64,000 nucleotides of DNA from a virus. The stretch is taken from the IMG/VR virus record IMGVR_UViG_3300010354_000002, positions 1 to 64,000 of that record; one strand, written 5' to 3'. Below the pieces are notes generated by a model that was not told where the DNA came from, searched no databases, and saw nothing but the letters and a program-made list of their open reading frames with translations. How positions within the stretch are numbered: the stretch's first letter is position 1; the number at the start of each line of letters is the position of its first letter. Below are positions 1 through 64,000 of this stretch, piece by piece. A program made the translations under genes and the position numbers.

Positions 1-174
1 CCAGAGTCTCTTGCGGAAAACGACACTTTGGACAAAGCAGTCCGAATCCATTCCAAACCGTTGGATGAAACCGATCCTGACAAAATTAACGCTGAGTTGT
101 CGGATCTGATCCATAACGATGCGTTTCAGCGTAGAATTTTGCGTGGACTTTTGGCGTCCGTTGCGAAGGATTGA
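1..174 (+). CDS. 3' end of an upstream head-region protein (partial)
   Basis: Frame 1 is open from the window edge to TGA at 172-174 (…LDKAVRIH…VAKD*), just before the next ATG. Confidence 0.6.
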   Translation, partial: PESLAENDTLDKAVRIHSKPLDETDPDKINAELSDLIHNDAFQRRILRGLLASVAKD

Positions 175-176
175 AA

Positions 177-3100
177 ATGGGTAACGACAAGACATTCAAG
201 CCTACTTCGTCAATGATTGCGGCAGCGAAGCGGGCTTTGGCATGGAAAGATCAAGGGCATCCCGGTGGTACGCGTATTGGATTGACTCGTGCTAATCAAA
301 TTGCTTCAGGTCGCCCATTGAGTCTCTCCACCGTGAAACGGATGCATTCATTCTTCAGTCGCCATGCTGTTGATCGCAAGGCTACGGGATTCAAAACCGG
401 TGAAGAAGGGTTCCCGTCGCCGGGGCGAGTGGCGTGGGATTTGTGGGGCGGGAATGCTGGTCGAACGTGGGCTGCTCGGATTAGTCAATCATCAGACATT
501 GTAAAAGCGGAAACCCCCGAGCCAATCGGAAATGTTCAGTTCGGCAAAGGTGGCAAACAGTTCGACCCATCAAAGGTTTTGCCGCGTGGAAATCCTGCGG
601 ATTATGCAGGAGTTACCCCCGGGCATCAAGGTTACTTCCCCCAACACTTGCCAGATAATGCTTCACAAGATAAATGGCATTCACGCCAACCCACTTCTGA
701 TCTGATCCGAGCAAGCGCACGCCTTGAAGACAGGGCACGATCAGAAGGCAAGGCGATGGAACTTATTACGCCTGAAAAATACCATAACCTATTGGCAAGC
801 CGTGGCGTTCATCCAGACGAGATGGCGTTGTTTGGTGTTCACAAGGAACAATCGGATTTCCACCCGTCCAAAGGTCGAACCGCCATAGGCTGGCATAACG
901 AGGTTCTCAACCGGGGTGTTGGGTATGCCACTCGTCAATTCCCACAAGATGGCCCGGTTAGTCTTGGTCACCTAAGCGTGAACACTATGCATAACGGCGA
1001 TCAAGTTCCGTATGGAGAAAGCCTGTTTTCAATTTCGGCACCACACCACACATTTTCCAATAACGTTTTCCCAAAGTCTTATCATCATATGTCTGGAAAT
1101 GGCATGCTCCTTTTCTGGCATAGGTTTGAAACATTGCCCGATCCCGAAAAACCAAACGGGAAAACCATCTTTACGCAAGAGGTGCAGTCCGATGCCAATC
1201 AAGGTTGGCGCAAGGAAGGCGATCCTCAGGCTTATGGTCGCCAATCATGGAATGAAAAAGATTATGCCCCTCTAACCGATGTGTTGTGGAGGAGTGATGA
1301 GGATGCGCAAAGGCGAGCCGGACATAAAGAGAATAATGGCGAAATAGCCCATCCCGAAACCTACAGCCCTAATCATGTTGTGCCGCCGTTTGGCGACAAT
1401 TGGGAGGAAGAGGCTGTCCCTTGGATGTTGCATGACGCCATTGTAAATCATGGTGCCAGTGGAATTATTCTGCCTCCTCACGATCCAGATGCTGGAATGA
1501 TTCACAACGGAGAAGTTGAGCAAGGTCCTGATGAACACATTGCGCGTCGGTATGGCAAGACTATTCCCGACATAATCAAGGCTATTCATGCCGCATGGGG
1601 TGGCGATCTTAAGGAACGCACGGTTTCTGACTTTGTAAGTAGTAAGAAGAAGTCAGTGCCGGAATATCGCAATCTGCTCCAACGACTGCCCGATGTATCC
1701 AATCTTGTTACATACAACATAGCCGACGAGGCGTCTGCGCATGCGGATAGCATTATTGGGGATGGTTCGGCGGAGCAAGTATACAGACTCTTGCGATTGC
1801 TAGGGCGTCGAAAAGATCTCGATCCAGACGAAATGCATCCTCAAGGGACTACAGATAACCCTCACGCCATAACGCCAAGTGCCTTTGATATGCAACGGTT
1901 GTTGCATCTACTTATGATGCGTTCAAGGGCAGAGTCACCGCAGACCGACAACCTTGAAATAAGAATGACCGATCCGAAATCAGGCGACAGGATAAATCAT
2001 GGGCCTTACAGGCTAACCTCTCCGCACTCACTCGGTCTTGAAGGTCGTGCGACTCGTCATAGGTTCAATGAAAACGAATTTTCTAGGTCATATACGAGAT
2101 GGCTGCCCAACAAAGACTTGGGTTTGGATGGACATGCCTATGATTTGAATTATCTCAACGATCATGCACGTGATCATAACTCAGTGCAACAATCCATGTA
2201 CAACATGGTATTGAACCATCTCGCCAACACCAAGGCGTTTGGGGGCAACAACGAAAACGTTGATCATATAGATGTGTCTGTAAAACCACATCGTATTGCA
2301 AGTGGCCTTGGCCTTCTTGACCTCAAAGATCAAAATGGGCATTCTTACAGGTTGGACCCAAGCATTCTGACCTACAAGCGCAGATATCAGGCATATGAAT
2401 TAGCAAATCTTTTGAGCCAACAATCTAGGGGCGATGCGGACATTCCAATGCAATTGGCATCTGATGCACGCCGCGTGTTTGGCAATTACAAGACGCGTTA
2501 CGATGACAAATACTCTCAAGATCATACTGGACTGCCCGTTTATCACTATCGTTTTCCGCAGGAGATGGTTGACTACTTCCAACAACACAAGTACTCGCCG
2601 TTCCGAGGCTTGAAACGGTTCCTCCGCGCCGGCGATCACCTGCGTAACGTAGTCAAGTCTGCAAAGCCGCGTCCCATAATTATTGCCATCAAGGCAACTC
2701 CTGCGGATGAAAATGTAACACCCGTTAAATTCGGGAAGGGAGGGAAGCCATTTGATCCATCACAAATTGTTCCAAAAGGTAATCCCAACGACTACGGAGG
2801 GCACACTTCTCCGTTCAGTTTGAGTGGTGATCCAAGGTCGGACTTGCTACGCGCGTCTCAACGTATTGTTGACCGTGCCAAACTGTCCGGTACGGAGCAC
2901 TCTCCACTCAATCCGTCTCAATACCATAATCTGTTGCTAAGTCGCGGTGTTGACCCATATGAGATAGCCCTCCATGGAGTACACAAGGATCAGCATCCGA
3001 CAGATTCGCTTCATACCCCAAGCGGTTGGAACGACATTGTAAAAAACAACGGTCTTCAATACATCACAAAAGTCCATTCAAGCAACAACAAATATGGCGA

Positions 3101-6100
3101 AGCGATTCCAAACGACAGCGCACAGCACGGCGCGGCTCGTAAGCCGCGCCTATTCCAATATAGTTTCACGACAAAAGTGCATCAAAAAACAATTCCCTAC
3201 TACGAAGATGTCCTTCAGTTTGGGACTACGCATCCCGGCAAAGAAATAAATCAGTCTCTATTTCCGCATTCCAGACATCATTACGGTGGCACGAACGATA
3301 GCCTGATGCTGACCCATGCCCGCTACGAGGTTATCCCGGACAGTAAGAACCCGGGCAAGAACATAGTTGTCATCCAAGAAGTTCAATCAGACCCAAATCA
3401 AAATTGGAGAAAATCCGCTAGCAAGTCGTCCGGTCGCCGTGCCGTCGAAACGGACTTTGCGCCTCCCGAAGATGTATTTCATCGCAATGGATACGAGAGG
3501 ATGACAATAGGAAAAGAGCGAATCGCAAATGGCGATGTGAAAGATCCTGCTAACTATAATTCGCAAGCGACTGTGCCGCCGTTTGGTGACCAATGGGAGG
3601 AAGAGGCTGTCCCGTGGATACTTCACAATGCGGTAGTGCGTCACAACGCCAGTGCGGTCATGTTCCCGCATCAAGATTGGCAGAATGGTCAGATCGGCAA
3701 CACTGACGATCATGTTGCTCGGCGTAATGGACAAACACTGCCGTCAATTGTCAATCAAATTCAAAAGGCTTGGGGAGGAAACGTTAGTCAAGAATCAATT
3801 GACGATCACCTTGACACTGAGTATGTGCCTAAAGAGTTATATGACTTACTGGAAGACGTGCGTTTTCAATGGCCAATTCATAAACTCCTGAAAACAGCCA
3901 ACATTGGCTTGCATAAAAAAATGCATGGCTCCACGTTGTCAAATTTGTCTGACAGCCGCGACGAATTGTTTAATTTCGTCACTGAAAATGCCAATATAGT
4001 CAACTCAAATGGCGAAATCACTTCGCGGAAACCCGTATTAACGGATCGTGTCATTGATAACATTACTCAGTGGTTAAATTCTCGGGACGACACCGAACGA
4101 AATGATTTGCAAATCAAATTCATTGATCCTGACAAAGGCCAAGTGTTTTCAGGATATATACCTGCCATTTTTGATTGGGGGGTCAGGTCAATAAAGGATC
4201 ACATCCGTAACGACGGTGCAGACAGTTATAGGGTTTTGCCGCATCCAACATCTGCACATAATGAAAAATCAGTGGTAGTGCCTGATGGCGATGTTGATGC
4301 AAATTATATTTATGACTATTATCCAGAACTTTTGTCATTTCACAACAGAATGGCAGATCAAATGACGCAACCTGTACAAGACAGATATAGTGCGCATATT
4401 CGTGACAGCAGCCCAATTAAACAACAAATGACAGATCCCAATGTCTTTCAAGACTCAGGTCAATATGACAAGTTGCTCAAACAACTACAAGACCTCATCG
4501 AAAACAATTCGTGGGAAATGCATACTTCTTCGCCATGGCTGGACAATTTCTTCAATACAAATCGGTTCGTAGACGCAAATGGCGAATTATTTACTATCGC
4601 AAGTCCAGTATACAAAGAAAAAATTTCGCCTACTGACATGCAGAGACGACTTTCTGATATGAATAACCCCGGTCAATTGTCAGGCCTTCCTGCGTTGGAA
4701 AGACTACAAGATATGAGGGATGATCTTCAAAAGAATGGTTTGCCTCAACAACCACATGCAACGATGCCTTTGGTCACATACCGCATTCCTGATGAGATGA
4801 GCGACTTTTTCCGTACGCATGGATATTCTCCATTTGGCGGTATCAAAAAGTTTTTGAATGCCTCTCCTAACCTGCAACGGCTGGTCAAGGGGTTGCATAA
4901 CAACGCCAAGGCCGTCGTCATTGTGAAAGCAAATCCAGAGAATGAACCGAATCAACCGTCGCAATTTGGCAAGGGCGGAAAGCCATTTGATCCATCCAAA
5001 ATCATTGCTCGCGGCGAACCGTCCGATTATCCGGGGAAAACAATAGATCCGTCTGCACACCACGATTTTCAATGGATGGGTTTCAGGCCGTTTAATCCCG
5101 ACAACTCACAACGTTTGAAGTCATCTTCTCATCATGTCAGCCTTCAAACGATACACAGGAGTGACCTATTGCGTGCCGTGGATCGCATTGCGAACCGTTC
5201 TATAAAGCAGGGGACTGCCAACAGTCTTATTACCGCAGACAAGTACCACGATCTATTGGCTAGCAGAGGCGTCCATCCTGAAGAAATGGCTCTGCACGGA
5301 GTTCACAAGGGGCAATCAAATATTCACCCCGCCGAAGGCAGGACGGCGATTGGCTGGGCGCAGCAAGCACGAAAAAGCCCAGTTTCGTATTTCAACATTG
5401 ACACGCATCAAATGCCCAACATTGCGTTTCACGATTCGTCGCCAGATACGCGTTACCGAGAAATCGTTTTTCACATGATGCCTATAGAACATTATACGTG
5501 GCCCACCGATTTGCATCAGTTTTCTACGTCTGGTGCGCATTACCGTTCATATGGTCAGGGATTGCCATTGCACCACGCTCGTCTTGAAGAAGAGCATTGG
5601 CCGGATCATGGAAAAACATGGGTCGTTCAGGAAATTCAGAATGACGTTGCGCAGAAATACATACGCAACGCCCAGAAAACAAAGGCAGAGGTTGATGGTG
5701 TTGTTTACGACAAAAACAATCCTCCAACGGTTAACCATGATGACTTTGCCCCATTGCATGACGTCGCTCATCAGACACCAGAGGAGGCTACAGAGCGAGC
5801 AAAACTAGGCAATAGGCTGATGCGGGGTAGACATGGCCAGTTGTCAGTAGTTCCGTTGTTGATGCCTCCAATGGCGGACACATGGGACACACATGAAGTG
5901 TTGCCATGGCTTGTTGCGTCTGCCATTGACTCTGGAGCGACCGGGATGACATTGCCCCATGAATCATGGGAAAACGGCCAGATCGTTGACAAATCTGCAA
6001 TCAAGCCTCATCTCAAGCGTCGTTACGGCACTACCTTGCCTGAATCGCTGAGGGAGTTGCACAAGCAATGGGGCGGCATATTGCAGACGTCGTCGCTCAA

Positions 6101-7067
6101 GGAGTTGAGCGGGAACCGCTATCCTGAGTCTAGACGTCGTGCTGAAGTAGAAGAGGCATTCAAAGAACTGGACAAAAACCCGATTGTTGGAGTGCTTGAA
6201 GAAGGTGGACGTAAACTTCACGAAAAGTTCAATGACAAGGACAACCTTAGGGGAAATGTCACCGTTCATAAACGGGTTGATGGCGATCTTGAACAACACC
6301 AGTTGGATTTGACAGACGACGAAGTTGATCAAGTGCATCGCGAATTGCAAAACGAGATTGGAGACGAGATCGGCCATCACAACTCAGGCTATGTTCGTGT
6401 TCTGATACCAAATAAGAACATTGAACTAAGCCGAATCTGGGGAGTACGTCCATACGGTTTGGCGGAAAACGACATTAGAGATCGCATCGCTAATCGGAGT
6501 CAAACCAAAGAGGAAACAGAACATGCGCATCGCATGTCCTTGCCCGAGCGTGCCACTGATTTGGCTCATGCATCTATGGATGCACATTACGGCGTACTGA
6601 ACAACTTGTCTGCGGAAATTGAGGATCACAACGACTGGAATCCCGACAATCAGATTGAAGATGATGATGACATGGTTTTTGAGTTTGGTTGGCCGCACCA
6701 GTTAGAGTCAACATGGATTTCTCCAATAAAGTCAAGAACACTTCTAGAAATCAACCGCGCCCCATATTCAGTGCAGGTAAAGCGGAAAGTTGGCGACATA
6801 TGGAATGCCAGACCTAGTACGAATGCACGTCAGGATGCCTATTCTTTGATGCTGAGACTTCAGAACAAAGAGCATCCTTACCGTGAGTCTCCAGTTATGT
6901 ATTGGAAGTTCCCACCGGAACTGATAGATCATGTAACCAAACATGGCTACGCCCCATGGTCTGGAGCGCGATTTGGCAGGGCATTTGACCACTTGCGGAA
7001 CGTCGTAAAATCCGTTGGCAAACAGTCGGTTGTGATCATGGCGGGAAGTAGTGGTAGACGAAAATGA
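177..7067 (+). CDS. Giant head-associated polyprotein: N-terminal conserved phage domain plus three tandem QSD-domain modules
   Basis: About 2296 aa; AAGGA RBS before ATG 177. N-terminal RANQIA…TVKRMHSFFSRH…GRVAWDLWGG motif typical of phage head-region proteins. Three repeats each begin FGKGGK[QP]FDPS and contain QE[VI]Q[SN]D. Confidence 0.85.
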   Translation: MGNDKTFKPTSSMIAAAKRALAWKDQGHPGGTRIGLTRANQIASGRPLSLSTVKRMHSFFSRHAVDRKATGFKTGEEGFPSPGRVAWDLWGGNAGRTWAARISQSSDIVKAETPEPIGNVQFGKGGKQFDPSKVLPRGNPADYAGVTPGHQGYFPQHLPDNASQDKWHSRQPTSDLIRASARLEDRARSEGKAMELITPEKYHNLLASRGVHPDEMALFGVHKEQSDFHPSKGRTAIGWHNEVLNRGVGYATRQFPQDGPVSLGHLSVNTMHNGDQVPYGESLFSISAPHHTFSNNVFPKSYHHMSGNGMLLFWHRFETLPDPEKPNGKTIFTQEVQSDANQGWRKEGDPQAYGRQSWNEKDYAPLTDVLWRSDEDAQRRAGHKENNGEIAHPETYSPNHVVPPFGDNWEEEAVPWMLHDAIVNHGASGIILPPHDPDAGMIHNGEVEQGPDEHIARRYGKTIPDIIKAIHAAWGGDLKERTVSDFVSSKKKSVPEYRNLLQRLPDVSNLVTYNIADEASAHADSIIGDGSAEQVYRLLRLLGRRKDLDPDEMHPQGTTDNPHAITPSAFDMQRLLHLLMMRSRAESPQTDNLEIRMTDPKSGDRINHGPYRLTSPHSLGLEGRATRHRFNENEFSRSYTRWLPNKDLGLDGHAYDLNYLNDHARDHNSVQQSMYNMVLNHLANTKAFGGNNENVDHIDVSVKPHRIASGLGLLDLKDQNGHSYRLDPSILTYKRRYQAYELANLLSQQSRGDADIPMQLASDARRVFGNYKTRYDDKYSQDHTGLPVYHYRFPQEMVDYFQQHKYSPFRGLKRFLRAGDHLRNVVKSAKPRPIIIAIKATPADENVTPVKFGKGGKPFDPSQIVPKGNPNDYGGHTSPFSLSGDPRSDLLRASQRIVDRAKLSGTEHSPLNPSQYHNLLLSRGVDPYEIALHGVHKDQHPTDSLHTPSGWNDIVKNNGLQYITKVHSSNNKYGEAIPNDSAQHGAARKPRLFQYSFTTKVHQKTIPYYEDVLQFGTTHPGKEINQSLFPHSRHHYGGTNDSLMLTHARYEVIPDSKNPGKNIVVIQEVQSDPNQNWRKSASKSSGRRAVETDFAPPEDVFHRNGYERMTIGKERIANGDVKDPANYNSQATVPPFGDQWEEEAVPWILHNAVVRHNASAVMFPHQDWQNGQIGNTDDHVARRNGQTLPSIVNQIQKAWGGNVSQESIDDHLDTEYVPKELYDLLEDVRFQWPIHKLLKTANIGLHKKMHGSTLSNLSDSRDELFNFVTENANIVNSNGEITSRKPVLTDRVIDNITQWLNSRDDTERNDLQIKFIDPDKGQVFSGYIPAIFDWGVRSIKDHIRNDGADSYRVLPHPTSAHNEKSVVVPDGDVDANYIYDYYPELLSFHNRMADQMTQPVQDRYSAHIRDSSPIKQQMTDPNVFQDSGQYDKLLKQLQDLIENNSWEMHTSSPWLDNFFNTNRFVDANGELFTIASPVYKEKISPTDMQRRLSDMNNPGQLSGLPALERLQDMRDDLQKNGLPQQPHATMPLVTYRIPDEMSDFFRTHGYSPFGGIKKFLNASPNLQRLVKGLHNNAKAVVIVKANPENEPNQPSQFGKGGKPFDPSKIIARGEPSDYPGKTIDPSAHHDFQWMGFRPFNPDNSQRLKSSSHHVSLQTIHRSDLLRAVDRIANRSIKQGTANSLITADKYHDLLASRGVHPEEMALHGVHKGQSNIHPAEGRTAIGWAQQARKSPVSYFNIDTHQMPNIAFHDSSPDTRYREIVFHMMPIEHYTWPTDLHQFSTSGAHYRSYGQGLPLHHARLEEEHWPDHGKTWVVQEIQNDVAQKYIRNAQKTKAEVDGVVYDKNNPPTVNHDDFAPLHDVAHQTPEEATERAKLGNRLMRGRHGQLSVVPLLMPPMADTWDTHEVLPWLVASAIDSGATGMTLPHESWENGQIVDKSAIKPHLKRRYGTTLPESLRELHKQWGGILQTSSLKELSGNRYPESRRRAEVEEAFKELDKNPIVGVLEEGGRKLHEKFNDKDNLRGNVTVHKRVDGDLEQHQLDLTDDEVDQVHRELQNEIGDEIGHHNSGYVRVLIPNKNIELSRIWGVRPYGLAENDIRDRIANRSQTKEETEHAHRMSLPERATDLAHASMDAHYGVLNNLSAEIEDHNDWNPDNQIEDDDDMVFEFGWPHQLESTWISPIKSRTLLEINRAPYSVQVKRKVGDIWNARPSTNARQDAYSLMLRLQNKEHPYRESPVMYWKFPPELIDHVTKHGYAPWSGARFGRAFDHLRNVVKSVGKQSVVIMAGSSGRRK

Positions 7068-9871
7068 GTCAGGATGCAATCAGGGTCAACGCAAGCGCGT
7101 GTTGCAAGTTCTTTGACTATGAGGACGCGCTCGTTCAGATGATTTCCAAAAGTGTCAATGAGGGCGTGGACCCTATTGGCTCTCGCATTGACCCTGACAC
7201 AGGTATTCGCTACGCTGCGTACGAACCCGCAAAGTGGAAAGATGTCTCGTCTAAGACAGGACGATCACGGCTTGCTGACAACAAGGCATTCAAGCAAAAA
7301 TTTGGCAAGTTGATTGATCTCTCCAAGGGCGACCCCATTGGGGTTCGGCTCAACATCAACTTCCTAAACAATTTCGGTGTTCCAGTCCAATCTGTGCATC
7401 AAGCCAAGACGGCCAATCCATGGTCCGAGCCAGTTGTTGCGTATTCCCATGCAGTAACTGTTCGTAATCCAGAGTTTCAAGTGCATCAGAAAGGCGTGTA
7501 TGAAATAGCGAATCGCATAAAATCTAAATATCCAATGGCGGCAGTTGTTGGTGAATATGTGCCTACGCCTCCAGACATGCATCGCGTGGAAGGCGAAATC
7601 GTTTCCTTCAACCCAATGCGTTCGCACCTATTCACTACTGTTGTCAATGACAGGCATGTACCGGTCAAATCTGTGCGCGGCACAGTCACGATCCATGGCA
7701 CACGAGTTTATGTACACCCGGGTAGCACAGTTGAATATTGGGGAGATGATGCGCCCGAACCGTATCGCCCAGTTGTCAAGGCAGTAGAGAATGCCAATGA
7801 ACAGGCGGGAAACGCAATAAAATTTGGCAAAGGGGGCAAACCCTTTGACCCATCGCAGATTGTGCCACGTGGCAACCCCTTGAATTATCCCGGCAGAACG
7901 TCCTACCCGTCTAGAGGAGTCGCCGCTGGATCGAGTCTATTATCCACACACCGATCCGATCTACTACGTGCGGCAGGGAGACTTAGTAGTCTAGCCGATA
8001 TAAAGGGCACCACTCACGAACTCATAACGCCTCACAAATATTTCAATCTTTTGACCAGCCGGGGCGTTCACCCAGACGAAGCCGCCATTTTTGGCGTTCA
8101 CAAAGGACAAGCCAACTTGCATCCCGCCGAAGGCATGACGGCCAAGGACTGGGAGAAATCCGTATATGACAGGGGAATCAGTTATGCTACGTCTGAATAT
8201 ACTGGCGACGACATCCAACTTCCCGGCATGCATTTTAAAACCATGGACACTTCGTTGCGTCCTGAATACAAAGAATGGTCCAAGACACTTGGATCAAACA
8301 AATACGCAAGCAATTTAAAAGCAGAAGGCATTCTGTCTGCGGCAAATTTAGCCCATTTTCCACATCCCACAGTGGGAATGTCGTTGCAACACGCTCGTTT
8401 TACAGATGAAACATGGCCTGAAAAGGGTCGCACGTTAGTCCTTCAAGAGGCGCAAAACGACGTTGCGCAAAAATGGAAAAAAACCGCAAGCCGTATCAAA
8501 GAGGCTACGTCTGGGGTTCGGGATGCAAAAGCCACCGAAGCCGACTTGTTGCCATTGCATGACGTACTATGGCAACCCGGAAGTCATTTTATGAATTTGG
8601 GGGGCCTTCAACGCACCCTTAGCGGCATGCCGGTAGTAGTGCCTCCAATGGCAGAGTCAAATGGAGGCTGGGACTATGCAGAATTTATGCCTTGGCTAGT
8701 GTCCACGGCAATTGAGCATGGTTATAAAGGTGTCACATTGCCGCATCCTAAATGGATGAATGGATACGTTGAGGATCGTCCCGAGCAACATGTCAGCCGT
8801 AGAGCCGAGCGTCTTGCCGAGGCTATGCAAGCAATGCATCAGGCATGGGGAGGGGAACTGACAAAGGATTCATTGGAGAACCTAAGTGGTCGCCCTGCGC
8901 TTACGGGTGATTTGAACGGTTACTACAACGCTATGCGCGAACGTCCAATCTTAAGTTGGCTTGGGGATGCATCAAAGGAAATCCATCAGAAAGCGAATGA
9001 CCAAGAATGGGTTTCGTCTCAGTTGAAAAAGTCAAGGCCCGATGATGCTTCTGGAGAGTTGGATGATCGCGTCTGGTCTGATTGGCAAAAAAACGTCCTC
9101 AACAAACCGATTAGTTTCAACCTTGCTATTGAGTTGCCCACGAAAACAGGTCAAATAGCAAAACCCATATCATTGAGCACAGACCAATGGGGCAATATAA
9201 TATCGTGGCATGACGACCAATTTAGTTTGCCGATAAATCCAAGTGGACGCCTTGCAGATCCATTGGGGCCGTTTGAAGGGCATGTATACGGTCCGGGCGA
9301 AAATATGAGCGTGGGGCAGATTGAGAGTTGGAACGACAAATTTGAAAGACTTCAAATCGCTGTACATAAGGCGATTGCCAGACATAACAATGAAGCATTT
9401 CAGAATCCATCTTCTGACAATGTGCCGTTGTCACCTGAAGATCATGTGACTCTTCAATTGCATATGGCTGAACCGTTCGTAAGTCAGGACAAGGGCGATC
9501 TTGTCGTGGGGCCGTTGGTGCCTTTTGCCTCAACCAAAGTCAAAGTTTCAGATTTGGCAAACCTTAATCCAACTCCCTACCCGGATCTGATGAAGCGCAA
9601 TAACCCATTAGTCGAACCTATCAGTTGGAAGGATGTTGGCTGGAGAACCATGCCTGTGTGGCACTGGCAATTCCCTCAAGAATTGATTGATCATGTTATG
9701 ACGCACGGCTACGCGCCATTCCGCGGCTTGGAAAAGTTCAATCGCGCCAACGAGCATCTGCGCAATGTAACGAAGGCAGTTCGACAAAACACTTCAAGGA
9801 TGCGCCGCAGGCCGGTGATCATACACTGGAACAGCCCTGTACAATCGTCATACGCATCCCGCTCCCGATGA
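7064..9871 (+). CDS. Two-module head-associated protein: unknown N-terminal domain plus a fourth QSD module
   Basis: 935 aa; ATGA overlap with the previous gene. KFGKGGKPFDPS, SRGVHPDE, HARF, QEAQND and HGYAPF motifs are shared with the 177 protein. Confidence 0.85.
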   Translation: MSQDAIRVNASACCKFFDYEDALVQMISKSVNEGVDPIGSRIDPDTGIRYAAYEPAKWKDVSSKTGRSRLADNKAFKQKFGKLIDLSKGDPIGVRLNINFLNNFGVPVQSVHQAKTANPWSEPVVAYSHAVTVRNPEFQVHQKGVYEIANRIKSKYPMAAVVGEYVPTPPDMHRVEGEIVSFNPMRSHLFTTVVNDRHVPVKSVRGTVTIHGTRVYVHPGSTVEYWGDDAPEPYRPVVKAVENANEQAGNAIKFGKGGKPFDPSQIVPRGNPLNYPGRTSYPSRGVAAGSSLLSTHRSDLLRAAGRLSSLADIKGTTHELITPHKYFNLLTSRGVHPDEAAIFGVHKGQANLHPAEGMTAKDWEKSVYDRGISYATSEYTGDDIQLPGMHFKTMDTSLRPEYKEWSKTLGSNKYASNLKAEGILSAANLAHFPHPTVGMSLQHARFTDETWPEKGRTLVLQEAQNDVAQKWKKTASRIKEATSGVRDAKATEADLLPLHDVLWQPGSHFMNLGGLQRTLSGMPVVVPPMAESNGGWDYAEFMPWLVSTAIEHGYKGVTLPHPKWMNGYVEDRPEQHVSRRAERLAEAMQAMHQAWGGELTKDSLENLSGRPALTGDLNGYYNAMRERPILSWLGDASKEIHQKANDQEWVSSQLKKSRPDDASGELDDRVWSDWQKNVLNKPISFNLAIELPTKTGQIAKPISLSTDQWGNIISWHDDQFSLPINPSGRLADPLGPFEGHVYGPGENMSVGQIESWNDKFERLQIAVHKAIARHNNEAFQNPSSDNVPLSPEDHVTLQLHMAEPFVSQDKGDLVVGPLVPFASTKVKVSDLANLNPTPYPDLMKRNNPLVEPISWKDVGWRTMPVWHWQFPQELIDHVMTHGYAPFRGLEKFNRANEHLRNVTKAVRQNTSRMRRRPVIIHWNSPVQSSYASRSR

Positions 9872-11124
9872 TAGACTCTGACAAACGGAACTCAGGTGAC
9901 ATGATGGAAAACATTCCAACGCAAATTTCTCCGATGCATCTCGGGGAACTGTCTCGGCTTACAAAAATCCCGCTGTGGAATCCAGACGATCCGCTTTATT
10001 CCGTGCAGGATTCCACATTGATGAACAACCCTTGGCTGCGGGATTCCACGAGGATTCACATTCCTCTCGGCTCTCTATTCGCCGAAAAAGCCATTTCGGT
10101 GCCATCCTTTGCTCCGTCTATCCCAGAGTCTAATATTGACCCGGTAGGCCGCGTGGGTAGTCAGCCGTCTACGGCTCGTGTTAAGACCGGCACAACCCCC
10201 GGCGGGTTGTCTGCCGCACTGGAAGACCCAGACAAAGTTGCAATGGCAAACCATCTTCTAGCGGCGTTGGAGGTTGATCCTCGCACGCAGAGCAGCGCAT
10301 TGTTGCACCGTGCTGGCATTGGCCCTCACCGCATTCGATTCCGCCCGAAATTTGGCGGTTGGGAGGAGGAAGGCAGGCCGCATGTTGACCCGTACCTTGC
10401 GGTTGACGTTCCTTCGGACAGACAAGGCAATCCCGAAGACCATATCATTCAACGTCTGCGGCATATCTTTGGCCAGACTGCTGTTGGAACTGAAAAAGCC
10501 ACGCATGCCGCAGGCAATCCGAATGCAATTGGTATTCGTGGTGATTTTGACAGGCCGTTTAGCGAGCGAGAGGCTCTGGAATTGACGCAAAAAATGGTGC
10601 AGGGCGGTGGTGGTTTTGCGCCGGACGTGTATCCCGGTGACAGTCATGCCCGGTCAATTTTGTATCCATCTTCAAGCCACCCCAGCAATCCAACACTGTC
10701 GGAAGCCACGGGTGGCGATCAAGGTTATCGTGGTGGAGTAATCCCATATCATCATATGGCGTCCATTCAACAGGCCGCCGATGCGGCCGACAGGGTTCTC
10801 CGTGACCATGGGGCACGCAACACTCGTATTTTCGGCCTGAAGACGGGATATTTCGATCCCGAGATCGCACCGGACATCATGGGACATCCCGGTGTACAGG
10901 AAGCAGTTGAACGACTGGCTGCAATTCGTCAGGGACGATACGGCCTTGCGAAGGGCGTGGAAGATGCACCGGAATCCGAGGATGACATGAATGCAAAAGT
11001 CGCCAAGGTGATGCAAGAATTCAAGGATGGGACATTGAAAACCAGTTCTGGCGAGACTGTTACAGACCGAGATCAGGCAATTGCGATTGCCTTGTCCGAG
11101 GCTGGTAACTCCCGCAAGGGGTAA
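9868..11124 (+). CDS. Head-associated protein with C-terminal DUF6496-like domain
   Basis: C-terminus KVAKVMQEFKDGTLKTSSGETVTDRDQAIAIALSEAG, preceded by LAKG. Start could be 9901. Confidence 0.7.
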   Translation: MIDSDKRNSGDMMENIPTQISPMHLGELSRLTKIPLWNPDDPLYSVQDSTLMNNPWLRDSTRIHIPLGSLFAEKAISVPSFAPSIPESNIDPVGRVGSQPSTARVKTGTTPGGLSAALEDPDKVAMANHLLAALEVDPRTQSSALLHRAGIGPHRIRFRPKFGGWEEEGRPHVDPYLAVDVPSDRQGNPEDHIIQRLRHIFGQTAVGTEKATHAAGNPNAIGIRGDFDRPFSEREALELTQKMVQGGGGFAPDVYPGDSHARSILYPSSSHPSNPTLSEATGGDQGYRGGVIPYHHMASIQQAADAADRVLRDHGARNTRIFGLKTGYFDPEIAPDIMGHPGVQEAVERLAAIRQGRYGLAKGVEDAPESEDDMNAKVAKVMQEFKDGTLKTSSGETVTDRDQAIAIALSEAGNSRKG

Positions 11125-11126
11125 TC

Positions 11127-11771
11127 ATGTATTCCGTATTCGTTCGGACGGGGAGGGTTGGCAATCAACCCTCCCTTCAATATGGAAGGCCAGTCTATGG
11201 CGACGCCAAGCGACCTGCCGATGTAAGGTGGCTCGGGGTCAATGACCATGACTGTGCTATGTCTATCAAACGGACTCTAGAGCGAGTGGGCGACATGATT
11301 CGCAATGTGGATCATTCATTGTTCGTAGAACTGTTGCGTTGGGCATTGTTGGATTCCAAAGAGATTGGGGTATCCGAGAATGTTGGCCATGCAGTAGCAA
11401 AGCAGATATGGGACGAGTGGACGAAGTCCAAGCGGAATCGCATTGCCCACAAGGCCGACTCATTCACTGACGAACAACGGCTGGAACTTGCCATGGCATA
11501 TGTACACGGTCGCGCTGGAGCATTTCAGTTGCAACCTGTGCACATACCGCACAACAAGATTTTGACTCTTGCGACTCCAATCGGAGTTTTATATAAGAAC
11601 AACAGAGAGTCAAATGTTGCAGATTTGCAAAAAAACTTGACGCCGGAAGGGATCAAGGTTGTCAGGTTGACTATAGGTAAGCATCAAGTTGAACAGCCTG
11701 ACTTGGCTGGCGATCAGAGATTTGCGGTCATCAACCCGACTGCGGGGAAAAAAAACCATGCGACGTACTAA
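11127..11771 (+). CDS. Hypothetical protein
   Basis: 214 aa, closely packed in the operon; AAGGGG RBS. Confidence 0.7.
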   Translation: MYSVFVRTGRVGNQPSLQYGRPVYGDAKRPADVRWLGVNDHDCAMSIKRTLERVGDMIRNVDHSLFVELLRWALLDSKEIGVSENVGHAVAKQIWDEWTKSKRNRIAHKADSFTDEQRLELAMAYVHGRAGAFQLQPVHIPHNKILTLATPIGVLYKNNRESNVADLQKNLTPEGIKVVRLTIGKHQVEQPDLAGDQRFAVINPTAGKKNHATY

Positions 11772-13785
11772 AAAGCGTCTGCTGATCATCACAAAATCCC
11801 ACACGAATCCTGTGATGCATGAGCCGAAAGAAGGGCCGATTTCTGGTCTCGGTTCTCTGGAAGTCTTGCTGGCGTCTACCGTTCCAGACAACGAAAGGCA
11901 TGCCTCGCATCCGGTCATTGCCAAGGGAATACGCGTTGCGCCGATAGTCAAATCTGTCATTGGGGACAATCCTGACAATGGTGGACGTTATTTTGGTGCG
12001 CCACAACATGCATCTCCTCCAAGATATGGCGATCTGGATCGCGAAGCATCAATGCACCTCGCACCGCCATCGCATATGTCATCAAATTTGATGCGTTTTG
12101 TTCACTCATACATTAATAACTTTGTGCAGGAACAGCCGGGTAAAAAGATAACGCCATCCGATGTGTTGAAGAAGGTTTCGGAGTCCAAACTGTTTTCCAC
12201 TCCTGAAATCAAAACCGTTCTTGGCCATCATGGTTTTTCAGCCGAAAAGCCTGTTCATCCACAAGAATTCCTGACGCATATTGACGAAGGCAGGTTTGAC
12301 GGAGAAAATCCCCATCCTGAAAAAATACATCTTGAAACACGCATGATCCCCGGTCGTACAGATCGCTCGGGTCATTGGTACAACGACCGATTCAAGGATT
12401 TGCGCCCATGGTCGGAGCATGATCATCTGGAATTGGTAAATGGTGCAACTGGCAATATCTATCGCCCATATGTAGAAGACTCATACCGGGTCCATCTGTT
12501 GAGCGCGCCACACATAGGTCCCGAAGAATCACATTTTCCATTTGGCTCCTATGCCAACATGCCTCCCGGAACGCACAAAAACGGCGGTGTTGCGCATGCT
12601 CGCGGCTACGATGTAGAGGATGAGAATGGCAAAGTCTACAGTGTAACGTCTGAGCATCAATCTGATGTTTTGCAAGCAGGGCGGGGAAACACAAGATTCA
12701 AGACTCGTCCCAAAAAAGATCCCAGTGGCAATGTCATTGCTGGATCGGAGGAGGTCGTAACCGATCACTGGGGGTCGCCTCAGGTTGTATCCATTCCGCA
12801 AGAGACAGCCATAGGCGGAACTGATGATTGGCACAAAGCCATGCTCAATGCCACCATTGCCCATGCTCTGGAAACCGGCAAGGATGGCATCGAGTTTGGC
12901 GATCCGTCCATGATGAACGGTATGTGGGTTAGGCCGGATCATAGATCCGAAGCCATGAACGTGCATTACGACAGCAAGGCACGGAAGCATCTTGAGCAGT
13001 TTGCAAAACAATTCGGTGCGTCGGTTGAATATGTTCCCTATATGCTGAATTACCATGAGGCCGACAAGGCATTGGGCGAGGGACGCCAGTCGGTGACAGA
13101 CGAGGCTGCATATAGGCGTCAAGGTACTACTGATCGGTTTCGCAATACGCTGAAATTGCTTGCCGCACGTCAAAAATTGCCAAATGTTGACCCCAACAAC
13201 GTCTTTGGGATGAATGTACATTCTTTGGTTGACAGCCTAACCGAGTCCCGTGCACCGGGGCGAAACAGGACGCATCTTTTTACTCCCGAGCAATTAGCGC
13301 AACAGGCCAATGAAAACGGAGTTACCAATGTAAATGGTCAACCTATGAAGCCGGAGGACGTTATGACTGCTGTGGATTTCTGGCAGGTACTACATCAGAT
13401 GTATCACGATCATTCGCGAATGTATGATCGTGATAGCCAACCAGATCCACGGCTGGAACTCCTGAAAGAAAAAAACCCCGATGCCTACGAGGCCGTGAAA
13501 TCATGGCCGAAAGACAGGCCGGTAATCGTTCGCCCACGGCTTACATTTACTCCCGAAATGAAGGCGTTTCATCAGAAACAGGGGGTTGGGTTATGGGGCG
13601 TCAGCGGACCTGAAATGAACAACAAGATTGAAAATGCCATATCTAACTCGCCAGACAAGAAAAAAGATGGAAAGCAACCAACCCCTGAGGAATGGGTGAC
13701 GATACGTCAGAAAGCATCCTCGATGGGTGTTGATGTCAATACATTGTTGCGCCAAGGCATCTTGCGGGAATTGCGTGGCTTGTAG
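11758..13785 (+). CDS. Head-associated protein with a divergent QSD domain (fifth copy)
   Basis: HF…AHARG…SEHQSD…W…AHALETGKDGI…HYD motifs; N-terminal ITKS, IAKG and IVKS motifs. Confidence 0.8.
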   Translation: MRRTKKRLLIITKSHTNPVMHEPKEGPISGLGSLEVLLASTVPDNERHASHPVIAKGIRVAPIVKSVIGDNPDNGGRYFGAPQHASPPRYGDLDREASMHLAPPSHMSSNLMRFVHSYINNFVQEQPGKKITPSDVLKKVSESKLFSTPEIKTVLGHHGFSAEKPVHPQEFLTHIDEGRFDGENPHPEKIHLETRMIPGRTDRSGHWYNDRFKDLRPWSEHDHLELVNGATGNIYRPYVEDSYRVHLLSAPHIGPEESHFPFGSYANMPPGTHKNGGVAHARGYDVEDENGKVYSVTSEHQSDVLQAGRGNTRFKTRPKKDPSGNVIAGSEEVVTDHWGSPQVVSIPQETAIGGTDDWHKAMLNATIAHALETGKDGIEFGDPSMMNGMWVRPDHRSEAMNVHYDSKARKHLEQFAKQFGASVEYVPYMLNYHEADKALGEGRQSVTDEAAYRRQGTTDRFRNTLKLLAARQKLPNVDPNNVFGMNVHSLVDSLTESRAPGRNRTHLFTPEQLAQQANENGVTNVNGQPMKPEDVMTAVDFWQVLHQMYHDHSRMYDRDSQPDPRLELLKEKNPDAYEAVKSWPKDRPVIVRPRLTFTPEMKAFHQKQGVGLWGVSGPEMNNKIENAISNSPDKKKDGKQPTPEEWVTIRQKASSMGVDVNTLLRQGILRELRGL

Positions 13786-13797
13786 AATGGTAGTGTC

Positions 13798-16700
13798 ATG
13801 CCCAATCCATCCGCAATAAATGCCCATAGGCAGTGGTGGCGACAAAATCGTCCTGCGCGTGTTGCCCGCGAAGAGTTCGTACCAATCATCATCCGACACG
13901 GCAAGGATGATGAGATTGGCAGTTTGGCATATGCCGCTCGTATCCACGGGCCACAGGATCAAATTGCGCGTGCGTTTGCCAGTGCAGGCACAGTGGAGAA
14001 AGCGATCTCGGACGGTCGTTGGATTACCCTCCATCCAAATGGCAAAGACGAAGCAGGACATCCTGTTTTGATCAAGGACAACCCAGACGGTACGGCCACC
14101 ATTGTTGGTGGAATTGGTGGGAAACTCAATGGGTTTCGCATGTCTCTGGTGCGATCCGAAGATGATTACAAGGCCGAGATTGCCAGCCGTGGGAAAGAAG
14201 AGCGCGCTCGCCTGAAAGCCGAAAAGGAGGCCATCATTGCCGCCCAAGGCGCGGAGGAATACAACCGCCATCAAGAGGAATTGGCCTTTGACAAGGAGCA
14301 ACGAAAGGCTAAAAAACTAGAAGCCGCAGAGCATCTGGCGCGAACCGTACTGACGGCGCAAGGCATCAATGCAGACTCTGTTCTGGAAGTCCCTGACGAG
14401 GTTATGGCGGCCGCCAAGAGTCCCAAACAGGCCGAGCGAATCAAGGAGGCGCATGTGCTTGGTGTCGCCAAGCATGCTCGCCAAGTAGCCCAAGAGGTAC
14501 GTCAGAGGGTAGTCACAGCACTTGAGGCCCAGCAGCCCGTCGAAGGCGTCGCATTTGCGGATATCGTGCGAGAGGCATTGTCTGGGAAGACGCCGGGATA
14601 TGCAGTGAATCCTGAACGCATTGCGGTATCCCGAGGAATTGCGCCAAGCCCCGAATCAATCGGTGATATCCGTGAACAAAGTTTCCTGCTACGCGCAGAC
14701 AATGACGAGGCACTTGCGGCGCAACGCATGGCCAGCGTTGCCAAATTGCAGGCCGGGGCGGCTTCTGCTAGGGCCGCAATAAAAGATGCGCTAGAGGCGT
14801 CTGCTGTCCACGGAGCGGGGCCGCACGCCCTCGGTGGCATGAATGCCAAGCCGGTGGACGTGGAGAATGCTGGTGCCATTCTTGCGGCTGCAAATGCCTA
14901 CCGCGAGGCGAGCAGATCCAAGCCGCCTGCTGGCATGCGCTCCGTTGCGCCAGTGACGTTCCATCCAGATCACGAAGGCGAGGATATTCCAGTCCAGTCG
15001 CTAATGGATGAATTGCGAACCCGGGCAGTTTCCAAACTTGTTGACATAAGCAACAAAGAGGAAGCAGCAGGGAACTCGTTATATTCGCACATCTCATCCG
15101 GGCGGTATGCAGAACTAGCCGGAATCACCGGACAGTTGCTTCCGGGCGCAACAGTTGACCCTGCCTTGGTGGACTTCCTCGGGTCGGAAGGTGCATCGCA
15201 TCTTGTGGCACTAGCGGCCTTGGAAACCGTGGGGCAGGAAGGTCTCGCAAAATACCGGGACGGCCTTGTGCAGAGTCATCTGGATAGGCAAGTCGCACAA
15301 TGCGACAAGGCTGTAGATGATGCCAGTGTCCTGATGAACAGGGCTGGTGCTCCGCTGTCGTTCGATGCGGACAATGCGCAGTCCATGATTGCTACGTGGG
15401 GTGCGATTGCCGAACGCAACCAACTGCTTTCAACTGCGCGTGAGCATCTCGGCAAAGCCCGGGGACGTCTGGAGGCTACGGCGTCTGCCATCAAGGCAAT
15501 TGATGGAGTATTGATTAATCCCGACAGGGGGCTGTCGGTCACCGTGCCGGGGTCATACAAGCAAGTTGCAACCATGGCGGCCGTCATGTTGCCGGGGTTG
15601 GAATTGGGGCGAGACTATACTCTGGTCTCCCCCGAATCCAATCTTATGGCGTTGGATATCACCGCAGATGGCGTCCGTAAACTGGCGTCGTCATCTGGCC
15701 TTTCAATCTCCGACGATGTGGCGAAGAGGCTTGAAGTTGTGCGTCAATCCGCAAATACGAGTGGCAAACTGCCACTTGGCCTTCGCAGGGAGATTGATGC
15801 GAAAGGCCCCGTGCACGGAGCCGCGACAACGGAATATGGCGAGTTGTCCGATAAAGAGCACGCCATGATTCGATCCTATTGGTGCGAAAGCCAAGGCATT
15901 GAAGCGGCGCAGGAATGCGATCCGTTTGGAGTACTGAAGCCAGATCAGGAACCAGTGTGGCGTCGTTATCAGGATGCTGTGAACAACGGCAATGAAGTTG
16001 AGATGATGCAGTCTGATTTGGCTGGGCGTTTTGACGCCCTTTCCAAGTTGGACTTGGATGACAACAAGGCGGTGATCGGATTCGGCAGCCGTATGGCTGA
16101 CATCTTGGGTCTGGATGTGGTTGCCGATGCGAATGGCAATCCTATCTCCATTCCGCAATTGGATGCACGCAAGACCGAGTACAACAAAGCCAGATTCATG
16201 CGTCCGCGCATCATCAAGTTTATGCGCACCTTTTGGGCCGCGACCCAAGGGGCAGACTATTTCGACCCGGCAAACATCAAGCCTGTGTCGAAGGCTTGGG
16301 CGTCGTTTGTCCAGCGTAGCGGTGGCGATATGGCCGCTGTAGCCAGCGTGCAAGATCAAATGAAGCAAGACCCGGATGTCATGGTCATGCAAGGCAAACC
16401 ACTTCGCCTTACCGATGGCCAAGAGCGCATGATCGGGATGATCATTGGAAACCGCAGGATGGCGGCTGGCCTTGGCGCAGGTGCTGGCAAAACCTTGGTT
16501 ATGATGGGGTCGTTTGCCCAATTGCGAAACGATGGGCAAGCGCAACGAGCATTGATCGCTGTCCCATCTGCTGTGGTCGGTCAGTTTGAATCCGAGTGGA
16601 ACAAGTTCGTAGATCCGCAATATGGCATGACCATGCATGCGGCTACCGGTAACGCCGCTAAGACGTCCGAGGCGATGGGCGGGGCGGCTGATTTTGTGGT

Positions 16701-17904
16701 GATGACGCACGAGGGTCTGCGTAAGCGGCTGTTGGATGCGTGTGCGGATGAGATGGGTACAACGTCAGATCGTGCTGGTGATGCATTGCTCAACATGCCT
16801 CCAGCCGAGGTTGACCAAGTGCTCCACAAGGCGATGCACCGTAACAACTGGGACTTCGACTACGTTGCCTATGACGAAGGACACAAAACGCTAGGGCGTG
16901 CTGGCAAAGAGGAGTCGTTGCTCTCCACGCTTCTGGACTCTGCCGCTCGCTTGCGGACACAGGACGGAAAACTTCCCTACTACGTGTTCGCAACTGCCGA
17001 CCCGGCGAAAAACGACGTCAGCGAATTGCATAGCCTGCTTGGCAAGATTGACCCCGAGCGGTTTACGCCCGAGAATCGTGACCAGTTCGTGCGTTCTTAC
17101 GGGCGTAACACCGAAGATTGTGCGGTTGCCCTGCGCAACATGATGTCCCCGTACATCTATACGCAACCAGCAGAGGTGCCTGTGAAGCAAACCCGGGATG
17201 ACGTGATCGTGCCATTGACTGAAGAAGAACGCCAGACGCACGACTCCATCCAACAGGCTTATCAGGCGGCCCGTCTCGGAAGAGCCATGGGAACGCCTAA
17301 TGTGGAGGCAGAGAAGATTCTAGGGGCGACCAATCCCAAGGCCTTGGCACTGTCGCGGGACAATGCCATCAGCCGAGCATTGCTCTGGAGTCCGTCCAGC
17401 AGCAAGGCAAACTGGGTGAGGAAAAAACTCCAGCAAGAGCAAGGGCGTGGCACGGTGATCTTCGCTCGTAATCGTGCATCGGTAGAAGCCCTCAAGAAGA
17501 TTTTGGAATCGGACGGGCATCGTGTTGACACTCTGACGGGTGCGGACAGCGGTGTGGGCAAGCGTAAGAAACGCGAGGCATTTCAGAACGAGGAACATGA
17601 CATTCTCATCTGCACCGATGCGGCAGAGGCTGGAATGAACCTTCAACGTGGCAATCTGATGATCAACTTTGACGTACCTATGACGGCAAAGACGCTGGAG
17701 CAACGTATAGCCCGACAAGTTCGCATGGGTCAGCAGCGAGACGTTGATGTATTCAACCTTGTCTCCGATTGCCATTGGGATCGTCGAAACCTGCAACGGC
17801 TGAAGGGCAAAGGCACGTTGCGCGAAATCATTACCAGCCCGTTTGAGTTGTCCGACGATACAGGCCGTGTGGAAGAGCGAGTGCGGACGGAGGCTGGCGT
17901 ATGA
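13798..17904 (+). CDS. SNF2-family SF2 helicase/translocase with long N-terminal extension (DarB-like virion protein)
   Basis: Motif I LGAGAGKT, motif II YDEGH, C-terminal TDAAEAGMNLQ…EQRIARQVRMGQ; N-terminal RWITLHPNG motif. Confidence 0.85.
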   Translation: MPNPSAINAHRQWWRQNRPARVAREEFVPIIIRHGKDDEIGSLAYAARIHGPQDQIARAFASAGTVEKAISDGRWITLHPNGKDEAGHPVLIKDNPDGTATIVGGIGGKLNGFRMSLVRSEDDYKAEIASRGKEERARLKAEKEAIIAAQGAEEYNRHQEELAFDKEQRKAKKLEAAEHLARTVLTAQGINADSVLEVPDEVMAAAKSPKQAERIKEAHVLGVAKHARQVAQEVRQRVVTALEAQQPVEGVAFADIVREALSGKTPGYAVNPERIAVSRGIAPSPESIGDIREQSFLLRADNDEALAAQRMASVAKLQAGAASARAAIKDALEASAVHGAGPHALGGMNAKPVDVENAGAILAAANAYREASRSKPPAGMRSVAPVTFHPDHEGEDIPVQSLMDELRTRAVSKLVDISNKEEAAGNSLYSHISSGRYAELAGITGQLLPGATVDPALVDFLGSEGASHLVALAALETVGQEGLAKYRDGLVQSHLDRQVAQCDKAVDDASVLMNRAGAPLSFDADNAQSMIATWGAIAERNQLLSTAREHLGKARGRLEATASAIKAIDGVLINPDRGLSVTVPGSYKQVATMAAVMLPGLELGRDYTLVSPESNLMALDITADGVRKLASSSGLSISDDVAKRLEVVRQSANTSGKLPLGLRREIDAKGPVHGAATTEYGELSDKEHAMIRSYWCESQGIEAAQECDPFGVLKPDQEPVWRRYQDAVNNGNEVEMMQSDLAGRFDALSKLDLDDNKAVIGFGSRMADILGLDVVADANGNPISIPQLDARKTEYNKARFMRPRIIKFMRTFWAATQGADYFDPANIKPVSKAWASFVQRSGGDMAAVASVQDQMKQDPDVMVMQGKPLRLTDGQERMIGMIIGNRRMAAGLGAGAGKTLVMMGSFAQLRNDGQAQRALIAVPSAVVGQFESEWNKFVDPQYGMTMHAATGNAAKTSEAMGGAADFVVMTHEGLRKRLLDACADEMGTTSDRAGDALLNMPPAEVDQVLHKAMHRNNWDFDYVAYDEGHKTLGRAGKEESLLSTLLDSAARLRTQDGKLPYYVFATADPAKNDVSELHSLLGKIDPERFTPENRDQFVRSYGRNTEDCAVALRNMMSPYIYTQPAEVPVKQTRDDVIVPLTEEERQTHDSIQQAYQAARLGRAMGTPNVEAEKILGATNPKALALSRDNAISRALLWSPSSSKANWVRKKLQQEQGRGTVIFARNRASVEALKKILESDGHRVDTLTGADSGVGKRKKREAFQNEEHDILICTDAAEAGMNLQRGNLMINFDVPMTAKTLEQRIARQVRMGQQRDVDVFNLVSDCHWDRRNLQRLKGKGTLREIITSPFELSDDTGRVEERVRTEAGV

Positions 17905-18110
17905 ACATGGATTCCATGTTGAAACAACTGTTTGACGTCATGGACGAAGCCATGGCCAAGTGCCATCGTTGCCAGACTGGTATTGACCACACCGCAAAAT
18001 CCATACGCGTGCTAGCCGATGAGAAGGCGGGACGTATGCCAGACACTGACAAGAACACATATATCCGTGCGGCTCTGTCGCAGATCGCATCTGCGCCCAT
18101 TGACGAATGA
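17901..18110 (+). CDS. Small hypothetical protein
   Basis: ATGA overlaps at both ends; GGAGG RBS. Confidence 0.65.
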   Translation: MNMDSMLKQLFDVMDEAMAKCHRCQTGIDHTAKSIRVLADEKAGRMPDTDKNTYIRAALSQIASAPIDE

Positions 18111-18310
18111 GAATTCTTGTACGCAATGACGAACGCATCGTGGCACGCTGTCCGCATTGTCATGCTGTCGTATTGCGTCGAAGTGGGGACGGGCTTCAGA
18201 CAGTCGGCCAAAGCATTGTCCTAAAACAAGGCAAGATCGGCGGAGAATGCCGATCTTGCTTGCGACGATGGCTGGTTGCGATACCTGATTTTGTCATGCA
18301 GGTGGCGTAG
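18107..18310 (+). CDS. Small zinc-ribbon protein (Com-like regulator candidate)
   Basis: CPHC…CRSC; last gene of the operon. Confidence 0.6.
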   Translation: MRILVRNDERIVARCPHCHAVVLRRSGDGLQTVGQSIVLKQGKIGGECRSCLRRWLVAIPDFVMQVA

Positions 18311-18626
18311 TGGGCCATACACCCCAAGCATCCCACTCGCAGTCATAGCCGAATATATGGTCGGGGCCGCAACAGTCGGATGTCAGGATTCCTGCCGCGC
18401 TCTGCGCTTCGGTCTTCAGATCGTCAAAGGACAGGTTGCGCAATAGGTTGCAAAGGATTGGCAACTTGCCGTCCTTGATCCATTGATCGTCGTCCCACCA
18501 TCCAACAGGGTATCCACGGGCTGAGGCCAACAAGACAACACCAAGCCATGACTCGGGGCCATCTCCCACAAAGTATGGCCCCTGTGACAACATATGATGT
18601 GAATAGACAGGTCGTTGAATATACAT
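18294..18626 (-). CDS. Hypothetical protein
   Basis: Start MYIQRPV with a GAGG RBS; converges on the head operon. Confidence 0.55.
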   Translation of the reverse strand: MYIQRPVYSHHMLSQGPYFVGDGPESWLGVVLLASARGYPVGWWDDDQWIKDGKLPILCNLLRNLSFDDLKTEAQSAAGILTSDCCGPDHIFGYDCEWDAWGVWPTTPPA

Positions 18627-18677
18627 ATGTTTACGCCTCATATATACAAACAGGTCGTTTGATATACATATGGTTAC
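18607..18677. repeat. 28-bp direct repeat, two copies (25/28 identical)
   Basis: ACAGGTCGTTGAATATACATATGTTTAC (18607-18634) and ACAGGTCGTTTGATATACATATGGTTAC (18650-18677). Confidence 0.85.
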
Positions 18678-18910
18678 ACATTCTGTTGATACTGATAGGT
18701 CAAATCCAAGATTTGACTATATGTGAGATACGGAAAACTCGCTTCTATCTCATCAAGAATTTCGCTAGAATGGTCAGAGGCGGCTTCAAGGGCGTACTCC
18801 GAAACAGGAAACCCACGATCGCGCCGTAGCAACAGTCGCTGTTCTTTGCGGTCAGCCTTTCCGAAAGCCTTGATCAATTGTTCCAACTCAGGGGTGATGT
18901 CAGTGCTCAT
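18674..18910 (-). CDS. Hypothetical early protein
   Basis: 78 aa with an AAGGA RBS. Confidence 0.7.
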   Translation of the reverse strand: MSTDITPELEQLIKAFGKADRKEQRLLLRRDRGFPVSEYALEAASDHSSEILDEIEASFPYLTYSQILDLTYQYQQNV

Positions 18911-18982
18911 AATTCTGTGTCCTTGATCTTGATAAGGTGGCCCGGATCTTAGGCCCGGGCCTTGGTGTCATCGTTTGAGGGG

Positions 18983-19183
18983 TTACTGCAAATAGCCTTG
19001 TCGTTTCAACTGAAGCGTCAAAGTTTCATGCGATTTCGCATGATCGCAATGCACGCAGTCGCCATCTTCGCAAGGTCGCCACACTCCGTCATTGCCAGTG
19101 TGTCGTTCGTGTTCCACAATTTCCTGTTCCCATTCCTTGGGGATTTCAAGCATCAGCCCCGTGGTCGCAGTCGTGGTCGTCAT
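18983..19183 (-). CDS. Hypothetical early protein (Cys/His cluster)
   Basis: AAGGAG RBS before MTTTTAT; CEDGDCVHC. Confidence 0.65.
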   Translation of the reverse strand: MTTTTATTGLMLEIPKEWEQEIVEHERHTGNDGVWRPCEDGDCVHCDHAKSHETLTLQLKRQGYLQ

Positions 19184-19236
19184 GGTTCGTTTCTCCTTAA
19201 TCTTGATGAGATGTCCCGAGTTTTCTTGGCTTTGAA

Positions 19237-19446
19237 TCAATACAACAAAAACGTCCTGTCAAAAGCCCCGGGTGTTTCACCAACACGGAACCACGTTCCA
19301 TCCTTCCGCAGGGAGATTGCGAATTCCAAACCACAATCATCGCGCTTGACCACAACCTTACGATTGGTCTTGACTTCCACTACCGTGTAGTCAACGTACG
19401 ACGAATAAAATTGAATATGAAACTTGGTGCCGATCTTGATATCCAT
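19237..19446 (-). CDS. Small beta-barrel-like early protein
   Basis: AAGGAG RBS; YTVVEV…SLRKDGTW resembles the 29619 and 56619 ORFs. Confidence 0.7.
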   Translation of the reverse strand: MDIKIGTKFHIQFYSSYVDYTVVEVKTNRKVVVKRDDCGLEFAISLRKDGTWFRVGETPGAFDRTFLLY

Positions 19447-19516
19447 CTTAGTTTCTCCTTGATGTGGGCATTCTGCCCTACGCAGGTAGAGTACAACATC
19501 AGTTCTGTGTTGTCAA
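19447..19516 (-). promoter_or_regulatory. Early promoter/hairpin/RBS cassette
   Basis: TTGACA-17-TACTCT, then hairpin GGGCAGAATGCCC, then AAGGAG. Confidence 0.8.
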
Positions 19517-19652
19517 CACCAAGCACACAAAAATTCCAAGTTTTTTTGGCATCCCCGCTACCGTCCGAAATGTGATAAAAAAGCGTTGTCATTGCCGCCC
19601 TGATGTTCCTGAGGGAGTGTCGGGTGGCTTTTTGTCGTTTGGGGATAACGCT

Positions 19653-20612
19653 ATGGCGCAAATGTTGCCGTTTGAAACAACCATTGCCATCAAGGCCATG
19701 CCCGATGATTACAACGGGTCGTGGGTTATTGACGGCCCTGTAGGGTCGGACGAAAAAGACTACGATGGCGAGACCATGGAACCGCACGGCGTGTGGAAGG
19801 GCATGGACATGTTTGACCTGCTTGGTCGGCATGTGGACTACGAGCACCAGTATCGAAAAAGCCTGAACCCTCGCTTTCTGATCGGAGTCGGTGTTGATCG
19901 GCGTCTTGAAAAGGGCGTCTGCCACCTTCGGGCCGAACTCTACAAGGACAAGGAACTGGCAAAGTCCTTGTGGGAGCACTTGAACACCAAGACGGCTGCT
20001 GGCGAAAATGGCTACGCTGGCTACAGCATCGAAGGCCGTGTGCTGGAGCGAGACCCGAAAGATCGCAACATCATCAAGAATGTTGAGGTCCACCGTGTCA
20101 CTGTGTCCATGTCTCCCAAGGGTTTCGGCAAGACTCGTGTCCTGCCCGTGCAATCGGTAATCAAGGCTGCTCTGGACGAGGATGGAGTCAAGAGCATTGC
20201 CCCGGAATCGTGGGTTGGCGAGGACGCATGGGATGCGTTCCATGCGGTTCTGACATCCGAGGAGATTCCGCTTCCCCGATATTCCCAGATCGGTACGATC
20301 ATCAAGGCGTACATGACTGGGTCCGAGATTGTCGCACCGGGTGCTGGAGACATCGCCCCGTTGCGTCAGCAGTCACTGATTGGTCCTCCGGTGGTCCAGA
20401 AAGCCTCGGAGGCGACCAAGAAGCCGTCGCGCCCCACAGCGCGGCAGACGAAGCCGACGTCGTCAAAACCCCGCCCGACGACGTCTACGGTGCGCAAGGC
20501 CGACGAAACCGAAAAGGCCGTTGCGTGCTGGGGTGACTGGCTTGCCAGTCGCGGCATGGACACACGACTCGCTCGCGTGATCCACAAAAAACTGGAGAAG
20601 ACCTATGCCTAA
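19653..20612 (+). CDS. Prohead protease
   Basis: EKDYDGE, VDYEH and GYSIEG motifs; lies directly upstream of scaffold and capsid genes. Confidence 0.8.
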   Translation: MAQMLPFETTIAIKAMPDDYNGSWVIDGPVGSDEKDYDGETMEPHGVWKGMDMFDLLGRHVDYEHQYRKSLNPRFLIGVGVDRRLEKGVCHLRAELYKDKELAKSLWEHLNTKTAAGENGYAGYSIEGRVLERDPKDRNIIKNVEVHRVTVSMSPKGFGKTRVLPVQSVIKAALDEDGVKSIAPESWVGEDAWDAFHAVLTSEEIPLPRYSQIGTIIKAYMTGSEIVAPGAGDIAPLRQQSLIGPPVVQKASEATKKPSRPTARQTKPTSSKPRPTTSTVRKADETEKAVACWGDWLASRGMDTRLARVIHKKLEKTYA

Positions 20613-21273
20613 GCGACCGATGCCTCCGATGGAGGACGAAGAAGAGGAAATGCCCGACGGCGAACCCGAGGCTCCGATGCCTCCGATGGCCATGGCACCG
20701 GATGGTGACCCCACCGCTGCCCAAGGTTCGGAAGAGGAAGAGGAAGAGGAAGAGGAAGAGCCGGGTGAAGGGGAAGAGGACGAGGATGAAGACTACGGAC
20801 GCAAGTCCATGGACTTCGATCCTGATGACGCCCTTGCCACCGACACCGAAATCCTCAAGGGCATTGTGAACAATGCGGTGCGCGACGCTGTCGCCCCGCT
20901 TCACGCCAAGATCAAGCGACTTGAAACCCTTGTCAAGGCCGTGCCGAATTCGGTGCGTCAGTTGACGGAGGATGCGGTCGCCAAAAGTCTTGCCGCTGCC
21001 GAAGAGACCGAGGCTGTCAAGCCGACCGTCGCTGCGGCGTCCATTGGCCAGTCCACTCCTGATGTCCAGAAGGGCATTATCGCCCAACCGGGCGAGGACA
21101 ACCGTGGCCGTGCGCGTAATGCGTGCGCCAAGGCTCTTTCGCTCATGCGGGACAAACGGGCCGCAATCCCGGCATTCAACGACGTAGACTATGCGCTTCG
21201 TCAGGGCGGAAACGTTCCTGATGTTACGCTCAAGGCTTTGATTGAACAGATCGAAGCCGCTGAAACCCTTTGA
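20605..21273 (+). CDS. Scaffolding-like protein
   Basis: Very acidic N-terminus (poly-E), helical remainder, several KS/KG/KA motifs; between protease and MCP. Confidence 0.7.
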   Translation: MPKRPMPPMEDEEEEMPDGEPEAPMPPMAMAPDGDPTAAQGSEEEEEEEEEEPGEGEEDEDEDYGRKSMDFDPDDALATDTEILKGIVNNAVRDAVAPLHAKIKRLETLVKAVPNSVRQLTEDAVAKSLAAAEETEAVKPTVAAASIGQSTPDVQKGIIAQPGEDNRGRARNACAKALSLMRDKRAAIPAFNDVDYALRQGGNVPDVTLKALIEQIEAAETL

Positions 21274-21284
21274 GGTAAATAGAC

Positions 21285-22922
21285 ATGCTTAGTGGAAACA
21301 TGGGCATTCTTCCTTTGGAAGAAGTCCGCCAACTTCAGACTATCAATGATGAACTGGCCAAAGCCTACATCACCAACCAAGACATCGTCACTACGACCAA
21401 CGATGGCGATGCCTCCTCGCTTCGCAAGCAGTTCCTATTTGGGAACCTTGTCAGCACGATTTACTCGCAGGACGACGCTGCTTTCCTGAAGAAGTTGCGC
21501 GTTGAAAACGTGGGTTCGACCGTGGTCGAATTCTCGCGCTTTGACCTCGTCAACGGTGGTGACGGATTTGTGCCGGAGTCCGGTACTGATGGCGTGTTTG
21601 GCACCTCTTATGGTGAGGATGCCTTCTCCCGTCACACCCGCACCGTCAAGTTCATGGCGGCGGCTCGCCGTGTCGGCCTTGTGACCCAGTCGGTCAACAA
21701 CATCGCCAATCCGATGCGCATTGCCGAACAAGCCGCCAGCCTTGAAATCGTTCGCAACATGAACCTTGCGGCCATGTACGGTGACTCCGGTTTCAACACG
21801 CTGTCGTTTGACGGAATTGAAAAGCAGTTGCGAGATTACGTTGATGACGCCAACGACCCGGGCATTCTGATTGACATGCGTGGTGGCGTTGTGGATATTG
21901 AAGCGATTATGACGGCGGCAACGTCTATCCTGAAGCGATTCGGCAATCCTTCTCTGCTTTTGCAATCACCTGATTCGTACAACGACACTGAAGCCGAGTT
22001 GCTCTCCAACCTTCGGTCGCCCTATGGCTACTCTGGCATTGGCGGCATCAGCGTGGACAAGGTTCGCACTGCTGGTGGTGAAATCACCCGCATGTACGAC
22101 AAGATGCTCCGCGCCAATCGCCCGATCAACGTGCTCGGTGCCGCTGCGTCTGGTGGCCCTCGGACTACGGCTGACACGGGTGCGCTTTCGTTCACCGGAA
22201 CGCCGTGGGCTAGTCGTGCTGCTGGGCCGCCGGTCGTGAACAACACGGTTGCGGCTGGCAGTGGGTCGTATTGGCAGAACGTGACGCGCAACACGGCTGC
22301 CGCGCTTACCACCATCCCGGCTGTACCGGTTTCCGTGGATGGCAATAACGCTCAGAACAATCTTGCCACTGGACAATATCAGTACGCTGCTTCGATTGTC
22401 TATCAAGGCAAGGAGTCCCTGCCGTGGGTGTTTGCTCGTAGCGCAGTCGGTCTGTCTGGTGGTTCTGCTGATGGCACTGTTGCAAACAACTACTGGAACA
22501 CGACCCTTGGCGATGTCAATGCGCTAAGGCTCAATACCAGCGCAATTTCGGGCTATGCTGCTGCCACTCACCAGAAGACGGCATATTTCCGCATTTATCG
22601 GAAACTTTATTCTGAAGGCGCATCAGCGTGGAAGTTCCTCACGAACGTGGGAATTGGCACGGATGATATCGCCCTTGCCTATGACAACGGTTTCAAAATT
22701 CCCGGGACTGTGGACAACTTCCTGTTGACCGAGCAGCGTGACGGACGTGCGTCCATTGTCCTCGCCGAACTCTTGGCGATGATGAAGCGGCCGTTGCCGA
22801 ACCTGCCGTTGGCCGATGTGTTTGCGATGCTTGCCTTCGCAACCCCCATCGTCTTCTTCGGTGGTTTCCATGTTCAGTTCTACAACGTTCGCGCTATGCG
22901 ACCGGGCTACAACCCCACGTAG
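21285..22922 (+). CDS. Major capsid protein, Herelleviridae (SPO1/Twort/A511)-type
   Basis: LRKQFL, STVVEF, VKFM, VNNIANP, YGDS and FDG motifs match the Twort/A511 capsid pattern; GAGG RBS; terminator downstream. Confidence 0.85.
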   Translation: MLSGNMGILPLEEVRQLQTINDELAKAYITNQDIVTTTNDGDASSLRKQFLFGNLVSTIYSQDDAAFLKKLRVENVGSTVVEFSRFDLVNGGDGFVPESGTDGVFGTSYGEDAFSRHTRTVKFMAAARRVGLVTQSVNNIANPMRIAEQAASLEIVRNMNLAAMYGDSGFNTLSFDGIEKQLRDYVDDANDPGILIDMRGGVVDIEAIMTAATSILKRFGNPSLLLQSPDSYNDTEAELLSNLRSPYGYSGIGGISVDKVRTAGGEITRMYDKMLRANRPINVLGAAASGGPRTTADTGALSFTGTPWASRAAGPPVVNNTVAAGSGSYWQNVTRNTAAALTTIPAVPVSVDGNNAQNNLATGQYQYAASIVYQGKESLPWVFARSAVGLSGGSADGTVANNYWNTTLGDVNALRLNTSAISGYAAATHQKTAYFRIYRKLYSEGASAWKFLTNVGIGTDDIALAYDNGFKIPGTVDNFLLTEQRDGRASIVLAELLAMMKRPLPNLPLADVFAMLAFATPIVFFGGFHVQFYNVRAMRPGYNPT

Positions 22923-22936
22923 TCGTTAGACTGACG

Positions 22937-22977
22937 GGCGGTCGGTCGGCGGGTGACCGTTGGCCGACCGCCTTTTT
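22937..22977 (+). terminator. Rho-independent terminator after MCP
   Basis: GGCGGTCGGTCGGCGG-GTGA-CCGTTGGCCGACCGCC-TTTTT. Confidence 0.85.
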
Positions 22978-22988
22978 AGGTTAATCTC

Positions 22989-23780
22989 ATGGCACAAATC
23001 AGTGTAGAACAAGTAATCCCTCGCCTTATCGGTCTTGGCGACTGGCGTCGTCGTGCCGCCGAGGACGGGTATACCGACGCCTACATTGATGCCGAAGTGA
23101 TCCCTGCCGCAATCCGTCATTTTGAGCGACACGCACAGTTCCGCATCGAACCCGTGCGTGTTGTTATGGCACCCGATGGTGCCTACCCTCAGGCTTCCTC
23201 CGCATACCCCGTGGTTGAACTGGAAATGCTTCCCTACGTTCGACCCAATGCACAGGCCTATCTACGATTTCATGTTCCCGAGCCGCCTATTCGCCAAATT
23301 CTGCGAGTCCGGGTGATGCTCAACAAGACTAGCCAGATTTTTGAGATTCCCAGCCAATGGCTTGAGCATAGCCCCACAAGCGGCGATGTCTGGATTCAGC
23401 CTACTGCGGGTTCTTTGACTGCCGCAGCCGCCTTCGGATTCAACATCCTGAACCTTGCGTTTGGCGTGCGAGACGATATCCCGCACAGTTTTGCTATTGA
23501 CTACGATGCCGGTCTGCCAGATGGCTGGACTGACATGCGTGAGTGGAAAGACGTTGCTCGGGCAGTGACATGCCGCGCTGCAATTATGATTCTGTCAGAC
23601 TGGGCACAAGCGTTCGATGCTGGCCGCGCTACCAAGAACGTTGGTGGCTTGGGGGTGTCCATCTCTACACAGTTGACCCGTTTTGAGGATCGGATCAACA
23701 GGCTGGAGATGGAAGAGAAAGAGATCATTGATCAGTTGCGAGCACAGGCTGGACGCAACGTCAACGTAGGATTCATCTGA
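22989..23780 (+). CDS. Head-tail adaptor/neck protein
   Basis: Follows the MCP; IDYDAG motif and C-terminal helix typical of adaptors. Confidence 0.7.
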   Translation: MAQISVEQVIPRLIGLGDWRRRAAEDGYTDAYIDAEVIPAAIRHFERHAQFRIEPVRVVMAPDGAYPQASSAYPVVELEMLPYVRPNAQAYLRFHVPEPPIRQILRVRVMLNKTSQIFEIPSQWLEHSPTSGDVWIQPTAGSLTAAAAFGFNILNLAFGVRDDIPHSFAIDYDAGLPDGWTDMREWKDVARAVTCRAAIMILSDWAQAFDAGRATKNVGGLGVSISTQLTRFEDRINRLEMEEKEIIDQLRAQAGRNVNVGFI

Positions 23781-24721
23781 TGAATCAGTATGGATCTGGT
23801 TTTAAATTCGGAAACGGTCTGCCACTTCGTCTAGATTTTGGCGACCTGCTGGATTTGATTCAGGTCCATCCCGGGCGGCAATTCTGTCGCTGGTACAAGG
23901 CCTATCCGCAGATTCCAACCAATGTTACTACCGTGACTCTGCCTACGGATGCGAAGAAGTTCATCCGCGTTGAGCAGGAGTTTCCGAGCACCGAACTGCG
24001 CCCGATGATTGTGTTTGACGCTAGTGGCTTCAACCGGACTTATCGGGAGATGTTGGGCATGGTGGAAGAAGGCGGGATGGCAATGGTCTACCTGCCTGAT
24101 GAAGTTGACATTGCACAAGACGATTGGGTCACGCCATGGGGTCTTGTAGGTGACGGGTCCGATGCTCCCAATCGTGTGGTAAGCGAAGTGCTGCCTCGGG
24201 GTCGAAAGCGCATTGCGGGTACAGGCACTGTAACCATTGCCGGGTCTACCGCCACGTTCAGCACCACAAGCCATGGTGCGCGGTATGGGGACGTGTTGAT
24301 GGCCGCTGGCCGTCAGGTAACTCTTGGGACGCCTACGGGAGCGACTGTGCCCATCATTGGTACTATCGTTGCTTCAACCACGCCAGTTACGAATGCAAGG
24401 TATGAAATTGGGCGGGATGCTCTCATGCACCCCGGTGCATCCAACTTCATGGAAATGATGACCGCTTCGGGCACTGTCATTCCCGGTGGGCTTCGGGCCA
24501 ACATTGCCAATCAGGAACTGGTATGGCTTGATATGACAGGCATTGCCGATGCACCGGCTTTGAGCGTGCGTTACCGGGCAACGCCTACCTACGCCATCAA
24601 GTCGTCGTGGGTGCGTATCCCGGGCTACGACTACGACGCTCCTAGTGTGCCGATTGGGCGTTTGCCACATATGGCGCAGGGTATGCACGTCATTCCCGAA
24701 AACCATAGGGGGTGGCTGTAA
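23780..24721 (+). CDS. Neck/head-completion protein
   Basis: 313 aa; translationally coupled; called from position. Confidence 0.6.
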   Translation: MNQYGSGFKFGNGLPLRLDFGDLLDLIQVHPGRQFCRWYKAYPQIPTNVTTVTLPTDAKKFIRVEQEFPSTELRPMIVFDASGFNRTYREMLGMVEEGGMAMVYLPDEVDIAQDDWVTPWGLVGDGSDAPNRVVSEVLPRGRKRIAGTGTVTIAGSTATFSTTSHGARYGDVLMAAGRQVTLGTPTGATVPIIGTIVASTTPVTNARYEIGRDALMHPGASNFMEMMTASGTVIPGGLRANIANQELVWLDMTGIADAPALSVRYRATPTYAIKSSWVRIPGYDYDAPSVPIGRLPHMAQGMHVIPENHRGWL

Positions 24722-25479
24722 TGGTGCATCTTGACGCAGCCACAGACGCCAGTTCTGGCGGTACGTTCCGCATTGCCATGCAGTTGTCCGGCACCCCGAA
24801 TGGGGCTGTCACCACAACGGTGTCGCGCTATCCGTCAAAAACCGTCGGCTCTTATGCCACGCCTACGGTAACGGGTACGTTCCCCACGCTGACGGCGACT
24901 GTTTCCGGTGGTGGGTATTGGTATGTTTGGTTGTCTGACAGCGATGGCGAGACGGGTCCATTTGGCGTGTCTGCGTTGCTCACGTGCAGCCCGTGGCTTG
25001 TCTCCATTGGAGAGTCTGTGCGCAACATTCTTGTTGCGAACAAATCTAGAATTGATGCAGTGCTGCAACTGTTTCACCCGGACGCAGAGATCAACTCAAT
25101 TGAGTACGGGTTTTCAAACTCGCAGGTCAACGCTCCGTTTATTGTGGTTACTGCACCAAGAGTCGAAAGCGAACCCGTCGCTCTTAGCAACACTTACGAG
25201 TATCGGTTCGGCCTTACGATTGCTGTGGTCACGGCGCGTGCCAACGACGAAACGGACGAAACTAAAGGCGCGGCGGCGGTCGTTCAGGAGATATCGCGCA
25301 TCCTGAATCAGGTTGGATACAGCACTATCAACTTGTGCGACGGTTGTACAGCGTATTTCTGTCACGCCTCTGGGGGCAAGGCCGAGATGACGGTTGTTCC
25401 CGTGCAGGACGGCTACCTGTGGTTTGCCGTGGGCGATATTAGTTGGTCTGGCAACCTCCTTGTGTCGGAGGGTTACTAA
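24721..25479 (+). CDS. Putative tail terminator/completion protein
   Basis: TAATG overlap; PFIVV… beta-rich C-terminal domain; called from position. Confidence 0.5.
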   Translation: MVHLDAATDASSGGTFRIAMQLSGTPNGAVTTTVSRYPSKTVGSYATPTVTGTFPTLTATVSGGGYWYVWLSDSDGETGPFGVSALLTCSPWLVSIGESVRNILVANKSRIDAVLQLFHPDAEINSIEYGFSNSQVNAPFIVVTAPRVESEPVALSNTYEYRFGLTIAVVTARANDETDETKGAAAVVQEISRILNQVGYSTINLCDGCTAYFCHASGGKAEMTVVPVQDGYLWFAVGDISWSGNLLVSEGY

Positions 25480-26144
25480 TGCCCGTATCCATCAATATAG
25501 AACCACTCCCTAATACCGTTAGGGCGGTAACGTTGGTATTTGACTTTCAGATTGACGACGACGATCTTGGTCAACTAGAGGATCGGCTTGGCAATGTAGA
25601 GCCATTGCTGAATCGCATTGCTCGGATCATGCGTCGTGCCGCCGCCGCAAGGTTTCGAGAAGGTGGGCCGGGTTGGCGTCCATTGGCTGAATCCACTATT
25701 GCAGACAAATTGGCTGCCGGTGCGCCTCCCACAATGGCGAACGGCAGGGTATTCCCCCGGTTCCGTCAAGCGGGTGCTTTGAATGCTCCTGCCACCACCA
25801 TCCTGATCCGTAGCGGTGCGTTGCGCGACTCGTGGGTGCGCAAACGGGACAAGTACCACTACGAGCAGATTGATTCAGATAGCGGAACCGTGGAGATCGG
25901 TTCTGAACTGCCGTATGCATCTGCGCATCAGATGGGTACTGCACCGAGGCTGATCACTCCGGTCAACGCCCTTGCTTTGCGGTTTATGACTGCCTCCGGC
26001 AACTACATCTTCCGCAAATACGTCAACCACCCCGGCTTGCCGCCTCGCCCGGTGCAACTCCTGCCCCATGACGAGGTTCGCATCAAGGAGGAAATCCAGC
26101 ATTATCTGAATGTCCATCGCATTCAGGTCGAAGAGCCGGATTGA
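25479..26144 (+). CDS. Virion morphogenesis protein (Mu gpG / P2 gpS-like)
   Basis: WRPLAESTI, ILIRSGALRDS, YASAHQMG and HPGLPPRP motifs. Confidence 0.8.
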   Translation: MPVSINIEPLPNTVRAVTLVFDFQIDDDDLGQLEDRLGNVEPLLNRIARIMRRAAAARFREGGPGWRPLAESTIADKLAAGAPPTMANGRVFPRFRQAGALNAPATTILIRSGALRDSWVRKRDKYHYEQIDSDSGTVEIGSELPYASAHQMGTAPRLITPVNALALRFMTASGNYIFRKYVNHPGLPPRPVQLLPHDEVRIKEEIQHYLNVHRIQVEEPD

Positions 26145-26197
26145 CTCCAAAGCCAACGCATCAACTGTACAATATTTCGTAATCTGGGAGAACTATC

Positions 26198-27202
26198 ATG
26201 GCGGCAACCCCTCAAACTCAAGGCTTTCTTGGTGGAGTCACCATCGCTGGGCGAAAATTTACCGTGCGGGGAAATCCTCAATTTCGAGCAAACCGCAATA
26301 TTGACGTCACAGGGATGATTGGGACTGGATATCCATACCTGTATGCCGAGGGTGTTCAGACTCCCACAATCACGATGTCCATCGTGCCTCGCGCCTCCGG
26401 TGATGGATGTCCTTTTCTCGAATCATTCCTTGCTTGTTTTTTGACAAGATCGGCAGGAATACCTACAGCCCCGGTATGGGAAACGCCTCTTGTCATTGCC
26501 GTTGGTGCAACTGATCCGGCTCCCGGGAGTGTTTCAGGTCTGAATTTGGCAACAGCCATGGCCAATGCTGGAATTGTTTTTTCCGACGGGGAAACAATCA
26601 CATGCATGTTTGGGGTTAAGGCAGAGTCCGTACGCATCAGTACTGCAAAAGGCCAAGACCTAATGTTTGATGTGACTTTTGTAGGCACTTGCTACAAGCA
26701 GTTCCGGTGGACCAATGATAATGCCTTCATCACTGCGTTGAACACGCTACGATTTACAGCGTCCGACTGCATCGCCCCACTGAGATTTCAATCGGTTACT
26801 GTTAGTGGAGACTTTGCGGATAAGGTTTTTGGCATCAATCTGTCTTGGTCTAACAATCACACTCCAAACATGGGTCTTGATGGAACGGTGTTTCCTATTG
26901 CACAAAATGCAGGGATGCCAAATGCGGGTTTGTCGTTGACACTTCAGGCTCTAGACTCAATTCCCGGAGACCTGCTTACGCCGTCTTCGTTTTCGTTCAC
27001 CGTACTTAGTATTGGTATTGGATCGGTAACGTTCACAATGCCAAAGCCTGTTGTTTACAACCCATATGACCGGTCTGCGCCTATGGGACGTGTATTGCGA
27101 AACTACAATTACACCTTGCTGGGAGATTGTACTCAGCCGAACGTATTCGCAGGGTCTATGGTAATTCCAACTTATACAGGCAATTTTAATGATGTAGCCT
27201 AA
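26198..27202 (+). CDS. Major tail (tube) protein
   Basis: 334 aa, beta-rich; GGAG RBS and TACAAT box; last gene of the block, followed by a terminator. Confidence 0.6.
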   Translation: MAATPQTQGFLGGVTIAGRKFTVRGNPQFRANRNIDVTGMIGTGYPYLYAEGVQTPTITMSIVPRASGDGCPFLESFLACFLTRSAGIPTAPVWETPLVIAVGATDPAPGSVSGLNLATAMANAGIVFSDGETITCMFGVKAESVRISTAKGQDLMFDVTFVGTCYKQFRWTNDNAFITALNTLRFTASDCIAPLRFQSVTVSGDFADKVFGINLSWSNNHTPNMGLDGTVFPIAQNAGMPNAGLSLTLQALDSIPGDLLTPSSFSFTVLSIGIGSVTFTMPKPVVYNPYDRSAPMGRVLRNYNYTLLGDCTQPNVFAGSMVIPTYTGNFNDVA

Positions 27203-27228
27203 TATTGTTGTCCATAACATAATCTGCA

Positions 27229-27267
27229 AAGCCTCCCCAGTCAAAAGACCGAGGAGGCTTCTGTTTG
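27229..27267. terminator. Bidirectional terminator
   Basis: AAGCCTCC…GGAGGCTT stem between convergent genes. Confidence 0.7.
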
Positions 27268-27285
27268 ATTTGAAGCGATGGCTTC

Positions 27286-27696
27286 CTAGTCAATCCACGT
27301 CCAGACATAGGACTTGATACCGGCCTTGTTCAGGACGTCAACCCACGCCTGTGCACGGGCTTCGTTGACGGCGAGGCTTTGCGTGAGCGAGGGCGGGTTG
27401 AACGTCTCGCACTCGAAATCCAAAACGTAGTAGGTCACAGAGTTCTGATATCCCAGAGCCTTCTTGGTCTTGAGGTATTGGGCGAAGCCCGTGCGTCCAG
27501 AGTCCAACCGAATGGACGCCATGCCATAGGGATAACCGCAGACGACGTACTTCCTCTTGGTCCAGTGATCAACCACGATGGACTTCTGGCCACGAGCCGC
27601 CTCACGAGCCGCCTTGGCTGCCGCCTTGCGACCGGCCTTGATGGCCCGGGCGACCAAGCGGTCGTAACGGGCGATGGTGGCGTTGCTAATAGTCAT
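27286..27696 (-). CDS. Conserved phage hypothetical early protein
   Basis: TQSLAVNEARAQAW…GIKSY…ID motif; CAGGAG RBS. Confidence 0.75.
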   Translation of the reverse strand: MTISNATIARYDRLVARAIKAGRKAAAKAAREAARGQKSIVVDHWTKRKYVVCGYPYGMASIRLDSGRTGFAQYLKTKKALGYQNSVTYYVLDFECETFNPPSLTQSLAVNEARAQAWVDVLNKAGIKSYVWTWID

Positions 27697-27700
27697 GTCA

Positions 27701-27760
27701 AATCTCCTGTATCGGTTCTTCCGATGAGCCTAGTTTACCGTTCGTGTTACGGGTTGTCAA
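27701..27760 (-). promoter_or_regulatory. Early promoter/hairpin/RBS cassette
   Basis: TTGACA-17-TAAACT; CATCGGAAGAACCGATACAGGAGA. Confidence 0.85.
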
Positions 27761-28163
27761 CAGTATCCAGATTGCGTTGTGCGATGGAGGCGAATGTCCG
27801 CAGGATCACCAGTTGGGCGATTGCCTCGCGGACAAAGTTGCTGCCACTACCGATGAAGATTCGTCGCTTTTCACGGTCATCGGTGGATCGGGCGTCCCGG
27901 GCTGTTGCCAAAGCGCATTCCAAGTTTCCTTGCACGGTCTGAAGTCCGAGGCCAAGCCCGATAAGGACATCATCCTCCAAGCCTGCCGACCATATGGCAT
28001 TGGCGTAGCCCTTGATGCGGTCAACCGCATTGCGCAGGTCTGTACAAACAGCGTCAAGATCAGCCCATCCACGCCAACTCAGGTCTTCGATGTGACGAAA
28101 GTCGGGGAGGCGATATTCCGCAACGTTGTCCAAGACTGTCTTCAGGGTAAAAGGTGCATTCAT
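27747..28163 (-). CDS. Hypothetical protein, paralog of 28641-29051
   Basis: IEDLSW…NLECAL…AIAQL; AAGGAG RBS. Confidence 0.75.
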   Translation of the reverse strand: MNAPFTLKTVLDNVAEYRLPDFRHIEDLSWRGWADLDAVCTDLRNAVDRIKGYANAIWSAGLEDDVLIGLGLGLQTVQGNLECALATARDARSTDDREKRRIFIGSGSNFVREAIAQLVILRTFASIAQRNLDTVDNP

Positions 28164-28214
28164 TCTAGTTCTCCTTTGTCAGTAGCCCGATTGCCCGGGC
28201 CTTCGTGTTGTCGT

Positions 28215-28580
28215 TCAGGCAATGCCCAATTCGGTAGAAATCCGGTTGATTTTGGCCGCCAATGCTTGACGCTTGGCAATCAACCATTCGTCCGCAGGAA
28301 TGTCAGAAAAGGCGACAGAAGCGACGATCCCGCGATATTCAAAAATCGCATTGTTCAGACGCTTGATTTCCCGAGCCAAAACAAAATCGCGCAACGGATC
28401 GCCAATCCCCAATGTGTTGGCGAGTGTCGCAACCTCCTGCTCAAGCCGCACTGATGTTGAGATTCGGAAATCGCAATAATCGCCATTGAGATCCTTGTCA
28501 GTCCAATTGCGGAGATCGTTGATGCGATTGGCGATCTTCTTGATCGCGGTGATGGTGTCGTTGTTCAGGTTGATGTTCAT
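28215..28580 (-). CDS. Hypothetical helical early protein
   Basis: ATG follows the cassette RBS (CAGGAGAACTACGATG). Confidence 0.75.
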   Translation of the reverse strand: MNINLNNDTITAIKKIANRINDLRNWTDKDLNGDYCDFRISTSVRLEQEVATLANTLGIGDPLRDFVLAREIKRLNNAIFEYRGIVASVAFSDIPADEWLIAKRQALAAKINRISTELGIA

Positions 28581-28644
28581 CGTAGTTCTCCTGTATCGGT
28601 TCTTCCGATGGGGTGATTGTACAACTCGCACACTGCGTTGTCAA
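28581..28644 (-). promoter_or_regulatory. Early promoter/hairpin/RBS cassette
   Basis: TTGACA-17-TACAAT-CACCCCATCGGAAGAACCGATACAGGAGAACT. Confidence 0.9.
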
Positions 28645-29051
28645 GCAAGATTGAGTTCGCGCAAGGCATGTCCTGCAAAGACCCCGATCACGTCCAGTTG
28701 AGCGAGGGCAGAGCGAAGGAGGTCGCGGACACACGCATTTCGTGAGCACGCATCAATTTGATTGGGACTGTCTCGGATATCCTGTGCAACTGACAGGGCA
28801 CATCGCAGGTTGCTGGTTATCTGGCACTCCAATGCAATAAACAATCCACATGCGTACCCATTTTCGTGAATGATCGGCTTCAGGGCGTTTTTGTATGCGG
28901 TGATGGTGCCAAGCGCATCATTTATGATTTCGGCTACAGCATTGATATCGTCCCACGATTTCCACGTCAAGTCCTTGATTGGTGCGAGGGATTCAATGCT
29001 GTGCCCATAGAGAATCTGCAATACTGCGGTTGCGGGCAAAGTGGTGTCCAT
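28641..29051 (-). CDS. Hypothetical protein, paralog of 27747-28163
   Basis: IKDLTW…NLRCAL…ALAQL. Confidence 0.75.
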   Translation of the reverse strand: MDTTLPATAVLQILYGHSIESLAPIKDLTWKSWDDINAVAEIINDALGTITAYKNALKPIIHENGYACGLFIALECQITSNLRCALSVAQDIRDSPNQIDACSRNACVRDLLRSALAQLDVIGVFAGHALRELNLA

Positions 29052-29116
29052 CTAAGTTCTCCTGTATCGGTTCTTCCGATGGGGTGATTGTACAAGCGTT
29101 GCAACGGCGTTGTCAA
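29052..29116 (-). promoter_or_regulatory. Early promoter/hairpin/RBS cassette
   Basis: TTGACA-18-TACAAT; about 41 bp identical to the 28581 cassette. Confidence 0.9.
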
Positions 29117-29133
29117 GGGCGCACAGGAAAAAA

Positions 29134-29622
29134 TTACAAGCCTTCCAGCCACTGATCCAGTTCGGTGTGATCAAGCCGGGGGTCGTCCAACGAAACGCCG
29201 TCTTGCGTTTTGTTGTAGCCAAAGTACCGAAGTTTTTCTCGCGCCTCCGTCCACGATTCAGATCGGCGAACAGCACGGTACAGGGCTTCTGTGTTGCCTA
29301 CCCACAACGTTACGTTCCATGTTTCGTAGTTTGCCCATCCGTTGTAGGTTTCATCATCCAATGACGTTGCGTCTTTATCTGCTTCGACCGTATCCGTTCC
29401 GCAATCGCTTGGACATCCGTGTTTGTGGCAAAGGTTGCCATAGATTAGTTTGGCCGCTTCTGAATCCGGGCCGTTGGACATAGGCCCGGGGCGAAAACCC
29501 ATCCTGATGCATTGGCACAAACGCCTGTACTCGCGGCTGGCCTGACCGTCGTGATGATCGGTGTACCACCAGTAATGCGCCTCAACGATATCGAACCTTG
29601 TGTAGTCGTAACCGATTGTCAT
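29134..29622 (-). CDS. Two-domain hypothetical protein
   Basis: YNGWANYETWNVTLW phage motif in the C-terminal half; CAGGAG RBS. Confidence 0.75.
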   Translation of the reverse strand: MTIGYDYTRFDIVEAHYWWYTDHHDGQASREYRRLCQCIRMGFRPGPMSNGPDSEAAKLIYGNLCHKHGCPSDCGTDTVEADKDATSLDDETYNGWANYETWNVTLWVGNTEALYRAVRRSESWTEAREKLRYFGYNKTQDGVSLDDPRLDHTELDQWLEGL

Positions 29623-29942
29623 GTTGCTGCTCCTGCGTGAATGTAGTTGTCGTGTTCCCCAACCAGATATGGCGTTGCATTCATGGGTTGACCACGTCGA
29701 ACCCAACGTCCATTTTTCCTGCGTGTCACTATGACGCAATTCCCAACCCCGAGGCATACTGTCTTCCCATCAATGACCTTGTTTGATCTAACGACGATGC
29801 AACGGCGAGACCGAACTTGAACGATGATGTAACTATGCCGATCAGTCCATAGCAGGTGGGTAACTGAATCTCCCACCTGCGGCACGTGATCCAAGGGACT
29901 ATGGATTGCAATCAGGTTCAGTAGGCTCCAATCAAATCTCAT
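29619..29942 (-). CDS. Small beta-barrel-like protein, paralog of 56619
   Basis: PQVGD…TDRHSYIIVQV…TRRKNGRW. Confidence 0.7.
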   Translation of the reverse strand: MRFDWSLLNLIAIHSPLDHVPQVGDSVTHLLWTDRHSYIIVQVRSRRCIVVRSNKVIDGKTVCLGVGNCVIVTRRKNGRWVRRGQPMNATPYLVGEHDNYIHAGAAT

Positions 29943-30216
29943 GGAATGAGAGAGACCAGTGATAGTCATGTTGATACCAGAATCCATGTCGTTGACAAAT
30001 GGCACGCAGTTCGTTGGCGGCCTGCCATTCATCATCGCCATAGTTCAACAAGGTGTATAGCGGCGACCCTTCGATCGTCATAATGAAGGCAGAATTGCTT
30101 CCCCATTCCTCGCCACGCCTTTTCCATTCGGCAATAGACACAATCTTTGCCTCGCCGTCCCTTCTCTTTTCCAGCCATTTACGGATTTCGTTTTTCAATG
30201 CAGTACTGCTTCTCAT
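29932..30216 (-). CDS. Hypothetical protein
   Basis: AAGGAG RBS before MRSSTAL. Confidence 0.7.
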   Translation of the reverse strand: MRSSTALKNEIRKWLEKRRDGEAKIVSIAEWKRRGEEWGSNSAFIMTIEGSPLYTLLNYGDDEWQAANELRAICQRHGFWYQHDYHWSLSFHEI

Positions 30217-30226
30217 TGGATTCTCC

Positions 30227-30433
30227 TTAGATTGCTCGAAATACAAACGTGTTGTTGTACTCACGGTACAGGAACAGATTGTCCCGATGCAACGACTTCT
30301 CAAACAGATGCTTGGCTTCGGTGATGGTTATCCGAGCCTCAACGCCTTCGCACAACTCAACGTAATATGTGCCCGAACCCGGGAAATGCAGGTTGACAAC
30401 CTGAGGCTTGGTATCGGTGTGCAAAACTTTCAT
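30227..30433 (-). CDS. Hypothetical protein
   Basis: First gene after a promoter cassette. Confidence 0.7.
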   Translation of the reverse strand: MKVLHTDTKPQVVNLHFPGSGTYYVELCEGVEARITITEAKHLFEKSLHRDNLFLYREYNNTFVFRAI

Positions 30434-30496
30434 CTATGGTTCCTGTATCGGTGGTTCCGATGAGTACATCATACACGCCATGTTCTTGGTTGTCAA
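30434..30496 (-). promoter_or_regulatory. Early promoter/hairpin/RBS cassette
   Basis: TTGACA-17-TATGAT; CATCGGAACCACCGATACAGGA. Confidence 0.85.
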
Positions 30497-30513
30497 GAAG
30501 AACGTCAAAATTG

Positions 30514-30924
30514 TTACACAGGCCAGATGACGGATTCAACAGCACGGTCGCTCCAACCGTACTGGCCATAGTGAAGCGGGTTTTTGTGCAACAACACGCC
30601 CCTATGGCTTGCATGCAGGTCGCCGTCTCCAAGCCATTGCGGGATTGTGTAGTTGCCGGTCGTATACGCCAAAATCTTGGCCTTGCAGGTGTCGTTGTAG
30701 CCACGTGCAACCCACTCGTCGCAAACTGCCACTCCGTAGGCCACCAGAGCGTCTACATGACCACGCCACTGCTTGGCGCAGGGATGATTAACCCAGCCTC
30801 TGGCTTCTGGGTCGGTGATCGCTTTCAGCAGTTGCAGTGTTTCAACTCGCTGCTTACCAAGACGCTGGCGATCAAGCACTCGTGCGGAAGCCGTGAAATC
30901 GGCGAATGGAAGAAACGTTTGCAT
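30514..30924 (-). CDS. Pyrimidine dimer DNA glycosylase / endonuclease V-like (MSMEG_6728 family)
   Basis: MQTFLP…LDRQRLGKQRVE…HP…W…SHR motifs. Confidence 0.85.
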   Translation of the reverse strand: MQTFLPFADFTASARVLDRQRLGKQRVETLQLLKAITDPEARGWVNHPCAKQWRGHVDALVAYGVAVCDEWVARGYNDTCKAKILAYTTGNYTIPQWLGDGDLHASHRGVLLHKNPLHYGQYGWSDRAVESVIWPV

Positions 30925-31025
30925 TGTGTACCTCGTACAGGTTTACCGGTGTCCGGTTGGTCGCACCACCGCCGTATCAATTGCCATTTCCGAGAAGTTT
31001 CGGCGACGGTGGTGCAGGGAAGATT

Positions 31026-31451
31026 TTACGCTTGCTTTTCGGCTTTGTCAATGATGCCGTCAATGTCCCGCAGGAGTCGTGTCAGGTAGATCGCCAAATC
31101 CAACGACTCTTCAACCGCCATGCGCACCCAGAATTCTGGCGGGACGTCAGTCCTGTCCACGGTGCATTTGTAGTGATCCAGTCCGACCTTTTCGCGTCTG
31201 CGCATCAGATGGATGATTGAGTCAAGCGTTGCGCTGTTGCGCTTCAAACGTCCACGCCCAGACAGCAGGTTCCACGCCTCGATTGCCATCCTACGTTGGT
31301 GATGCCACCGTCCGCTTGTGCCACAGACCTCGTCCGAGCATACGACGCGCCACCATTGCGACCCGTCTGTTGCCCATTGAGGAGTCTCCTCAACGGGACA
31401 AGCCTCTGTCATGCAGACAGGACACGGCAGAGGCAGGTCCTCATTCTCCAT
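31026..31451 (-). CDS. Lar-like zinc finger fused to a helical EE-x-x-D domain
   Basis: PCPVC…C…C…AIEAWN, then VGLDHY…EESLDLAIYL. Confidence 0.65.
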   Translation of the reverse strand: MENEDLPLPCPVCMTEACPVEETPQWATDGSQWWRVVCSDEVCGTSGRWHHQRRMAIEAWNLLSGRGRLKRNSATLDSIIHLMRRREKVGLDHYKCTVDRTDVPPEFWVRMAVEESLDLAIYLTRLLRDIDGIIDKAEKQA

Positions 31452-31593
31452 ATTGGGTAGCCTTCTCCAGCAATGCATCGCGGTAGGCAAATTCGGCATC
31501 CAGAACACCGATCTGCGACCATGCGAATATTGCGATTACCGCAATCCCGAACAAGACTTCAAGCACCTGTTTCAAGAATTTGTATCTGTTCAT
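31441..31593 (-). CDS. Small membrane protein (50 aa)
   Basis: Hand translation MNRYKFLKQVLEVLFGIAVIAIFAW…; fills the intergenic gap. Confidence 0.5.
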   Translation of the reverse strand: MNRYKFLKQVLEVLFGIAVIAIFAWSQIGVLDAEFAYRDALLEKATQYGE

Positions 31594-31609
31594 TCTGTTT
31601 CCCTATGAG

Positions 31610-32014
31610 TTAGCCGCGAGCGGCAGACAGGTATGCGTTGACGGCATCCCGCACAATAACCGACCTGTTTCGCCCAGTTTCGGCAGCATGTCGGTTGAGG
31701 TCGCCCATCAGATCAGTGTCCATGGCAAACGTGATCGCAACCACTCGCCGGGTTGTCTGCGGGACAATCGGAGTGAACGCAACCGGTTCCGCAATGTCCA
31801 CCACGGTGCAACCAAGCACATTGGCAAGGCGATCTGCCGTACCGGGGAGCACATTGCCAATTCCCCGCAGGGCAACGGACAGGCTATTTGTGGACACACC
31901 GGAAGCGGCTGCAATGTCACGCAGTACAGGACGGCCCTTCTCTGGGAACACTTCGGCCCAACGCCGGTAAATCTCGGGCGTTTTCAGTTTGTAACGTCGA
32001 ACTGTATCATTCAT
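31610..32014 (-). CDS. Transcriptional regulator (XRE HTH plus ribbon-helix-helix)
   Basis: LRDIAAASGVSTNSLS HTH; C-terminal ITFAMD…NRSVIVRDAV RHH. Confidence 0.75.
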   Translation of the reverse strand: MNDTVRRYKLKTPEIYRRWAEVFPEKGRPVLRDIAAASGVSTNSLSVALRGIGNVLPGTADRLANVLGCTVVDIAEPVAFTPIVPQTTRRVVAITFAMDTDLMGDLNRHAAETGRNRSVIVRDAVNAYLSAARG

Positions 32015-32129
32015 TCAATGTCTCCTGCCCAAGAACGGGCCTTGGCATAATATCGTTATTAACACGGCACTGCAATGTACGCACGGGCATCCCGTTGTCA
32101 CAAGCCACGGCTGATGGTAACACAAGGGC

Positions 32130-32621
32130 ATGTACAGACAGCCCAAATACGAACAAGAACGAGACCGAGCGGTGCAAACCGTTGTGCAGGATTTCCTTCA
32201 AATACAGACCAGTTGGCACTGCCCAGACCTGCGGTTGACTCAGACACCGGTAGGTGCACACGTGGATTACATGTGGCACCGTGGCGATCAACTGGTGCAT
32301 GTCGGCGAGTTGAAACGCAGGAATTTCACCCATGATCATTGGCCTGAATACATGATCAGCGCAAGCAAGGTTCATGCGATCCAGCGTTACGCAGAACTGG
32401 GCTGGATTCTAGTTCTGTTCAAGGACGGCTTGTTCCGCATCCCGGTGCGTAGAGGCATGGATGTAGTGATGAAGCGTGGAGGGCGCACAACCCAGTCTCG
32501 TGACTCTTGGGAGGCAGGAGGTGAACTGTGCGCCTATTTCACGCCATTGGATATGCACCGTTTCCACATGTGGACTGATATGTGGCAAAGAAGAGCGCAG
32601 AAAGCCCTCAGGGCTTCTTGA
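32130..32621 (+). CDS. PD-(D/E)XK nuclease-like protein
   Basis: VDY…GELKRR…YMISASK pattern. Confidence 0.6.
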   Translation: MYRQPKYEQERDRAVQTVVQDFLQIQTSWHCPDLRLTQTPVGAHVDYMWHRGDQLVHVGELKRRNFTHDHWPEYMISASKVHAIQRYAELGWILVLFKDGLFRIPVRRGMDVVMKRGGRTTQSRDSWEAGGELCAYFTPLDMHRFHMWTDMWQRRAQKALRAS

Positions 32622-33048
32622 TCCACTCGCCCGGGACCCATCCATCTTTGGCATAATGCTGGCCCTCAAGCACCCTGACATGCGTCAATCCAGACAGGAA
32701 TCCGCCGTATCCCAGAATGCGCACACGGGTTCGGGATGGAGTCTCAAACATGCCGCCCTGAAGCCAGATGTTGAGTGCGCCTTCCTTGTCCTTGCGCCCC
32801 ATGGCTCCAAGAAAGTCCGAGGCAATCTTCTCAGATGCAAACACTGTGACTGGAGCGGACTCAATTCCATTATGGAGGTTGACGACGTCACCGATCTTTG
32901 CCGACACATTCGTCACGGTCTGTGTATTTGTGCTGCCACTGCTTGGCAGGAATACGCTTGCCACACAACCACCGAACAGGACTACCGGGATGGCGCATAC
33001 GATCAAGCAGCCTATCCCGGTAGCACCCAAACAATTCACGTCAGACAT
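32608..33048 (-). CDS. Membrane-anchored protein
   Basis: Hydrophobic N-terminal helix; GAAAGGAG RBS; SH3-like GWV at the C-terminus. Confidence 0.7.
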   Translation of the reverse strand: MSDVNCLGATGIGCLIVCAIPVVLFGGCVASVFLPSSGSTNTQTVTNVSAKIGDVVNLHNGIESAPVTVFASEKIASDFLGAMGRKDKEGALNIWLQGGMFETPSRTRVRILGYGGFLSGLTHVRVLEGQHYAKDGWVPGEWIKKP

Positions 33049-33112
33049 TGATTTACTCCTTTCAAAAGAACAGGCCCGGTTGCCCGAGCCTTTGACATCA
33101 ACAATCTTGGCA

Positions 33113-33358
33113 TTAGCCTTTGTGCTTTTTGCCAACCTCCAGAATGGGCTTCCAACTAAACTCGCCATAAGGCAGCCACCAAATGCAAACATAGGACCAG
33201 CCGTTGTCCTGAAGTTCCTTGTTCCACCCCATGCACAGTGCAACCATGTCGTCGTGCGTACCTTCAAAGTGTTGCTCCCGGTATCTCGTGATAAGGCCAC
33301 AGTTCACTTGGGCGAAAACTGTGCCTTTGATTGTCTCAATGGTGGTCGTGGTGCTCAT
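33113..33358 (-). CDS. Hypothetical protein
   Basis: CAGGAGAACTACGATG start context. Confidence 0.7.
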   Translation of the reverse strand: MSTTTTIETIKGTVFAQVNCGLITRYREQHFEGTHDDMVALCMGWNKELQDNGWSYVCIWWLPYGEFSWKPILEVGKKHKG

Positions 33359-33420
33359 CGTAGTTCTCCTGTATGGGTAGCCCGGTTGCCCGGGCTGTAT
33401 TGTCGTCGTTTCAATATCTG

Positions 33421-33702
33421 CTACTTGCGATACCGGGCTTGGCGGAGTGCGTCACCCAACTTCTCATTGTAGTAATCGTAATCGTCTTCAACCTTTTCCT
33501 CCTGTGCCTGAATCGGCCTAATGCCCAAGACTGAGCGATGCCGTCCAAAGTTCTGCTTGAAGGTAAACGCAATCTGAATCGCTCGGGCTTGCTCAGGTGT
33601 CAAGGTTTCAAGAACGGCGATCACGTTTTCAAGGTCTTGGTCGTTGTCGCTGAATTGGAGGGTCGGCTTGAAGTTCGGGTCGGTTGCTCGCAGAATGCTC
33701 AT
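33421..33702 (-). CDS. Hypothetical protein
   Basis: CAGGAGAACTACGATG start context after a promoter. Confidence 0.7.
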   Translation of the reverse strand: MSILRATDPNFKPTLQFSDNDQDLENVIAVLETLTPEQARAIQIAFTFKQNFGRHRSVLGIRPIQAQEEKVEDDYDYYNEKLGDALRQARYRK

Positions 33703-33765
33703 CGTAGTTCTCCTGTATCGGTGATCCGATGAAATGACTATACGCCCAAGACAAAGTGTTGTCAA
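33703..33765 (-). promoter_or_regulatory. Early promoter/hairpin/RBS cassette
   Basis: TTGACA-17-TATAGT; CATCGGATCACCGATACAGGAGAACT. Confidence 0.85.
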
Positions 33766-33803
33766 GGGCGTACAGAAAAAAGACGATAAGTTTTTTTGGC
33801 GTG

Positions 33804-34106
33804 TCAGACGTCGTTGTTGTCGCCGTCCCATACGACACGTGATAGCGGAATGGAGTACACGGTCGTACCTGCGGAAGAGGCATTCTCCACGACGCAGTAC
33901 GTTGCGTCCTTCAGCCGGTATGTTGCCAAGCATGTGATAGACACGTTCTTCCCGGCCTTCATGTACGACCCTTTTAGGCCGTTGTAGCGAGTCAGGGCAT
34001 GCAGTTTGCCTTCAAGGTGTTTGACCCTCCCCTGAAGCAGCAACGAGACATACGTGGTTGCCAGCACAAACGCAGTGAAGATCAACGTGGTTATGGTGTC
34101 CAGCAT
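33804..34106 (-). CDS. Membrane-anchored hypothetical protein
   Basis: N-terminal TM helix; AGGAGG RBS. Confidence 0.7.
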   Translation of the reverse strand: MLDTITTLIFTAFVLATTYVSLLLQGRVKHLEGKLHALTRYNGLKGSYMKAGKNVSITCLATYRLKDATYCVVENASSAGTTVYSIPLSRVVWDGDNNDV

Positions 34107-34115
34107 GTCAACCTC

Positions 34116-34565
34116 CTACGCAAACGTCACCTCTCGCTTGCTGATGGCCTGCTGTGCAGTCGCCATGATGTCCCGGAAGTCCTCTTCGTGCAGGATCTCA
34201 CGGGCCGCATGGTAGAACGCAATGCGGATGTCGTACTGCTCGGGCGTAGATGCGGACGTGATAATAGGACGTGCGTTCTCGGCTGTCCGGGCATCGTACA
34301 GGGCGCGATTCAGTTTGTCGTGCTGGGTCTGCTTGATTCGCAACGCCTTTTGCGCCGACCGAAACCAGCCTTCGTCGGATTTGATTCCATCCTCGCGCAA
34401 ACGCCTTGCCGCGATATCAATCTGATTGCGGATATCCAGCATATCGTTGTCCAGTTTGGATAGTAGTTGCCGAATTCGTGCCGATCCTACCGCAACAGGA
34501 TCTAGGCAAGCCTCTTCCACCACATCTGGTGTCACCATCAATTCCGGACCTGATTCAACGTACAT
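34116..34565 (-). CDS. Coiled-coil hypothetical protein
   Basis: GAGGGG RBS before MYVESG. Confidence 0.65.
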   Translation of the reverse strand: MYVESGPELMVTPDVVEEACLDPVAVGSARIRQLLSKLDNDMLDIRNQIDIAARRLREDGIKSDEGWFRSAQKALRIKQTQHDKLNRALYDARTAENARPIITSASTPEQYDIRIAFYHAAREILHEEDFRDIMATAQQAISKREVTFA

Positions 34566-34596
34566 AACGTACCCCCTCTGTTTTAGGTAATGAATG

Positions 34597-34977
34597 CTAT
34601 CCCGAAACCACTTCCCTGTCAACGCATGATGCGCACATTTCAAGCCATGCATCAGGATGGATTCGTAATTGGACGATGCGATGCTTCTGCCTGATCAATT
34701 CGACTAGCCCCGCAGCCTCGCACGCAACGGCTATGTCGTGCGCCCGTGGTGCACCGCAATGATCTGCCAAAACGGACGGCACATACCTCGCCCACACTGT
34801 TTCGGTTGACACCAATGCGGTTGCAGTTGAAGTGCCACGGTATGCCCGTGTCTGATGTTGCGCCAGCCATGTCAGCAGACGGATTGATGCGTACATCCGA
34901 TTTCTGGCGTATGGGATTTTCGGCACCTGCTTGATTCGATCCAGCACCATCTCCGGCAATCGCCTTGGAATCCACAT
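34597..34977 (-). CDS. Hypothetical protein (winged-helix-like)
   Basis: Fills the gap; CEAAGLVEL motif. A competing frame (34652-34975) exists. Confidence 0.5.
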   Translation of the reverse strand: MWIPRRLPEMVLDRIKQVPKIPYARNRMYASIRLLTWLAQHQTRAYRGTSTATALVSTETVWARYVPSVLADHCGAPRAHDIAVACEAAGLVELIRQKHRIVQLRIHPDAWLEMCASCVDREVVSG

Positions 34978-34981
34978 ACCG

Positions 34982-35401
34982 TCAACCCAGACGTCCATCC
35001 AGCAACTCCCCGATGCGTTTGCATATGTTTGGCCATTGCGGCATCGCAAGGCATCTGGTGGCAACGTAGGCGGCTTGCAGTGCCTGATCGGCATTCCACA
35101 CCACCCACGATCCTCCACGCTTCCATATTTCAGTCTGTGCTATTCCTCGTGCGTCTGCCTGATGCAGCATGGATTCGGCCTCTTTCTCGCCTCGCTTGAA
35201 TTCCAACGCAAGCCAGATTCCACGGGGCCAAGTTCGATGCCGAACCAGTTTGTCGGGTATTCCCACTGTGTTTCCAACGTATCCCCGTTGCCCTTGTGGA
35301 CGAGAGCCACCTACCGTCACAACCTCGAAACCGCAGGCACACAACAATTGGGTCGCAACTGACTCAACCTGTTTCTCAGTCGGTCGTGGCGTTTTCATCA
35401 A
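34982..35401 (-). CDS. VRR-NUC-like endonuclease
   Basis: TEKQVE…GIPD…LEFKR…Q motif. Confidence 0.75.
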   Translation of the reverse strand: MMKTPRPTEKQVESVATQLLCACGFEVVTVGGSRPQGQRGYVGNTVGIPDKLVRHRTWPRGIWLALEFKRGEKEAESMLHQADARGIAQTEIWKRGGSWVVWNADQALQAAYVATRCLAMPQWPNICKRIGELLDGRLG

Positions 35402-36014
35402 TACCCCGTATCAGATGCGCTAGTTCATCCAGTGCGCTGATGCTCAACGTGTTTGCAACACGTTCTGGTGCCGGTCTGCCAGACGACATGGCTGCCTCTA
35501 CGTCTTCACCAGCATCCATTGCGGATATGACCGCTTCGTCCTGCCTGATTGCCTCTGCCAGTTTGATCAGTGTTGCGGATCGGTCATGGTCGCCCATATA
35601 CACAGCCTCGGCGACTGCATCAAATGCCTTGGACAGGGCCTTGCCCCGCTGCACCGCGCCCACGCTGGTTTCCTCCAACAACATGCGTCTGGCGACGACG
35701 TGGGACGGCAGCCCAGAGCCGGATTCTGCAAGGCGGCGCATGCCATACCAATAAGTCGCAGGTATGTATGCATCGTCGTCCAGAACTCCCTCGTCCCGCA
35801 AGATTATTTCAGCGTCCACCTTGGTCAGGCCGTTGGCAGCCATGCCGACCAATGCCGGTCGAACTTCCTCCGGGGGCGGTGTCATGCCACGCAACCACGA
35901 TTCCACGTCGTCGTGCAATTTGCGCTTCTGTGCATCGGACAGGTAACGGAAATAGTTCGGTCGCATTGTTGTCAGCCCATGCATATCATAAAACGCACGG
36001 TCATACGATGACAT
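35376..36014 (-). CDS. Hypothetical protein
   Basis: 212-aa ORF within the operon. Confidence 0.65.
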   Translation of the reverse strand: MSSYDRAFYDMHGLTTMRPNYFRYLSDAQKRKLHDDVESWLRGMTPPPEEVRPALVGMAANGLTKVDAEIILRDEGVLDDDAYIPATYWYGMRRLAESGSGLPSHVVARRMLLEETSVGAVQRGKALSKAFDAVAEAVYMGDHDRSATLIKLAEAIRQDEAVISAMDAGEDVEAAMSSGRPAPERVANTLSISALDELAHLIRGIDENATTD

Positions 36015-36036
36015 CGTTTAGCAAAACACGGTTTGT

Positions 36037-36696
36037 CTAACTATGTTTGGAGAACACCAGTTGCATGATTGTTGGGAAACATTCATCCAGAATTGCCTTG
36101 ACCGCCTGAGCGACCTCCCTGTGCTCCTTCTGTGTAGTCTCATCCAGACGCAATTTTAGGTAATGAATCCAAGAGCGCACGTTGCCAGTCATATACATGC
36201 GCGTCGGCGTACACAGTGGCAGTACCGACCTTGCCGACTCAGGCGCAACTCCCATGACGACCATGTCAACATAGGCCTCATAGGTTCGATGCATCAAACA
36301 CTCAGCACGTTCAACCGATGCCTTTTGCCCCGGTGTAAGTTCCTGCGAAATACTGGACTGACGATTCGTTGTTCCAGCAATACGCATTTCCGGCAAGGCA
36401 GGAGGCTTTATCTTGGAGGAGTATCGTTGCGAAAACTCCTGAAAGCAAAAACTCCGATGCCGCAGTATTTGCGCGGCCACGTCCCGTGTCGTGTTGATTT
36501 CAATGCATGCTGTGGCGTGTTCAAAAGGCGACCAATGGTTATGTTCTACAAGATATTTGAACAGGCGAGAGTATTCAGGGTTTTCCTGATTGGACGAACT
36601 AACCCGCGCAATGTAGGCGATTAGTGCCTCCGCATTAGGCGTCGCCCACACCAAAGACGCAGTGCGCCCGTCTGAATTACCCCAGTTTCCGTTCAT
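36037..36696 (-). CDS. thyX: Flavin-dependent thymidylate synthase
   Basis: HWSPFE; ThyX motif RHRSFCFQEFSQRY; ARSVLP; TQKEHR. Confidence 0.95.
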   Translation of the reverse strand: MNGNWGNSDGRTASLVWATPNAEALIAYIARVSSSNQENPEYSRLFKYLVEHNHWSPFEHATACIEINTTRDVAAQILRHRSFCFQEFSQRYSSKIKPPALPEMRIAGTTNRQSSISQELTPGQKASVERAECLMHRTYEAYVDMVVMGVAPESARSVLPLCTPTRMYMTGNVRSWIHYLKLRLDETTQKEHREVAQAVKAILDECFPTIMQLVFSKHS

Positions 36697-36920
36697 TCCA
36701 CAACCTGCCATTCGTCTTCCATCAGTTCACCGAGGATGTAAGGTCCGCCATGAAGCACTGTGCGTTCCTCTGTGACCCCATCTATTTCGGAATGCATGTA
36801 GAACGCCCAGCACTGGTAGTATTTTTCGGGCTTTGCCAACAGGTATTGGCCATCGGGCCAGTATTCCCGCCGTATCCGTTTTCCCTCCCGAAGGGCTTGC
36901 AGGGCTTCCGGTCCAGTCAT
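36693..36920 (-). CDS. DUF2829/Tad2-like protein, copy 1
   Basis: MTGPEALQALREGKRIRREYW…EDEWQVVE. Confidence 0.7.
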   Translation of the reverse strand: MTGPEALQALREGKRIRREYWPDGQYLLAKPEKYYQCWAFYMHSEIDGVTEERTVLHGGPYILGELMEDEWQVVE

Positions 36921-37174
36921 TTGTCAACCTCCACTACTTCCCAGTCGTCGTACATCAACAATTCAGAGAGGAATATTCCTTTGGCATATGAAGTTATGAC
37001 TACACCTTTGTCATCAATCCAATCTATTGAGTTTGGATTCCATTCATCCGTGCCATACAGGATGCATCCTTCTCCATGGAAGCAAACAGCATTGGCATGA
37101 ACTCCTTCACCCCAATGTTGCCTCTTGATTTTCTTGCCGTTGCGCAGGGCTTGCAATGCTTCCGGCCCAGTCAT
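36917..37174 (-). CDS. DUF2829/Tad2-like protein, copy 2
   Basis: MTGPEALQALRNGKKIKRQHW…DDWEVVE. Confidence 0.7.
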   Translation of the reverse strand: MTGPEALQALRNGKKIKRQHWGEGVHANAVCFHGEGCILYGTDEWNPNSIDWIDDKGVVITSYAKGIFLSELLMYDDWEVVEVDK

Positions 37175-37425
37175 TCCGCCAACTCCACTACTTCCCAGTC
37201 GTCGTGCAGGAACGAGGCCGCAATCCAACCGGGGTAGTTATGTGCGTCGTCCATGAAGATCGCCGATCCGTGAATTACGATATCAAAATCGCAAGGGCCT
37301 CCGTCCAAATCTTCGGCCCCTTCCTCGTCCCAAGTAAACGCTTTGAAATGCGTTCCCGGCGTCCACATGCACCGTCGAACGGCTTTGCCTCGCTTAAGGG
37401 CTTCTATCGCTTCTGATCCGGTCAT
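37171..37425 (-). CDS. DUF2829/Tad2-like protein, copy 3
   Basis: MTGSEAIEALKRGKAVRRCMW…DDWEVVE. Confidence 0.7.
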   Translation of the reverse strand: MTGSEAIEALKRGKAVRRCMWTPGTHFKAFTWDEEGAEDLDGGPCDFDIVIHGSAIFMDDAHNYPGWIAASFLHDDWEVVELAE

Positions 37426-37427
37426 CC

Positions 37428-37667
37428 TCACGGATTCTCCTCCCAGACGACTGTATCCGGGTCTACCAACTCCCATTTCTCCAGAATCGTCTCGCAATGC
37501 GGCTCCCAGAGACACCCTCCCCTCATGCCCGGTCTGCTGACCTGTGGCATCTCAACGATATATCCATGTTCGTTGATGCCGTACGCCCATCCAGCCCCGC
37601 GCAGCGACTTGGGTCGAAACCACTCTCCCGAGTAGACAGCCCGCTTGATGCATTTCCGCATTGTCAT
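37428..37667 (-). CDS. Hypothetical protein, possible divergent DUF2829-like copy
   Basis: C-terminal WEP…ILEKWELV. Confidence 0.55.
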   Translation of the reverse strand: MTMRKCIKRAVYSGEWFRPKSLRGAGWAYGINEHGYIVEMPQVSRPGMRGGCLWEPHCETILEKWELVDPDTVVWEENP

Positions 37668-38131
37668 TTAGTACCCGTGCTCCCAAACCCGCCATTGCCA
37701 CGTTCCGTGGCATCAAGTTCCTCAACAAGCGTCAATTCAGCAATCAGAATAGGCGTCAGCACCATTTGGGCAATTCGGTCGCCTCGCACCATTATGAACG
37801 GCTTGTCACTTGTGTTGTGCATGATTACCTTGATCTCGCCCCGGTAGTCGGAATCAATTGTTCCCGGCGAGTTCAGGACATGTACGCCATGTCTGTATGC
37901 CAACCCACTCCGAGATCTAATCTGAATTTCGGTCTGCCTTGGCAAACCAGCAAGCCTGATTCCTGTCGGAATTGCCTTCGTTTCGTGTGGCTCCAAAACA
38001 CAAGAATCCGATGCCCTGATGTCCATTCCTGAACTACCGGGTGTCTCGTAGGATGGCAACCCGTAGAGGTTGACCATCTCCTTGTCCATCTGGATGAGTA
38101 TGTTCATCATCCCTGATTTGCGGTTGCTCAT
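37664..38131 (-). CDS. dut: Trimeric dUTPase
   Basis: SGMDI, RSRSG, GTIDSDYRGEI, RIAQ and RGNGGFGSTG motifs. Confidence 0.95.
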   Translation of the reverse strand: MSNRKSGMMNILIQMDKEMVNLYGLPSYETPGSSGMDIRASDSCVLEPHETKAIPTGIRLAGLPRQTEIQIRSRSGLAYRHGVHVLNSPGTIDSDYRGEIKVIMHNTSDKPFIMVRGDRIAQMVLTPILIAELTLVEELDATERGNGGFGSTGTK

Positions 38132-38784
38132 TACTCCCCTTTCGTCTGTAGATGGCGTACGGCCTTTTTCAGACGTGACTCGTATGCATCCTGATCGCTT
38201 CGGTCGTACTTGGGCTTGTTGGCGGCTTCCCTCTTTTCCCGTTCCCATTTATCATTTTCGGCTTTGATGATCCTGCACGCCTTGCGAGCCTCGTAATCAG
38301 ACAGTTTCAACAGTGGCCGAAGCAGAATCTGATCAAACGGTCCGCCATGGTCCTTGCTTGGGAACTCTTCAAGCCATGCTGGTAGTTCCTCCGACCCTGC
38401 GGCCTGCCCAAGCATAGGCTGCGAAGGCGACTCAAGTTGCCTGTTGGCCGGTGGGGCCGGGGCGATCACATGGCGGCGAACATCTGCTTCGTTTCCCGCC
38501 ATTACCTGCATCCTGTACACCTCGCGAACCTTGTTCTCAAGGGCGTCCCATTTGGGTCGAAACTGGCTGTTTCGGATGAAAAACATTACCTGCCAACCCT
38601 CGGCATTCCATCCTGTGCCGTGCGAGTCCCTAAACCGAATCCCCCGGTCGCTGATCCGCTTGCACAGTTCGATCAATAGCCGCCATGCCTCTTCGTCCAC
38701 ATCGCACCATTCAGGGCCGGGAGCATGTTCCATTAGTTTGCGGATCTCCGTGCAGAATGCACGGATGTCATTCATTTCCCGCAT
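38131..38784 (-). CDS. Hypothetical replication-associated protein
   Basis: 217 aa; lies downstream of the initiator. Confidence 0.6.
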   Translation of the reverse strand: MREMNDIRAFCTEIRKLMEHAPGPEWCDVDEEAWRLLIELCKRISDRGIRFRDSHGTGWNAEGWQVMFFIRNSQFRPKWDALENKVREVYRMQVMAGNEADVRRHVIAPAPPANRQLESPSQPMLGQAAGSEELPAWLEEFPSKDHGGPFDQILLRPLLKLSDYEARKACRIIKAENDKWEREKREAANKPKYDRSDQDAYESRLKKAVRHLQTKGE

Positions 38785-39035
38785 ATACGCTTTGACTTCT
38801 TGAACTCATCAACATCCAAAGCGGAAATGCAGTTGTTCGCCAACACGCCTAAATCGGCGCGAGTCAGTCGCATCTGTTGCGTTTGGCGTGCAAACGATTG
38901 CGCTTGCGGATTATGTGGCTCTTCCGCAACCCAGTGTTTGCCTAGTGCCTCCAAATCACGAATTGCCACACATATGCTTGTGGTTATCTGGGAAACCTCC
39001 AACAACCTACCGCGTACGATATCTCTGTTCTTCAT
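38772..39035 (-). CDS. Hypothetical protein
   Basis: AGGAGG RBS; TTGACA-17-TAGTGT promoter at 39064-39092. Confidence 0.65.
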   Translation of the reverse strand: MKNRDIVRGRLLEVSQITTSICVAIRDLEALGKHWVAEEPHNPQAQSFARQTQQMRLTRADLGVLANNCISALDVDEFKKSKRICGK

Positions 39036-39088
39036 ATCAACCTCCTGCGCTATGGCGCAAACAACACTATCGCAATACCACTATGTTG

Positions 39089-40057
39089 TCAAGCGTCTGG
39101 GCTGAACGAAAGCGCATGGATTACGCCGTCCTGTGCGTTGTCCACCCAGTCAATCCCGTCCAACAATCGTAGCCGTATGTCCCATTCAACGTGCGAGATG
39201 ATCTTTCGCTGATCTTCGTCCGAAAGGACAAGGAAACTCGCCTGATCGCCTCGCAATGCGTTCATCCGGGCACGCTTGAGGCCGTTCGCTTCAGCCGTCG
39301 CAATCTTCTGTGCCTTGGTTGGTTCGGCTTGCTTGGCTTGCTCCTCAAGGAGCGCATCAAAATGCCCAACGACGCTGCGGAACGTAACCATCGCTGGACT
39401 AGACCACCGCTGAAGGGCATTGCGGGTGGCAGCGGCAACTTCGGCTGGGGTCCGTCTCGCCTCAATCAGATAGTCCAGTTCGGCACGGAACTTGTCCAGT
39501 ACGGACAGAGGGAACCTCTCGCCAACAATGTGGCGTGCTGTCGAGAATGCACGGTACAGGGCTTTTCGATCCGGGGTGTACTCGTGCTCGTCCTGATCGT
39601 TATCGGGCCTAGGTAAGCCTTCTAGTATAGTTTTACGTTGTAGATTACTATCTATTTCATTTCGTCTATTTATGTGCGCCAAATTTGACACTGGGGGGGC
39701 GTCAAATTTGCTCCCCCCCGTGTCGTTTTTGACGCTGGGGGCGAAGTCTGCTGGAGTGCACACGACGACCTCGTTTGTCCTTTGTGCGCCGTCCTCCGAA
39801 AAGCGATTTGAACGTTGGATCAGGCCAAGGGATTCCAGTTCGTCGTTGGCCCTGTCAAGGGTCCGGAGCGAGCAACCGACCATCTCCGACAGCCGCTTGC
39901 GACTCGGAAATACACAGTTCCCAGACCATGCATGCGACTTATAGGCAAGCCAAAGCAGACGTGCCGCCATTGAAATTTCAGCGTCGAACATGACACTGTT
40001 GTGTGCTACCGTCCACGGCTCTTGCGTGGACAAACGTACATTGGTAACGTCTTGCAT
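39089..40057 (-). CDS. Replication initiator with N-terminal winged HTH
   Basis: FPSRKRLSEMVGCSLRTLDRANDELESLGLI; iteron-like repeats inside the gene. Confidence 0.8.
   Translation of the reverse strand: MQDVTNVRLSTQEPWTVAHNSVMFDAEISMAARLLWLAYKSHAWSGNCVFPSRKRLSEMVGCSLRTLDRANDELESLGLIQRSNRFSEDGAQRTNEVVVCTPADFAPSVKNDTGGSKFDAPPVSNLAHINRRNEIDSNLQRKTILEGLPRPDNDQDEHEYTPDRKALYRAFSTARHIVGERFPLSVLDKFRAELDYLIEARRTPAEVAAATRNALQRWSSPAMVTFRSVVGHFDALLEEQAKQAEPTKAQKIATAEANGLKRARMNALRGDQASFLVLSDEDQRKIISHVEWDIRLRLLDGIDWVDNAQDGVIHALSFSPDA
39620..39745. other. Putative replication origin (iterons plus AT-rich tract)
   Basis: TTTGACACTGGGGG, GTCAAATTTG and TTTGACGCTGGGGG repeats beside an AT-rich stretch within the initiator gene. 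Confidence 0.55.
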
Positions 40058-40070
40058 TCTGTCCTGCCAT

Positions 40071-40150
40071 AAAAATCAATCCCCTCCCAGCGGAAAGGAT
40101 AAAACACTAGGAGGGGAGAACCACGGCGCGGAAAGGAGGAAACACGCCGT
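40071..40150 (-). ncRNA. Twin-hairpin structured RNA with anti-SD loops and a U tract
   Basis: ACGGCG[TGTTTCCTCCTTTCCG]CGCCGT, then TCCCCTCCTAG[TGTTTTATCCTTTCCG]CTGGGAGGGGA-TTGATTTTT. Confidence 0.6.
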
Positions 40151-40185
40151 AGTATGTAGGCCGCCAACGGTGGCCGATATTGTTA

Positions 40186-40458
40186 TCAGCGTTTCTTGGC
40201 TGCTGGACTGGCAACCGCAACAGGCTCAGGGCGGGGATCAAGGTACACCACGTGTGCGTTCGTCCAGTCGCCGTCAGGCATCCTCCACGGCGTAGTGTCT
40301 GCCGTCAGAGCCTTCCAGCAGTCCTCCGAGGCACGAAACTCATCGGACAAAAAAGCGCAGACCGAGAGCGATTGACTCTGCAGCGCTTTATAGGACTCGC
40401 AAAGTTCCTCCACCGACTTCACGTCATTCAGATGGACGTTGAAACGTCGTTCAATCAT
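40186..40458 (-). CDS. Hypothetical protein
   Basis: GGAGG RBS. Confidence 0.65.
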   Translation of the reverse strand: MIERRFNVHLNDVKSVEELCESYKALQSQSLSVCAFLSDEFRASEDCWKALTADTTPWRMPDGDWTNAHVVYLDPRPEPVAVASPAAKKR

Positions 40459-40582
40459 GCCAATCCTCCATATCGGGATGATCCCGTTGTTCCCACCAGC
40501 CAGCCACCCTGATCACACATGCGATCAGGATGGCCAGCGCAACGATTGGTACGGCGATAACTGCCATGGCTAAGTTATACAT
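40451..40582 (-). CDS. Small membrane protein (43 aa)
   Basis: Hand translation MYNLAMAVIAVPIVALAILIACVIRVAGWW…; overlaps both neighbours. Confidence 0.5.
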   Translation of the reverse strand: MYNLAMAVIAVPIVALAILIACVIRVAGWWEQRDHPDMEDWHD

Positions 40583-41144
40583 CCTTATCCAGAGTTTTGA
40601 TTTTGGCTATGGTATAGCCGTCTTCGATCACGAAGCCGCTTGGGCAACGCCCCTCGGCAATCCATTCCTTTGTCGGCAATTGGCTGATCAGAACCTTCTT
40701 GGTAACCTTTACAGCCTCGGGCACGTTTTGCTCTGCCCAAGCAATCGCATCTCCCTCGGCGTCGTTGATGGCAACGCTCTGCCCTCGCGTGACAAACGAG
40801 ATCGTGCCGAACGGGGTTTTGTGCGTCTTGGATGCGTATGAGCCATCGGCCTTTCGGGGCAACAGGCTATCGGCGACGTGCTTGGCCTGTTGCTCGTAAC
40901 GCTCAAGCCACCAATCACGTTTCCGCTCGCGTTCAACAATGATCTTCTCCGCATTTGCGATAATCGTTTGCAACTCGGCTTTTGCCGCCGCCACATCCGA
41001 CTCATACCGCAACAGGCGACGCATGAAAACAAGCAAATCATCTTCGGTCTGAACGCCGGTGGCGTCCAATGCGCCGTCTACTGGCCCAGCGTACTCGCCG
41101 GTCTCCTCGTCCCACAAATCCTCTCCAATCCGTACGATTCCCAT
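40575..41144 (-). CDS. Gam-like / Gp157-like host-nuclease inhibitor
   Basis: Coiled coil followed by KTHKTPFGTISF; adjacent to the SSAP gene. Confidence 0.65.
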   Translation of the reverse strand: MGIVRIGEDLWDEETGEYAGPVDGALDATGVQTEDDLLVFMRRLLRYESDVAAAKAELQTIIANAEKIIVERERKRDWWLERYEQQAKHVADSLLPRKADGSYASKTHKTPFGTISFVTRGQSVAINDAEGDAIAWAEQNVPEAVKVTKKVLISQLPTKEWIAEGRCPSGFVIEDGYTIAKIKTLDKDV

Positions 41145-41145
41145 C

Positions 41146-41712
41146 TTATTTCCCTTCCTTCGTCAGTTTTACAATCAGATCCTGAAGTGTCTGTGCATTC
41201 ACCGGGCGGTCTTTCAGCATCATCTTGACCACCTTGTTCTGCTCCGCATGATCATCCGCTTTTGCAAGGCCCTGCTCCACAATCAGCGTGCGAACTGCCT
41301 GAGCCAACCGTTGAACATCTTCCTTCTTGTCCGGCTCGGCAGCCCGTGTCCGTTGCACCGGCGCATCTGCCAATCGGTCTCGCTCGTCCAGTTCGTCTGC
41401 CATGAACTGTGTCCCGTATCCCGCAATCCCTAGTGCTCGTCCAATGGCACCGGTCTCGCATTTCTCCAAAAAGTCGGGGAAGTCCTTGCGCGATTCCTGC
41501 TTGGTGCCAGTGGCTAAAAGGTTGCCGTCGGCGTCGTAGACCGATGCGCGGCAGACGGCAAATCCGCCCTCTATGTCAATCTGAAGAAAATCAGATTCAA
41601 TCCGTCCCCCGGGGTGTGCATTTCGGAACCACACCAACCTGAACGCTACGGGCAGATAATCCTTGCCCTTGAGTTTCATAACTCCAACCTTGACGCTATC
41701 TGGTATCTGCAT
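41146..41712 (-). CDS. Single-strand annealing protein (Rad52/Sak-like)
   Basis: KGKDYLPVAFRL…EKCETGAIGRAL…GYG. Confidence 0.7.
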   Translation of the reverse strand: MQIPDSVKVGVMKLKGKDYLPVAFRLVWFRNAHPGGRIESDFLQIDIEGGFAVCRASVYDADGNLLATGTKQESRKDFPDFLEKCETGAIGRALGIAGYGTQFMADELDERDRLADAPVQRTRAAEPDKKEDVQRLAQAVRTLIVEQGLAKADDHAEQNKVVKMMLKDRPVNAQTLQDLIVKLTKEGK

Positions 41713-41787
41713 TCTCTGTTCTCCTGTGCGAAGACCCCGTAGCCGGGGCCACGAGGTCTTTGTACCATGCGTTGACAAAACTGTCAA
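41713..41787 (-). promoter_or_regulatory. Promoter/hairpin/RBS cassette
   Basis: TTGACA-17-TACAAA; GGCCCCGGCTACGGGGTC; CAGGAGAAC. Confidence 0.7.
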
Positions 41788-41797
41788 ATCGCAAACA

Positions 41798-42145
41798 CTA
41801 CCCCTTGTTACGCTTGATATTGGTCGGGATGGTCTTGCATTGCAGCGTCTTGATCGGCGCAATGCCGACAATCTGCAATTCGACCAAAAACGCCTCTTGA
41901 TCTTCACGCAGGTCGTCAAACGCATGGCGTATGCAACTGCCGATCACGCTAGATCGAATTTCGTCCACGGTATGCGAAGCGAGCATCTGCCGTGCCGATC
42001 CCTTGCCGTCCTTGTTCGTGCTCTCGATAAACGACTCAGCGAACTCATGCACCTCGCTGTCAGCAAGATTCGACATGGTAATAACCATGCCCAGCCATTT
42101 CAGCCCAATCGGTATCTGAAACCGAGTTTCTGGTATCTCTTCCAA
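41798..42145 (-). CDS. Hypothetical protein (start uncertain)
   Basis: ORF within the minus-strand operon. Confidence 0.55.
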   Translation of the reverse strand: MEEIPETRFQIPIGLKWLGMVITMSNLADSEVHEFAESFIESTNKDGKGSARQMLASHTVDEIRSSVIGSCIRHAFDDLREDQEAFLVELQIVGIAPIKTLQCKTIPTNIKRNKG

Positions 42146-42291
42146 CGTTCCATCCTTTCTTCGTATCCCGGTGCTTCATGTCTGCCGTGCGGAGACCGGT
42201 CATCCATTGCACGGGCGAGTCTTGCGTTGTCGGACGCCTGCTGTAGCACCCACAACTCGGCATAGCCTAGTGCGCAATCCTGTGTTTTCAT
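42100..42291 (-). CDS. Hypothetical protein
   Basis: GAGG RBS; ATGA coupling. Confidence 0.6.
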   Translation of the reverse strand: MKTQDCALGYAELWVLQQASDNARLARAMDDRSPHGRHEAPGYEERMERWKRYQKLGFRYRLG

Positions 42292-42533
42292 AATTTCCTC
42301 TTGCCGGATGGTAATCCTTCGCGGCGTGCCAATTCGCTAAAACAATAAGCGACCTCGTCAAGGTAGTAGTCTGTGTTGATCCCCTCTGGATTCGCCTTGG
42401 CCGCCTCAGCGGCGTCTCGGGCAATCCACTTGATCCGATCCGACGACAACCGTCGCAGAAAGCGTTGGTACATAGCGTGGTCCATTACTTTCCGCATTGA
42501 TATCGCCTCCATTCGTTCACATCGAACGTCCAT
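42288..42533 (-). CDS. Hypothetical protein (start probably downstream of 42533)
   Basis: YYLDEVAYC…EL motif seen in phage early proteins. Confidence 0.65.
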   Translation of the reverse strand: MDVRCERMEAISMRKVMDHAMYQRFLRRLSSDRIKWIARDAAEAAKANPEGINTDYYLDEVAYCFSELARREGLPSGKRKL

Positions 42534-42895
42534 TGCTCTGCCTGATTCTGCAAAAATATGCGCGTTTCAGACTCGTTGCCGAATCGTGCCACATTGTTGT
42601 TGCCGTCCCACACGGTTTCGTACGCTGCGCTGATCCGTGTGATTTCGTCTGCATGGTTGCGCAGGAAATCAACAGCAGACGCATGCGCTCGCAGGTTCGG
42701 CCTGTCAACCAGCAAGACATGGCCATGGAACTCACGGAACGTCGAAGTGCCAGCAGGGCTGTACCCTACGATGATGCTTTTGGTGTCCCAGCAAAATGCG
42801 ATGGTGGGCACCTCTTGGCGCACTTTGTTTTTTGCGTCGCCACTGTAGGTCTCAAACTCCACCTTGAGATCGCCGATCAAAATCTGTTTAGCCAA
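42485..42895 (-). CDS. Hypothetical protein (TTG start)
   Basis: AAGGAG RBS after a promoter cassette; WDGNN motif. Confidence 0.65.
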   Translation of the reverse strand: MAKQILIGDLKVEFETYSGDAKNKVRQEVPTIAFCWDTKSIIVGYSPAGTSTFREFHGHVLLVDRPNLRAHASAVDFLRNHADEITRISAAYETVWDGNNNVARFGNESETRIFLQNQAEQWTFDVNEWRRYQCGK

Positions 42896-42963
42896 TGTCT
42901 TTCTCCTTGCGGGGTATTCTGCCCCGACACCAAGATGATACCGGGGCTGTACGGGGTTGTCAA
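42896..42963 (-). promoter_or_regulatory. Early promoter/hairpin/RBS cassette
   Basis: TTGACA-17-TATCAT; CGGGGCAGAATACCCCG; AAGGAG. Confidence 0.85.
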
Positions 42964-42966
42964 TGG

Positions 42967-43191
42967 TTACGGCAAATTTGTCCCAGTGTATTCGGCACCG
43001 GCAATCCAGCCATCCAGCCATAGGGATGCTTCCCTGATTCCCAACGCCTTGCCTACATGGTTGCCGCTGTGGTAATCAGACGGGCCGAGGTGGAAGCGGT
43101 AACGAATGACGCCGTCACCGGGCCTCCACTCGGTGACATACAGCCCGGCTCGTTGCGCTCGGGCAAGCAATTCAGTCTTGGTAACTCGCAT
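42967..43191 (-). CDS. Hypothetical protein
   Basis: AAGGAG RBS preceded by a hairpin (43211-43239). Confidence 0.7.
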   Translation of the reverse strand: MRVTKTELLARAQRAGLYVTEWRPGDGVIRYRFHLGPSDYHSGNHVGKALGIREASLWLDGWIAGAEYTGTNLP

Positions 43192-43246
43192 GATTTGTTC
43201 TCCTTGATTTGCCGGGAGATGGCGAACCACCTCCCGGCTACAGTGA

Positions 43247-43606
43247 CTATCGGTAGTTCGTAGGGTTGTGAACTTGGTGGGACAACCGCAACGCTTCATG
43301 GTACGCAAGGGCGGCATTGAACCCAATCTCTGCCTCTTTGGCCAAACGGCGCAAGGCAGCCTTCTTCTTGGCGTCAGTAGCGGCGGTGTTGTGTGCCACA
43401 ACCTCGTCGTCGCAAGCCTTCAGGTACGCTTTTACAAACTGAAACACGGATTCACTGAGAATGCTATCTGCCGCAAAGTTGGCCATTTGAAGGTGGAAAT
43501 TGGCCGACTCAGGACTCTTGACAGCGTGTTGCGCAACGCCCTTCAGATTGCGCACAACCTTGAACAACGGCTCCACAGACGAGCCAAGCGAGTGCTTGTT
43601 ATCCAT
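43247..43606 (-). CDS. Hypothetical protein
   Basis: AAGGAG RBS; first gene after the leftward promoter. Confidence 0.7.
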   Translation of the reverse strand: MDNKHSLGSSVEPLFKVVRNLKGVAQHAVKSPESANFHLQMANFAADSILSESVFQFVKAYLKACDDEVVAHNTAATDAKKKAALRRLAKEAEIGFNAALAYHEALRLSHQVHNPTNYR

Positions 43607-43766
43607 CGTAATTCTCCTTTGCAAGGGCGTTCTGCCCTGACACGACCATGTTACTACCAGTTCCCGGCGTTGTCAAGCCCAAAGAAAAAAAAGATTGGGC
43701 CTTGACAACATGGGCAGGCGGTTGTATCATTCAGCCGTCCCCGCACTACGGGGCAAGGAGAACCCA
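43607..43766. promoter_or_regulatory. Back-to-back divergent early promoter cassettes
   Basis: Minus: TTGACA(43671-76)-17-TAACAT with AGGGCAGAACGCCCT. Plus: TTGACA(43702-07)-17-TATCAT with CCCCGCACTACGGGG and AAGGAG. An A tract lies between them. Confidence 0.85.
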
Positions 43767-44249
43767 ATGCATAGCCTACATCTGACACCCGAGCAAGCCG
43801 AGCGAATCGGCGAGGTCTCGAACGGTACGTTGCGCACCCGAGATCTGTTGCAACGTTTTACAATTGCGTTGACTGCTGTTGTCAACTTGCTGACGACTCC
43901 CGAGACCGAAGGCTTCGTTGAAATCGTCGTCAATCGCATCCAGTTGGAAAACATCAAAAAGTTCATTGACAGCACCGATCCGTCCGATGCATATTTTGAA
44001 AACAACCAAGAGCATCAGGACGAGGCGTCGCAATGGATTGACCTGCTCTACGACTACCTCAACGGATTTGCGCCCGAGGGCTGGTATTTTGGATCGCATG
44101 AGGGCGACGGCGCGTGCTTCGGCTACTGGCAGTTAAGCGAGGACAGTGAAGCCGACCATGAACTGGTACGAGCAGATCCTAGGCAATGTCATTCCGAATA
44201 CGAACCCGTATGGGCTGATCCACGCGAAGGTTATCCCGAAGGGCTGTAG
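43767..44249 (+). CDS. Conserved phage hypothetical protein
   Basis: GTLRTRDL…APEGWYFGSHEGDGACFGYW motif. Confidence 0.75.
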   Translation: MHSLHLTPEQAERIGEVSNGTLRTRDLLQRFTIALTAVVNLLTTPETEGFVEIVVNRIQLENIKKFIDSTDPSDAYFENNQEHQDEASQWIDLLYDYLNGFAPEGWYFGSHEGDGACFGYWQLSEDSEADHELVRADPRQCHSEYEPVWADPREGYPEGL

Positions 44250-44257
44250 GAAAAACC

Positions 44258-44635
44258 ATGAAGACAATCATCCCGCCTAAATCTTCAGTTGGAACCATCG
44301 TCATTGATGGCGTCGCCACGGACTTCCACGTGGCGACGACCATGGGCGACTATGACACCGATCAGGGCTACAACCATTACATTGCCTGCCATTGCCGTGA
44401 GGAGGGCTACCAACCCGTAGTCAATGCGCAGCCACGATCAACCTTCATCGAAGCCGAGGCCGATGCGCTAAACACGATTGTGCGCTACGGACAAATGATT
44501 GAAATGCAGTCGGAACTTGCAGTTCACCATGTCAGGTTCGTGGTGCTTCAAAACGAAATCGCCAACATCAAGATCGTTCAAGTGCGACTTGAAACAACAG
44601 AAAGCGAAGAGGAAAAAAACAATGACCTTCGGTAA
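44258..44635 (+). CDS. Hypothetical protein
   Basis: AGGA RBS; in operon. Confidence 0.65.
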   Translation: MKTIIPPKSSVGTIVIDGVATDFHVATTMGDYDTDQGYNHYIACHCREEGYQPVVNAQPRSTFIEAEADALNTIVRYGQMIEMQSELAVHHVRFVVLQNEIANIKIVQVRLETTESEEEKNNDLR

Positions 44636-44954
44636 TTTTGAACTGAATAGTGACCAGTATGGTTTGATTCCGTCACACACATTGCATGCTCTGGAGCAGT
44701 TCCTGAGCGATGGGCAACCGGTCGGCGGGTTTCTGACGGCGGTGCTGGACAACGACCTCAAAAATGCAATCGGGCGGGCCGACCGGGAAAACCTGTCGGC
44801 CTTGGAGCAGATCGTAAAGTTGATCTACAACTACTTCCCCGCTTTCTTCTTGCGGGAGAACTCCGTGGATGACTACCTCAATCAGGAGGCACGTTACACA
44901 CTAGGCGCAAATGGTGCCATCATCCGCGCAAACATCAAGGAGGTTGCGGTATGA
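44622..44954 (+). CDS. Conserved phage hypothetical protein
   Basis: GGFLTAVLDNDL…RADRENL motif. Confidence 0.75.
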   Translation: MTFGNFELNSDQYGLIPSHTLHALEQFLSDGQPVGGFLTAVLDNDLKNAIGRADRENLSALEQIVKLIYNYFPAFFLRENSVDDYLNQEARYTLGANGAIIRANIKEVAV

Positions 44955-45328
44955 CCCTCAAAATCCCACTAGACGTGCAACACAAATACGGTTTGGCATT
45001 GTGCCAATCCATTGTGCAGTCGTACAAACGACGACCAGCCGAGGATAGGCTAGACGACAGTCCAGTCGCCCACGTCGTAGCCAAACTGTCAAACAACGAG
45101 ATTGGCATACTAGTAGACGTGACTCCGCAATGGTGGGACGATCTTGTACTAGTTGACGTGGAGGTCACGACACACGCCGCCTACGGTTTGCGCACCATGC
45201 TAATTGAAATGATCAATGCACGGCTTCGTCAGGCCGATCTATGGGTGGACACCGACGAAGGAGTAGTACTACCGGAAGATCTGTACGAGAGGCTTTTCCC
45301 GGGCACAGAGGTTGCAAGCGATGGCTAA
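44951..45328 (+). CDS. Hypothetical protein
   Basis: AGGAGG RBS; ATGA overlap. Confidence 0.7.
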   Translation: MTLKIPLDVQHKYGLALCQSIVQSYKRRPAEDRLDDSPVAHVVAKLSNNEIGILVDVTPQWWDDLVLVDVEVTTHAAYGLRTMLIEMINARLRQADLWVDTDEGVVLPEDLYERLFPGTEVASDG

Positions 45329-45566
45329 TATTGAAGAGATTTCGGAAACATTTCGGACACTGACCAAGCAGGCGTTCGACTGCCTTGCCAAGGACACTGA
45401 TGCATACGGCGATCTACGTCATCGTTGGGAAGACGATTGGGTTCCCAATGTCCTGTATGCGCAACAAGAGACAAACGCAACTCCGGCTTCTGCCGGTCAT
45501 GCAATCTTTTTCGCCGCCTATTGCGTGGAGGCAGCACTAAGGCAATTTGAGGAGTTGGTGCGATGA
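45321..45566 (+). CDS. Hypothetical protein
   Basis: GAGG RBS. Confidence 0.65.
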   Translation: MANIEEISETFRTLTKQAFDCLAKDTDAYGDLRHRWEDDWVPNVLYAQQETNATPASAGHAIFFAAYCVEAALRQFEELVR

Positions 45567-45829
45567 GATGTTATGCGGTTTTCTACGGTGGTGGCTCGTA
45601 CAGCCACCCTTATGCCGATGAAGCGGAAGAGTTTCAGTCGCTCGCTGCCGTGAAGCGCAAGTACGCCGATGCTTTACGTGGACGTGATCGCCGGTATCCT
45701 TGTGTGGATGAAAACGCCCGTGTAACGGTATGGTTTTACGATCCCACAGCGGACGATGTGCGCGATCCGTATCCCGATGCAATGATTCGCGTGGGCAAGC
45801 GTGATGGGTTGCGCGTTGACAGGGTGTAA
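45563..45829 (+). CDS. Hypothetical protein
   Basis: ATGA overlap; GGGSY…DPYPD motif. Confidence 0.7.
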   Translation: MRCYAVFYGGGSYSHPYADEAEEFQSLAAVKRKYADALRGRDRRYPCVDENARVTVWFYDPTADDVRDPYPDAMIRVGKRDGLRVDRV

Positions 45830-45878
45830 GATCAGGCCGAGTTTGTTGTGGCGTATACTTGAAAGGTGAGGTGAACTG

Positions 45879-46304
45879 ATGAGCGCATTTTCCAATTACA
45901 TGGAAGAGAAGGTTGTCAAGTGGTCTTTTTCGGCTAGCAACTCAATGCCTACCCAGCCGACCAGCGTGTGGATTTCATTGCATACGGCCGACCCGGGCGA
46001 GACCGGTGCAAGCAACGAGGTAAGTGGTGGCAATTATGCGAGACGTGACGTCTCGCTAACTGGTGGATGGACTGTGGATCAGGATGGAAATGGAGACTGG
46101 CGTGCTCGGAACGCAAACACTATTCAATTTCCTTCCAGCGGAACTGTCACATGGACGGCGACAGTTAGTCATTTTGCAATCTGGGATGCAAACAGCGGAA
46201 CGCCTAATTGTCTGTACAAAGGCGTGTTGCAGGCGTCCAAGTCAGTCTCAAGCGGGGATATCTTTCAGTTCCTTGCGAACAACCTGACAATTACGCTTCA
46301 GTAG
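45879..46304 (+). CDS. Small virion structural (tail-fibre-associated) protein
   Basis: SNYME…SLHTADPGETG…EVSGGNYAR…HFAIWDA motif. Confidence 0.8.
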   Translation: MSAFSNYMEEKVVKWSFSASNSMPTQPTSVWISLHTADPGETGASNEVSGGNYARRDVSLTGGWTVDQDGNGDWRARNANTIQFPSSGTVTWTATVSHFAIWDANSGTPNCLYKGVLQASKSVSSGDIFQFLANNLTITLQ

Positions 46305-46311
46305 GTAGATT

Positions 46312-49300
46312 ATGCCTAGCACGGGGGCGACTTTCCCAGCCTCGGGATCGGCTACGTCGCCCCCGTCTCCGGGTGGAGCGACGTGGTCCAATCCCGGCAA
46401 CATAGTTGCAGACGATACAAGCAATGCAACGCTTTCGTCGGGCAATGGAATATCAGGACGCCTAGTTGCAACCCAGTTTGGTTTCAACATAGGATCGGTA
46501 ACTGTTCAGGGCATAACGGTCACCATCCGTGGTGGTTACGTTGGGCTATCCAACCCTGACGAAGTTTTTAAAGCCCAACTACGCAATGCAAATGGCAACA
46601 CGGTAGGCGATGCGAAAACCTTCAGCATCCCGTCAAACGAAGAACAAACTTTTACTCTTGGCGGAACATCCGATACATGGGCGGCAGGTCTTACGTCCAC
46701 TGATATCAACGATTCCGATTTCGGCGTTGAAATCTGGTGCGAGGCCGCAGATCAGCCAAACTACTCCGTAAATGTTGATTATGTCAACATAGATGTTACC
46801 TACTCCGGTAGCACGACGGTTGACGGCACGGCATTCAGCACATCAACGGCAACAACGCAGGCCACTGGGGTTCCAGTCAAGACAGGCTCTGCGACTCCTT
46901 CTTCAATCGCCACACCCAGCGCGTCTGCAAGCCTGACGAACATCGCGGCGGCCTCGTCAGGAAGTATTTCTACAGCACAAGCACTCGTTGTGCGCGTCGC
47001 TACTGGTGCGGCTGTAGCAACGCCGGGCGCATCTGCTAGTGTGTCTGGCACAAGGCTGCAAAACGCAACGGCAGACAGCGGTGCATCGGCATTTAGGGAA
47101 GCCACGGGTGTTCGACTTCAGAATGCGCAAGGCGACGCAAATGGTCAAGCCCTTGCAGTATCTAACGCTGTCAAAGTGCCCACCGCAGATGCCAGTGTGC
47201 AGTCATCGGCATCGGCAAGCGCGGATGCCCTCCGGCTTCAAAACGCAACAGCAAACGCAACAAGTGCCGCAATCTTTGACACCACGGGCACTCGATTGCA
47301 GAACGCTGAGGCCGATGCCCAATGCATGGCGACGGCAAGCGCGTCTACGCAGAACACCGCCAACGCAGACGCATCCATCAGCAGTGCCGCCTTTGCTGAC
47401 TCTCTTGGTGTACGGGGAGCCGTCACCTCCGCAGACATCAGCGCAGGTGCTACTGCTATCACTGCCGCGCAGGTTATTGTGCAACCAACCAGCAGTGGAA
47501 ACGCAACGGCCACGGCGACAGCCACTGCGGTGCGCATACGCACGGGGCTTGTCTCGCGTCAGGGGCGAGCCAATGCGAACGTCTCCGGGATGGTGGTGCA
47601 TCGGTCCGTCGTAAACACATTTGCGAACAGCACGGCGTTAGTAACACCAACAATTAGTAAAACAGGCACCGCAGCAGCGTATGGGCTGGTAGCCACGTCC
47701 GCCGAGGCAAACCTCGCCAACGGAGCCAGTGCCAGCGTCACCGGATCGGCTATAGCCTCGGTCAATGCAGTGTTGGAGGGATACCGGTTTGGCTCTCTTG
47801 TTCAAATTCAAGAGAGCAATGCGAACCTGCTAACGGGCGAGACTTGCGAGGGTGGCGTTACCGTCCTGCGTGAAGAGCGAATGGTGGGTGGGGGCACATT
47901 TGGCGGGCGCACAATGGATACGCAGTGGGCTGGATTGTTGCCGCCTGAAGAGTGCTCCTTCCCGGTGCGAAGAGTTAGATGCAGTGGTTCTCTCAGTGTT
48001 CCATTCGGGTCGCTAAACTGGTACGACTTTATGATCGGGCCTCCCGTGCCTCCCGGTGGCACCAATCCTGATCCTGCAATATACGAATATGGTTTCAGGG
48101 CTACGTTTTCAACAATATGGGAAAGTCGCACTGTTGAGGAAAAGGAGACATTTGTAGCGTCTAACAGTGGTACGAACCCATTGCAAGCCGATGTCACACG
48201 CAATGGAAAATGGAAGGCTGAGTTTGACGCCGAACTTTGTATTGCGCACAACGAGGGAGGCTCGTCAGGCACTGGCGCAAACTTTGATGCTGATCCACCA
48301 CACAACTCTTCGGTACGCATTTTTTATCGTCTAAAGCGAGGTGGCACTTACCTATACGAGGTTGAACTTGGAGAGACAAAGGCGATCATGTCGGGCACGA
48401 TTACGACACGTCCTGAACTTCCGTTGCCTGATGGAATTACTCTCAATGCGACAATCCAAGGAGCCACTTCTTGCAGCCATCCGCAGATCACCGCCACGGC
48501 ATATACGAGTGGAACTTGGCGTGGAGCGGACATTGCCGCCGACAAATCGGTTAGTGCGCCCAGTGGCAATGCAACAGCATCAAACGGGAGCGGAACCAGC
48601 GCAACTATTGTCCTTCGTGCGCTAACGCCGGACCCAAGCGGATTTTGGGCCGACCTTGCGCAAGCCAACGCATATATGTGGAAAGCGGTGCGCCTTGACT
48701 ATGACCTGCAAGCAAAACGCAACGCCATGGAGTCTCCATTCCCTGATGCTTCAAGCGACAAGTATTTCAGGGCAAACGAACTGGTAGACACTCCACCGTT
48801 TCAAACTACCTTTGGAGAGTCTCGCACCCTTAGATACGAAAACAGCATTGTACAGGTGCTCACAGGTGACCCATTGGCGGTCGTAGCCGAAGCCTCTCAT
48901 AGCATCCCGAACCAATTCGGTGCAATCTATATGTACGATCCCGCCATCAGCAAGATGGACAAGTACTATCTTGTCAAAGACCGCAAGATGGCTGGGCTGT
49001 CCCTCTCGATACCACAGGCGACAACCAACTTTACGGGAACGGATACGGCAGTCACCGGTGGCCCGTATGGCGTTCAGAGGTCGTTTGCAGGCACAACCTT
49101 GCAGTATCAGCCATTGATGGGTTACAGATACCTTGAGGTCGCCATCACGGAGACTGGAAGCAATAGTCCCGGGACACCGATTAAAGTCATTGTGGAACGA
49201 ACAGCGGAAACCGAGGGGGAAGTTCCGCCAACCAAGGAATACACAAAGGATCGGCTAGGCAATGCCTTGGAATCACCGGGAGGCGGGGCCACAGCCACTT

Positions 49301-51033
49301 TTGTGATTGACATGTGTTCTCCAAGCAACAGTGCCCAAGCAGTAGACGCACAGGAAACCACATATCCATATGACGAGGACTGGACATCGCAGGGTGGCTC
49401 AGAGGATTCCTACCGCCGCATAGGGGAGGGGTATCTAACAGGATTGTTGTATGCGTCGAACATCAAGATTGTCTCGGACGCAAATCGCTCGTACACCATC
49501 AATCACATCAAATGTCGCCGCATAGGTGAGACCGTGCGTGTATCTAACCTGCCGAGCCGACCAATCCCCGACGTTCCCGATCCTGACCGAGACAAGGGCA
49601 GTTACTGGTTCAAGCAACGACCTGACACCATCTTCCACGATCCAGATGAGCCACCACCGCCACCGGGTGAGGAAGATCCGTTTGCGACCACGACGAAGCA
49701 CTATGTGCGTCATTGTTTCACCTGCGACCTAGACGGCAGACTGATTGCCGCAGAATGGTCGGATTGTGAATGGCAACAAACTACTGGTGGTGTTAGTGGC
49801 GTTGTAACCAATACGTTGTTGCAGAACTCCATTACGTGGCTTGCGGATCGCATCAACTCCAACTCGTTGCTGCCCGGTTGGGCTGCGACAATCGCCGCGC
49901 CCATGCCGGGATCTTCTGGCCCATTGTGTTACTACAACCGCAATAGGAAAATGGTGGGGTTGCTGGGTGGAGGTTTGTATTGGGACCCGCCAAGCATCTA
50001 TGCGGCGCAAGGCCAATGGGTCACAGGGCTTGACCGTATTGCCTACGACCCGAACCCTGATATTGATCAAGGCATTCCGTGGCAAGGTGGCTATGATCGT
50101 CTTGAATCCTGCCCCGGCAAAGTCGGCGATGTCTTCCAGCATAAGAATGACATCACCAAACCAGAGGCACTTGTTCTACGGCTCGGGCAAGTCCGACGAG
50201 CACAGGCCGTAGGAATGGTTCTTGACCAGAATGGGCTTGCGGAGGTTGACGCCCGTCTAAATCTAAATCAGACAATCAACGGAACGTTGGAACTGCGAGG
50301 CACCGGTCTGAGCGATGCATTTGGTTATGCGCAGACGCTTCTTCCGCACGCAATTACCGGGCCGGACACCTCTACCGTTTCGTTTGAGCAAGGCGGCTCT
50401 GCGGATTACGATACGGTACGGCGTAAACGTTTCTATTTCCGTTGCGGTGTTGTTCAGGTTGGCGAGAGTACCTACATTGCGCTGTATCGGCATGGGCAAG
50501 ATCGGGCGTGCCTATACCATTACGTTGCAAACACGGGGTTGGTAGTCTGGGATTACCTTGGACAGCCGACCGATCCCGCATCAGCCAAGACGGAGACGGT
50601 CATTGACGACGCTACGGACGCCAGAATGCCATCTGCGTGGTTGCGCCCCGAAGAGTTCCACGAGGTTGTATATTTGCGAGGGACTAAACCTGTTTATGGA
50701 AAGTCAAACCAATTTGTGCGGAGTTGGAGATTGACCGAGATACCCGGCTCGGCTGAAGCCATCGCTGCTTGTCATCAAAACGGGCGACTCATCGTGGCTG
50801 CGTACCATGACAATCGCTGGTACGTTCGCGTTGGCAAAATGAATAAGGCCACTGGAGCCTATACGTTCAGTGCAGAATCCCCAATACTTGCCCAGAACGC
50901 CGCAAAACCACATGGACATCTCTATACAAGGGCAGATAACGTCATAGAATTTGCGTATCTCAATAGCAGCAATCAGCCGCGAGTGGTCAGATGTCATTCT
51001 CTATCGCTTGACGGGACAGGTACATGGGCATGA
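46312..51033 (+). CDS. Large fibre/adhesin-like structural protein
   Basis: 1573 aa; N-terminal beta domain, Ala/Ser/Thr-rich stalk with RLQNA repeats, long beta-rich C-terminus. Confidence 0.7.
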   Translation: MPSTGATFPASGSATSPPSPGGATWSNPGNIVADDTSNATLSSGNGISGRLVATQFGFNIGSVTVQGITVTIRGGYVGLSNPDEVFKAQLRNANGNTVGDAKTFSIPSNEEQTFTLGGTSDTWAAGLTSTDINDSDFGVEIWCEAADQPNYSVNVDYVNIDVTYSGSTTVDGTAFSTSTATTQATGVPVKTGSATPSSIATPSASASLTNIAAASSGSISTAQALVVRVATGAAVATPGASASVSGTRLQNATADSGASAFREATGVRLQNAQGDANGQALAVSNAVKVPTADASVQSSASASADALRLQNATANATSAAIFDTTGTRLQNAEADAQCMATASASTQNTANADASISSAAFADSLGVRGAVTSADISAGATAITAAQVIVQPTSSGNATATATATAVRIRTGLVSRQGRANANVSGMVVHRSVVNTFANSTALVTPTISKTGTAAAYGLVATSAEANLANGASASVTGSAIASVNAVLEGYRFGSLVQIQESNANLLTGETCEGGVTVLREERMVGGGTFGGRTMDTQWAGLLPPEECSFPVRRVRCSGSLSVPFGSLNWYDFMIGPPVPPGGTNPDPAIYEYGFRATFSTIWESRTVEEKETFVASNSGTNPLQADVTRNGKWKAEFDAELCIAHNEGGSSGTGANFDADPPHNSSVRIFYRLKRGGTYLYEVELGETKAIMSGTITTRPELPLPDGITLNATIQGATSCSHPQITATAYTSGTWRGADIAADKSVSAPSGNATASNGSGTSATIVLRALTPDPSGFWADLAQANAYMWKAVRLDYDLQAKRNAMESPFPDASSDKYFRANELVDTPPFQTTFGESRTLRYENSIVQVLTGDPLAVVAEASHSIPNQFGAIYMYDPAISKMDKYYLVKDRKMAGLSLSIPQATTNFTGTDTAVTGGPYGVQRSFAGTTLQYQPLMGYRYLEVAITETGSNSPGTPIKVIVERTAETEGEVPPTKEYTKDRLGNALESPGGGATATFVIDMCSPSNSAQAVDAQETTYPYDEDWTSQGGSEDSYRRIGEGYLTGLLYASNIKIVSDANRSYTINHIKCRRIGETVRVSNLPSRPIPDVPDPDRDKGSYWFKQRPDTIFHDPDEPPPPPGEEDPFATTTKHYVRHCFTCDLDGRLIAAEWSDCEWQQTTGGVSGVVTNTLLQNSITWLADRINSNSLLPGWAATIAAPMPGSSGPLCYYNRNRKMVGLLGGGLYWDPPSIYAAQGQWVTGLDRIAYDPNPDIDQGIPWQGGYDRLESCPGKVGDVFQHKNDITKPEALVLRLGQVRRAQAVGMVLDQNGLAEVDARLNLNQTINGTLELRGTGLSDAFGYAQTLLPHAITGPDTSTVSFEQGGSADYDTVRRKRFYFRCGVVQVGESTYIALYRHGQDRACLYHYVANTGLVVWDYLGQPTDPASAKTETVIDDATDARMPSAWLRPEEFHEVVYLRGTKPVYGKSNQFVRSWRLTEIPGSAEAIAACHQNGRLIVAAYHDNRWYVRVGKMNKATGAYTFSAESPILAQNAAKPHGHLYTRADNVIEFAYLNSSNQPRVVRCHSLSLDGTGTWA

Positions 51034-52304
51034 ACGAGCAGGACAACCCCGGGCAACTGCCAAAATTTGAGCATTACGATTTGCGTGATGCGAACTGGCA
51101 ACAAGCAAGCGACCAGCATCATGGCGCAGTGGTGAATCCCGATCAATTTGTATCCGCTGATCCAAAGATGCATGTCATGTCGTCCGACAACGGGCACATT
51201 AGGTTCAACTCAATGCGATTTGCACAGGCGTTGCAACGCAAAGGCGTTCGATCCATGTCTGGAGAGGAGTTTCACCGACAGGCTGTTGCCCGTGGGATTT
51301 CTCCAGAGGAACTTGCATGGGGCGGTTTGCATCCCAACCGATGGAAATATGCACCATTAATGACCCCAAGGGGTTGGCAACAGTATCTACAAATCAATCT
51401 GCCTTCCCTATTGATGAAAGATCAAGATGGCCTGAATCTTGGCGTCGTAGGGAATTTGGGTCCATTGGATCACGAAAAATTGCAGCGTCGCGGTTTCCAC
51501 GTTGAATCTCATGGTTTAGACAGGAACAAGGCAGATGGTGCAGTAGGTCTGAAAATTGATTTTACCCGTGGGCCGATGCGTACTATTCACGATGATGCTC
51601 AACATGAAGAGGTAGAGGGTCACGGATCGCCTCATATATTGCATTACAAAGGGTTTGACGTCACCGGGCCGAATGGTGACAAGACGTTGGCGGTAGAGCA
51701 GGTTCAAAGCGATTGGCATCAGAAGAAAAACGGCGGGTCAAGCAGTTCATTTACACCAAGTGGCAAACGCATCGTAAACATTGAGGATGAAAACTGGCCT
51801 GCGCATGATCCATATAAAAAAATAGGCCGACCTTCTTTCCTAGATTTGCCATTCGGTCAACGGGACAATGGCGAATGGGAGAACCTAGCATTGCGTATGG
51901 CTCTCCATGTCGCCGCTCACAAGGGGTTTGATCGTATTGCCCTACCGTATGCGGACGTGGCGGATAAAACGTGGTGGCAAAACGGTCGAGAGCAAAAACT
52001 GTATGGCGATGGTTGGACGCACGTCTTGAAGCGCAACGGCGTAACTCTACCCCGGGAAGCAGACAAGATCGCTCGCTCACTGAAGGATCTCGGTGTAGTG
52101 CGCGGACAATGGAAGATGCCTATTGGAGTTGGTGGCGGTCCTGAACGAACCCTGTCAACGCTGGAACTTACACCAGCCGCGCGAGAGCACTTGATTCGCA
52201 ATGGCCTGACTCCTTGGGGTTCAGACAATCCTCGCGACATGGTACGCGCAATGAAGGCATTGCCCATTCGTGTTTCAATGAGAGGAAACTTTTGGAATGG
52301 ATAA
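51024..52304 (+). CDS. QSD-domain protein (sixth copy)
   Basis: RGISPEELAWGGL…HYKG…EQVQSDWHQ…LPF…W…GFDRIA…VTLP. Confidence 0.8.
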   Translation: MGMNEQDNPGQLPKFEHYDLRDANWQQASDQHHGAVVNPDQFVSADPKMHVMSSDNGHIRFNSMRFAQALQRKGVRSMSGEEFHRQAVARGISPEELAWGGLHPNRWKYAPLMTPRGWQQYLQINLPSLLMKDQDGLNLGVVGNLGPLDHEKLQRRGFHVESHGLDRNKADGAVGLKIDFTRGPMRTIHDDAQHEEVEGHGSPHILHYKGFDVTGPNGDKTLAVEQVQSDWHQKKNGGSSSSFTPSGKRIVNIEDENWPAHDPYKKIGRPSFLDLPFGQRDNGEWENLALRMALHVAAHKGFDRIALPYADVADKTWWQNGREQKLYGDGWTHVLKRNGVTLPREADKIARSLKDLGVVRGQWKMPIGVGGGPERTLSTLELTPAAREHLIRNGLTPWGSDNPRDMVRAMKALPIRVSMRGNFWNG

Positions 52305-53574
52305 CGAGGCTACGCCGGGACAACTTCCACGGTTTGAACGATTTGATTCATCTGATTCCAACTGGTCGCAAACAGCCTCAGCCCATCCGGGAGCCGTGCG
52401 TTCCAAGTTGGGAGGTATGCGATTTCATTCATTGCGTGTCGCAGAGGGCTTGAGGCGTAAAAACGTCGGTCCTATTTCCGCGCCCGACATGTATCGCCAG
52501 ATGATTGGGCGTGGCGTCTCCAAACAAGAAGCGGCATTTGCCGGTCTTCATCCAAATATGCATGACAATCTGCCTGCCATGACACCGTCTCAATGGCATC
52601 AATATATGTCGCAAAAGTTGCCTAAATTGTCAATGCAGAATCAAGATGGACTAAATTCAGGAATCTACGGCAACCTGTTGACGCAACAATATGGAATGCG
52701 AACGCCGATGGAGAGGATGTGGCAAAAGGGATATATGCCGTCACGTCATGGCGTTGGAGGCAATAAGACCGAACATACGGGTGCAGTCAGCATGACGATG
52801 GATGACCCAAGGTTGTCGTATTTTGGAATTCATCACCAAGCCGTTAAGGGGCATGGTGACCCTCACATTGTCCACTACAAAGGATTCAATGTGGTAGATC
52901 CGCATGGCGGCATCTCCGTCGTGTTGGATCAAGTTCAATCCGATTGGCATCAAAAGAAGCACAATGTGCAGGAGGAAGACTTCGACCCTTGGGACATGGC
53001 CGATAAAAAGGACATGCGCAAGCACAAGGAAAAGAAAGCGGAACTGCGAGACAACGTCAGGACATTTGAGCATGCGGATTGGCCTACGCATGATTTGTTT
53101 GACGCACACTTCCCCACTTACTTGGATTTGCCATTCGGGCATAGTGACAATGGAGAGTGGGAAAACCTTGCCCTGCGTATGGCTTTGCACAATGCTGCTC
53201 ATCAGGGAGCCGACCGTATTGCATTGCCGTTGGCCGATCACGATCAAGATCGTTTTTGGCAAAATGGACTTCAAGTGCCACTTCGACAGGCGGATGACAA
53301 TGTTGTTCGCAGGAACTCAGTCACCCTGCCGCGTGAGGCGGCAAAAATTGCCCAGACGTTGCGTGATCAGGGAGTAAAGACCGGCACATGGAATTTTCCT
53401 GTTCCGCTATATGGCAAATCAGTTCAGTTGAATACAATTGAGTTGACGCCCGAGGCCCGTAGAACGCTTATCATGCATGGCCTTGCGCCATTTTCAACCA
53501 TGAACCCGCGAGATATTCATCGTGCTATCAAAGCATTGCCCGTCGTGATCCGCAGGCGCAAGGAATCTTTGTAA
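52297..53574 (+). CDS. QSD-domain protein (seventh copy; tandem paralog)
   Basis: DQVQSDWHQ; DNGEWENLALRMALH identical to the previous gene. Confidence 0.8.
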   Translation: MDNEATPGQLPRFERFDSSDSNWSQTASAHPGAVRSKLGGMRFHSLRVAEGLRRKNVGPISAPDMYRQMIGRGVSKQEAAFAGLHPNMHDNLPAMTPSQWHQYMSQKLPKLSMQNQDGLNSGIYGNLLTQQYGMRTPMERMWQKGYMPSRHGVGGNKTEHTGAVSMTMDDPRLSYFGIHHQAVKGHGDPHIVHYKGFNVVDPHGGISVVLDQVQSDWHQKKHNVQEEDFDPWDMADKKDMRKHKEKKAELRDNVRTFEHADWPTHDLFDAHFPTYLDLPFGHSDNGEWENLALRMALHNAAHQGADRIALPLADHDQDRFWQNGLQVPLRQADDNVVRRNSVTLPREAAKIAQTLRDQGVKTGTWNFPVPLYGKSVQLNTIELTPEARRTLIMHGLAPFSTMNPRDIHRAIKALPVVIRRRKESL

Positions 53575-56558
53575 TGCCAGACCCTCCGCTTATGCCGCTC
53601 CAGACATCTGGCAAGGTCTCCGTGACGGGGGCTATTGCATTTGGGGACATTCACGCCATTCATGGGAATCAACTTCAACCGTCATTTGTCTGGGTGGATC
53701 ACATGGGTGGCACGATCATGGACACCCTCACCGACCCGACTAATATGAAGGCCGACCGAGTTTTGGGAGTGTCTCACGCTGCACCGGTATTTGTTCCATT
53801 CCATCAAAAGATAGAATCTTCCAACGTCACCTTGCCAGTTGACAACACGCAATACATTCCGGGGATGGCAATCCCCATTGTCTCGTGGACCTGTACAAAC
53901 ACAGGCTCCGTGACGCCTAAGCAAACTGCATATGCGGATCGTTATTTCGGGTTTGAATATTTCGAGACGGTGCTGCCGGAAGCGGCCAACCTAAGCGACG
54001 CCACTAATCTCTGGCAAATCTATGAGGCTAGCCAGTATCGCAATACCGACGGTGGTTCCGTCGTGTCGTTTGATGAACAGGGCTTTACGTTGTTCATCCA
54101 GAAGCAAAAACTTGGATATGTAAACACGGTTAACCCTACCAATATCTCAATCTCTTGGGAAGTCTACACAAAGGGCGCAGACAAGTCCGGCACGGAACCC
54201 GGCGTATTTGAACTCACCCTATACCAGAACAAGCCGCCTGAACTTACCCTTGATGGTCGCTCGCTGCGATCTGCTATGAGTTTTGGCACGCACCCGATTG
54301 GCATGATCGGCTCCATGGGCAATGCTGATCTGACGTTGCAACAGTTCGTTCAGGTCATGATTGTCGGTGGGAGAATGCAGGTAACTGTGCCGGGCACTGG
54401 AGTGCCGATTGTCGTACACCTTGAGCGCATTTGGCATGCGACCGTAAGTGGAATTCCAGTCAACAAAGATCAAGAGCCACAAATCGCATACGCCTACGTG
54501 CCAAAGGGTGTTGCGGATCGCCTTCCTGCGTCTCTTGGCGGGTATTCCGACATTGATATCTATCGTTGGCCATCCGGGCAGCACCCAATCATGGGTGTCG
54601 GCGGCAACGCGACCAAGTTCATCGTTACGGATCGGTGGCCAGCAGGAACGTGTCCTGACATCCCTGCAGAGACGCTATCGGACGAGTTTGACGTTATCAA
54701 GAGCAATACCAACCTTGAAGCCGGGATCGAAATTGGAATCCTAGAGCCTCGCATTGGCAAGGTGACATTGTCGGTAAAGGGCTTTAGCCAATACTCGTTC
54801 TCACTGCATCCGATGCGTTTTGCGAACAACTTTTCCTATACATCCATCCAGCAACAGTTGGGCTTCACGCCAAGCGTCACCACGCCGCCGACGTTTGACC
54901 TGCATATGCATGCCGATATCGCCAAGAACCTTGATTCTGGCGAGACGCATACCTGCAAGCATATACCTACTGCTCAGGTCACGCTGACAGACGAGCACCT
55001 TGCCGGTTCACAGATAAGCCAATACAGCCTGTCCTGCGTTTCAACTGAAACGCCGTTTGCTTACGCTGGCATCAATACAGTGCGATACACGCCCGGTATT
55101 GAGCGCATCTCCATTCGTTACGCTGGGATCACCGAACTAGACCCTCCTGACGAGGAGACCTACAACATCTTCGCCGTAGGCGAGGGGCAAAATGGGTGTG
55201 CTGAATATTTGGTTTCGGTGACAGAAGAGTCATCGTTCGACTTCGGTGGCATGCGTGTGCATCAAAACCTTGGTGCTACTTTCAACAACTACTCCGGCAT
55301 CCAGCAATTTGCGCAGGATACCGGTGTGCGAGGGGCTGGGAATATCGCCCTCTGTTGGCGGTGGGGCTACAAGCATAGCGAGGGCATCAATGGGCAGGAA
55401 GGCCCAGCATGGTGGTCTACTGAGGAAGAGCCGGTCTACGGCCCCGGGTGGGGACGCCTATACGGATTCTGCGATACCTACGCCTTCTCTGGCACTACCG
55501 GGCGATACAGCCTGACGTTGCAGGGCAAGTCCATGATGGCTCGCCTTGACGACACTGTTTTCCACGCTCCGCCCAACATGGATGGCTGGAACCACTACCG
55601 GGCTGTGTACACGCTGCTATCCATGGCCGGAATACCGGACAGCCGAATTGGCTTCATGACCGAGGTGCCGGATGATCCCTATGGACTTGAGGCGACCGAC
55701 CCCGACTTTGATACGGGCGGCTATTTCTTGCCTGTAGGTGTCGGCTCCAACCCATGGACGCCGATTGCTCGCAGCATGACCGTGGGCCAGTTGATGGGCA
55801 TGATTCAGCAGGTCACGCAGTTCATTCTGTATGTGGACGACCTTGGGATTTGGCGTTACGAGCCATTCATGCGCGACGCAACCGGCAACCCGAAGCGTAT
55901 TTTTCGAGAGTATTATCCGTACGACTCAAATCAGGGCCTTACGCAAATGTGGGATGTGAATGTCACAATCTCAACTGCGGACGTCCGCAACGAGGTTATT
56001 CTGGTCGGTATTGACGCATATAACCCCTTGACGTTCCTTGACCCTATCTTCGCAGCCGAGCGCGACGAACTCTCCATAAATGCGAACCCAAGCCAGCAAC
56101 CGGCAAACTACATCGGCTGGAAGAAAAACTTCGCAATGACTGATTCACGCTTCGCCACAGCGGAGTTCGCCAAGAAAACGGCAAAGCGTCTGTTTGACAC
56201 CATGCGTCAACCAGCGGTGATTGTCACGTTCTCCTGTTGGGGACAGCCTGATATCTATCCTATGGATTTCATCGGAGTTGAATATCAGCGATCTGGATTG
56301 TCTGGATTCCCTGCGGTGCTTGGTGTCTCGGAGGAGGCAGACAATACCATTCCGCTGTTTGTCACCAAGATTTCCACAACCATCACTCGGACTGCCCGAG
56401 GGCTTATCCCAACGAGTCGCATTGAGGCTCGCTACATCCCGCTTGAGGCATATCAAGACCTTGGCGATGGAGTGAGTTCGCTAGGCAAAACAAAGGGCGA
56501 CAGTTCAATGAGTAACGGCAACAATACAGGTGGCGGTACAGGGCAAGTAGGCCCGTAA
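53574..56558 (+). CDS. Tail hub/baseplate-like structural protein
   Basis: 994 aa; LYVDDLG, VRNEVILVG and C-terminal VTKISTTI patterns of tail hub proteins. Confidence 0.6.
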   Translation: MPDPPLMPLQTSGKVSVTGAIAFGDIHAIHGNQLQPSFVWVDHMGGTIMDTLTDPTNMKADRVLGVSHAAPVFVPFHQKIESSNVTLPVDNTQYIPGMAIPIVSWTCTNTGSVTPKQTAYADRYFGFEYFETVLPEAANLSDATNLWQIYEASQYRNTDGGSVVSFDEQGFTLFIQKQKLGYVNTVNPTNISISWEVYTKGADKSGTEPGVFELTLYQNKPPELTLDGRSLRSAMSFGTHPIGMIGSMGNADLTLQQFVQVMIVGGRMQVTVPGTGVPIVVHLERIWHATVSGIPVNKDQEPQIAYAYVPKGVADRLPASLGGYSDIDIYRWPSGQHPIMGVGGNATKFIVTDRWPAGTCPDIPAETLSDEFDVIKSNTNLEAGIEIGILEPRIGKVTLSVKGFSQYSFSLHPMRFANNFSYTSIQQQLGFTPSVTTPPTFDLHMHADIAKNLDSGETHTCKHIPTAQVTLTDEHLAGSQISQYSLSCVSTETPFAYAGINTVRYTPGIERISIRYAGITELDPPDEETYNIFAVGEGQNGCAEYLVSVTEESSFDFGGMRVHQNLGATFNNYSGIQQFAQDTGVRGAGNIALCWRWGYKHSEGINGQEGPAWWSTEEEPVYGPGWGRLYGFCDTYAFSGTTGRYSLTLQGKSMMARLDDTVFHAPPNMDGWNHYRAVYTLLSMAGIPDSRIGFMTEVPDDPYGLEATDPDFDTGGYFLPVGVGSNPWTPIARSMTVGQLMGMIQQVTQFILYVDDLGIWRYEPFMRDATGNPKRIFREYYPYDSNQGLTQMWDVNVTISTADVRNEVILVGIDAYNPLTFLDPIFAAERDELSINANPSQQPANYIGWKKNFAMTDSRFATAEFAKKTAKRLFDTMRQPAVIVTFSCWGQPDIYPMDFIGVEYQRSGLSGFPAVLGVSEEADNTIPLFVTKISTTITRTARGLIPTSRIEARYIPLEAYQDLGDGVSSLGKTKGDSSMSNGNNTGGGTGQVGP

Positions 56559-56563
56559 CACAC

Positions 56564-56592
56564 AAAAGGCCATGGATTTCTCCATGGCCTTC
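56564..56592. terminator. Terminator between convergent units
   Basis: AAGGCCATGGA-TTTC-TCCATGGCCTT with an A tract on the left. Confidence 0.8.
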
Positions 56593-56618
56593 GTTGCGTC
56601 TATGATGCTCCAACCGGC

Positions 56619-56975
56619 TCAGAATGTCCAGTCGTAGTAGTAATCCCTAGCCCCAATCAGGAAACGTTGGCCGTTTTTCTGGCCCTGACCTTTGATCACC
56701 CACTTGCCATTGGAACGCAGGGTGACAATGATGCGGGGTGCGTTGGGGTTGGGGGTGATGATCCAATCCTGATGGCCAATCCCGAGAGGCTTCGTCTGGT
56801 CGGCTACCACATCGTCCTCTTGAACGACAATGGACCTGCCAGACTTGCTGACCTCAACGATGGTGTACACGCTGCGGTCGCTGTACCAAATGGCGGTGGC
56901 ACCGAGTCCAACCTCGGGAGTGGTCGTGTTCTTGCAGTTGGCGAACACCTGATTCTGAAGAGATCCGTAGTACAT
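56619..56975 (-). CDS. Beta-barrel-like early protein, paralog of 29619
   Basis: PEVGLGAT…SDRSVYTIVEV…TLRSNGKW…YYDWTF. Confidence 0.75.
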   Translation of the reverse strand: MYYGSLQNQVFANCKNTTTPEVGLGATAIWYSDRSVYTIVEVSKSGRSIVVQEDDVVADQTKPLGIGHQDWIITPNPNAPRIIVTLRSNGKWVIKGQGQKNGQRFLIGARDYYYDWTF

Positions 56976-57045
56976 TTCAATCAACCTTTCGTGTGGCCGT
57001 TCTGGCCGACACACACAGGATACCTGCCCTGTTCTGCGTTGTCAA
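56976..57045 (-). promoter_or_regulatory. Early promoter/hairpin/RBS cassette
   Basis: TTGACA-17-TATCCT; GTGTCGGCCAGAACGGCCACAC; GAAAGG. Confidence 0.8.
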
Positions 57046-57058
57046 GTACAGTCAAAAA

Positions 57059-57349
57059 TTAATCGTAGTCAGGCTGGCTGCGATAGTCGTCGTACTTGCG
57101 CACGGCTTCGTCTATGTCGTATTGATCTAGGTTTACGACTGCGAGTGCGGTATCCCATGGCAACGCTCGCTCGTCAGACCATCCATGCTCACGGCTATTT
57201 GGGGTGACGATGCAGTATTCGGCGACGGCCCTCAATTCCTTAGGGTAGAACGTCACCAGCATCAGCACCTTGTGGCTATTACCGGCTTCAGCCGTTGCCA
57301 CATATTGAAGATACTGCCCATCGAACCCGCCCACTGATTCTATAGTCAT
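57059..57349 (-). CDS. Hypothetical protein
   Basis: GAGGA RBS. Confidence 0.7.
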   Translation of the reverse strand: MTIESVGGFDGQYLQYVATAEAGNSHKVLMLVTFYPKELRAVAEYCIVTPNSREHGWSDERALPWDTALAVVNLDQYDIDEAVRKYDDYRSQPDYD

Positions 57350-57374
57350 ATTGTGATCCTCTCTTTGCCTGCAA

Positions 57375-57402
57375 AGGGCAGGAGGCCGAAGCCTCCTGCC
57401 CT
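57375..57402 (-). terminator. Hairpin / possible terminator (TTCG loop)
   Basis: GGGCAGGAGGC-TTCG-GCCTCCTGCCC-TTT. Confidence 0.6.
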
Positions 57403-57407
57403 GCCAT

Positions 57408-57602
57408 TCAGGCTTCGTCGTCTGCCGTGTGTTGCCCGGGCACGGTCACAAGACCGGCTTCGATGAGGGCTTGGGCAGTCCGCCCATAGTGCCCCTGCAA
57501 CGTCCACGCCAACCCCGAGTCCACGAGGGACTGGAACAGGGCGACGACCTCCTCTTCGTTCAGTTCGCCCTGCTCGTACGCAATGATGTCGTTGATAATC
57601 AT
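57408..57602 (-). CDS. Conserved phage small protein
   Basis: IIAYEQGEL…LAWTLQGHYGRTA motif. Confidence 0.75.
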   Translation of the reverse strand: MIINDIIAYEQGELNEEEVVALFQSLVDSGLAWTLQGHYGRTAQALIEAGLVTVPGQHTADDEA

Positions 57603-57616
57603 GGTTCTTGCCTTTC

Positions 57617-57865
57617 TCAAATGTAGGGCAACGGCTTTACCAGCCCGTTGTCCCGAATAGCCTTGGCGATCTCTGCGGATGCCTGATTGCGGGGATCGAA
57701 GAAGTTGGCATCGTGATCCTCGGCGAGGTCTTCAACGATGGCCAGAAAATTACGGAACAGGTTCTGCTTCTCGGTGCGATGCAGCGCGCGGAAGCCGAAC
57801 TTGGCTTCGGTGGTAGACAGTCGGCTGGCCTCTGCCAGCAACTCGTACGAGTCTCTTGGTTCCAT
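57617..57865 (-). CDS. Hypothetical protein
   Basis: GAAAGGA RBS; HRTEKQ…DPRN…LPYI. Confidence 0.7.
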   Translation of the reverse strand: MEPRDSYELLAEASRLSTTEAKFGFRALHRTEKQNLFRNFLAIVEDLAEDHDANFFDPRNQASAEIAKAIRDNGLVKPLPYI

Positions 57866-57959
57866 TCTAGAATCCTTTCAGGTTACCGGGGCGATCAGCA
57901 ACTAAGTTCTGCGAATCGCCCCGTGGAGAGATACTACTACGCCTGTTCGGCGTTGTCAA
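57866..57959 (-). promoter_or_regulatory. Early promoter with extended leader hairpin
   Basis: TTGACA-17-TAGTAT; CGGGGCGAT…GCAGAAC…ATCGCCCCG. Confidence 0.75.
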
Positions 57960-59736
57960 GGCCACGCTTGGAAAAATACAGGGAGATTTGCAACCCTATC
58001 CAATGCATCACGTTGACGGACATGGAGTTGCCCAAGGCCTTGTATCTACTGGAGTCGGCTGTGTTTTCCGCTATGGCGGTGTAGTTGTCCGGGAAACCTT
58101 GGAGGCGTTCGCACTCGACCGGGGTTAGGCGTCGCACCGCCATCGTCTGTTGAACATAGTTTGTCTGCTTCATTCCTGACTGTGCAGCCAGTGCCCCTAC
58201 TATTGATCCATCACCGTTTATATAACGTACTTCGTCTCTGGTGTTTTGCGTGAACGCCATCGGCTGTTGCACGGATTCGATGATTCCTATTCCCTGATGC
58301 GAGGTATCGGAATGGCCTCCAGCCGATAGGCAGTCGGTCCTATCTCCGGTGATCCATGCAGGCTGGTTTGAGTAGCCGGAATGGGTGAACGCCACGGGCT
58401 GTTGCACGGCTACGCCTTGAGTCGCCATGCTGTCCAGCGTGTAGGCTGGATCGCCTATGCTACCTATGCCCAATCCGTTTTGGTTTTTGTCCACGTCACG
58501 ACAATCCTGCAACGGGATCGCAACCGGCTGTGGCACCATAACGCCTACATGATGTCCAGCGTTGCCGCCTGACACGCCTCGTATGGTCGGCGACATGTCG
58601 TGCATCGGATCGGCAGTGCTACCGGTTGGGTCAAAGCCAATTACCGCATTGCCTTCGGAACCCTGCATATTGATCATGGCGACCGGCTGTGGCACCACAA
58701 CCGCTGGTTGGTGTCCATGCGTTTCACTCAGCAATGTCCCTGTGATGCCGTCCGTACTGACCTGCATCACACTACCGCCCTGATCCATCAAGCAAATCGG
58801 CTGTTGCACCAGAGGGGTGTTGTTCCCGCCGGTGCCCCATCGCGCCGCCACGGTTGGGCATTGTTCCACCGGTCCCGTGATCCGAGAGTCGGTCGGGTGC
58901 GATTCGTACACGGCGGATTCGATCACCCATGCAGGATTCTGCGTTTCACCGCCTCCGCCGGTATTGCGAATTATGGTCTTCGACAGTTCATCTTCTTTGA
59001 AGTCTCCGATGTTGGCAGTGAACGTGGCGCGAGATTCAGGCCATTTCATTGTTCCGGAGGCGTCGTCTTGACCATGCTTTCCAACGCATGCCGAAGCATC
59101 TCCGGCAAAGTCTTGTCCCTGCTCTCGGCCCGACGCAAGATGCCTGCGCAGGCTCGGGACGAGAGATAGTATTTCTGCGGCGTCTCGTGGGTCGCCTGAA
59201 GCACAGCCGACAACGAAGATCCTCCGGCGTCGTTGAGGCACTGGGTTTTCGTGCCGTGCCCCTCGGTGCATTGCACACCTTCCCACCCGTGGGCTGTCAA
59301 GCACTCGGTAGCACCACCCATACCCCAATTGCCCCAGCCCTGAGAGGAACGCAGCGAAATCTCGCCCCTTGTTACTGCTAAGGACTCCGGGCACGTTTTC
59401 CCATACGCAAACCTGTGGTCTAACGAGATCAACCAGCCCAAGATAGACAAGTGCGAGGTTTCCCCGGGGGTCTTCAAGTCCTTGTCGCAATCCTGCCACG
59501 CTGAAACTTTGGCAGGGCGTGCCTCCCACAATGACATCTGCTGATCCTTTTCCAATTCCCCACTCCTTGTATTTGGTCAAATCTCCGTAGTTCGGCACGT
59601 CTGGATAATAGTGTTTCAACACCTTGCACGGGAATGGCTCAATCTCGGAAAAACCGACAGGCTGCCAGCCCAGATGATGCCATGCCATCGTTGCCGCCTC
59701 AATGCCACTGCAAACGCTCAGATACCTAATTGACAT
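57937..59736 (-). CDS. DNA cytosine-C5 methyltransferase
   Basis: SVCSGIEA, GGTPCQSFS, WENVPG, PQRRRR, RRLTPVECERLQGFP and ALGNS motifs. Confidence 0.92.
   Translation of the reverse strand: MSIRYLSVCSGIEAATMAWHHLGWQPVGFSEIEPFPCKVLKHYYPDVPNYGDLTKYKEWGIGKGSADVIVGGTPCQSFSVAGLRQGLEDPRGNLALVYLGLVDLVRPQVCVWENVPGVLSSNKGRDFAAFLSGLGQLGYGWCYRVLDSPRVGRCAMHRGARHENPVPQRRRRIFVVGCASGDPRDAAEILSLVPSLRRHLASGREQGQDFAGDASACVGKHGQDDASGTMKWPESRATFTANIGDFKEDELSKTIIRNTGGGGETQNPAWVIESAVYESHPTDSRITGPVEQCPTVAARWGTGGNNTPLVQQPICLMDQGGSVMQVSTDGITGTLLSETHGHQPAVVVPQPVAMINMQGSEGNAVIGFDPTGSTADPMHDMSPTIRGVSGGNAGHHVGVMVPQPVAIPLQDCRDVDKNQNGLGIGSIGDPAYTLDSMATQGVAVQQPVAFTHSGYSNQPAWITGDRTDCLSAGGHSDTSHQGIGIIESVQQPMAFTQNTRDEVRYINGDGSIVGALAAQSGMKQTNYVQQTMAVRRLTPVECERLQGFPDNYTAIAENTADSSRYKALGNSMSVNVMHWIGLQISLYFSKRGLDNAEQA
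59046..59555 (-). CDS. Overprinted alternative-frame methyltransferase subunit (M.EcoHK31I beta-like)
   Basis: Nested in another frame; SSLSAVL…KYYLSSRACAGILRRA motif; AAGGAG upstream of a TTG start. Confidence 0.65.
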   Translation of the reverse strand: MEKDQQMSLWEARPAKVSAWQDCDKDLKTPGETSHLSILGWLISLDHRFAYGKTCPESLAVTRGEISLRSSQGWGNWGMGGATECLTAHGWEGVQCTEGHGTKTQCLNDAGGSSLSAVLQATHETPQKYYLSSRACAGILRRAESRDKTLPEMLRHALESMVKTTPPEQ

Positions 59737-59996
59737 TCGACTAGAATCTCCTCCGATGGAACACCGTAGAAAGCCACGACGAACGCCTTGGCCTCATCTG
59801 CGGTGAAGTCGCAATACCGACGAATTGTCACCATATGATCATGGAAACCCTTGCAAATCTCGGCCTTGTTCTCTTCCGTCAGGATTTGCGGTTGCGCCAC
59901 ACAGCGTGGGCCGTACCGTAGCGTCGCCACCATGGGCCTGCCGTCGGAATCGTGAACTCGTGCCCCAATAATTGGAACGAATAGGCTCTCTTGCAT
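59718..59996 (-). CDS. Hypothetical protein
   Basis: GAGGGA RBS. Confidence 0.6.
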   Translation of the reverse strand: MQESLFVPIIGARVHDSDGRPMVATLRYGPRCVAQPQILTEENKAEICKGFHDHMVTIRRYCDFTADEAKAFVVAFYGVPSEEILVECQLGI

Positions 59997-60235
59997 GTGG
60001 TGTCCCTCGTAATTCTTTCCTGCTCAATTGCGCACAGGATATAAGTCGCCCACACGCTGGCGGACGGATGCGTCGGGTCAGCCAGCAACTGGCGATAAAA
60101 CAAATCGGCTCGGTAACGACTCTTGTCGTTCGTCAGGCATGTCAACTTGAATCCAGACACTGCCTCCAGAACAGTAGCGACTGGTTTTGGAACGGAGATT
60201 GTGTCCCCGTCGGTTGAATTGTAGATAGTCCGCAT
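59879..60235 (-). CDS. Hypothetical protein
   Basis: AAGGAGG RBS; TTGCAC-17-TATGCT promoter at 60256-60284. Confidence 0.6.
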   Translation of the reverse strand: MRTIYNSTDGDTISVPKPVATVLEAVSGFKLTCLTNDKSRYRADLFYRQLLADPTHPSASVWATYILCAIEQERITRDTTCKRAYSFQLLGHEFTIPTAGPWWRRYGTAHAVWRNRKS

Positions 60236-60313
60236 AAGGTTCCTCCTTGGCAAGCAGCATACCACCGTTGTCAATATAGTGCAATAGGCACGGTGTGAGT
60301 GTATGATGGCGTC

Positions 60314-60868
60314 ATGGCACAGTATTCACTAGACCTACCCGTCGTCACCATCCCCGAATCGGGGTCGAAGCACGTCCTGCCCACAGAGAAGGAGTTGCGT
60401 CTGGAAAGGGACGCAGCGGAAGGCAATATCAAGGATCTGGATCGTCGAATTGAGACCAACGAAGCAAAACTGGCTACCGCAGAGGGCGATGAGGTCAAGG
60501 CAACGAAAGAGGAAGCCGAACTGTTGCAACGTCAGCATAGGCTGGCTACGCAGATCAAGGACAAACTAGACGTTGCAATTGCCAATCGCGAGGCAATCAT
60601 TGCTACGGCGGAAGTAGTAACAGTGTCGGTTCGCGTGCCAACCTACGACGAACTGTCAAAGGCCGAGAGCCTGTATCGAACGTTGGAGGGTGATCGGTTC
60701 GTGACCGACCGTGGGAAGGTAATCCAGCATCTTATGAGGGCGTGTGCGCCTGATGTTGCTTCGCTGCACCCTGTCGTGGGCCGCCATGTTGAACGATGGC
60801 TCATGCGTGCAGTGTGGCCGGAGGAGGAACTGCTCCCTTTTTGGTACATCGCGCTCAACAGGTCTTAA
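60314..60868 (+). CDS. Tail assembly chaperone (G)
   Basis: Upstream of the tape measure; slippery C CCT TTT near the 3' end. Confidence 0.7.
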   Translation: MAQYSLDLPVVTIPESGSKHVLPTEKELRLERDAAEGNIKDLDRRIETNEAKLATAEGDEVKATKEEAELLQRQHRLATQIKDKLDVAIANREAIIATAEVVTVSVRVPTYDELSKAESLYRTLEGDRFVTDRGKVIQHLMRACAPDVASLHPVVGRHVERWLMRAVWPEEELLPFWYIALNRS

Positions 60869-61035
60869 AAGGCGAAGACGCAGGGGCTGAATTGCCATAT
60901 GAGGTTCACATGTTCCTTCAATGGATCAACAATAGTCTCCCCGTTGCAAGCCCTACACTGTTGGATGCGCGAACGGCGCAGATCATCGAACTGATTCGAC
61001 AGGAATGCGAACTGGAAGGACTGTTGCAGAAATGA
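60835..61035 (+). CDS. -1 frameshift extension of the chaperone (GT)
   Basis: CCCTTTT at 60835-60841 leads into the open -1 frame PFLVHRAQQ…LLQK*. Confidence 0.7.
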   Translation, partial: PFLVHRAQQVLKGEDAGAELPYEVHMFLQWINNSLPVASPTLLDARTAQIIELIRQECELEGLLQK

Positions 61036-61232
61036 AGACACCGCAACTTAGCCAACTAGCCAAATGGGCGATTCGACAGAGTCTCGGCACCGTGCGTGGA
61101 AATGAGATGATCTCGCTGATTGAACTTGTTATCAAGGCTGGAGAAAAGGCGGCTACCAGCACTGGCAACGGTGTAACGTCTGTACAATGTGTGTACACGC
61201 CGATTAATAACAATGACGAAAACGAAACTTGA
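61032..61232 (+). CDS. Small hypothetical protein
   Basis: ATGA overlap with the GT stop. Confidence 0.55.
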   Translation: MKTPQLSQLAKWAIRQSLGTVRGNEMISLIELVIKAGEKAATSTGNGVTSVQCVYTPINNNDENET

Positions 61233-61263
61233 CAACGGCTGGAAGATGCCGTAGAGTCTGGTC

Positions 61264-61332
61264 AGGGTTTGGTTCGCATTGATTCTGAGCGAGCCACTTA
61301 TTCGGGGTCGGCAATCGCCGGCCCCTTTTTTT
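61264..61332 (+). ncRNA. Candidate small RNA with its own promoter and terminator
   Basis: TTGACA(61229)-17-TAGAGT; hairpin GGTTCGC…GCGAGCC; terminator GGGGTCGGC-AATC-GCCGGCCCC-T7. Confidence 0.6.
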
Positions 61333-61369
61333 GTCTTTAGGGCGTTGTTAGTATCGGTACAATGCGCTC

Positions 61370-64000
61370 ATGGCCGACATTCGTATTTCCACGCAGGTAG
61401 AGGGTCTGCAGCAGGCTCTGTCCGACATCCAGACGCTCCGCTCGCAGTTGGAAGCACTGGGCACCATGAATGTTGGTGGCGGTGGCGGGACTGGTGGCGG
61501 AGGTGGAATGCAGGGTGGCGGAGGAGGCGGTGCCGCTGGAACTTCTTCTGCGGGAACTGTGCCTATACCGCCGTCTTTCCCGGGTCAAAACAGCGCAGGA
61601 AATGGATCATCGACTCCAGCGCAACAAACCGGTCCTGCACCTACTAATACTCCAGTAAATACGCAGTCACAAAACCATTTGCAACAGGCTGTTCATGCCG
61701 ATCAGGTCCAAGCCAACATGCTTGCGGCAGGAGAGAATGTTGCCAAGGCTGCATTGCAAGGTGGACAAATGGTTGCCGGGGCCACTGGGATTGCAGGCGG
61801 CTTTGGCTTTCAAATGGCCGCTCAGTTCGGACAGCAGAGTTTCCTGCATATATCAGAGTCGGTGAATCATTTGAGAGATATGGCGTCCACGTTGCGTGAA
61901 CTGCGCGGGACGGGGGCAAATAGCATATCTTCTCTACTTACTGCACAACAATCGGCAACAGCGAATTTTCTTGCGGTTGAGGATGCCGCTCGAAAGGGCT
62001 GGGCCGATGGGCCAACCCTTGAGGCGGCACGGAAGGCAGAAATTGCGGCTATAGAGAAGTTAATGGCTGCCCGTGCCGGTGTAGGAGCGTCAACCATGGG
62101 GATGTTGCAAGGTGCTGCGGGGCTGGGCCTTGGCGTTCTCGGGGCAGGTGCGGCAATTGGAGCCGGTTATGTAGCAGGGAACATGGCCGCTGGTGCGTAT
62201 ACGGCAATGGAGATGGAAGCCGAAATGATTCGCGACGAGCCAAGTCGTGAATATATGAGGGCAGTAGGCAACAGGCTGGGACTTGGGCTGGATACAAGGG
62301 CCGAGGAGATTGCCATTGCGCGTAGTAGGCAGGGTTATGGGCAGCGAATCGCCAATATCAACGCCTTCGGGGCTAGTTTTGAAGGCAAATTTCTAGACTT
62401 CTTTTCAGGGGGGTTTACTGCGGCTAAAAGGCGCGAAAGAATCATTGAACTTGAGGATCGGCAAGCAAGGGAAGAGACACGCATTCTCGAAATTGAGGCT
62501 CCAACCATGGAGTTGCAACGCCTTTTCGCAAACGGTGGCAGCAAGGAAGACTGGAATCGCTATAGGCAACGTCTAGGTAGTGCTGGACCTCGTGGAAAAG
62601 ATGAGATCATCCGCAATCAAGCCGTTGCAATGATGGGGGCGGAGATAGGGCTTGGTGCCGAAGGAATGGTTGGCGCATTCACGAACTCTGGCCTGAGCGA
62701 TATAGATCGCCTGACCACAGAGGAACGTACAAAGGCACTCGCGAGCATTGGTGTCCAGTCATATACAAACCTCGGAATTCGCGGTTCGTTGAACACTATG
62801 GTCTCAGGCAATCTGAATGCCGCATTGGCCAGCCTAGACTTTGATGCAATACGGTCTTTTGGTGCAGTATCTGCTGGGCTGCAAGGAAAGCAAGGCACTG
62901 TTGCATCGGATACCGAATATCGCCGTATACAACAAATTCAAGAAGAGTTGGTAAAACTGGACTACAACCAAAACATAGGCATGGGCCAGCGGCAGGTCAA
63001 TCAATCCGAGATTGGTGCTATACGTTCCGGCGTTATGGGTGTTGGAGCATCAACTGACGCCGCAATCTTCAATATCTACGGTAAACAGGCCGCCACGTAT
63101 CAACCACAGATCGAAATGCTTCGGCGGCAAATCCAGTTGACTGCCGGGAATCCGCTTGTTCAACAACAATACATTGCGGAATTGAATAACGTCATGGGTG
63201 CGCAGTTGCAAGCCAATGATCAACAGTTCGGCTTTATGGATATGGTCGGTCGTCAACAGGAGCGGCTAACAGGTGCAGCAGCAGGAGCCGGGGTTACCGA
63301 GGCCATGCTGTTTGGCTCTATGGGCGACAGGGCTTCGGCGATCCGAGGGACCGTCGACCCATACCGTATGGCTGCAGGACGACTTGAGGCACAGATGCAA
63401 CGCATGATGACCGGGCAGGAATCCTACACCGAGGAAAAATACCGGGATGTAATGACGCAACTGATTCAGGCACAAGAAGGACTTGTCAAGAGCACGATTA
63501 ATGCCGAAAAGGCAGTATTTGGTCTGTCGTACACTTTTGAGCAATCCCGGCAACAGATTTCGGGTGCGCAAGCGTCAACGCAACTGATCAAGGGCTATGG
63601 TGGCGTCGGGGCGTCTTCGGACTACTTGGACATGCAAAACGCCAATCAGAACATACTCAGCACCGCTGAGTCGGAGTTGCAGAAATACCGATCCATGGGG
63701 CTTGCAGAGGACTCGCAAGAGGTCATGGGGGCAAAGCAACGCATTGCCAATGCCAAGATGGAAATTGCAAAGATGCCGCAAACCATCATCAATGCCCCGT
63801 TCAGGGCAGAAACCACCGAGGCGGTTGCTGAAAGCCAATTCGCCTTGCAGATGGTCGGCATGCTCCCCGGTGGGTTTGGCATTCGTCGTGAACTGATGGG
63901 GTCCGCGATTGGCGGTCTTGGGCGAGAGCGTCAAGAACTGGATCAGCAACTGGAAATTGCGCGTCAGGCTGCTGGGGGCGAGTTGTCTCCCGGTGACATG
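61370..64000 (+). CDS. Tape measure protein (partial, runs off the window)
   Basis: Hand translation of the N-terminal part (MADIRISTQVEGLQQALSDIQ…) is Ala/Gly/Gln-rich and helical; absent from the ORF track, as expected if there is no in-window stop; follows the G/GT chaperone. Confidence 0.8.
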   Translation, partial: MADIRISTQVEGLQQALSDIQTLRSQLEALGTMNVGGGGGTGGGGGMQGGGGGGAAGTSSAGTVPIPPSFPGQNSAGNGSSTPAQQTGPAPTNTPVNTQSQNHLQQAVHADQVQANMLAAGENVAKAALQGGQMVAGATGIAGGFGFQMAAQFGQQSFLHISESVNHLRDMASTLRELRGTGANSISSLLTAQQSATANFLAVEDAARKGWADGPTLEAARKAEIAAIEKLMAARAGVGASTMGMLQGAAGLGLGVLGAGAAIGAGYVAGNMAAGAYTAMEMEAEMIRDEPSREYMRAVGNRLGLGLDTRAEEIAIARSRQGYGQRIANINAFGASFEGKFLDFFSGGFTAAKRRERIIELEDRQAREETRILEIEAPTMELQRLFANGGSKEDWNRYRQRLGSAGPRGKDEIIRNQAVAMMGAEIGLGAEGMVGAFTNSGLSDIDRLTTEERTKALASIGVQSYTNLGIRGSLNTMVSGNLNAALASLDFDAIRSFGAVSAGLQGKQGTVASDTEYRRIQQIQEELVKLDYNQNIGMGQRQVNQSEIGAIRSGVMGVGASTDAAIFNIYGKQAATYQPQIEMLRRQIQLTAGNPLVQQQYIAELNNVMGAQLQANDQQFGFMDMVGRQQERLTGAAAGAGVTEAMLFGSMGDRASAIRGTVDPYRMAAGRLEAQMQRMMTGQESYTEEKYRDVMTQLIQAQEGLVKSTINAEKAVFGLSYTFEQSRQQISGAQASTQLIKGYGGVGASSDYLDMQNANQNILSTAESELQKYRSMGLAEDSQEVMGAKQRIANAKMEIAKMPQTIINAPFRAETTEAVAESQFALQMVGMLPGGFGIRRELMGSAIGGLGRERQELDQQLEIARQAAGGELSPGDM

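Follow-up and report, generated by a model that had tools for sequence, protein, structure and literature searches.

A phage genome with seven diverged copies of an unnamed module predicted to adopt a GNAT-like fold

Phage T4 packs the enzyme Alt in its head and injects it, and the enzyme then modifies host proteins. Polyvalent phage proteins in general are a recognised but almost untested class. In Iyer, Burroughs, Anand, de Souza and Aravind (2017, J Bacteriol, PMC5512222), phage-type large polyvalent proteins are giant, multi-module proteins encoded among virion genes; their domains can be repeated within one chain, and their delivery with the DNA is predicted. The same paper cites the T4 Alt model of a virion-carried ADP-ribosyltransferase, and describes two GNAT families, RimI-like, in polyvalent proteins.

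The proteins described here resemble this class. One of 2296 aa consists of a leader and three modules, and another of 935 aa of an N-terminal part and one module. Their genes sit among virion genes, and homologues share chains with ART-PolyVal, InPase, LPD22, LPD38, 2H, RelA/SpoT and SNF2 domains. On the other hand, nearly the whole polyprotein is one repeated module, not a mix of different domains, and the module is not RimI-like by sequence, in contrast to the GNATs reported there. T4 Alt and ART-PolyVal, the latter the commonest module partner, offer a model for how the module would act, but its predicted fold and chemistry are unrelated to theirs, and the ART domain is absent from the window.

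T7-like podoviruses offer another parallel in their internal virion (core or ejection) proteins. In Pelagibacter phage HTVC028P, gp34 carries the module, and its gene lies between those for 'internal protein A' and 'internal virion protein'. Here, in contrast, the module genes are found within the head block and beside tail genes, and a neck/tail-completion gene (phrog_26) is present. Comparison of profiles with PDB sequences found no similarity to solved internal core proteins.

The window analysed was a stretch of 64,000 nucleotides (positions 1 to 64,000 of IMG/VR record IMGVR_UViG_3300010354_000002) from the complete 83,161-bp genome of an uncultured phage. Profile searches found exactly seven copies of the module in the genome, and a six-frame scan of the whole genome gave seven domains in five ORFs and nothing more at E<=1. 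The module makes up about a sixth (~16%) of the genome. The searches agreed with an earlier note on this DNA, which had placed three copies in 177-7067, one in 7064-9871 and single copies at 11758, 51024 and 52297. The module starts that it gave, near 540, 2730 and 4965, coincide with FGKGGK at aa 124, 854 and 1599 of the 177-7067 protein; the motif recurs at aa 254 of the 7064-9871 protein. The ORF at 171-7067 has its ATG at 177, and the database copy (P0008) is the translation from that ATG. Reading frames were intact in all seven modules (425-745 codons each). The E-values listed come from an HMM of 194 segments from 143 outside proteins, gathered with a profile that excluded M5 (outside-only HMM); a slash marks a module boundary.

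177-7067, plus strand: gene for the 2296-aa polyprotein, an N-terminal leader domain and then modules M1 to M3 (ORF, translation)
510-2696, plus strand: module M1 (aa 114-842), flanked by ..IVKA/E and ..IAIKA/T (domain E 5e-79)
2697-4931, plus strand: module M2 (aa 843-1587), boundary VIVKA/N (domain E 2.7e-76)
4932-7064, plus strand: module M3 (aa 1588-2298; domain E 2.1e-79)
7064-9871, plus strand: gene for the 935-aa protein, a 240-aa N-terminal part and then M4
7784-9868, plus strand: module M4 (aa 241-935), with ..VVKA/V just before it (E 4.1e-75)
11758-13785, plus strand: module M5, a divergent single copy, 675 aa from ATG 11758, core match at about 12247-13029 (E 1e-16)
51024-52304, plus strand: module M6, short form of 426 aa without insert; the modelled protein
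52297-53574, plus strand: module M7, short form of 425 aa, 43% identical to M6

By BLASTP, M1 to M4 matched one another at E 1e-46 to 7e-90 (26-38% identity), M6 matched M7 at 3e-115, and M2 matched M6 and M7 at 3e-7 and 1e-6, respectively. M5 gave no significant pairwise BLASTP match to the other copies (best E 0.19). An HMM of M1-M4 and M6/M7 matched it at E 0.0033, scoring 13.0 bits where the top one of 2000 shuffled decoys scored 5.5. Alignment of the modules and an HMM had been proposed in the earlier note, and the outside-only HMM recovered all seven above the decoys: E was 3e-80 to 3e-75 for M1-M4, 4e-64 for M6, 5e-59 for M7 and 1e-16 for M5, against 0.045 for the top decoy among 2000. 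In the tree, M1-M4 formed one clade (support 92/99), the two P0010 copies were sisters (100/99), and the M5 branch was long (3.32). By these comparisons, the seven modules are paralogues in a very large, unnamed family, here named the QSD(W) module.

The profile search matched 5165 cluster representatives at E<=1e-3 and 512 at <=1e-10, most of them giant proteins with 2-4 module copies. At E<=1e-5, 1944 proteins of 226-721 aa matched. The module was confirmed at no fewer than 567 IMG/VR loci (at least), and 80 domain-bearing ORFs from 80 loci had one domain hit (61/80), two (14/80) or three (5/80). The idea of a system private to this phage was not borne out; the set is instead a lineage-specific expansion (the M1-M4 clade) of this family. 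That the family could not be named, on the other hand, proved correct: the module falls outside every Pfam, NCBIfam and functionally annotated PHROG model, and the sources label its members "hypothetical". Pfam LPD1-40/PolyVal models gave no match over the module in the window proteins or the scanned homologues, and Pfam found no named polyvalent domain in the five window proteins. One of the commonest building blocks of polyvalent proteins, with thousands of members, turns out to be unnamed in Pfam, NCBIfam and source annotations.

Partners were recorded in 24 giant homologues: ART-PolyVal in five, InPase in four, LPD22 in two, and 2H, RadC, RelA/SpoT, Acb1, PARP and DUF3990 in one each. LPD38 and SNF2 occurred in two more homologues. 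The presence of ART-PolyVal, InPase or LPD22 marks these homologues as phage-type polyvalent proteins. A P. aeruginosa protein has LPD23 about 1100 residues from the module. Cultured phages with the module include Pelagibacter phage HTVC028P (gp34), Pseudoalteromonas phage PH1 (in a 1299-aa protein) and Dolichospermum phage Dfl-JY45.

Only M6 was modelled with AlphaFold2, and the fold of M1-M5 is extended from it by homology. The first of two models had a pLDDT of 53.7, and the second, with 86 sequences, 70.8. For both, the best 50 VIA-align rows were essentially all GNAT-fold proteins, in agreement with the GNAT-like fold suggested in the earlier note. The best rows were the C-terminal domain of M. 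tuberculosis ICL2 (6edw), Rv1916 (8g8k), the tRNA-acetylating toxins TacT2, TacT3 and AtaT, and Naa and RimI enzymes. The M6 model has the b1-a1-a2-b2-b3-b4-a3-b5-a4-b6-b7 order and the beta4/beta5 splay of the GNAT fold, with a predicted helical N-terminal subdomain ahead of the core. The fold predicted for the core is GNAT-like (acyl-CoA N-acyltransferase); Foldseek of the M6 model against the PDB gave no match at E<=1e-3 (best 0.077, the top row a protein of unknown function).

GNAT membership by sequence was unsupported. Pfam at E<=0.1 gave no GNAT-profile match in the five window proteins, and PF00583 had no match in this genome, versus matches in 14 of 14 control genomes. Searching all PDB sequences with profiles A1 and A3 gave nothing, or one xylanase at E 1.1, and hhalign against one phage GNAT gave a probability of 0.05. 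In GNATs, motif A (Q/RxxGxG/A) lies at the beta4-alpha3 junction. This canonical CoA loop was not recognisable in any copy when the alignments were read by eye; after beta4 came QSDWHQ.GR..GY, a variable insertion, and then PF...W before alpha3. Compared with the GNAT superfamily, the module is without detectable sequence similarity and without that loop. It has a large variable beta4-alpha3 insertion, joined in M1-M4 by a second one at beta6-beta7. A helical subdomain is added at the N-terminus and two helices at the C-terminus.

Conservation was computed from 86 sequences, whose aligned columns averaged 11% identity. The consensus was HWDEPNvLAHvRfnDR..G.K.LF.EEIQSDWHQ.GR..GY ... VPDAPFK..W..LALKR....AAENGYD.IAWT.G..QA.RY ... 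GMK.FYD.ILP ... ITP.MR...G.PLF. Columns Q228, W285 and A297 stood at 100%, H194 and D230 at 99%, S229 and Q233 at 98%, and H207, R209 and E226 at 95%. In GNAT enzymes, beta3, the end of beta4, the segment before alpha3 and alpha4 line the donor/active-site cleft. The near-invariant polar residues fall on these predicted elements: H..R on beta3, E.QSD where beta4 ends, PF...W just ahead of alpha3, and others within alpha4. The module, repeated within single chains, combines an acyltransferase-like fold, as predicted, with an unusual, nearly invariant motif.

1179-1193, plus strand: ExQSD motif of M1
3378-3392, 5631-5645, 8447-8461, 12652-12666, 51699-51713 and 52930-52944: ExQSD motif of the other six copies

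The motifs first read from the letters (SDL[LI]RA, SRGV[HD]PxE, H[AR]R, QExQ[SN]D, PP[FM]..W and [YF]xxPxE..Y[SA]P[FW]xG) were all visible in the alignment, where M5 showed AHAR, SEHQSD and TFTPEM. They needed amendment for M6 and M7, which have Q for the E of ExQSD (E226) and K for the R of HxR (R209), a state shared by P0006 and P0007, relatives in other phages. In M3 and M4 the near-invariant S is N. Q228, D230, Q233, W285 and A297 were kept in all seven modules.

The inserts were located in M1-M4 by alignment and secondary structure:

1611-2537, plus strand: insert I1, 309 aa, between predicted beta6 and beta7 of M1
3786-4769, plus strand: insert I2, 328 aa, of M2
6084-6893, plus strand: insert I3, 270 aa, of M3
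8861-9655, plus strand: insert I4, 265 aa, of M4

No mutual similarity of I1-I4 was detectable (best BLAST E 0.031; leave-one-out HMMs not above 1000 shuffles). The claim of unrelated inserts of about 300 aa therefore holds for M1-M4 (265-328 aa) but not for M6 and M7, which have no insert at all (~425 aa). Secondary structure puts the four inserts in the predicted beta6-beta7 loop. In GNATs this loop borders the acceptor site, and inserts there would give each copy a different target. The copies may have one activity with different specificities.

The module gene block has the portal gene (77538-79418, across the contig ends) on one side and the genes for the head protease and major capsid protein on the other. 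The module genes are on the same strand as the virion genes (portal, TerL, protease and MCP among them), and stops and starts overlap. M6 and M7 are flanked by a gene for a 1573-aa fibre-like protein and one for a 'tail protein'.

201-482, plus strand: N-terminal leader domain, ~100 aa (aa 11-104) of the 2296-aa protein (phrog_2859, unknown function, E 1.5e-30)
13798-17904, plus strand: neighbouring 1368-aa protein with a C-terminal SNF2-type helicase (PF00271, PF00176, phrog_62)
19464-22922, plus strand: head maturation protease, scaffold-like ORF and major head protein (phrog_1028, phrog_752)

The leader shared 72-76% identity with the N-termini of P0007, P0009 and P0012, proteins whose modules are far more diverged. 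A motif of two hydrophobic residues, K and A or S (h-h-K-A/S) precedes each module; the head protease has TIAIKA/M at aa 75-81 and the scaffold-like ORF LVKA/V. Such a short pattern turns up often (16 matches in 17 proteins), and its position before the modules may be just part of the repeated unit.

We interpreted the modules as GNAT-like paralogues, each an enzyme of transferase type or, at the least, a domain that binds a ligand. The unrelated inserts of M1-M4 would retarget each copy to a different acceptor. The proteins would be made late and incorporated into the virion, the polyprotein would be cleaved into single modules at the h-h-K-A boundaries, and the modules would enter the host together with the DNA. 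We give this reading as a whole a probability of about one half. The co-oriented, tightly packed virion genes, the conserved leader and the motif common to the head protease make such a cycle of synthesis, packaging, cleavage and delivery likely. Packaging in the capsid and injection as effectors are plausible from the gene position, the polyvalent homologues and the HTVC028P context. A bolder version is unlikely: that QSD(W) is a previously undescribed, very abundant GNAT-fold transferase superfamily for virion delivery, in which the conserved cleft supplies one chemistry and hypervariable beta4-alpha3 and (in this phage) beta6-beta7 insertions retarget it to different host molecules, and that this phage carries a panel of seven effectors for taking over the host or countering its defences, which the head protease frees from polyproteins.

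The modules could instead lack catalysis and serve in the virion or in ejection, for example as internal core, pilot or DNA-associated proteins, with the GNAT-like fold only a scaffold, the conserved residues binding DNA, each other or the capsid, and tandem copies providing length or multivalency. The 2-4 copies per polypeptide in many homologues, the large share of the genome, the gp34 gene position in HTVC028P, the place of M6 and M7 beside tail genes, the many conserved K and R residues and the unrecognisable CoA motif all fit this. But enzyme domains repeat as well, as in a P. aeruginosa plasmid protein with 12 ART-PolyVal stretches, and the domains that accompany the module are enzymes. 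A compact polar motif (Q228, D230, S229, Q233 and H194) that is near-invariant at so low a mean identity is typical of active or ligand sites, not scaffolds. We consider the structural explanation somewhat unlikely. It is distinctly unlikely that the GNAT resemblance is a coincidence of modelling or alignment, the module being another enzyme, e.g. on nucleotides or nucleic acids, and the fold no guide to function.

Only some copies might be functional, in an array of decaying duplicates with M3/M4, M6/M7 and M5 as inactive relics or regulators. The substitutions at near-invariant columns in four of the seven modules and the long M5 branch were in line with this. The intact frames and the five residues kept throughout speak against it, and the substitutions are conservative and common to sister copies and to relatives in other phages, which suggested subfamily traits rather than decay. 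We regard decay as very improbable.

If the QSD(W) module is an enzyme, as we favour, it would represent a major unexplored activity brought by phages into cells; if structural, it still marks a widespread virion component. The seven diverged copies, with two compact stand-alone forms of 425 aa, are a convenient entry for expression, structure and mutagenesis.

Ahead of M4, aa 119-199 of the 935-aa protein gave a weak match to PF25735 (Phage_L5_gp82; 26.4 bits, under the cut-off of 27), and the protein also matched phrog_586.

The first two module genes were arranged as follows.

171-7067: open reading frame with its ATG at 177, encoding a leader of about 100 aa and three modules of 711-745 aa (M1-M3); the database copy of this 2296-aa polyprotein (P0008) begins at the same ATG
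7064-9871: overlapping next gene, encoding 240 residues and then the fourth module (M4; 935-aa protein P0002)

The FGKGGK motifs of the polyprotein lay at aa 124, 854 and 1599. In pairwise BLASTP, M1-M4 matched one another at E values from 1e-46 to 7e-90. M6 and M7, each a protein of 425 aa, lie at 51024 and 52297; they shared 43% identity and matched M2 at E 3e-7 and 1e-6. The copy in the protein at 11758 (M5) gave no significant match in pairwise BLASTP. An HMM trained solely on outside sequences (143 proteins of other origin, contributing 194 segments that were gathered without M5) recovered even this copy at E 1e-16; among 2000 shuffled decoys, the best value was E 0.045. Scanned in all six frames, the whole genome showed seven module domains and no further copy. 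These searches bore out the seven copies claimed in the earlier note, which had proposed the HMM check, and its motif string was correct in the module alignment. Together the five module genes fill 17% of the genome; the modules alone account for 16%.

The modules of the window form a diverged branch of a huge family, QSD(W), which falls in a recognised class, the phage polyvalent proteins. The breadth of the family was visible only by full profile search. A word-index search found two relatives of the query protein P0004 besides the query, and none for the M4 core of P0002. In a HMMER scan of 1.84 billion cluster representatives with a nine-sequence profile, on the other hand, 5165 proteins passed E<=1e-3 and 512 passed E<=1e-10. 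The majority were giant, the longest about 8000 aa; in many, two to four domain hits followed one another at intervals of about 550-600 residues. The IMG/VR scan gave at least 567 confirmed loci from 600 candidate stretches; in the 80 loci that were kept, the domain was hit once in 61 ORFs, twice in 14 and three times in five. With a 412-aa member as the query, 1944 proteins with lengths of 226-721 aa matched at E<=1e-5. Among the 120 matches listed, 119 carried no recorded Pfam domain and one carried InPase, and the source name of every one was 'hypothetical protein' or absent.

The family consensus reads, in order, Y..PGG.NYRE.LLTLP, HWDEPNvLAHvRfnDR..G.K.LF.EEIQSDWHQ.GR..GY, a variable stretch, VPDAPFK..W..LALKR....AAENGYD.IAWT.G..QA.RYDL, GGEGMK.FYD.ILP....K.GKK.G and ITP.MR.....G.PLF. 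Special to the window are the seven-fold expansion, a polyprotein that is almost purely QSD(W) module, inserts at one loop that are unrelated to each other, and two small stand-alone copies that lend themselves to experiments.

Libraries did not supply a name. No Pfam model covered the module in any protein scanned: the five window proteins gave no hit on it, and nine of 10 homologues gave no hit at all. The homologue P0123 matched FAD-SLDH over the QSD motif (aa 66-141) at 24.3 bits against a cut-off of 24.2, which we took as chance. NCBIfam gave none for the eight proteins scanned. On P0002, Pfam gave only weak, unrelated hits (Phage_L5_gp82 below cut-off, Orthoreo_P17 and DUF3405). Its N-terminal part, at 7418-7660 of the window, bears a weak likeness to gp82 of Mycobacterium phage L5 (PF25735, 26.4 bits with a cut-off of 27; phrog_586, E 7e-6). 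In PHROGs, the five window proteins matched only phrog_586 and, by the leader, phrog_2859. The sole PHROG that touched the module was the giant 'endolysin' phrog_7348, matched by the homologue P0069 at positions 1813-1955. To us, phrog_7348 looks like a polyvalent protein with a lysin among its domains, and we rejected endolysin as the module function. The best ESM Atlas scores were 0.84, all 'hypothetical' and below the level of a lead. The literature search found no paper on the QSD(W) module, which the supplementary lists of PMC5512222 may name without a Pfam model. The family is thus unnamed, as the earlier note had it.

Whole scans of 24 giant homologues showed the company that the module keeps. 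ART-PolyVal was present in five, InPase in four and LPD22 in two; 2',5'-RNA-ligase-like (2H), RadC, RelA/SpoT, Acb1, PARP and DUF3990 domains were found in one each. Two IMG/VR ORFs of about 4000 aa carried LPD38, ART-PolyVal or SNF2. In the available part of Iyer et al. 2017 (PMC5512222), InPase, 2H, RelA/SpoT and LPD38 are confined to phage-type polyvalent proteins. The following carrier is on a megaplasmid.

NZ_CP115292.1 (Pseudomonas aeruginosa plasmid p382), locus 1-13884: 5000-aa protein with LPD23, DUF3990 and the module

This protein, annotated 'LPD23 domain-containing protein', contained 12 ART-PolyVal stretches beside the module. Its module region had no Pfam model, and LPD23 was about 1100 residues off. 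The same part of Iyer et al. 2017 presents a relative of it as an extreme case of repeated ART domains. The earlier interpretation stood in part, in its guess of the fold, on predicted structure, and in leaving the family unnamed; the family, however, proved to be huge and to lie within phage polyvalent proteins.

Two AlphaFold2 models of M6 were used for the fold. The first half was predicted as a strand (128-134), a helix, strands at 173-179, 206-214 and 220-228, a helix (230-237) and a disordered insertion. The second half was predicted as a helix (284-300), a strand (304-306), a hairpin, a helix (332-352), strands at 359-366 and 374-381, and two helices. GNAT proteins have the order b1..b4-a3-b5-a4-b6-b7. 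The order of elements in the model matches it, and the guess of a GNAT-like fold in the earlier note thus holds on predicted structure.

Several searches bore on how close this likeness is. Foldseek against PDB gave nothing at E<=1e-3 for either model, the module matched no PDB chain in sequence, and hhalign of the module with the acetyltransferase of Pelagibacter phage HTVC028P gave a probability of 0.05. The canonical Q/RxxGxG/A loop is absent; beta4 leads into QSDWHQ.GR..GY and then a variable insertion. Two GNAT families, RimI-like, are described for polyvalent proteins in the available part of Iyer et al. 2017 (PMC5512222). The module was rejected as one of them by the sequence test, since no PDB chain was similar to it. 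A PD-(D/E)xK-like nuclease, considered from the 'ExQ/QSD' motif, was dropped after the fold searches.

Conservation was scored by family alignment column over 86 sequences with a mean column identity of 11%. Q228, W285 and A297 were invariant; H194 and D230 were kept in 99%, S229, Q233 and P276 in 98%, H207, R209 and E226 in 95%, and Y338, R213, R236, K278, K291 and K351 in 80-92%. H207 and R209 lie on the strand equated with beta3, E226 and Q228 at the end of beta4, and S229 to Q233 directly after it. P276 and F277 precede alpha3, W285 is at its start, and Y338 and D339 are within alpha4. In GNAT proteins the donor cleft is formed by beta4, beta5, the start of alpha3 and alpha4. Because the same elements are involved, the pattern is consistent with an active or ligand site, in which these residues would cluster in space.

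Q228, D230, Q233, W285 and A297 were kept in all seven window modules. S229 was replaced by N in M3 and M4, and E226 by Q and R209 by K in M6 and M7. The M6 and M7 states recur in the relatives P0006 and P0007 from other sources, and this speaks for traits of a subfamily and against decay.

The inserts of M1-M4 were 309, 328, 270 and 265 aa long. They had no detectable similarity to one another (best E 0.031), and leave-one-out profiles did not beat shuffles. The unrelated inserts of about 300 aa reported earlier thus stood for M1-M4, but not for M6 and M7, which have none. When M1-M4 were aligned to M6, the inserts fell between 'WGG.L....', which corresponds to beta6 of M6, and 'h.Y.F P.E', which corresponds to beta7. 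In acetyltransferases that act on N-termini or lysines, the acceptor site is bordered by the beta6-beta7 loop. By this analogy, the inserts are putative target-recognition parts.

A midpoint-rooted tree of 19 rows, with M5 and one P0011 module on long branches, separated two clades. The long modules comprised M1-M4, M5 and modules of P0009, P0011 and P0012; the short ones comprised M6, M7, P0006, P0007, both P0010 copies and the third P0009 module. P0009 mixes two long modules and one short. M1-M4 formed one clade (support 92/99) with the pairs M1+M2 and M3+M4, and the two P0010 copies were sisters (100/99). These groupings point to repeated tandem duplication within lineages, which is common in conflict genes.

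The leader and the sequences just ahead of the modules bear on packaging.

201-482: leader, about 100 aa (aa 11-104), matching phrog_2859, of unknown function
500-512: boundary motif IVKA|E
2682-2696: boundary motif IAIKA|T
4917-4931: boundary motif VIVKA|N
7772-7783: boundary motif VVKA|V
11944-11955: boundary motif of M5, IVKS|V
19686-19706: motif TIAIKA|M in the protease, aa 75-81
near 20929-20940: motif LVKA|V in a scaffold-like ORF

The leader was 72-76% identical in P0007, P0009 and P0012, and the modules behind it, of either type, were far more diverged. Its only PDB sequence match at a threshold of 1 was one hit at E 0.33. A conserved head piece with fast-changing cargo makes the leader a candidate packaging or anchoring domain. 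A hydrophobic-hydrophobic-K-A/S motif preceded FGKGGK by 10-16 residues in each of M1-M4. The pattern is a short one and occurs often (17 proteins gave 16 matches), and its four occurrences there belong to a repeated unit and are not four independent events; a prohead-protease cleavage site is therefore a possible reading and no more than a lead. Enzymatic activity, target diversity, cleavage and injection of the modules are what we infer.

The window covers the first 64 kb of the source record, a single sequence of 83,161 bp with direct terminal repeats, rated 100% complete. Besides a neck/tail-completion gene, the record contained the following.

9868-11124: 418-aa ORF between M4 and M5, with a C-terminal DUF6496 motif (E 3.6e-8)
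11127-11771: 214-aa ORF between M4 and M5, no family match
13798-17904: 1368-aa protein with a C-terminal SNF2-type helicase (phrog_62, E 2.5e-76)
19464-20612: head maturation protease
21285-22922: major head protein
46312-51033: 1573-aa protein, directly upstream of M6
66087-68192: TerL-like gene
77538-79418: portal gene
minus strand of the genome: C5 DNA methyltransferase

Among 50,697 phage records, no similar genome was found with the head region by megablast or with P0004 by tblastn. With the contig ends joined, 177-17904 has the portal gene on one side and the protease gene on the other, which is the usual place for genes of large head-associated proteins. The 1368-aa SNF2 protein had no methyltransferase domain, and its first ~830 residues matched nothing.

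M6 and M7 overlap the stops and starts of adjoining genes, and are flanked by a 994-aa 'tail protein' and by the 1573-aa protein, which is Ser/Thr/Ala-rich and has GTRLQNA-type repeats. These overlaps and this position imply, at the least, co-transcription with virion genes. Neither neighbour had a PDB sequence match at a threshold of 0.01. The 1573-aa protein, for which Pfam, PHROG and PDB gave no match, looks like a fibre or receptor-binding protein, and its long N-terminal third is Ser/Thr/Ala-rich with G(T/V)RLQNA(T/E)AD-like repeat units.

The module was also found among virion genes of a cultured T7-like podovirus.

MW273921.1 (Pelagibacter phage HTVC028P), locus 7204-10068: gp34, 954 aa, 'hypothetical', with the module

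This gene is flanked by 'internal protein A' and 'internal virion protein'. Three genes upstream of gp34 is gp37, a canonical 'putative acetyltransferase'. In Pseudoalteromonas phage PH1, the module is in a 1299-aa protein adjoining TerL.

Follow-up and report, generated by a model that had tools for sequence, protein, structure and literature searches.

What do two strong hairpins with almost the same loop do directly before the replication initiator gene of a phage? To our knowledge, detailed accounts of how a phage times and doses its replication initiator are confined to a handful of model phages and plasmids. We addressed this question in the first 64 kb (hereafter, the window) of the 83,161-nt genome of an uncultured river phage, catalogued as a virus record. 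The ThyX protein of this phage is closest to those of Synechococcus phages (∼50-54% identity), its portal protein is ∼25% identical to those of SPO1-like phages and no tRNAs were found in the phage; we do not label it an actinophage.

A first-pass annotation of the window had offered three readings of the hairpin pair, namely a small RNA that sequesters ribosome-binding sites (RBSs), an attenuator controlling replication and, on the plus strand, a sponge for CsrA. Among these, the attenuator fits best, as the element is an operon-internal, sense-strand structure that places a strong hairpin and a U-rich tail directly before the initiator.

Two hairpins with near-identical loops precede the initiator gene

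The genes around the element are encoded on the minus strand, where a gap of 128 nt separates a 90-aa ORF (40458-40186) from the initiator ATG (40057). This gap holds a small hairpin, which begins 11 nt past the stop codon of the upstream ORF, and the twin-hairpin element (Table 1). The annotation had described two adjacent hairpins with unrelated stems and near-identical 16-nt loops, ending about 13 nt before the initiator ATG. Both descriptions were borne out: the 16-nt “loops” match at 14 of 16 positions, a stretch that includes two closing pairs on each side, and the tail ends at 40071 with the ATG at 40057. The two loops share their 3′ end, YCCUUUC. The 3′ arm of hairpin 2, GGGAGGGGA, is Shine-Dalgarno-like and its complement is the 5′ arm. 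Besides the families given in Table 1, the initiator weakly matched the N-terminal domain of RepC, below the threshold (E 0.0044).

Table 1. Features of the replication initiator leader and its surroundings
Feature	Position	Strand	Description
Second upstream promoter	43676-43648	-	from the sigma-70-type scan
Nearest upstream sigma-70-type promoter	42935-42963	-	TTGACA-17-TATCAT, 11/12
Upstream ORF, 90 aa	40186-40458	-	without family (Pfam, PHROGs); stop codon 33 nt before hairpin 1
Small conserved hairpin	40159-40175	-	GGCCACCG-UUG-GCGGCC; 6 pairs and one A·C mismatch, 3-nt loop
Twin-hairpin element	40153-40071	- (sense)	two adjacent hairpins, 11 and 13 bp, each with a 12-nt loop, then UUGAUUUUU
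Hairpin 1	40120-40153	-	11-bp stem, two G·U pairs; 12-nt loop UUUCCUCCUUUC
Hairpin 1, parts		-	5′ arm 40153-40143, loop 40142-40131, 3′ arm 40130-40120
Linker UC, 2 nt	40118-40119	-	within block GGUUCUCCCC (40122-40113)
Hairpin 2	40080-40117	-	13-bp stem, two G·U pairs; 12-nt loop UUUUAUCCUUUC
Hairpin 2, parts		-	5′ arm 40117-40105, loop 40104-40093, 3′ arm 40092-40080
U-rich tail UUGAUUUUU	40071-40079	-	7 U in 9; with hairpin 2, an intrinsic-terminator-like unit
AUG right after the U-tract	40068-40070	-	start of an out-of-frame ORF, ∼30 codons long in the window
Replication initiator gene, 322 aa	39089-40057	-	HTH_36 (PF13730, E 1.1e-07); PHROG replication-initiation families (phrog_270, E 1.5e-13)
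Origin-like repeat block inside the initiator gene	39677-39736	-	∼330 nt downstream of the element

Hairpin 1 folded at -16.7 kcal/mol (z -4.9) and hairpin 2 at -23.0 kcal/mol (z -5.6), and none of 200 shuffles reached either value. The 8-mer GGAAAGGA, complementary to the loop core, occurs twice in the 83,161-nt genome when both strands are counted, both times in the element. As a count this is only mildly unusual, since 6 of 100 shuffles also contained two matches to CGGAAAGGA somewhere in the window. The placement is non-random: the two copies of the motif lie 38 nt apart and each is looped out of a strong hairpin. We also scanned every CCTTTC, CTCCTT or CCTCC site for flanking stems of at least 6 bp, which returned 45 rows and 41 distinct hairpins with such an anti-Shine-Dalgarno-like word. 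The element contributes stems of 13 and 11 bp, and the sole other stem of at least 10 bp (12 bp, four of them G·U, at +26374) lies inside a 334-aa ORF. A search of Rfam, which the annotation had proposed, gave no family at the gathering score in the window and none at E-values up to 10 in 39900-40400, on either strand.

Stems change and loops are kept in a relative

The initiator belongs to a tiny family, with 6 clusters among 5.8 billion proteins. When the initiator or its alignment was used as the query, no related locus appeared in viral contigs or genome contigs and one was found in metagenome contigs. The neighbouring 259-aa gene retrieved no related locus in viral contigs, phage records contained no blastn match to 39000-41200, and tblastn of the initiator gave three weak matches of 23-32% identity. 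The relative available for comparison at the DNA level is thus the metagenome locus, a contig of 2,369 nt (L001), whose initiator is 58% identical. It is syntenic with the window, the ORF upstream being 28% and the gene downstream 60% identical. Pattern scans at the DNA level added no relatives: one returned 6 matches, all judged to be chance, two others returned 0, and the 120 loci found in genome contigs were nearly all an unrelated repeat with CCTTTC in its stem, the remainder being chance.

Leaders of the two lineages align with a mean column identity of 77%. The L001 leader, folded alone, forms the same three hairpins with stems of different sequence, including a counterpart of the small hairpin, GCCACCGUCGGUGGC, at the same place. 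The two-sequence consensus fold has 23 pairs, of which three are doubly compensated, three show one-sided changes and none is broken. Hairpin 1 contains three doubly compensated pairs and two one-sided pair changes (three by another tally), and hairpin 2 differs by 2 bp in length and has further compensated pairs; in L001 it consists of an 11-bp stem and a 10-nt loop, UCUCCCUUUC. The loops behaved differently from the stems. YCCUUUC closes all four loops of the two lineages, which measure 10-15 nt, and loop 1 differs at one of 12 aligned positions. The block GGUUCUCCCC, which includes the UC linker, is the same at 10 of 10 positions, and the stem base and tail, GGGGAUUGAUUUU, show no difference. 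The distance from the tail to the initiator ATG is 13 nt in the window and 18 nt in L001. A 53-aa frame that spans the element was set aside as coding, being absent from L001. Further downstream, the origin-like block is 92-95% identical to L001 at the nucleotide level, compared with 55-80% in the rest of the gene.

Near-identical strains of the phage occur in contigs of DNA sequencing runs from rivers and other aquatic sites, and a variant strain was present in three of the four runs whose contigs were compared. No RNA run was listed as containing the sequence, an outcome that counts neither for nor against its expression. Listed strain differences amounted to 0 in 39400-40128, 2 in 40129-40197 and ∼38 in 40198-40617. 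This places a mosaic boundary near 40198, and the leader therefore travels with the initiator gene. At 40129, the variant converts a U·G pair of hairpin 1 into U-A, which is the sole stem change in the river strains; the second difference in the leader is C>U at the last base of loop 1.

The retained segments might simply not have diverged yet. According to this explanation, the element would be a plain pair of terminator or stability hairpins whose loops have no role and whose loop, linker and tail identity is inherited. The comparison covers two lineages, whose leaders keep the mean identity given above, and loop 1 does vary, at its last base, between strains. These leaders are moderately diverged and one strain variant adds to them, so that part of the identity in loops and linker may reflect shared ancestry and not selection. 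On the other side, at least 6 stem pairs changed within the same 80 nt that left the loop cores unchanged, the other terminators of the phage have 4-nt loops, and within a single phage both loops carry the motif on unrelated stems, which common descent of the two lineages cannot account for. We give the explanation by inheritance a small chance.

The same comparison bears on whether the signal acts as DNA. The GCGGAAAGGANNAAACAC repeats, 38 bp apart, could be protein sites such as iterons or operators, or else form single-stranded DNA hairpins priming near an origin; an 18-nt direct repeat is indeed present at 40090 and 40128, and the origin-like block lies ∼330 nt away. However, stems kept by compensatory change point to a folded single strand and not to duplex sites, the G·U pairs would be weak as G·T in DNA, and the repeat is found nowhere else in the genome, the origin-like block included. 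A role as DNA is, in our judgement, highly improbable.

The kept fold is that of the sense strand

A 141-nt stretch around the element folded at -54.4 kcal/mol on the minus strand (z -3.9) versus -44.4 kcal/mol on the plus strand (z -2.0). Sense and antisense energies were -16.7/-10.4 kcal/mol for hairpin 1 and -23.0/-16.7 kcal/mol for hairpin 2 of the window, and -19.0/-12.2 and -22.9/-24.4 kcal/mol for those of L001, so that the sense strand is better by ∼6 kcal/mol in three of the four hairpins. The wobble pairs, four in the window (two per hairpin) and three in L001, all fall on the sense strand. Because of these wobble pairs and of the hairpin energies, the fold that has been kept is that of the sense strand. 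The annotation had likewise favoured the minus strand, and the four G·U pairs of the window, the better fold and the trailing UUGAUUUUU agree with it.

A plus-strand RNA would start near 40080, end at the small hairpin (40159-40175) and serve either as a countertranscript, like repABC ctRNA, pIP501 RNAIII or lambda OOP, or as the CsrA sponge of the annotation. GGA motifs do occur on the plus strand of the element. The small hairpin, whose conservation is not readily explained by a sense-strand role, was flagged as terminator-like on the plus strand, where GAUAUUGUUA follows it, while the complement of the U-tract reads as a -10-like NAAAAT in both lineages. Rfam contains families for ctRNA, OOP, CsrB and RsmZ-type RNAs, and neither these nor others matched. 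On the plus strand there is no promoter-like site of at least 9/12 near 39900-40100, and by eye we saw no usable -35 or extended -10 element, even though the promoters of this phage are near consensus. Moreover, all seven wobble pairs belong to the opposite strand; read as plus-strand RNA their G·U pairs turn into A·C mismatches, and three of the four hairpins lose ∼6 kcal/mol. The sponge is thus disfavoured, and, although several plasmid families regularly have a countertranscript in front of the initiator gene (PMC4981023, PMC3155836), we regard any plus-strand RNA at this locus as very unlikely.

A terminator-like unit in the path of early transcription

Promoters of this phage, as retrieved with a sigma-70-type scan, form a family near consensus (TTGACAAC-17-TAnnnT). 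Within 36000-46000, minus-strand promoter-like sites of at least 9/12 were restricted to 42963 and 43676 (Table 1), and in the genome-wide scan the next ones downstream were at 34622 and beyond. No minus-strand site of at least 9/12 lies between 42963 and 34622, and a relaxed scan (8/12) of 40100-40700 on that strand found no promoter-like site either. Because of this lack of promoter-like sites from 42963 to 34622, the initiator gene, the origin-like block and the genes of nucleotide metabolism, including those for dUTPase and ThyX downstream of the initiator, appear to be transcribed through the element. A phage-specific type of promoter, invisible to sigma-70 scans, could also feed the initiator gene.

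Hairpin 2 and the tail present a G+C-rich stem followed by a U-rich tract, with a hairpin energy of -23.0 kcal/mol and a tail score of 3.88, and in a consensus scan the minus strand gave terminator-like sites at 40100-40079. This is the sole strong terminator-like unit in the 8-kb stretch from 42963 to 34622. Loops of intrinsic terminators usually have 3-8 nt; that of hairpin 2 is longer in both lineages (window, 12 nt; L001, 10 nt), and the U-tract of the tail is broken by GA. The ordinary terminators of the phage (e.g. at 22973, 61325, 57376 and 56567) have compact stems with 4-nt loops, and therefore the large conserved loops of the element look as if they were displayed for recognition.

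In folds of the growing transcript, hairpin 1 was predicted to appear immediately and hairpin 2 upon completion of its 3′ arm. Nascent-transcript and constrained folds revealed no competing fold or antiterminator for the hairpins, in the window or in L001; loop 2 can also pair with the 3′ arm into a hairpin of 9 bp and a 4-nt loop, which is not the minimum free energy (MFE) structure. Since no fold competes, the default state would be the one with the terminator formed. We also searched 26 distinct ORFs of the window for a factor (8 against Pfam and PHROGs, 10 more against Pfam and 8 further against PHROGs) and none belonged to an RNA-binding or antiterminator family.

The element might instead act in cis on translation or on mRNA stability. 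Here, hairpin 2 would hide the Shine-Dalgarno-like GGGAGGGG before the AUG at 40070, and translation of the short frame, or a barrier to exonucleases, would set the output of the initiator from a weak RBS. Strong intercistronic hairpins commonly stabilise the flanking mRNA. Both lineages have an AUG at the same position behind the U-tract, 10-11 nt past the G-run, and in both the RBS of the initiator is weak (AGGA-4 nt-AUG in the window, GAGAA in L001). In L001, this AUG starts an ORF of 6 codons, and the UGA of this ORF overlaps the initiator AUG, as is classic for coupling. The predicted ORF layout differs between the two, however: the upstream ORF of the window is not in frame with the initiator and runs ∼80 nt past the initiator AUG, which makes termination-reinitiation coupling impossible there. 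In addition, the initiator RBS is unpaired in the MFE structure whether or not the hairpins are formed, and hairpin 1 and the shared loop motif are left unexplained. We consider such a cis-acting device doubtful.

Candidate partners of the loops

Small RNAs of the RsaE type present C-rich loops that pair with ribosome-binding sites and lower translation. Likewise, hairpin-2 termination together with processing upstream of the small hairpin could release an RNA of ∼100-120 nt whose pyrimidine loops pair in trans with RBSs of the phage or of its host. The matches to the RBSs of the genes starting at 33048 and 57865 that the annotation had listed do exist, as perfect 8-nt pairings of CUCCUUUC with GAAAGGAG at 33063 and of AUCCUUUC with GAAAGGAU at 57879. 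Loop differences among copies and lineages are mostly C/U, so that pairing with G is kept, and the 6C small RNA offers a precedent, its C-rich loops binding G-rich RBSs with no chaperone (PMC6486639).

Against a trans-acting RNA, no promoter-like site precedes the element, and any anti-Shine-Dalgarno-like sequence will match RBSs: the two sites in question are ordinary extended Shine-Dalgarno sites, and we roughly estimate that one 8-nt match is expected by chance among ∼100 genes. Duplex energies between the loops and 20 gene starts of the operon were within the range of random windows overall, and beyond the 1st percentile of random windows we found 0 of 20 starts for loop 1 and 3 of 20 (41144, 40057 and 37515) for loop 2. 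The element is linked to the initiator module and to no target, and 6C, like every other Rfam family, gave no match. Of the proposal that the element is an RBS-sequestering RNA, then, the loop-RBS matches stand, and the lack of a promoter and the energies leave it with little support; we judge it unlikely.

A related idea is that the loops copy the 3′ tail of 16S rRNA, CCUCCUUUC, the likeness being to the general bacterial consensus of that tail. The released early RNA would then pair with Shine-Dalgarno sequences, or sequester a factor by which the 16S tail is recognised, re-tuning translation as replication starts. We assign a low probability to this decoy.

Other partners were discarded. 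The G-run of the origin-like block is the best match within 500 nt in both lineages; it is locked in a strong hairpin of its own, and any C/U loop would pick it. The GGAAAGG loop of a hairpin at 60398-60417 (+) lies inside a coding frame and was attributed to chance. Pairing of the linker GGUUCUC with the L001 initiator RBS (GAGAACC) is not conserved, there being no complementarity to the RBS of the window, and a triple helix and a pseudoknot between a loop and downstream sequence, checked by eye, are not conserved either.

Relation to known leaders and small RNAs

The lambda nutR/tR1 region and the put sites of HK022 are hairpins of early transcripts, located before the terminator that separates early from replication genes, and are read by a factor or by RNA polymerase, which permits read-through. 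boxB consists of a 5-bp stem with a purine loop of 5 nt, whereas put sites, of which a genome has two, work with no loop identity. Unlike nut and put, the element is single copy, has long pyrimidine loops and uses a second hairpin that is itself the terminator-like structure. Its loops, of 10-15 nt and pyrimidine-rich, depart from lambda nut, which combines boxA, a boxB hairpin with a GNRA-like loop of 5 nt and an arginine-rich protein of the N type, and the early ORFs gave no family, an N-like protein without a family being possible.

Attenuators in rep leaders, such as those controlled by repABC ctRNA, pIP501 RNAIII and pT181 RNAI, have a terminator directly upstream of the initiator start, as is the case here for the terminator-like unit; an opposite-strand promoter (at least 9/12, 39900-40100) and a pre-empting alternative fold were both searched for and neither was found. 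In the repB-repC leader of repABC plasmids (inc-alpha), a second RNA controls an intrinsic terminator, and repC itself contains the origin (PMC3155836). The element shares with it an operon-internal position directly before the initiator, the capacity to form an intrinsic terminator and an origin, or here an origin-like block, inside the initiator gene. In contrast, the repABC terminator is described there as forming only on binding of the antisense RNA, with an alternative large stem-loop (PMC3155836). An antisense promoter, an alternative fold and an Rfam ctRNA match were all looked for at the element and not seen, and its two loops share one motif.

In attenuation of the pIP501 type, two target loops are reportedly used at once for recognition. 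The pIP501 repR leader undergoes attenuation driven by an antisense RNA, a 136-nt countertranscript with a mapped promoter, on a plasmid of Gram-positive bacteria (PMC4981023). Premature termination in the leader of the initiator mRNA would be common to both, here as a prediction from sequence, and the countertranscript sets pIP501 apart.

The 6C small RNA of Actinobacteria (RF01066) displays C-rich hairpin loops that pair with G-rich RBSs and targets the replication gene dnaB (PMC6486639). The element resembles it in having hairpins with pyrimidine-rich loops able to pair with G-rich RBSs. Unlike 6C, which is portrayed there as a free-standing, promoter-driven host RNA with runs of C (PMC6486639), the element sits in a phage operon, has C/U loops, is preceded by no promoter-like site (40100-40700, 8/12) and gave no covariance-model match. 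Lambda OOP is likewise a small structured RNA locus immediately before a phage initiator gene, and it is antisense to cII with its own promoter, pO (PMC12197685). The element, unlike OOP, keeps its fold on the sense strand, with no antisense promoter seen (at least 9/12, 39900-40100). A literature search of limited coverage retrieved no paper describing such an element.

A possible attenuator before the replication initiator

Taking position, strand and fold into account, we tentatively favour, as the best fit and still short of an even chance, that the element is an operon-internal attenuator of the intrinsic-terminator type that gates early transcription into the replication module and whose loops dock a factor. 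Transcripts would start at the early promoters at 42963 and 43676, ∼2.9-3.6 kb upstream, cross six or so early genes and then reach the two hairpins and the tail. Hairpin 2 and the tail, formed by default, would act as an intrinsic terminator and thereby limit transcription into the initiator gene, its internal origin and the nucleotide-metabolism genes beyond. The two loops that share YCCUUUC may be docking sites for one factor that sets the level of read-through, candidates being an RNA whose loops are rich in purines and a protein that binds RNA as a dimer or through two sites. Termination itself, its regulated read-through and any such factor are what we infer from these features. A plain, unregulated partial terminator would account for everything but the conserved loops.

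The element represents an uncatalogued RNA with a clear anatomy, placed at the control point of an initiator in a lineage with almost no relatives. If its loops dock a factor, they would be a pointer to a new antitermination or attenuation factor; if they mimic the 16S tail, they would reveal a new way for phages to steer translation.

Origin-like block and leader of the initiator gene

Repeats, together with conservation relative to L001, a metagenome contig carrying a related initiator gene and the same leader layout, delineated an origin-like block inside the gene encoding the replication initiator. Inverted and direct repeats (GCGTCAAAAAC, GCAAATTTGACGC and GTGTCAAATTTGGCGC) surround runs of G7 and C7, and an A+T-rich stretch comes after them. 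Identity to L001 reached 92-95% in the block versus 55-80% over the remaining initiator gene. Taken as RNA, the block folds strongly.

Upstream of the gene, the U-tract closing the twin-hairpin element is followed without any gap by an AUG in both lineages (40068-40070, minus strand, in the window; within 354-374 in L001). The frame opened by this AUG comprises 6 codons in L001, where its UGA overlaps the initiator AUG, and about 30 codons in the window, out of frame with the initiator.

River strains of the phage showed a mosaic boundary at about 40198: their sequence is nearly identical over 39400-40197, and ∼38 differences plus a 1-nt deletion accumulate over 40198-40617, spanning the upstream 90-aa ORF.

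The loci matched by the DNA pattern scan of genome contigs (L008-L127; for example L009, 4186-4221, and L061, with two copies) were rejected, as nearly all of them carry an unrelated repeat, GGGGGAAACCTTTCTGARGAAAGGTTCTCCCCC..CCCCTTTCCAAAGACTTTT, that fits the pattern by chance. Ruminococcus genomes contain numerous copies of this repeat, and it was also encountered in Desulfovibrio-type, Planctomycetota and other assemblies.

Early genes and promoters

Over half its length, the 259-aa early protein is 33-35% identical to proteins that adjoin an annotated ssDNA-binding protein in Thermus phages P23-45 and P74-26, and likewise to proteins of Lactobacillus delbrueckii phages.

Coordinates of the features located in the window
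Feature	Positions	Strand	Basis
Origin-like block	39677-39736 (with flanks, 39650-39780)	-	Within initiator gene; repeats and conservation versus L001
259-aa early protein	41146-41925	-	Protein comparison
Back-to-back consensus promoters	42935-43995	43676, 42963 (-); 43702, 43966 (+)	Promoter scan

A promoter-plus-leader cassette recurs on the minus strand (27760, 28644, 29116, 30496 and 33765), in which TTGACAAC-17-TAnnnT comes first, then CAUCGGAAGAACCGAU, which forms a small hairpin, and finally ACAGGAGAAC as the RBS. A short G+C hairpin lies downstream of each of the back-to-back promoters, as does a strong RBS, and the region containing these promoters is probably the early control region.
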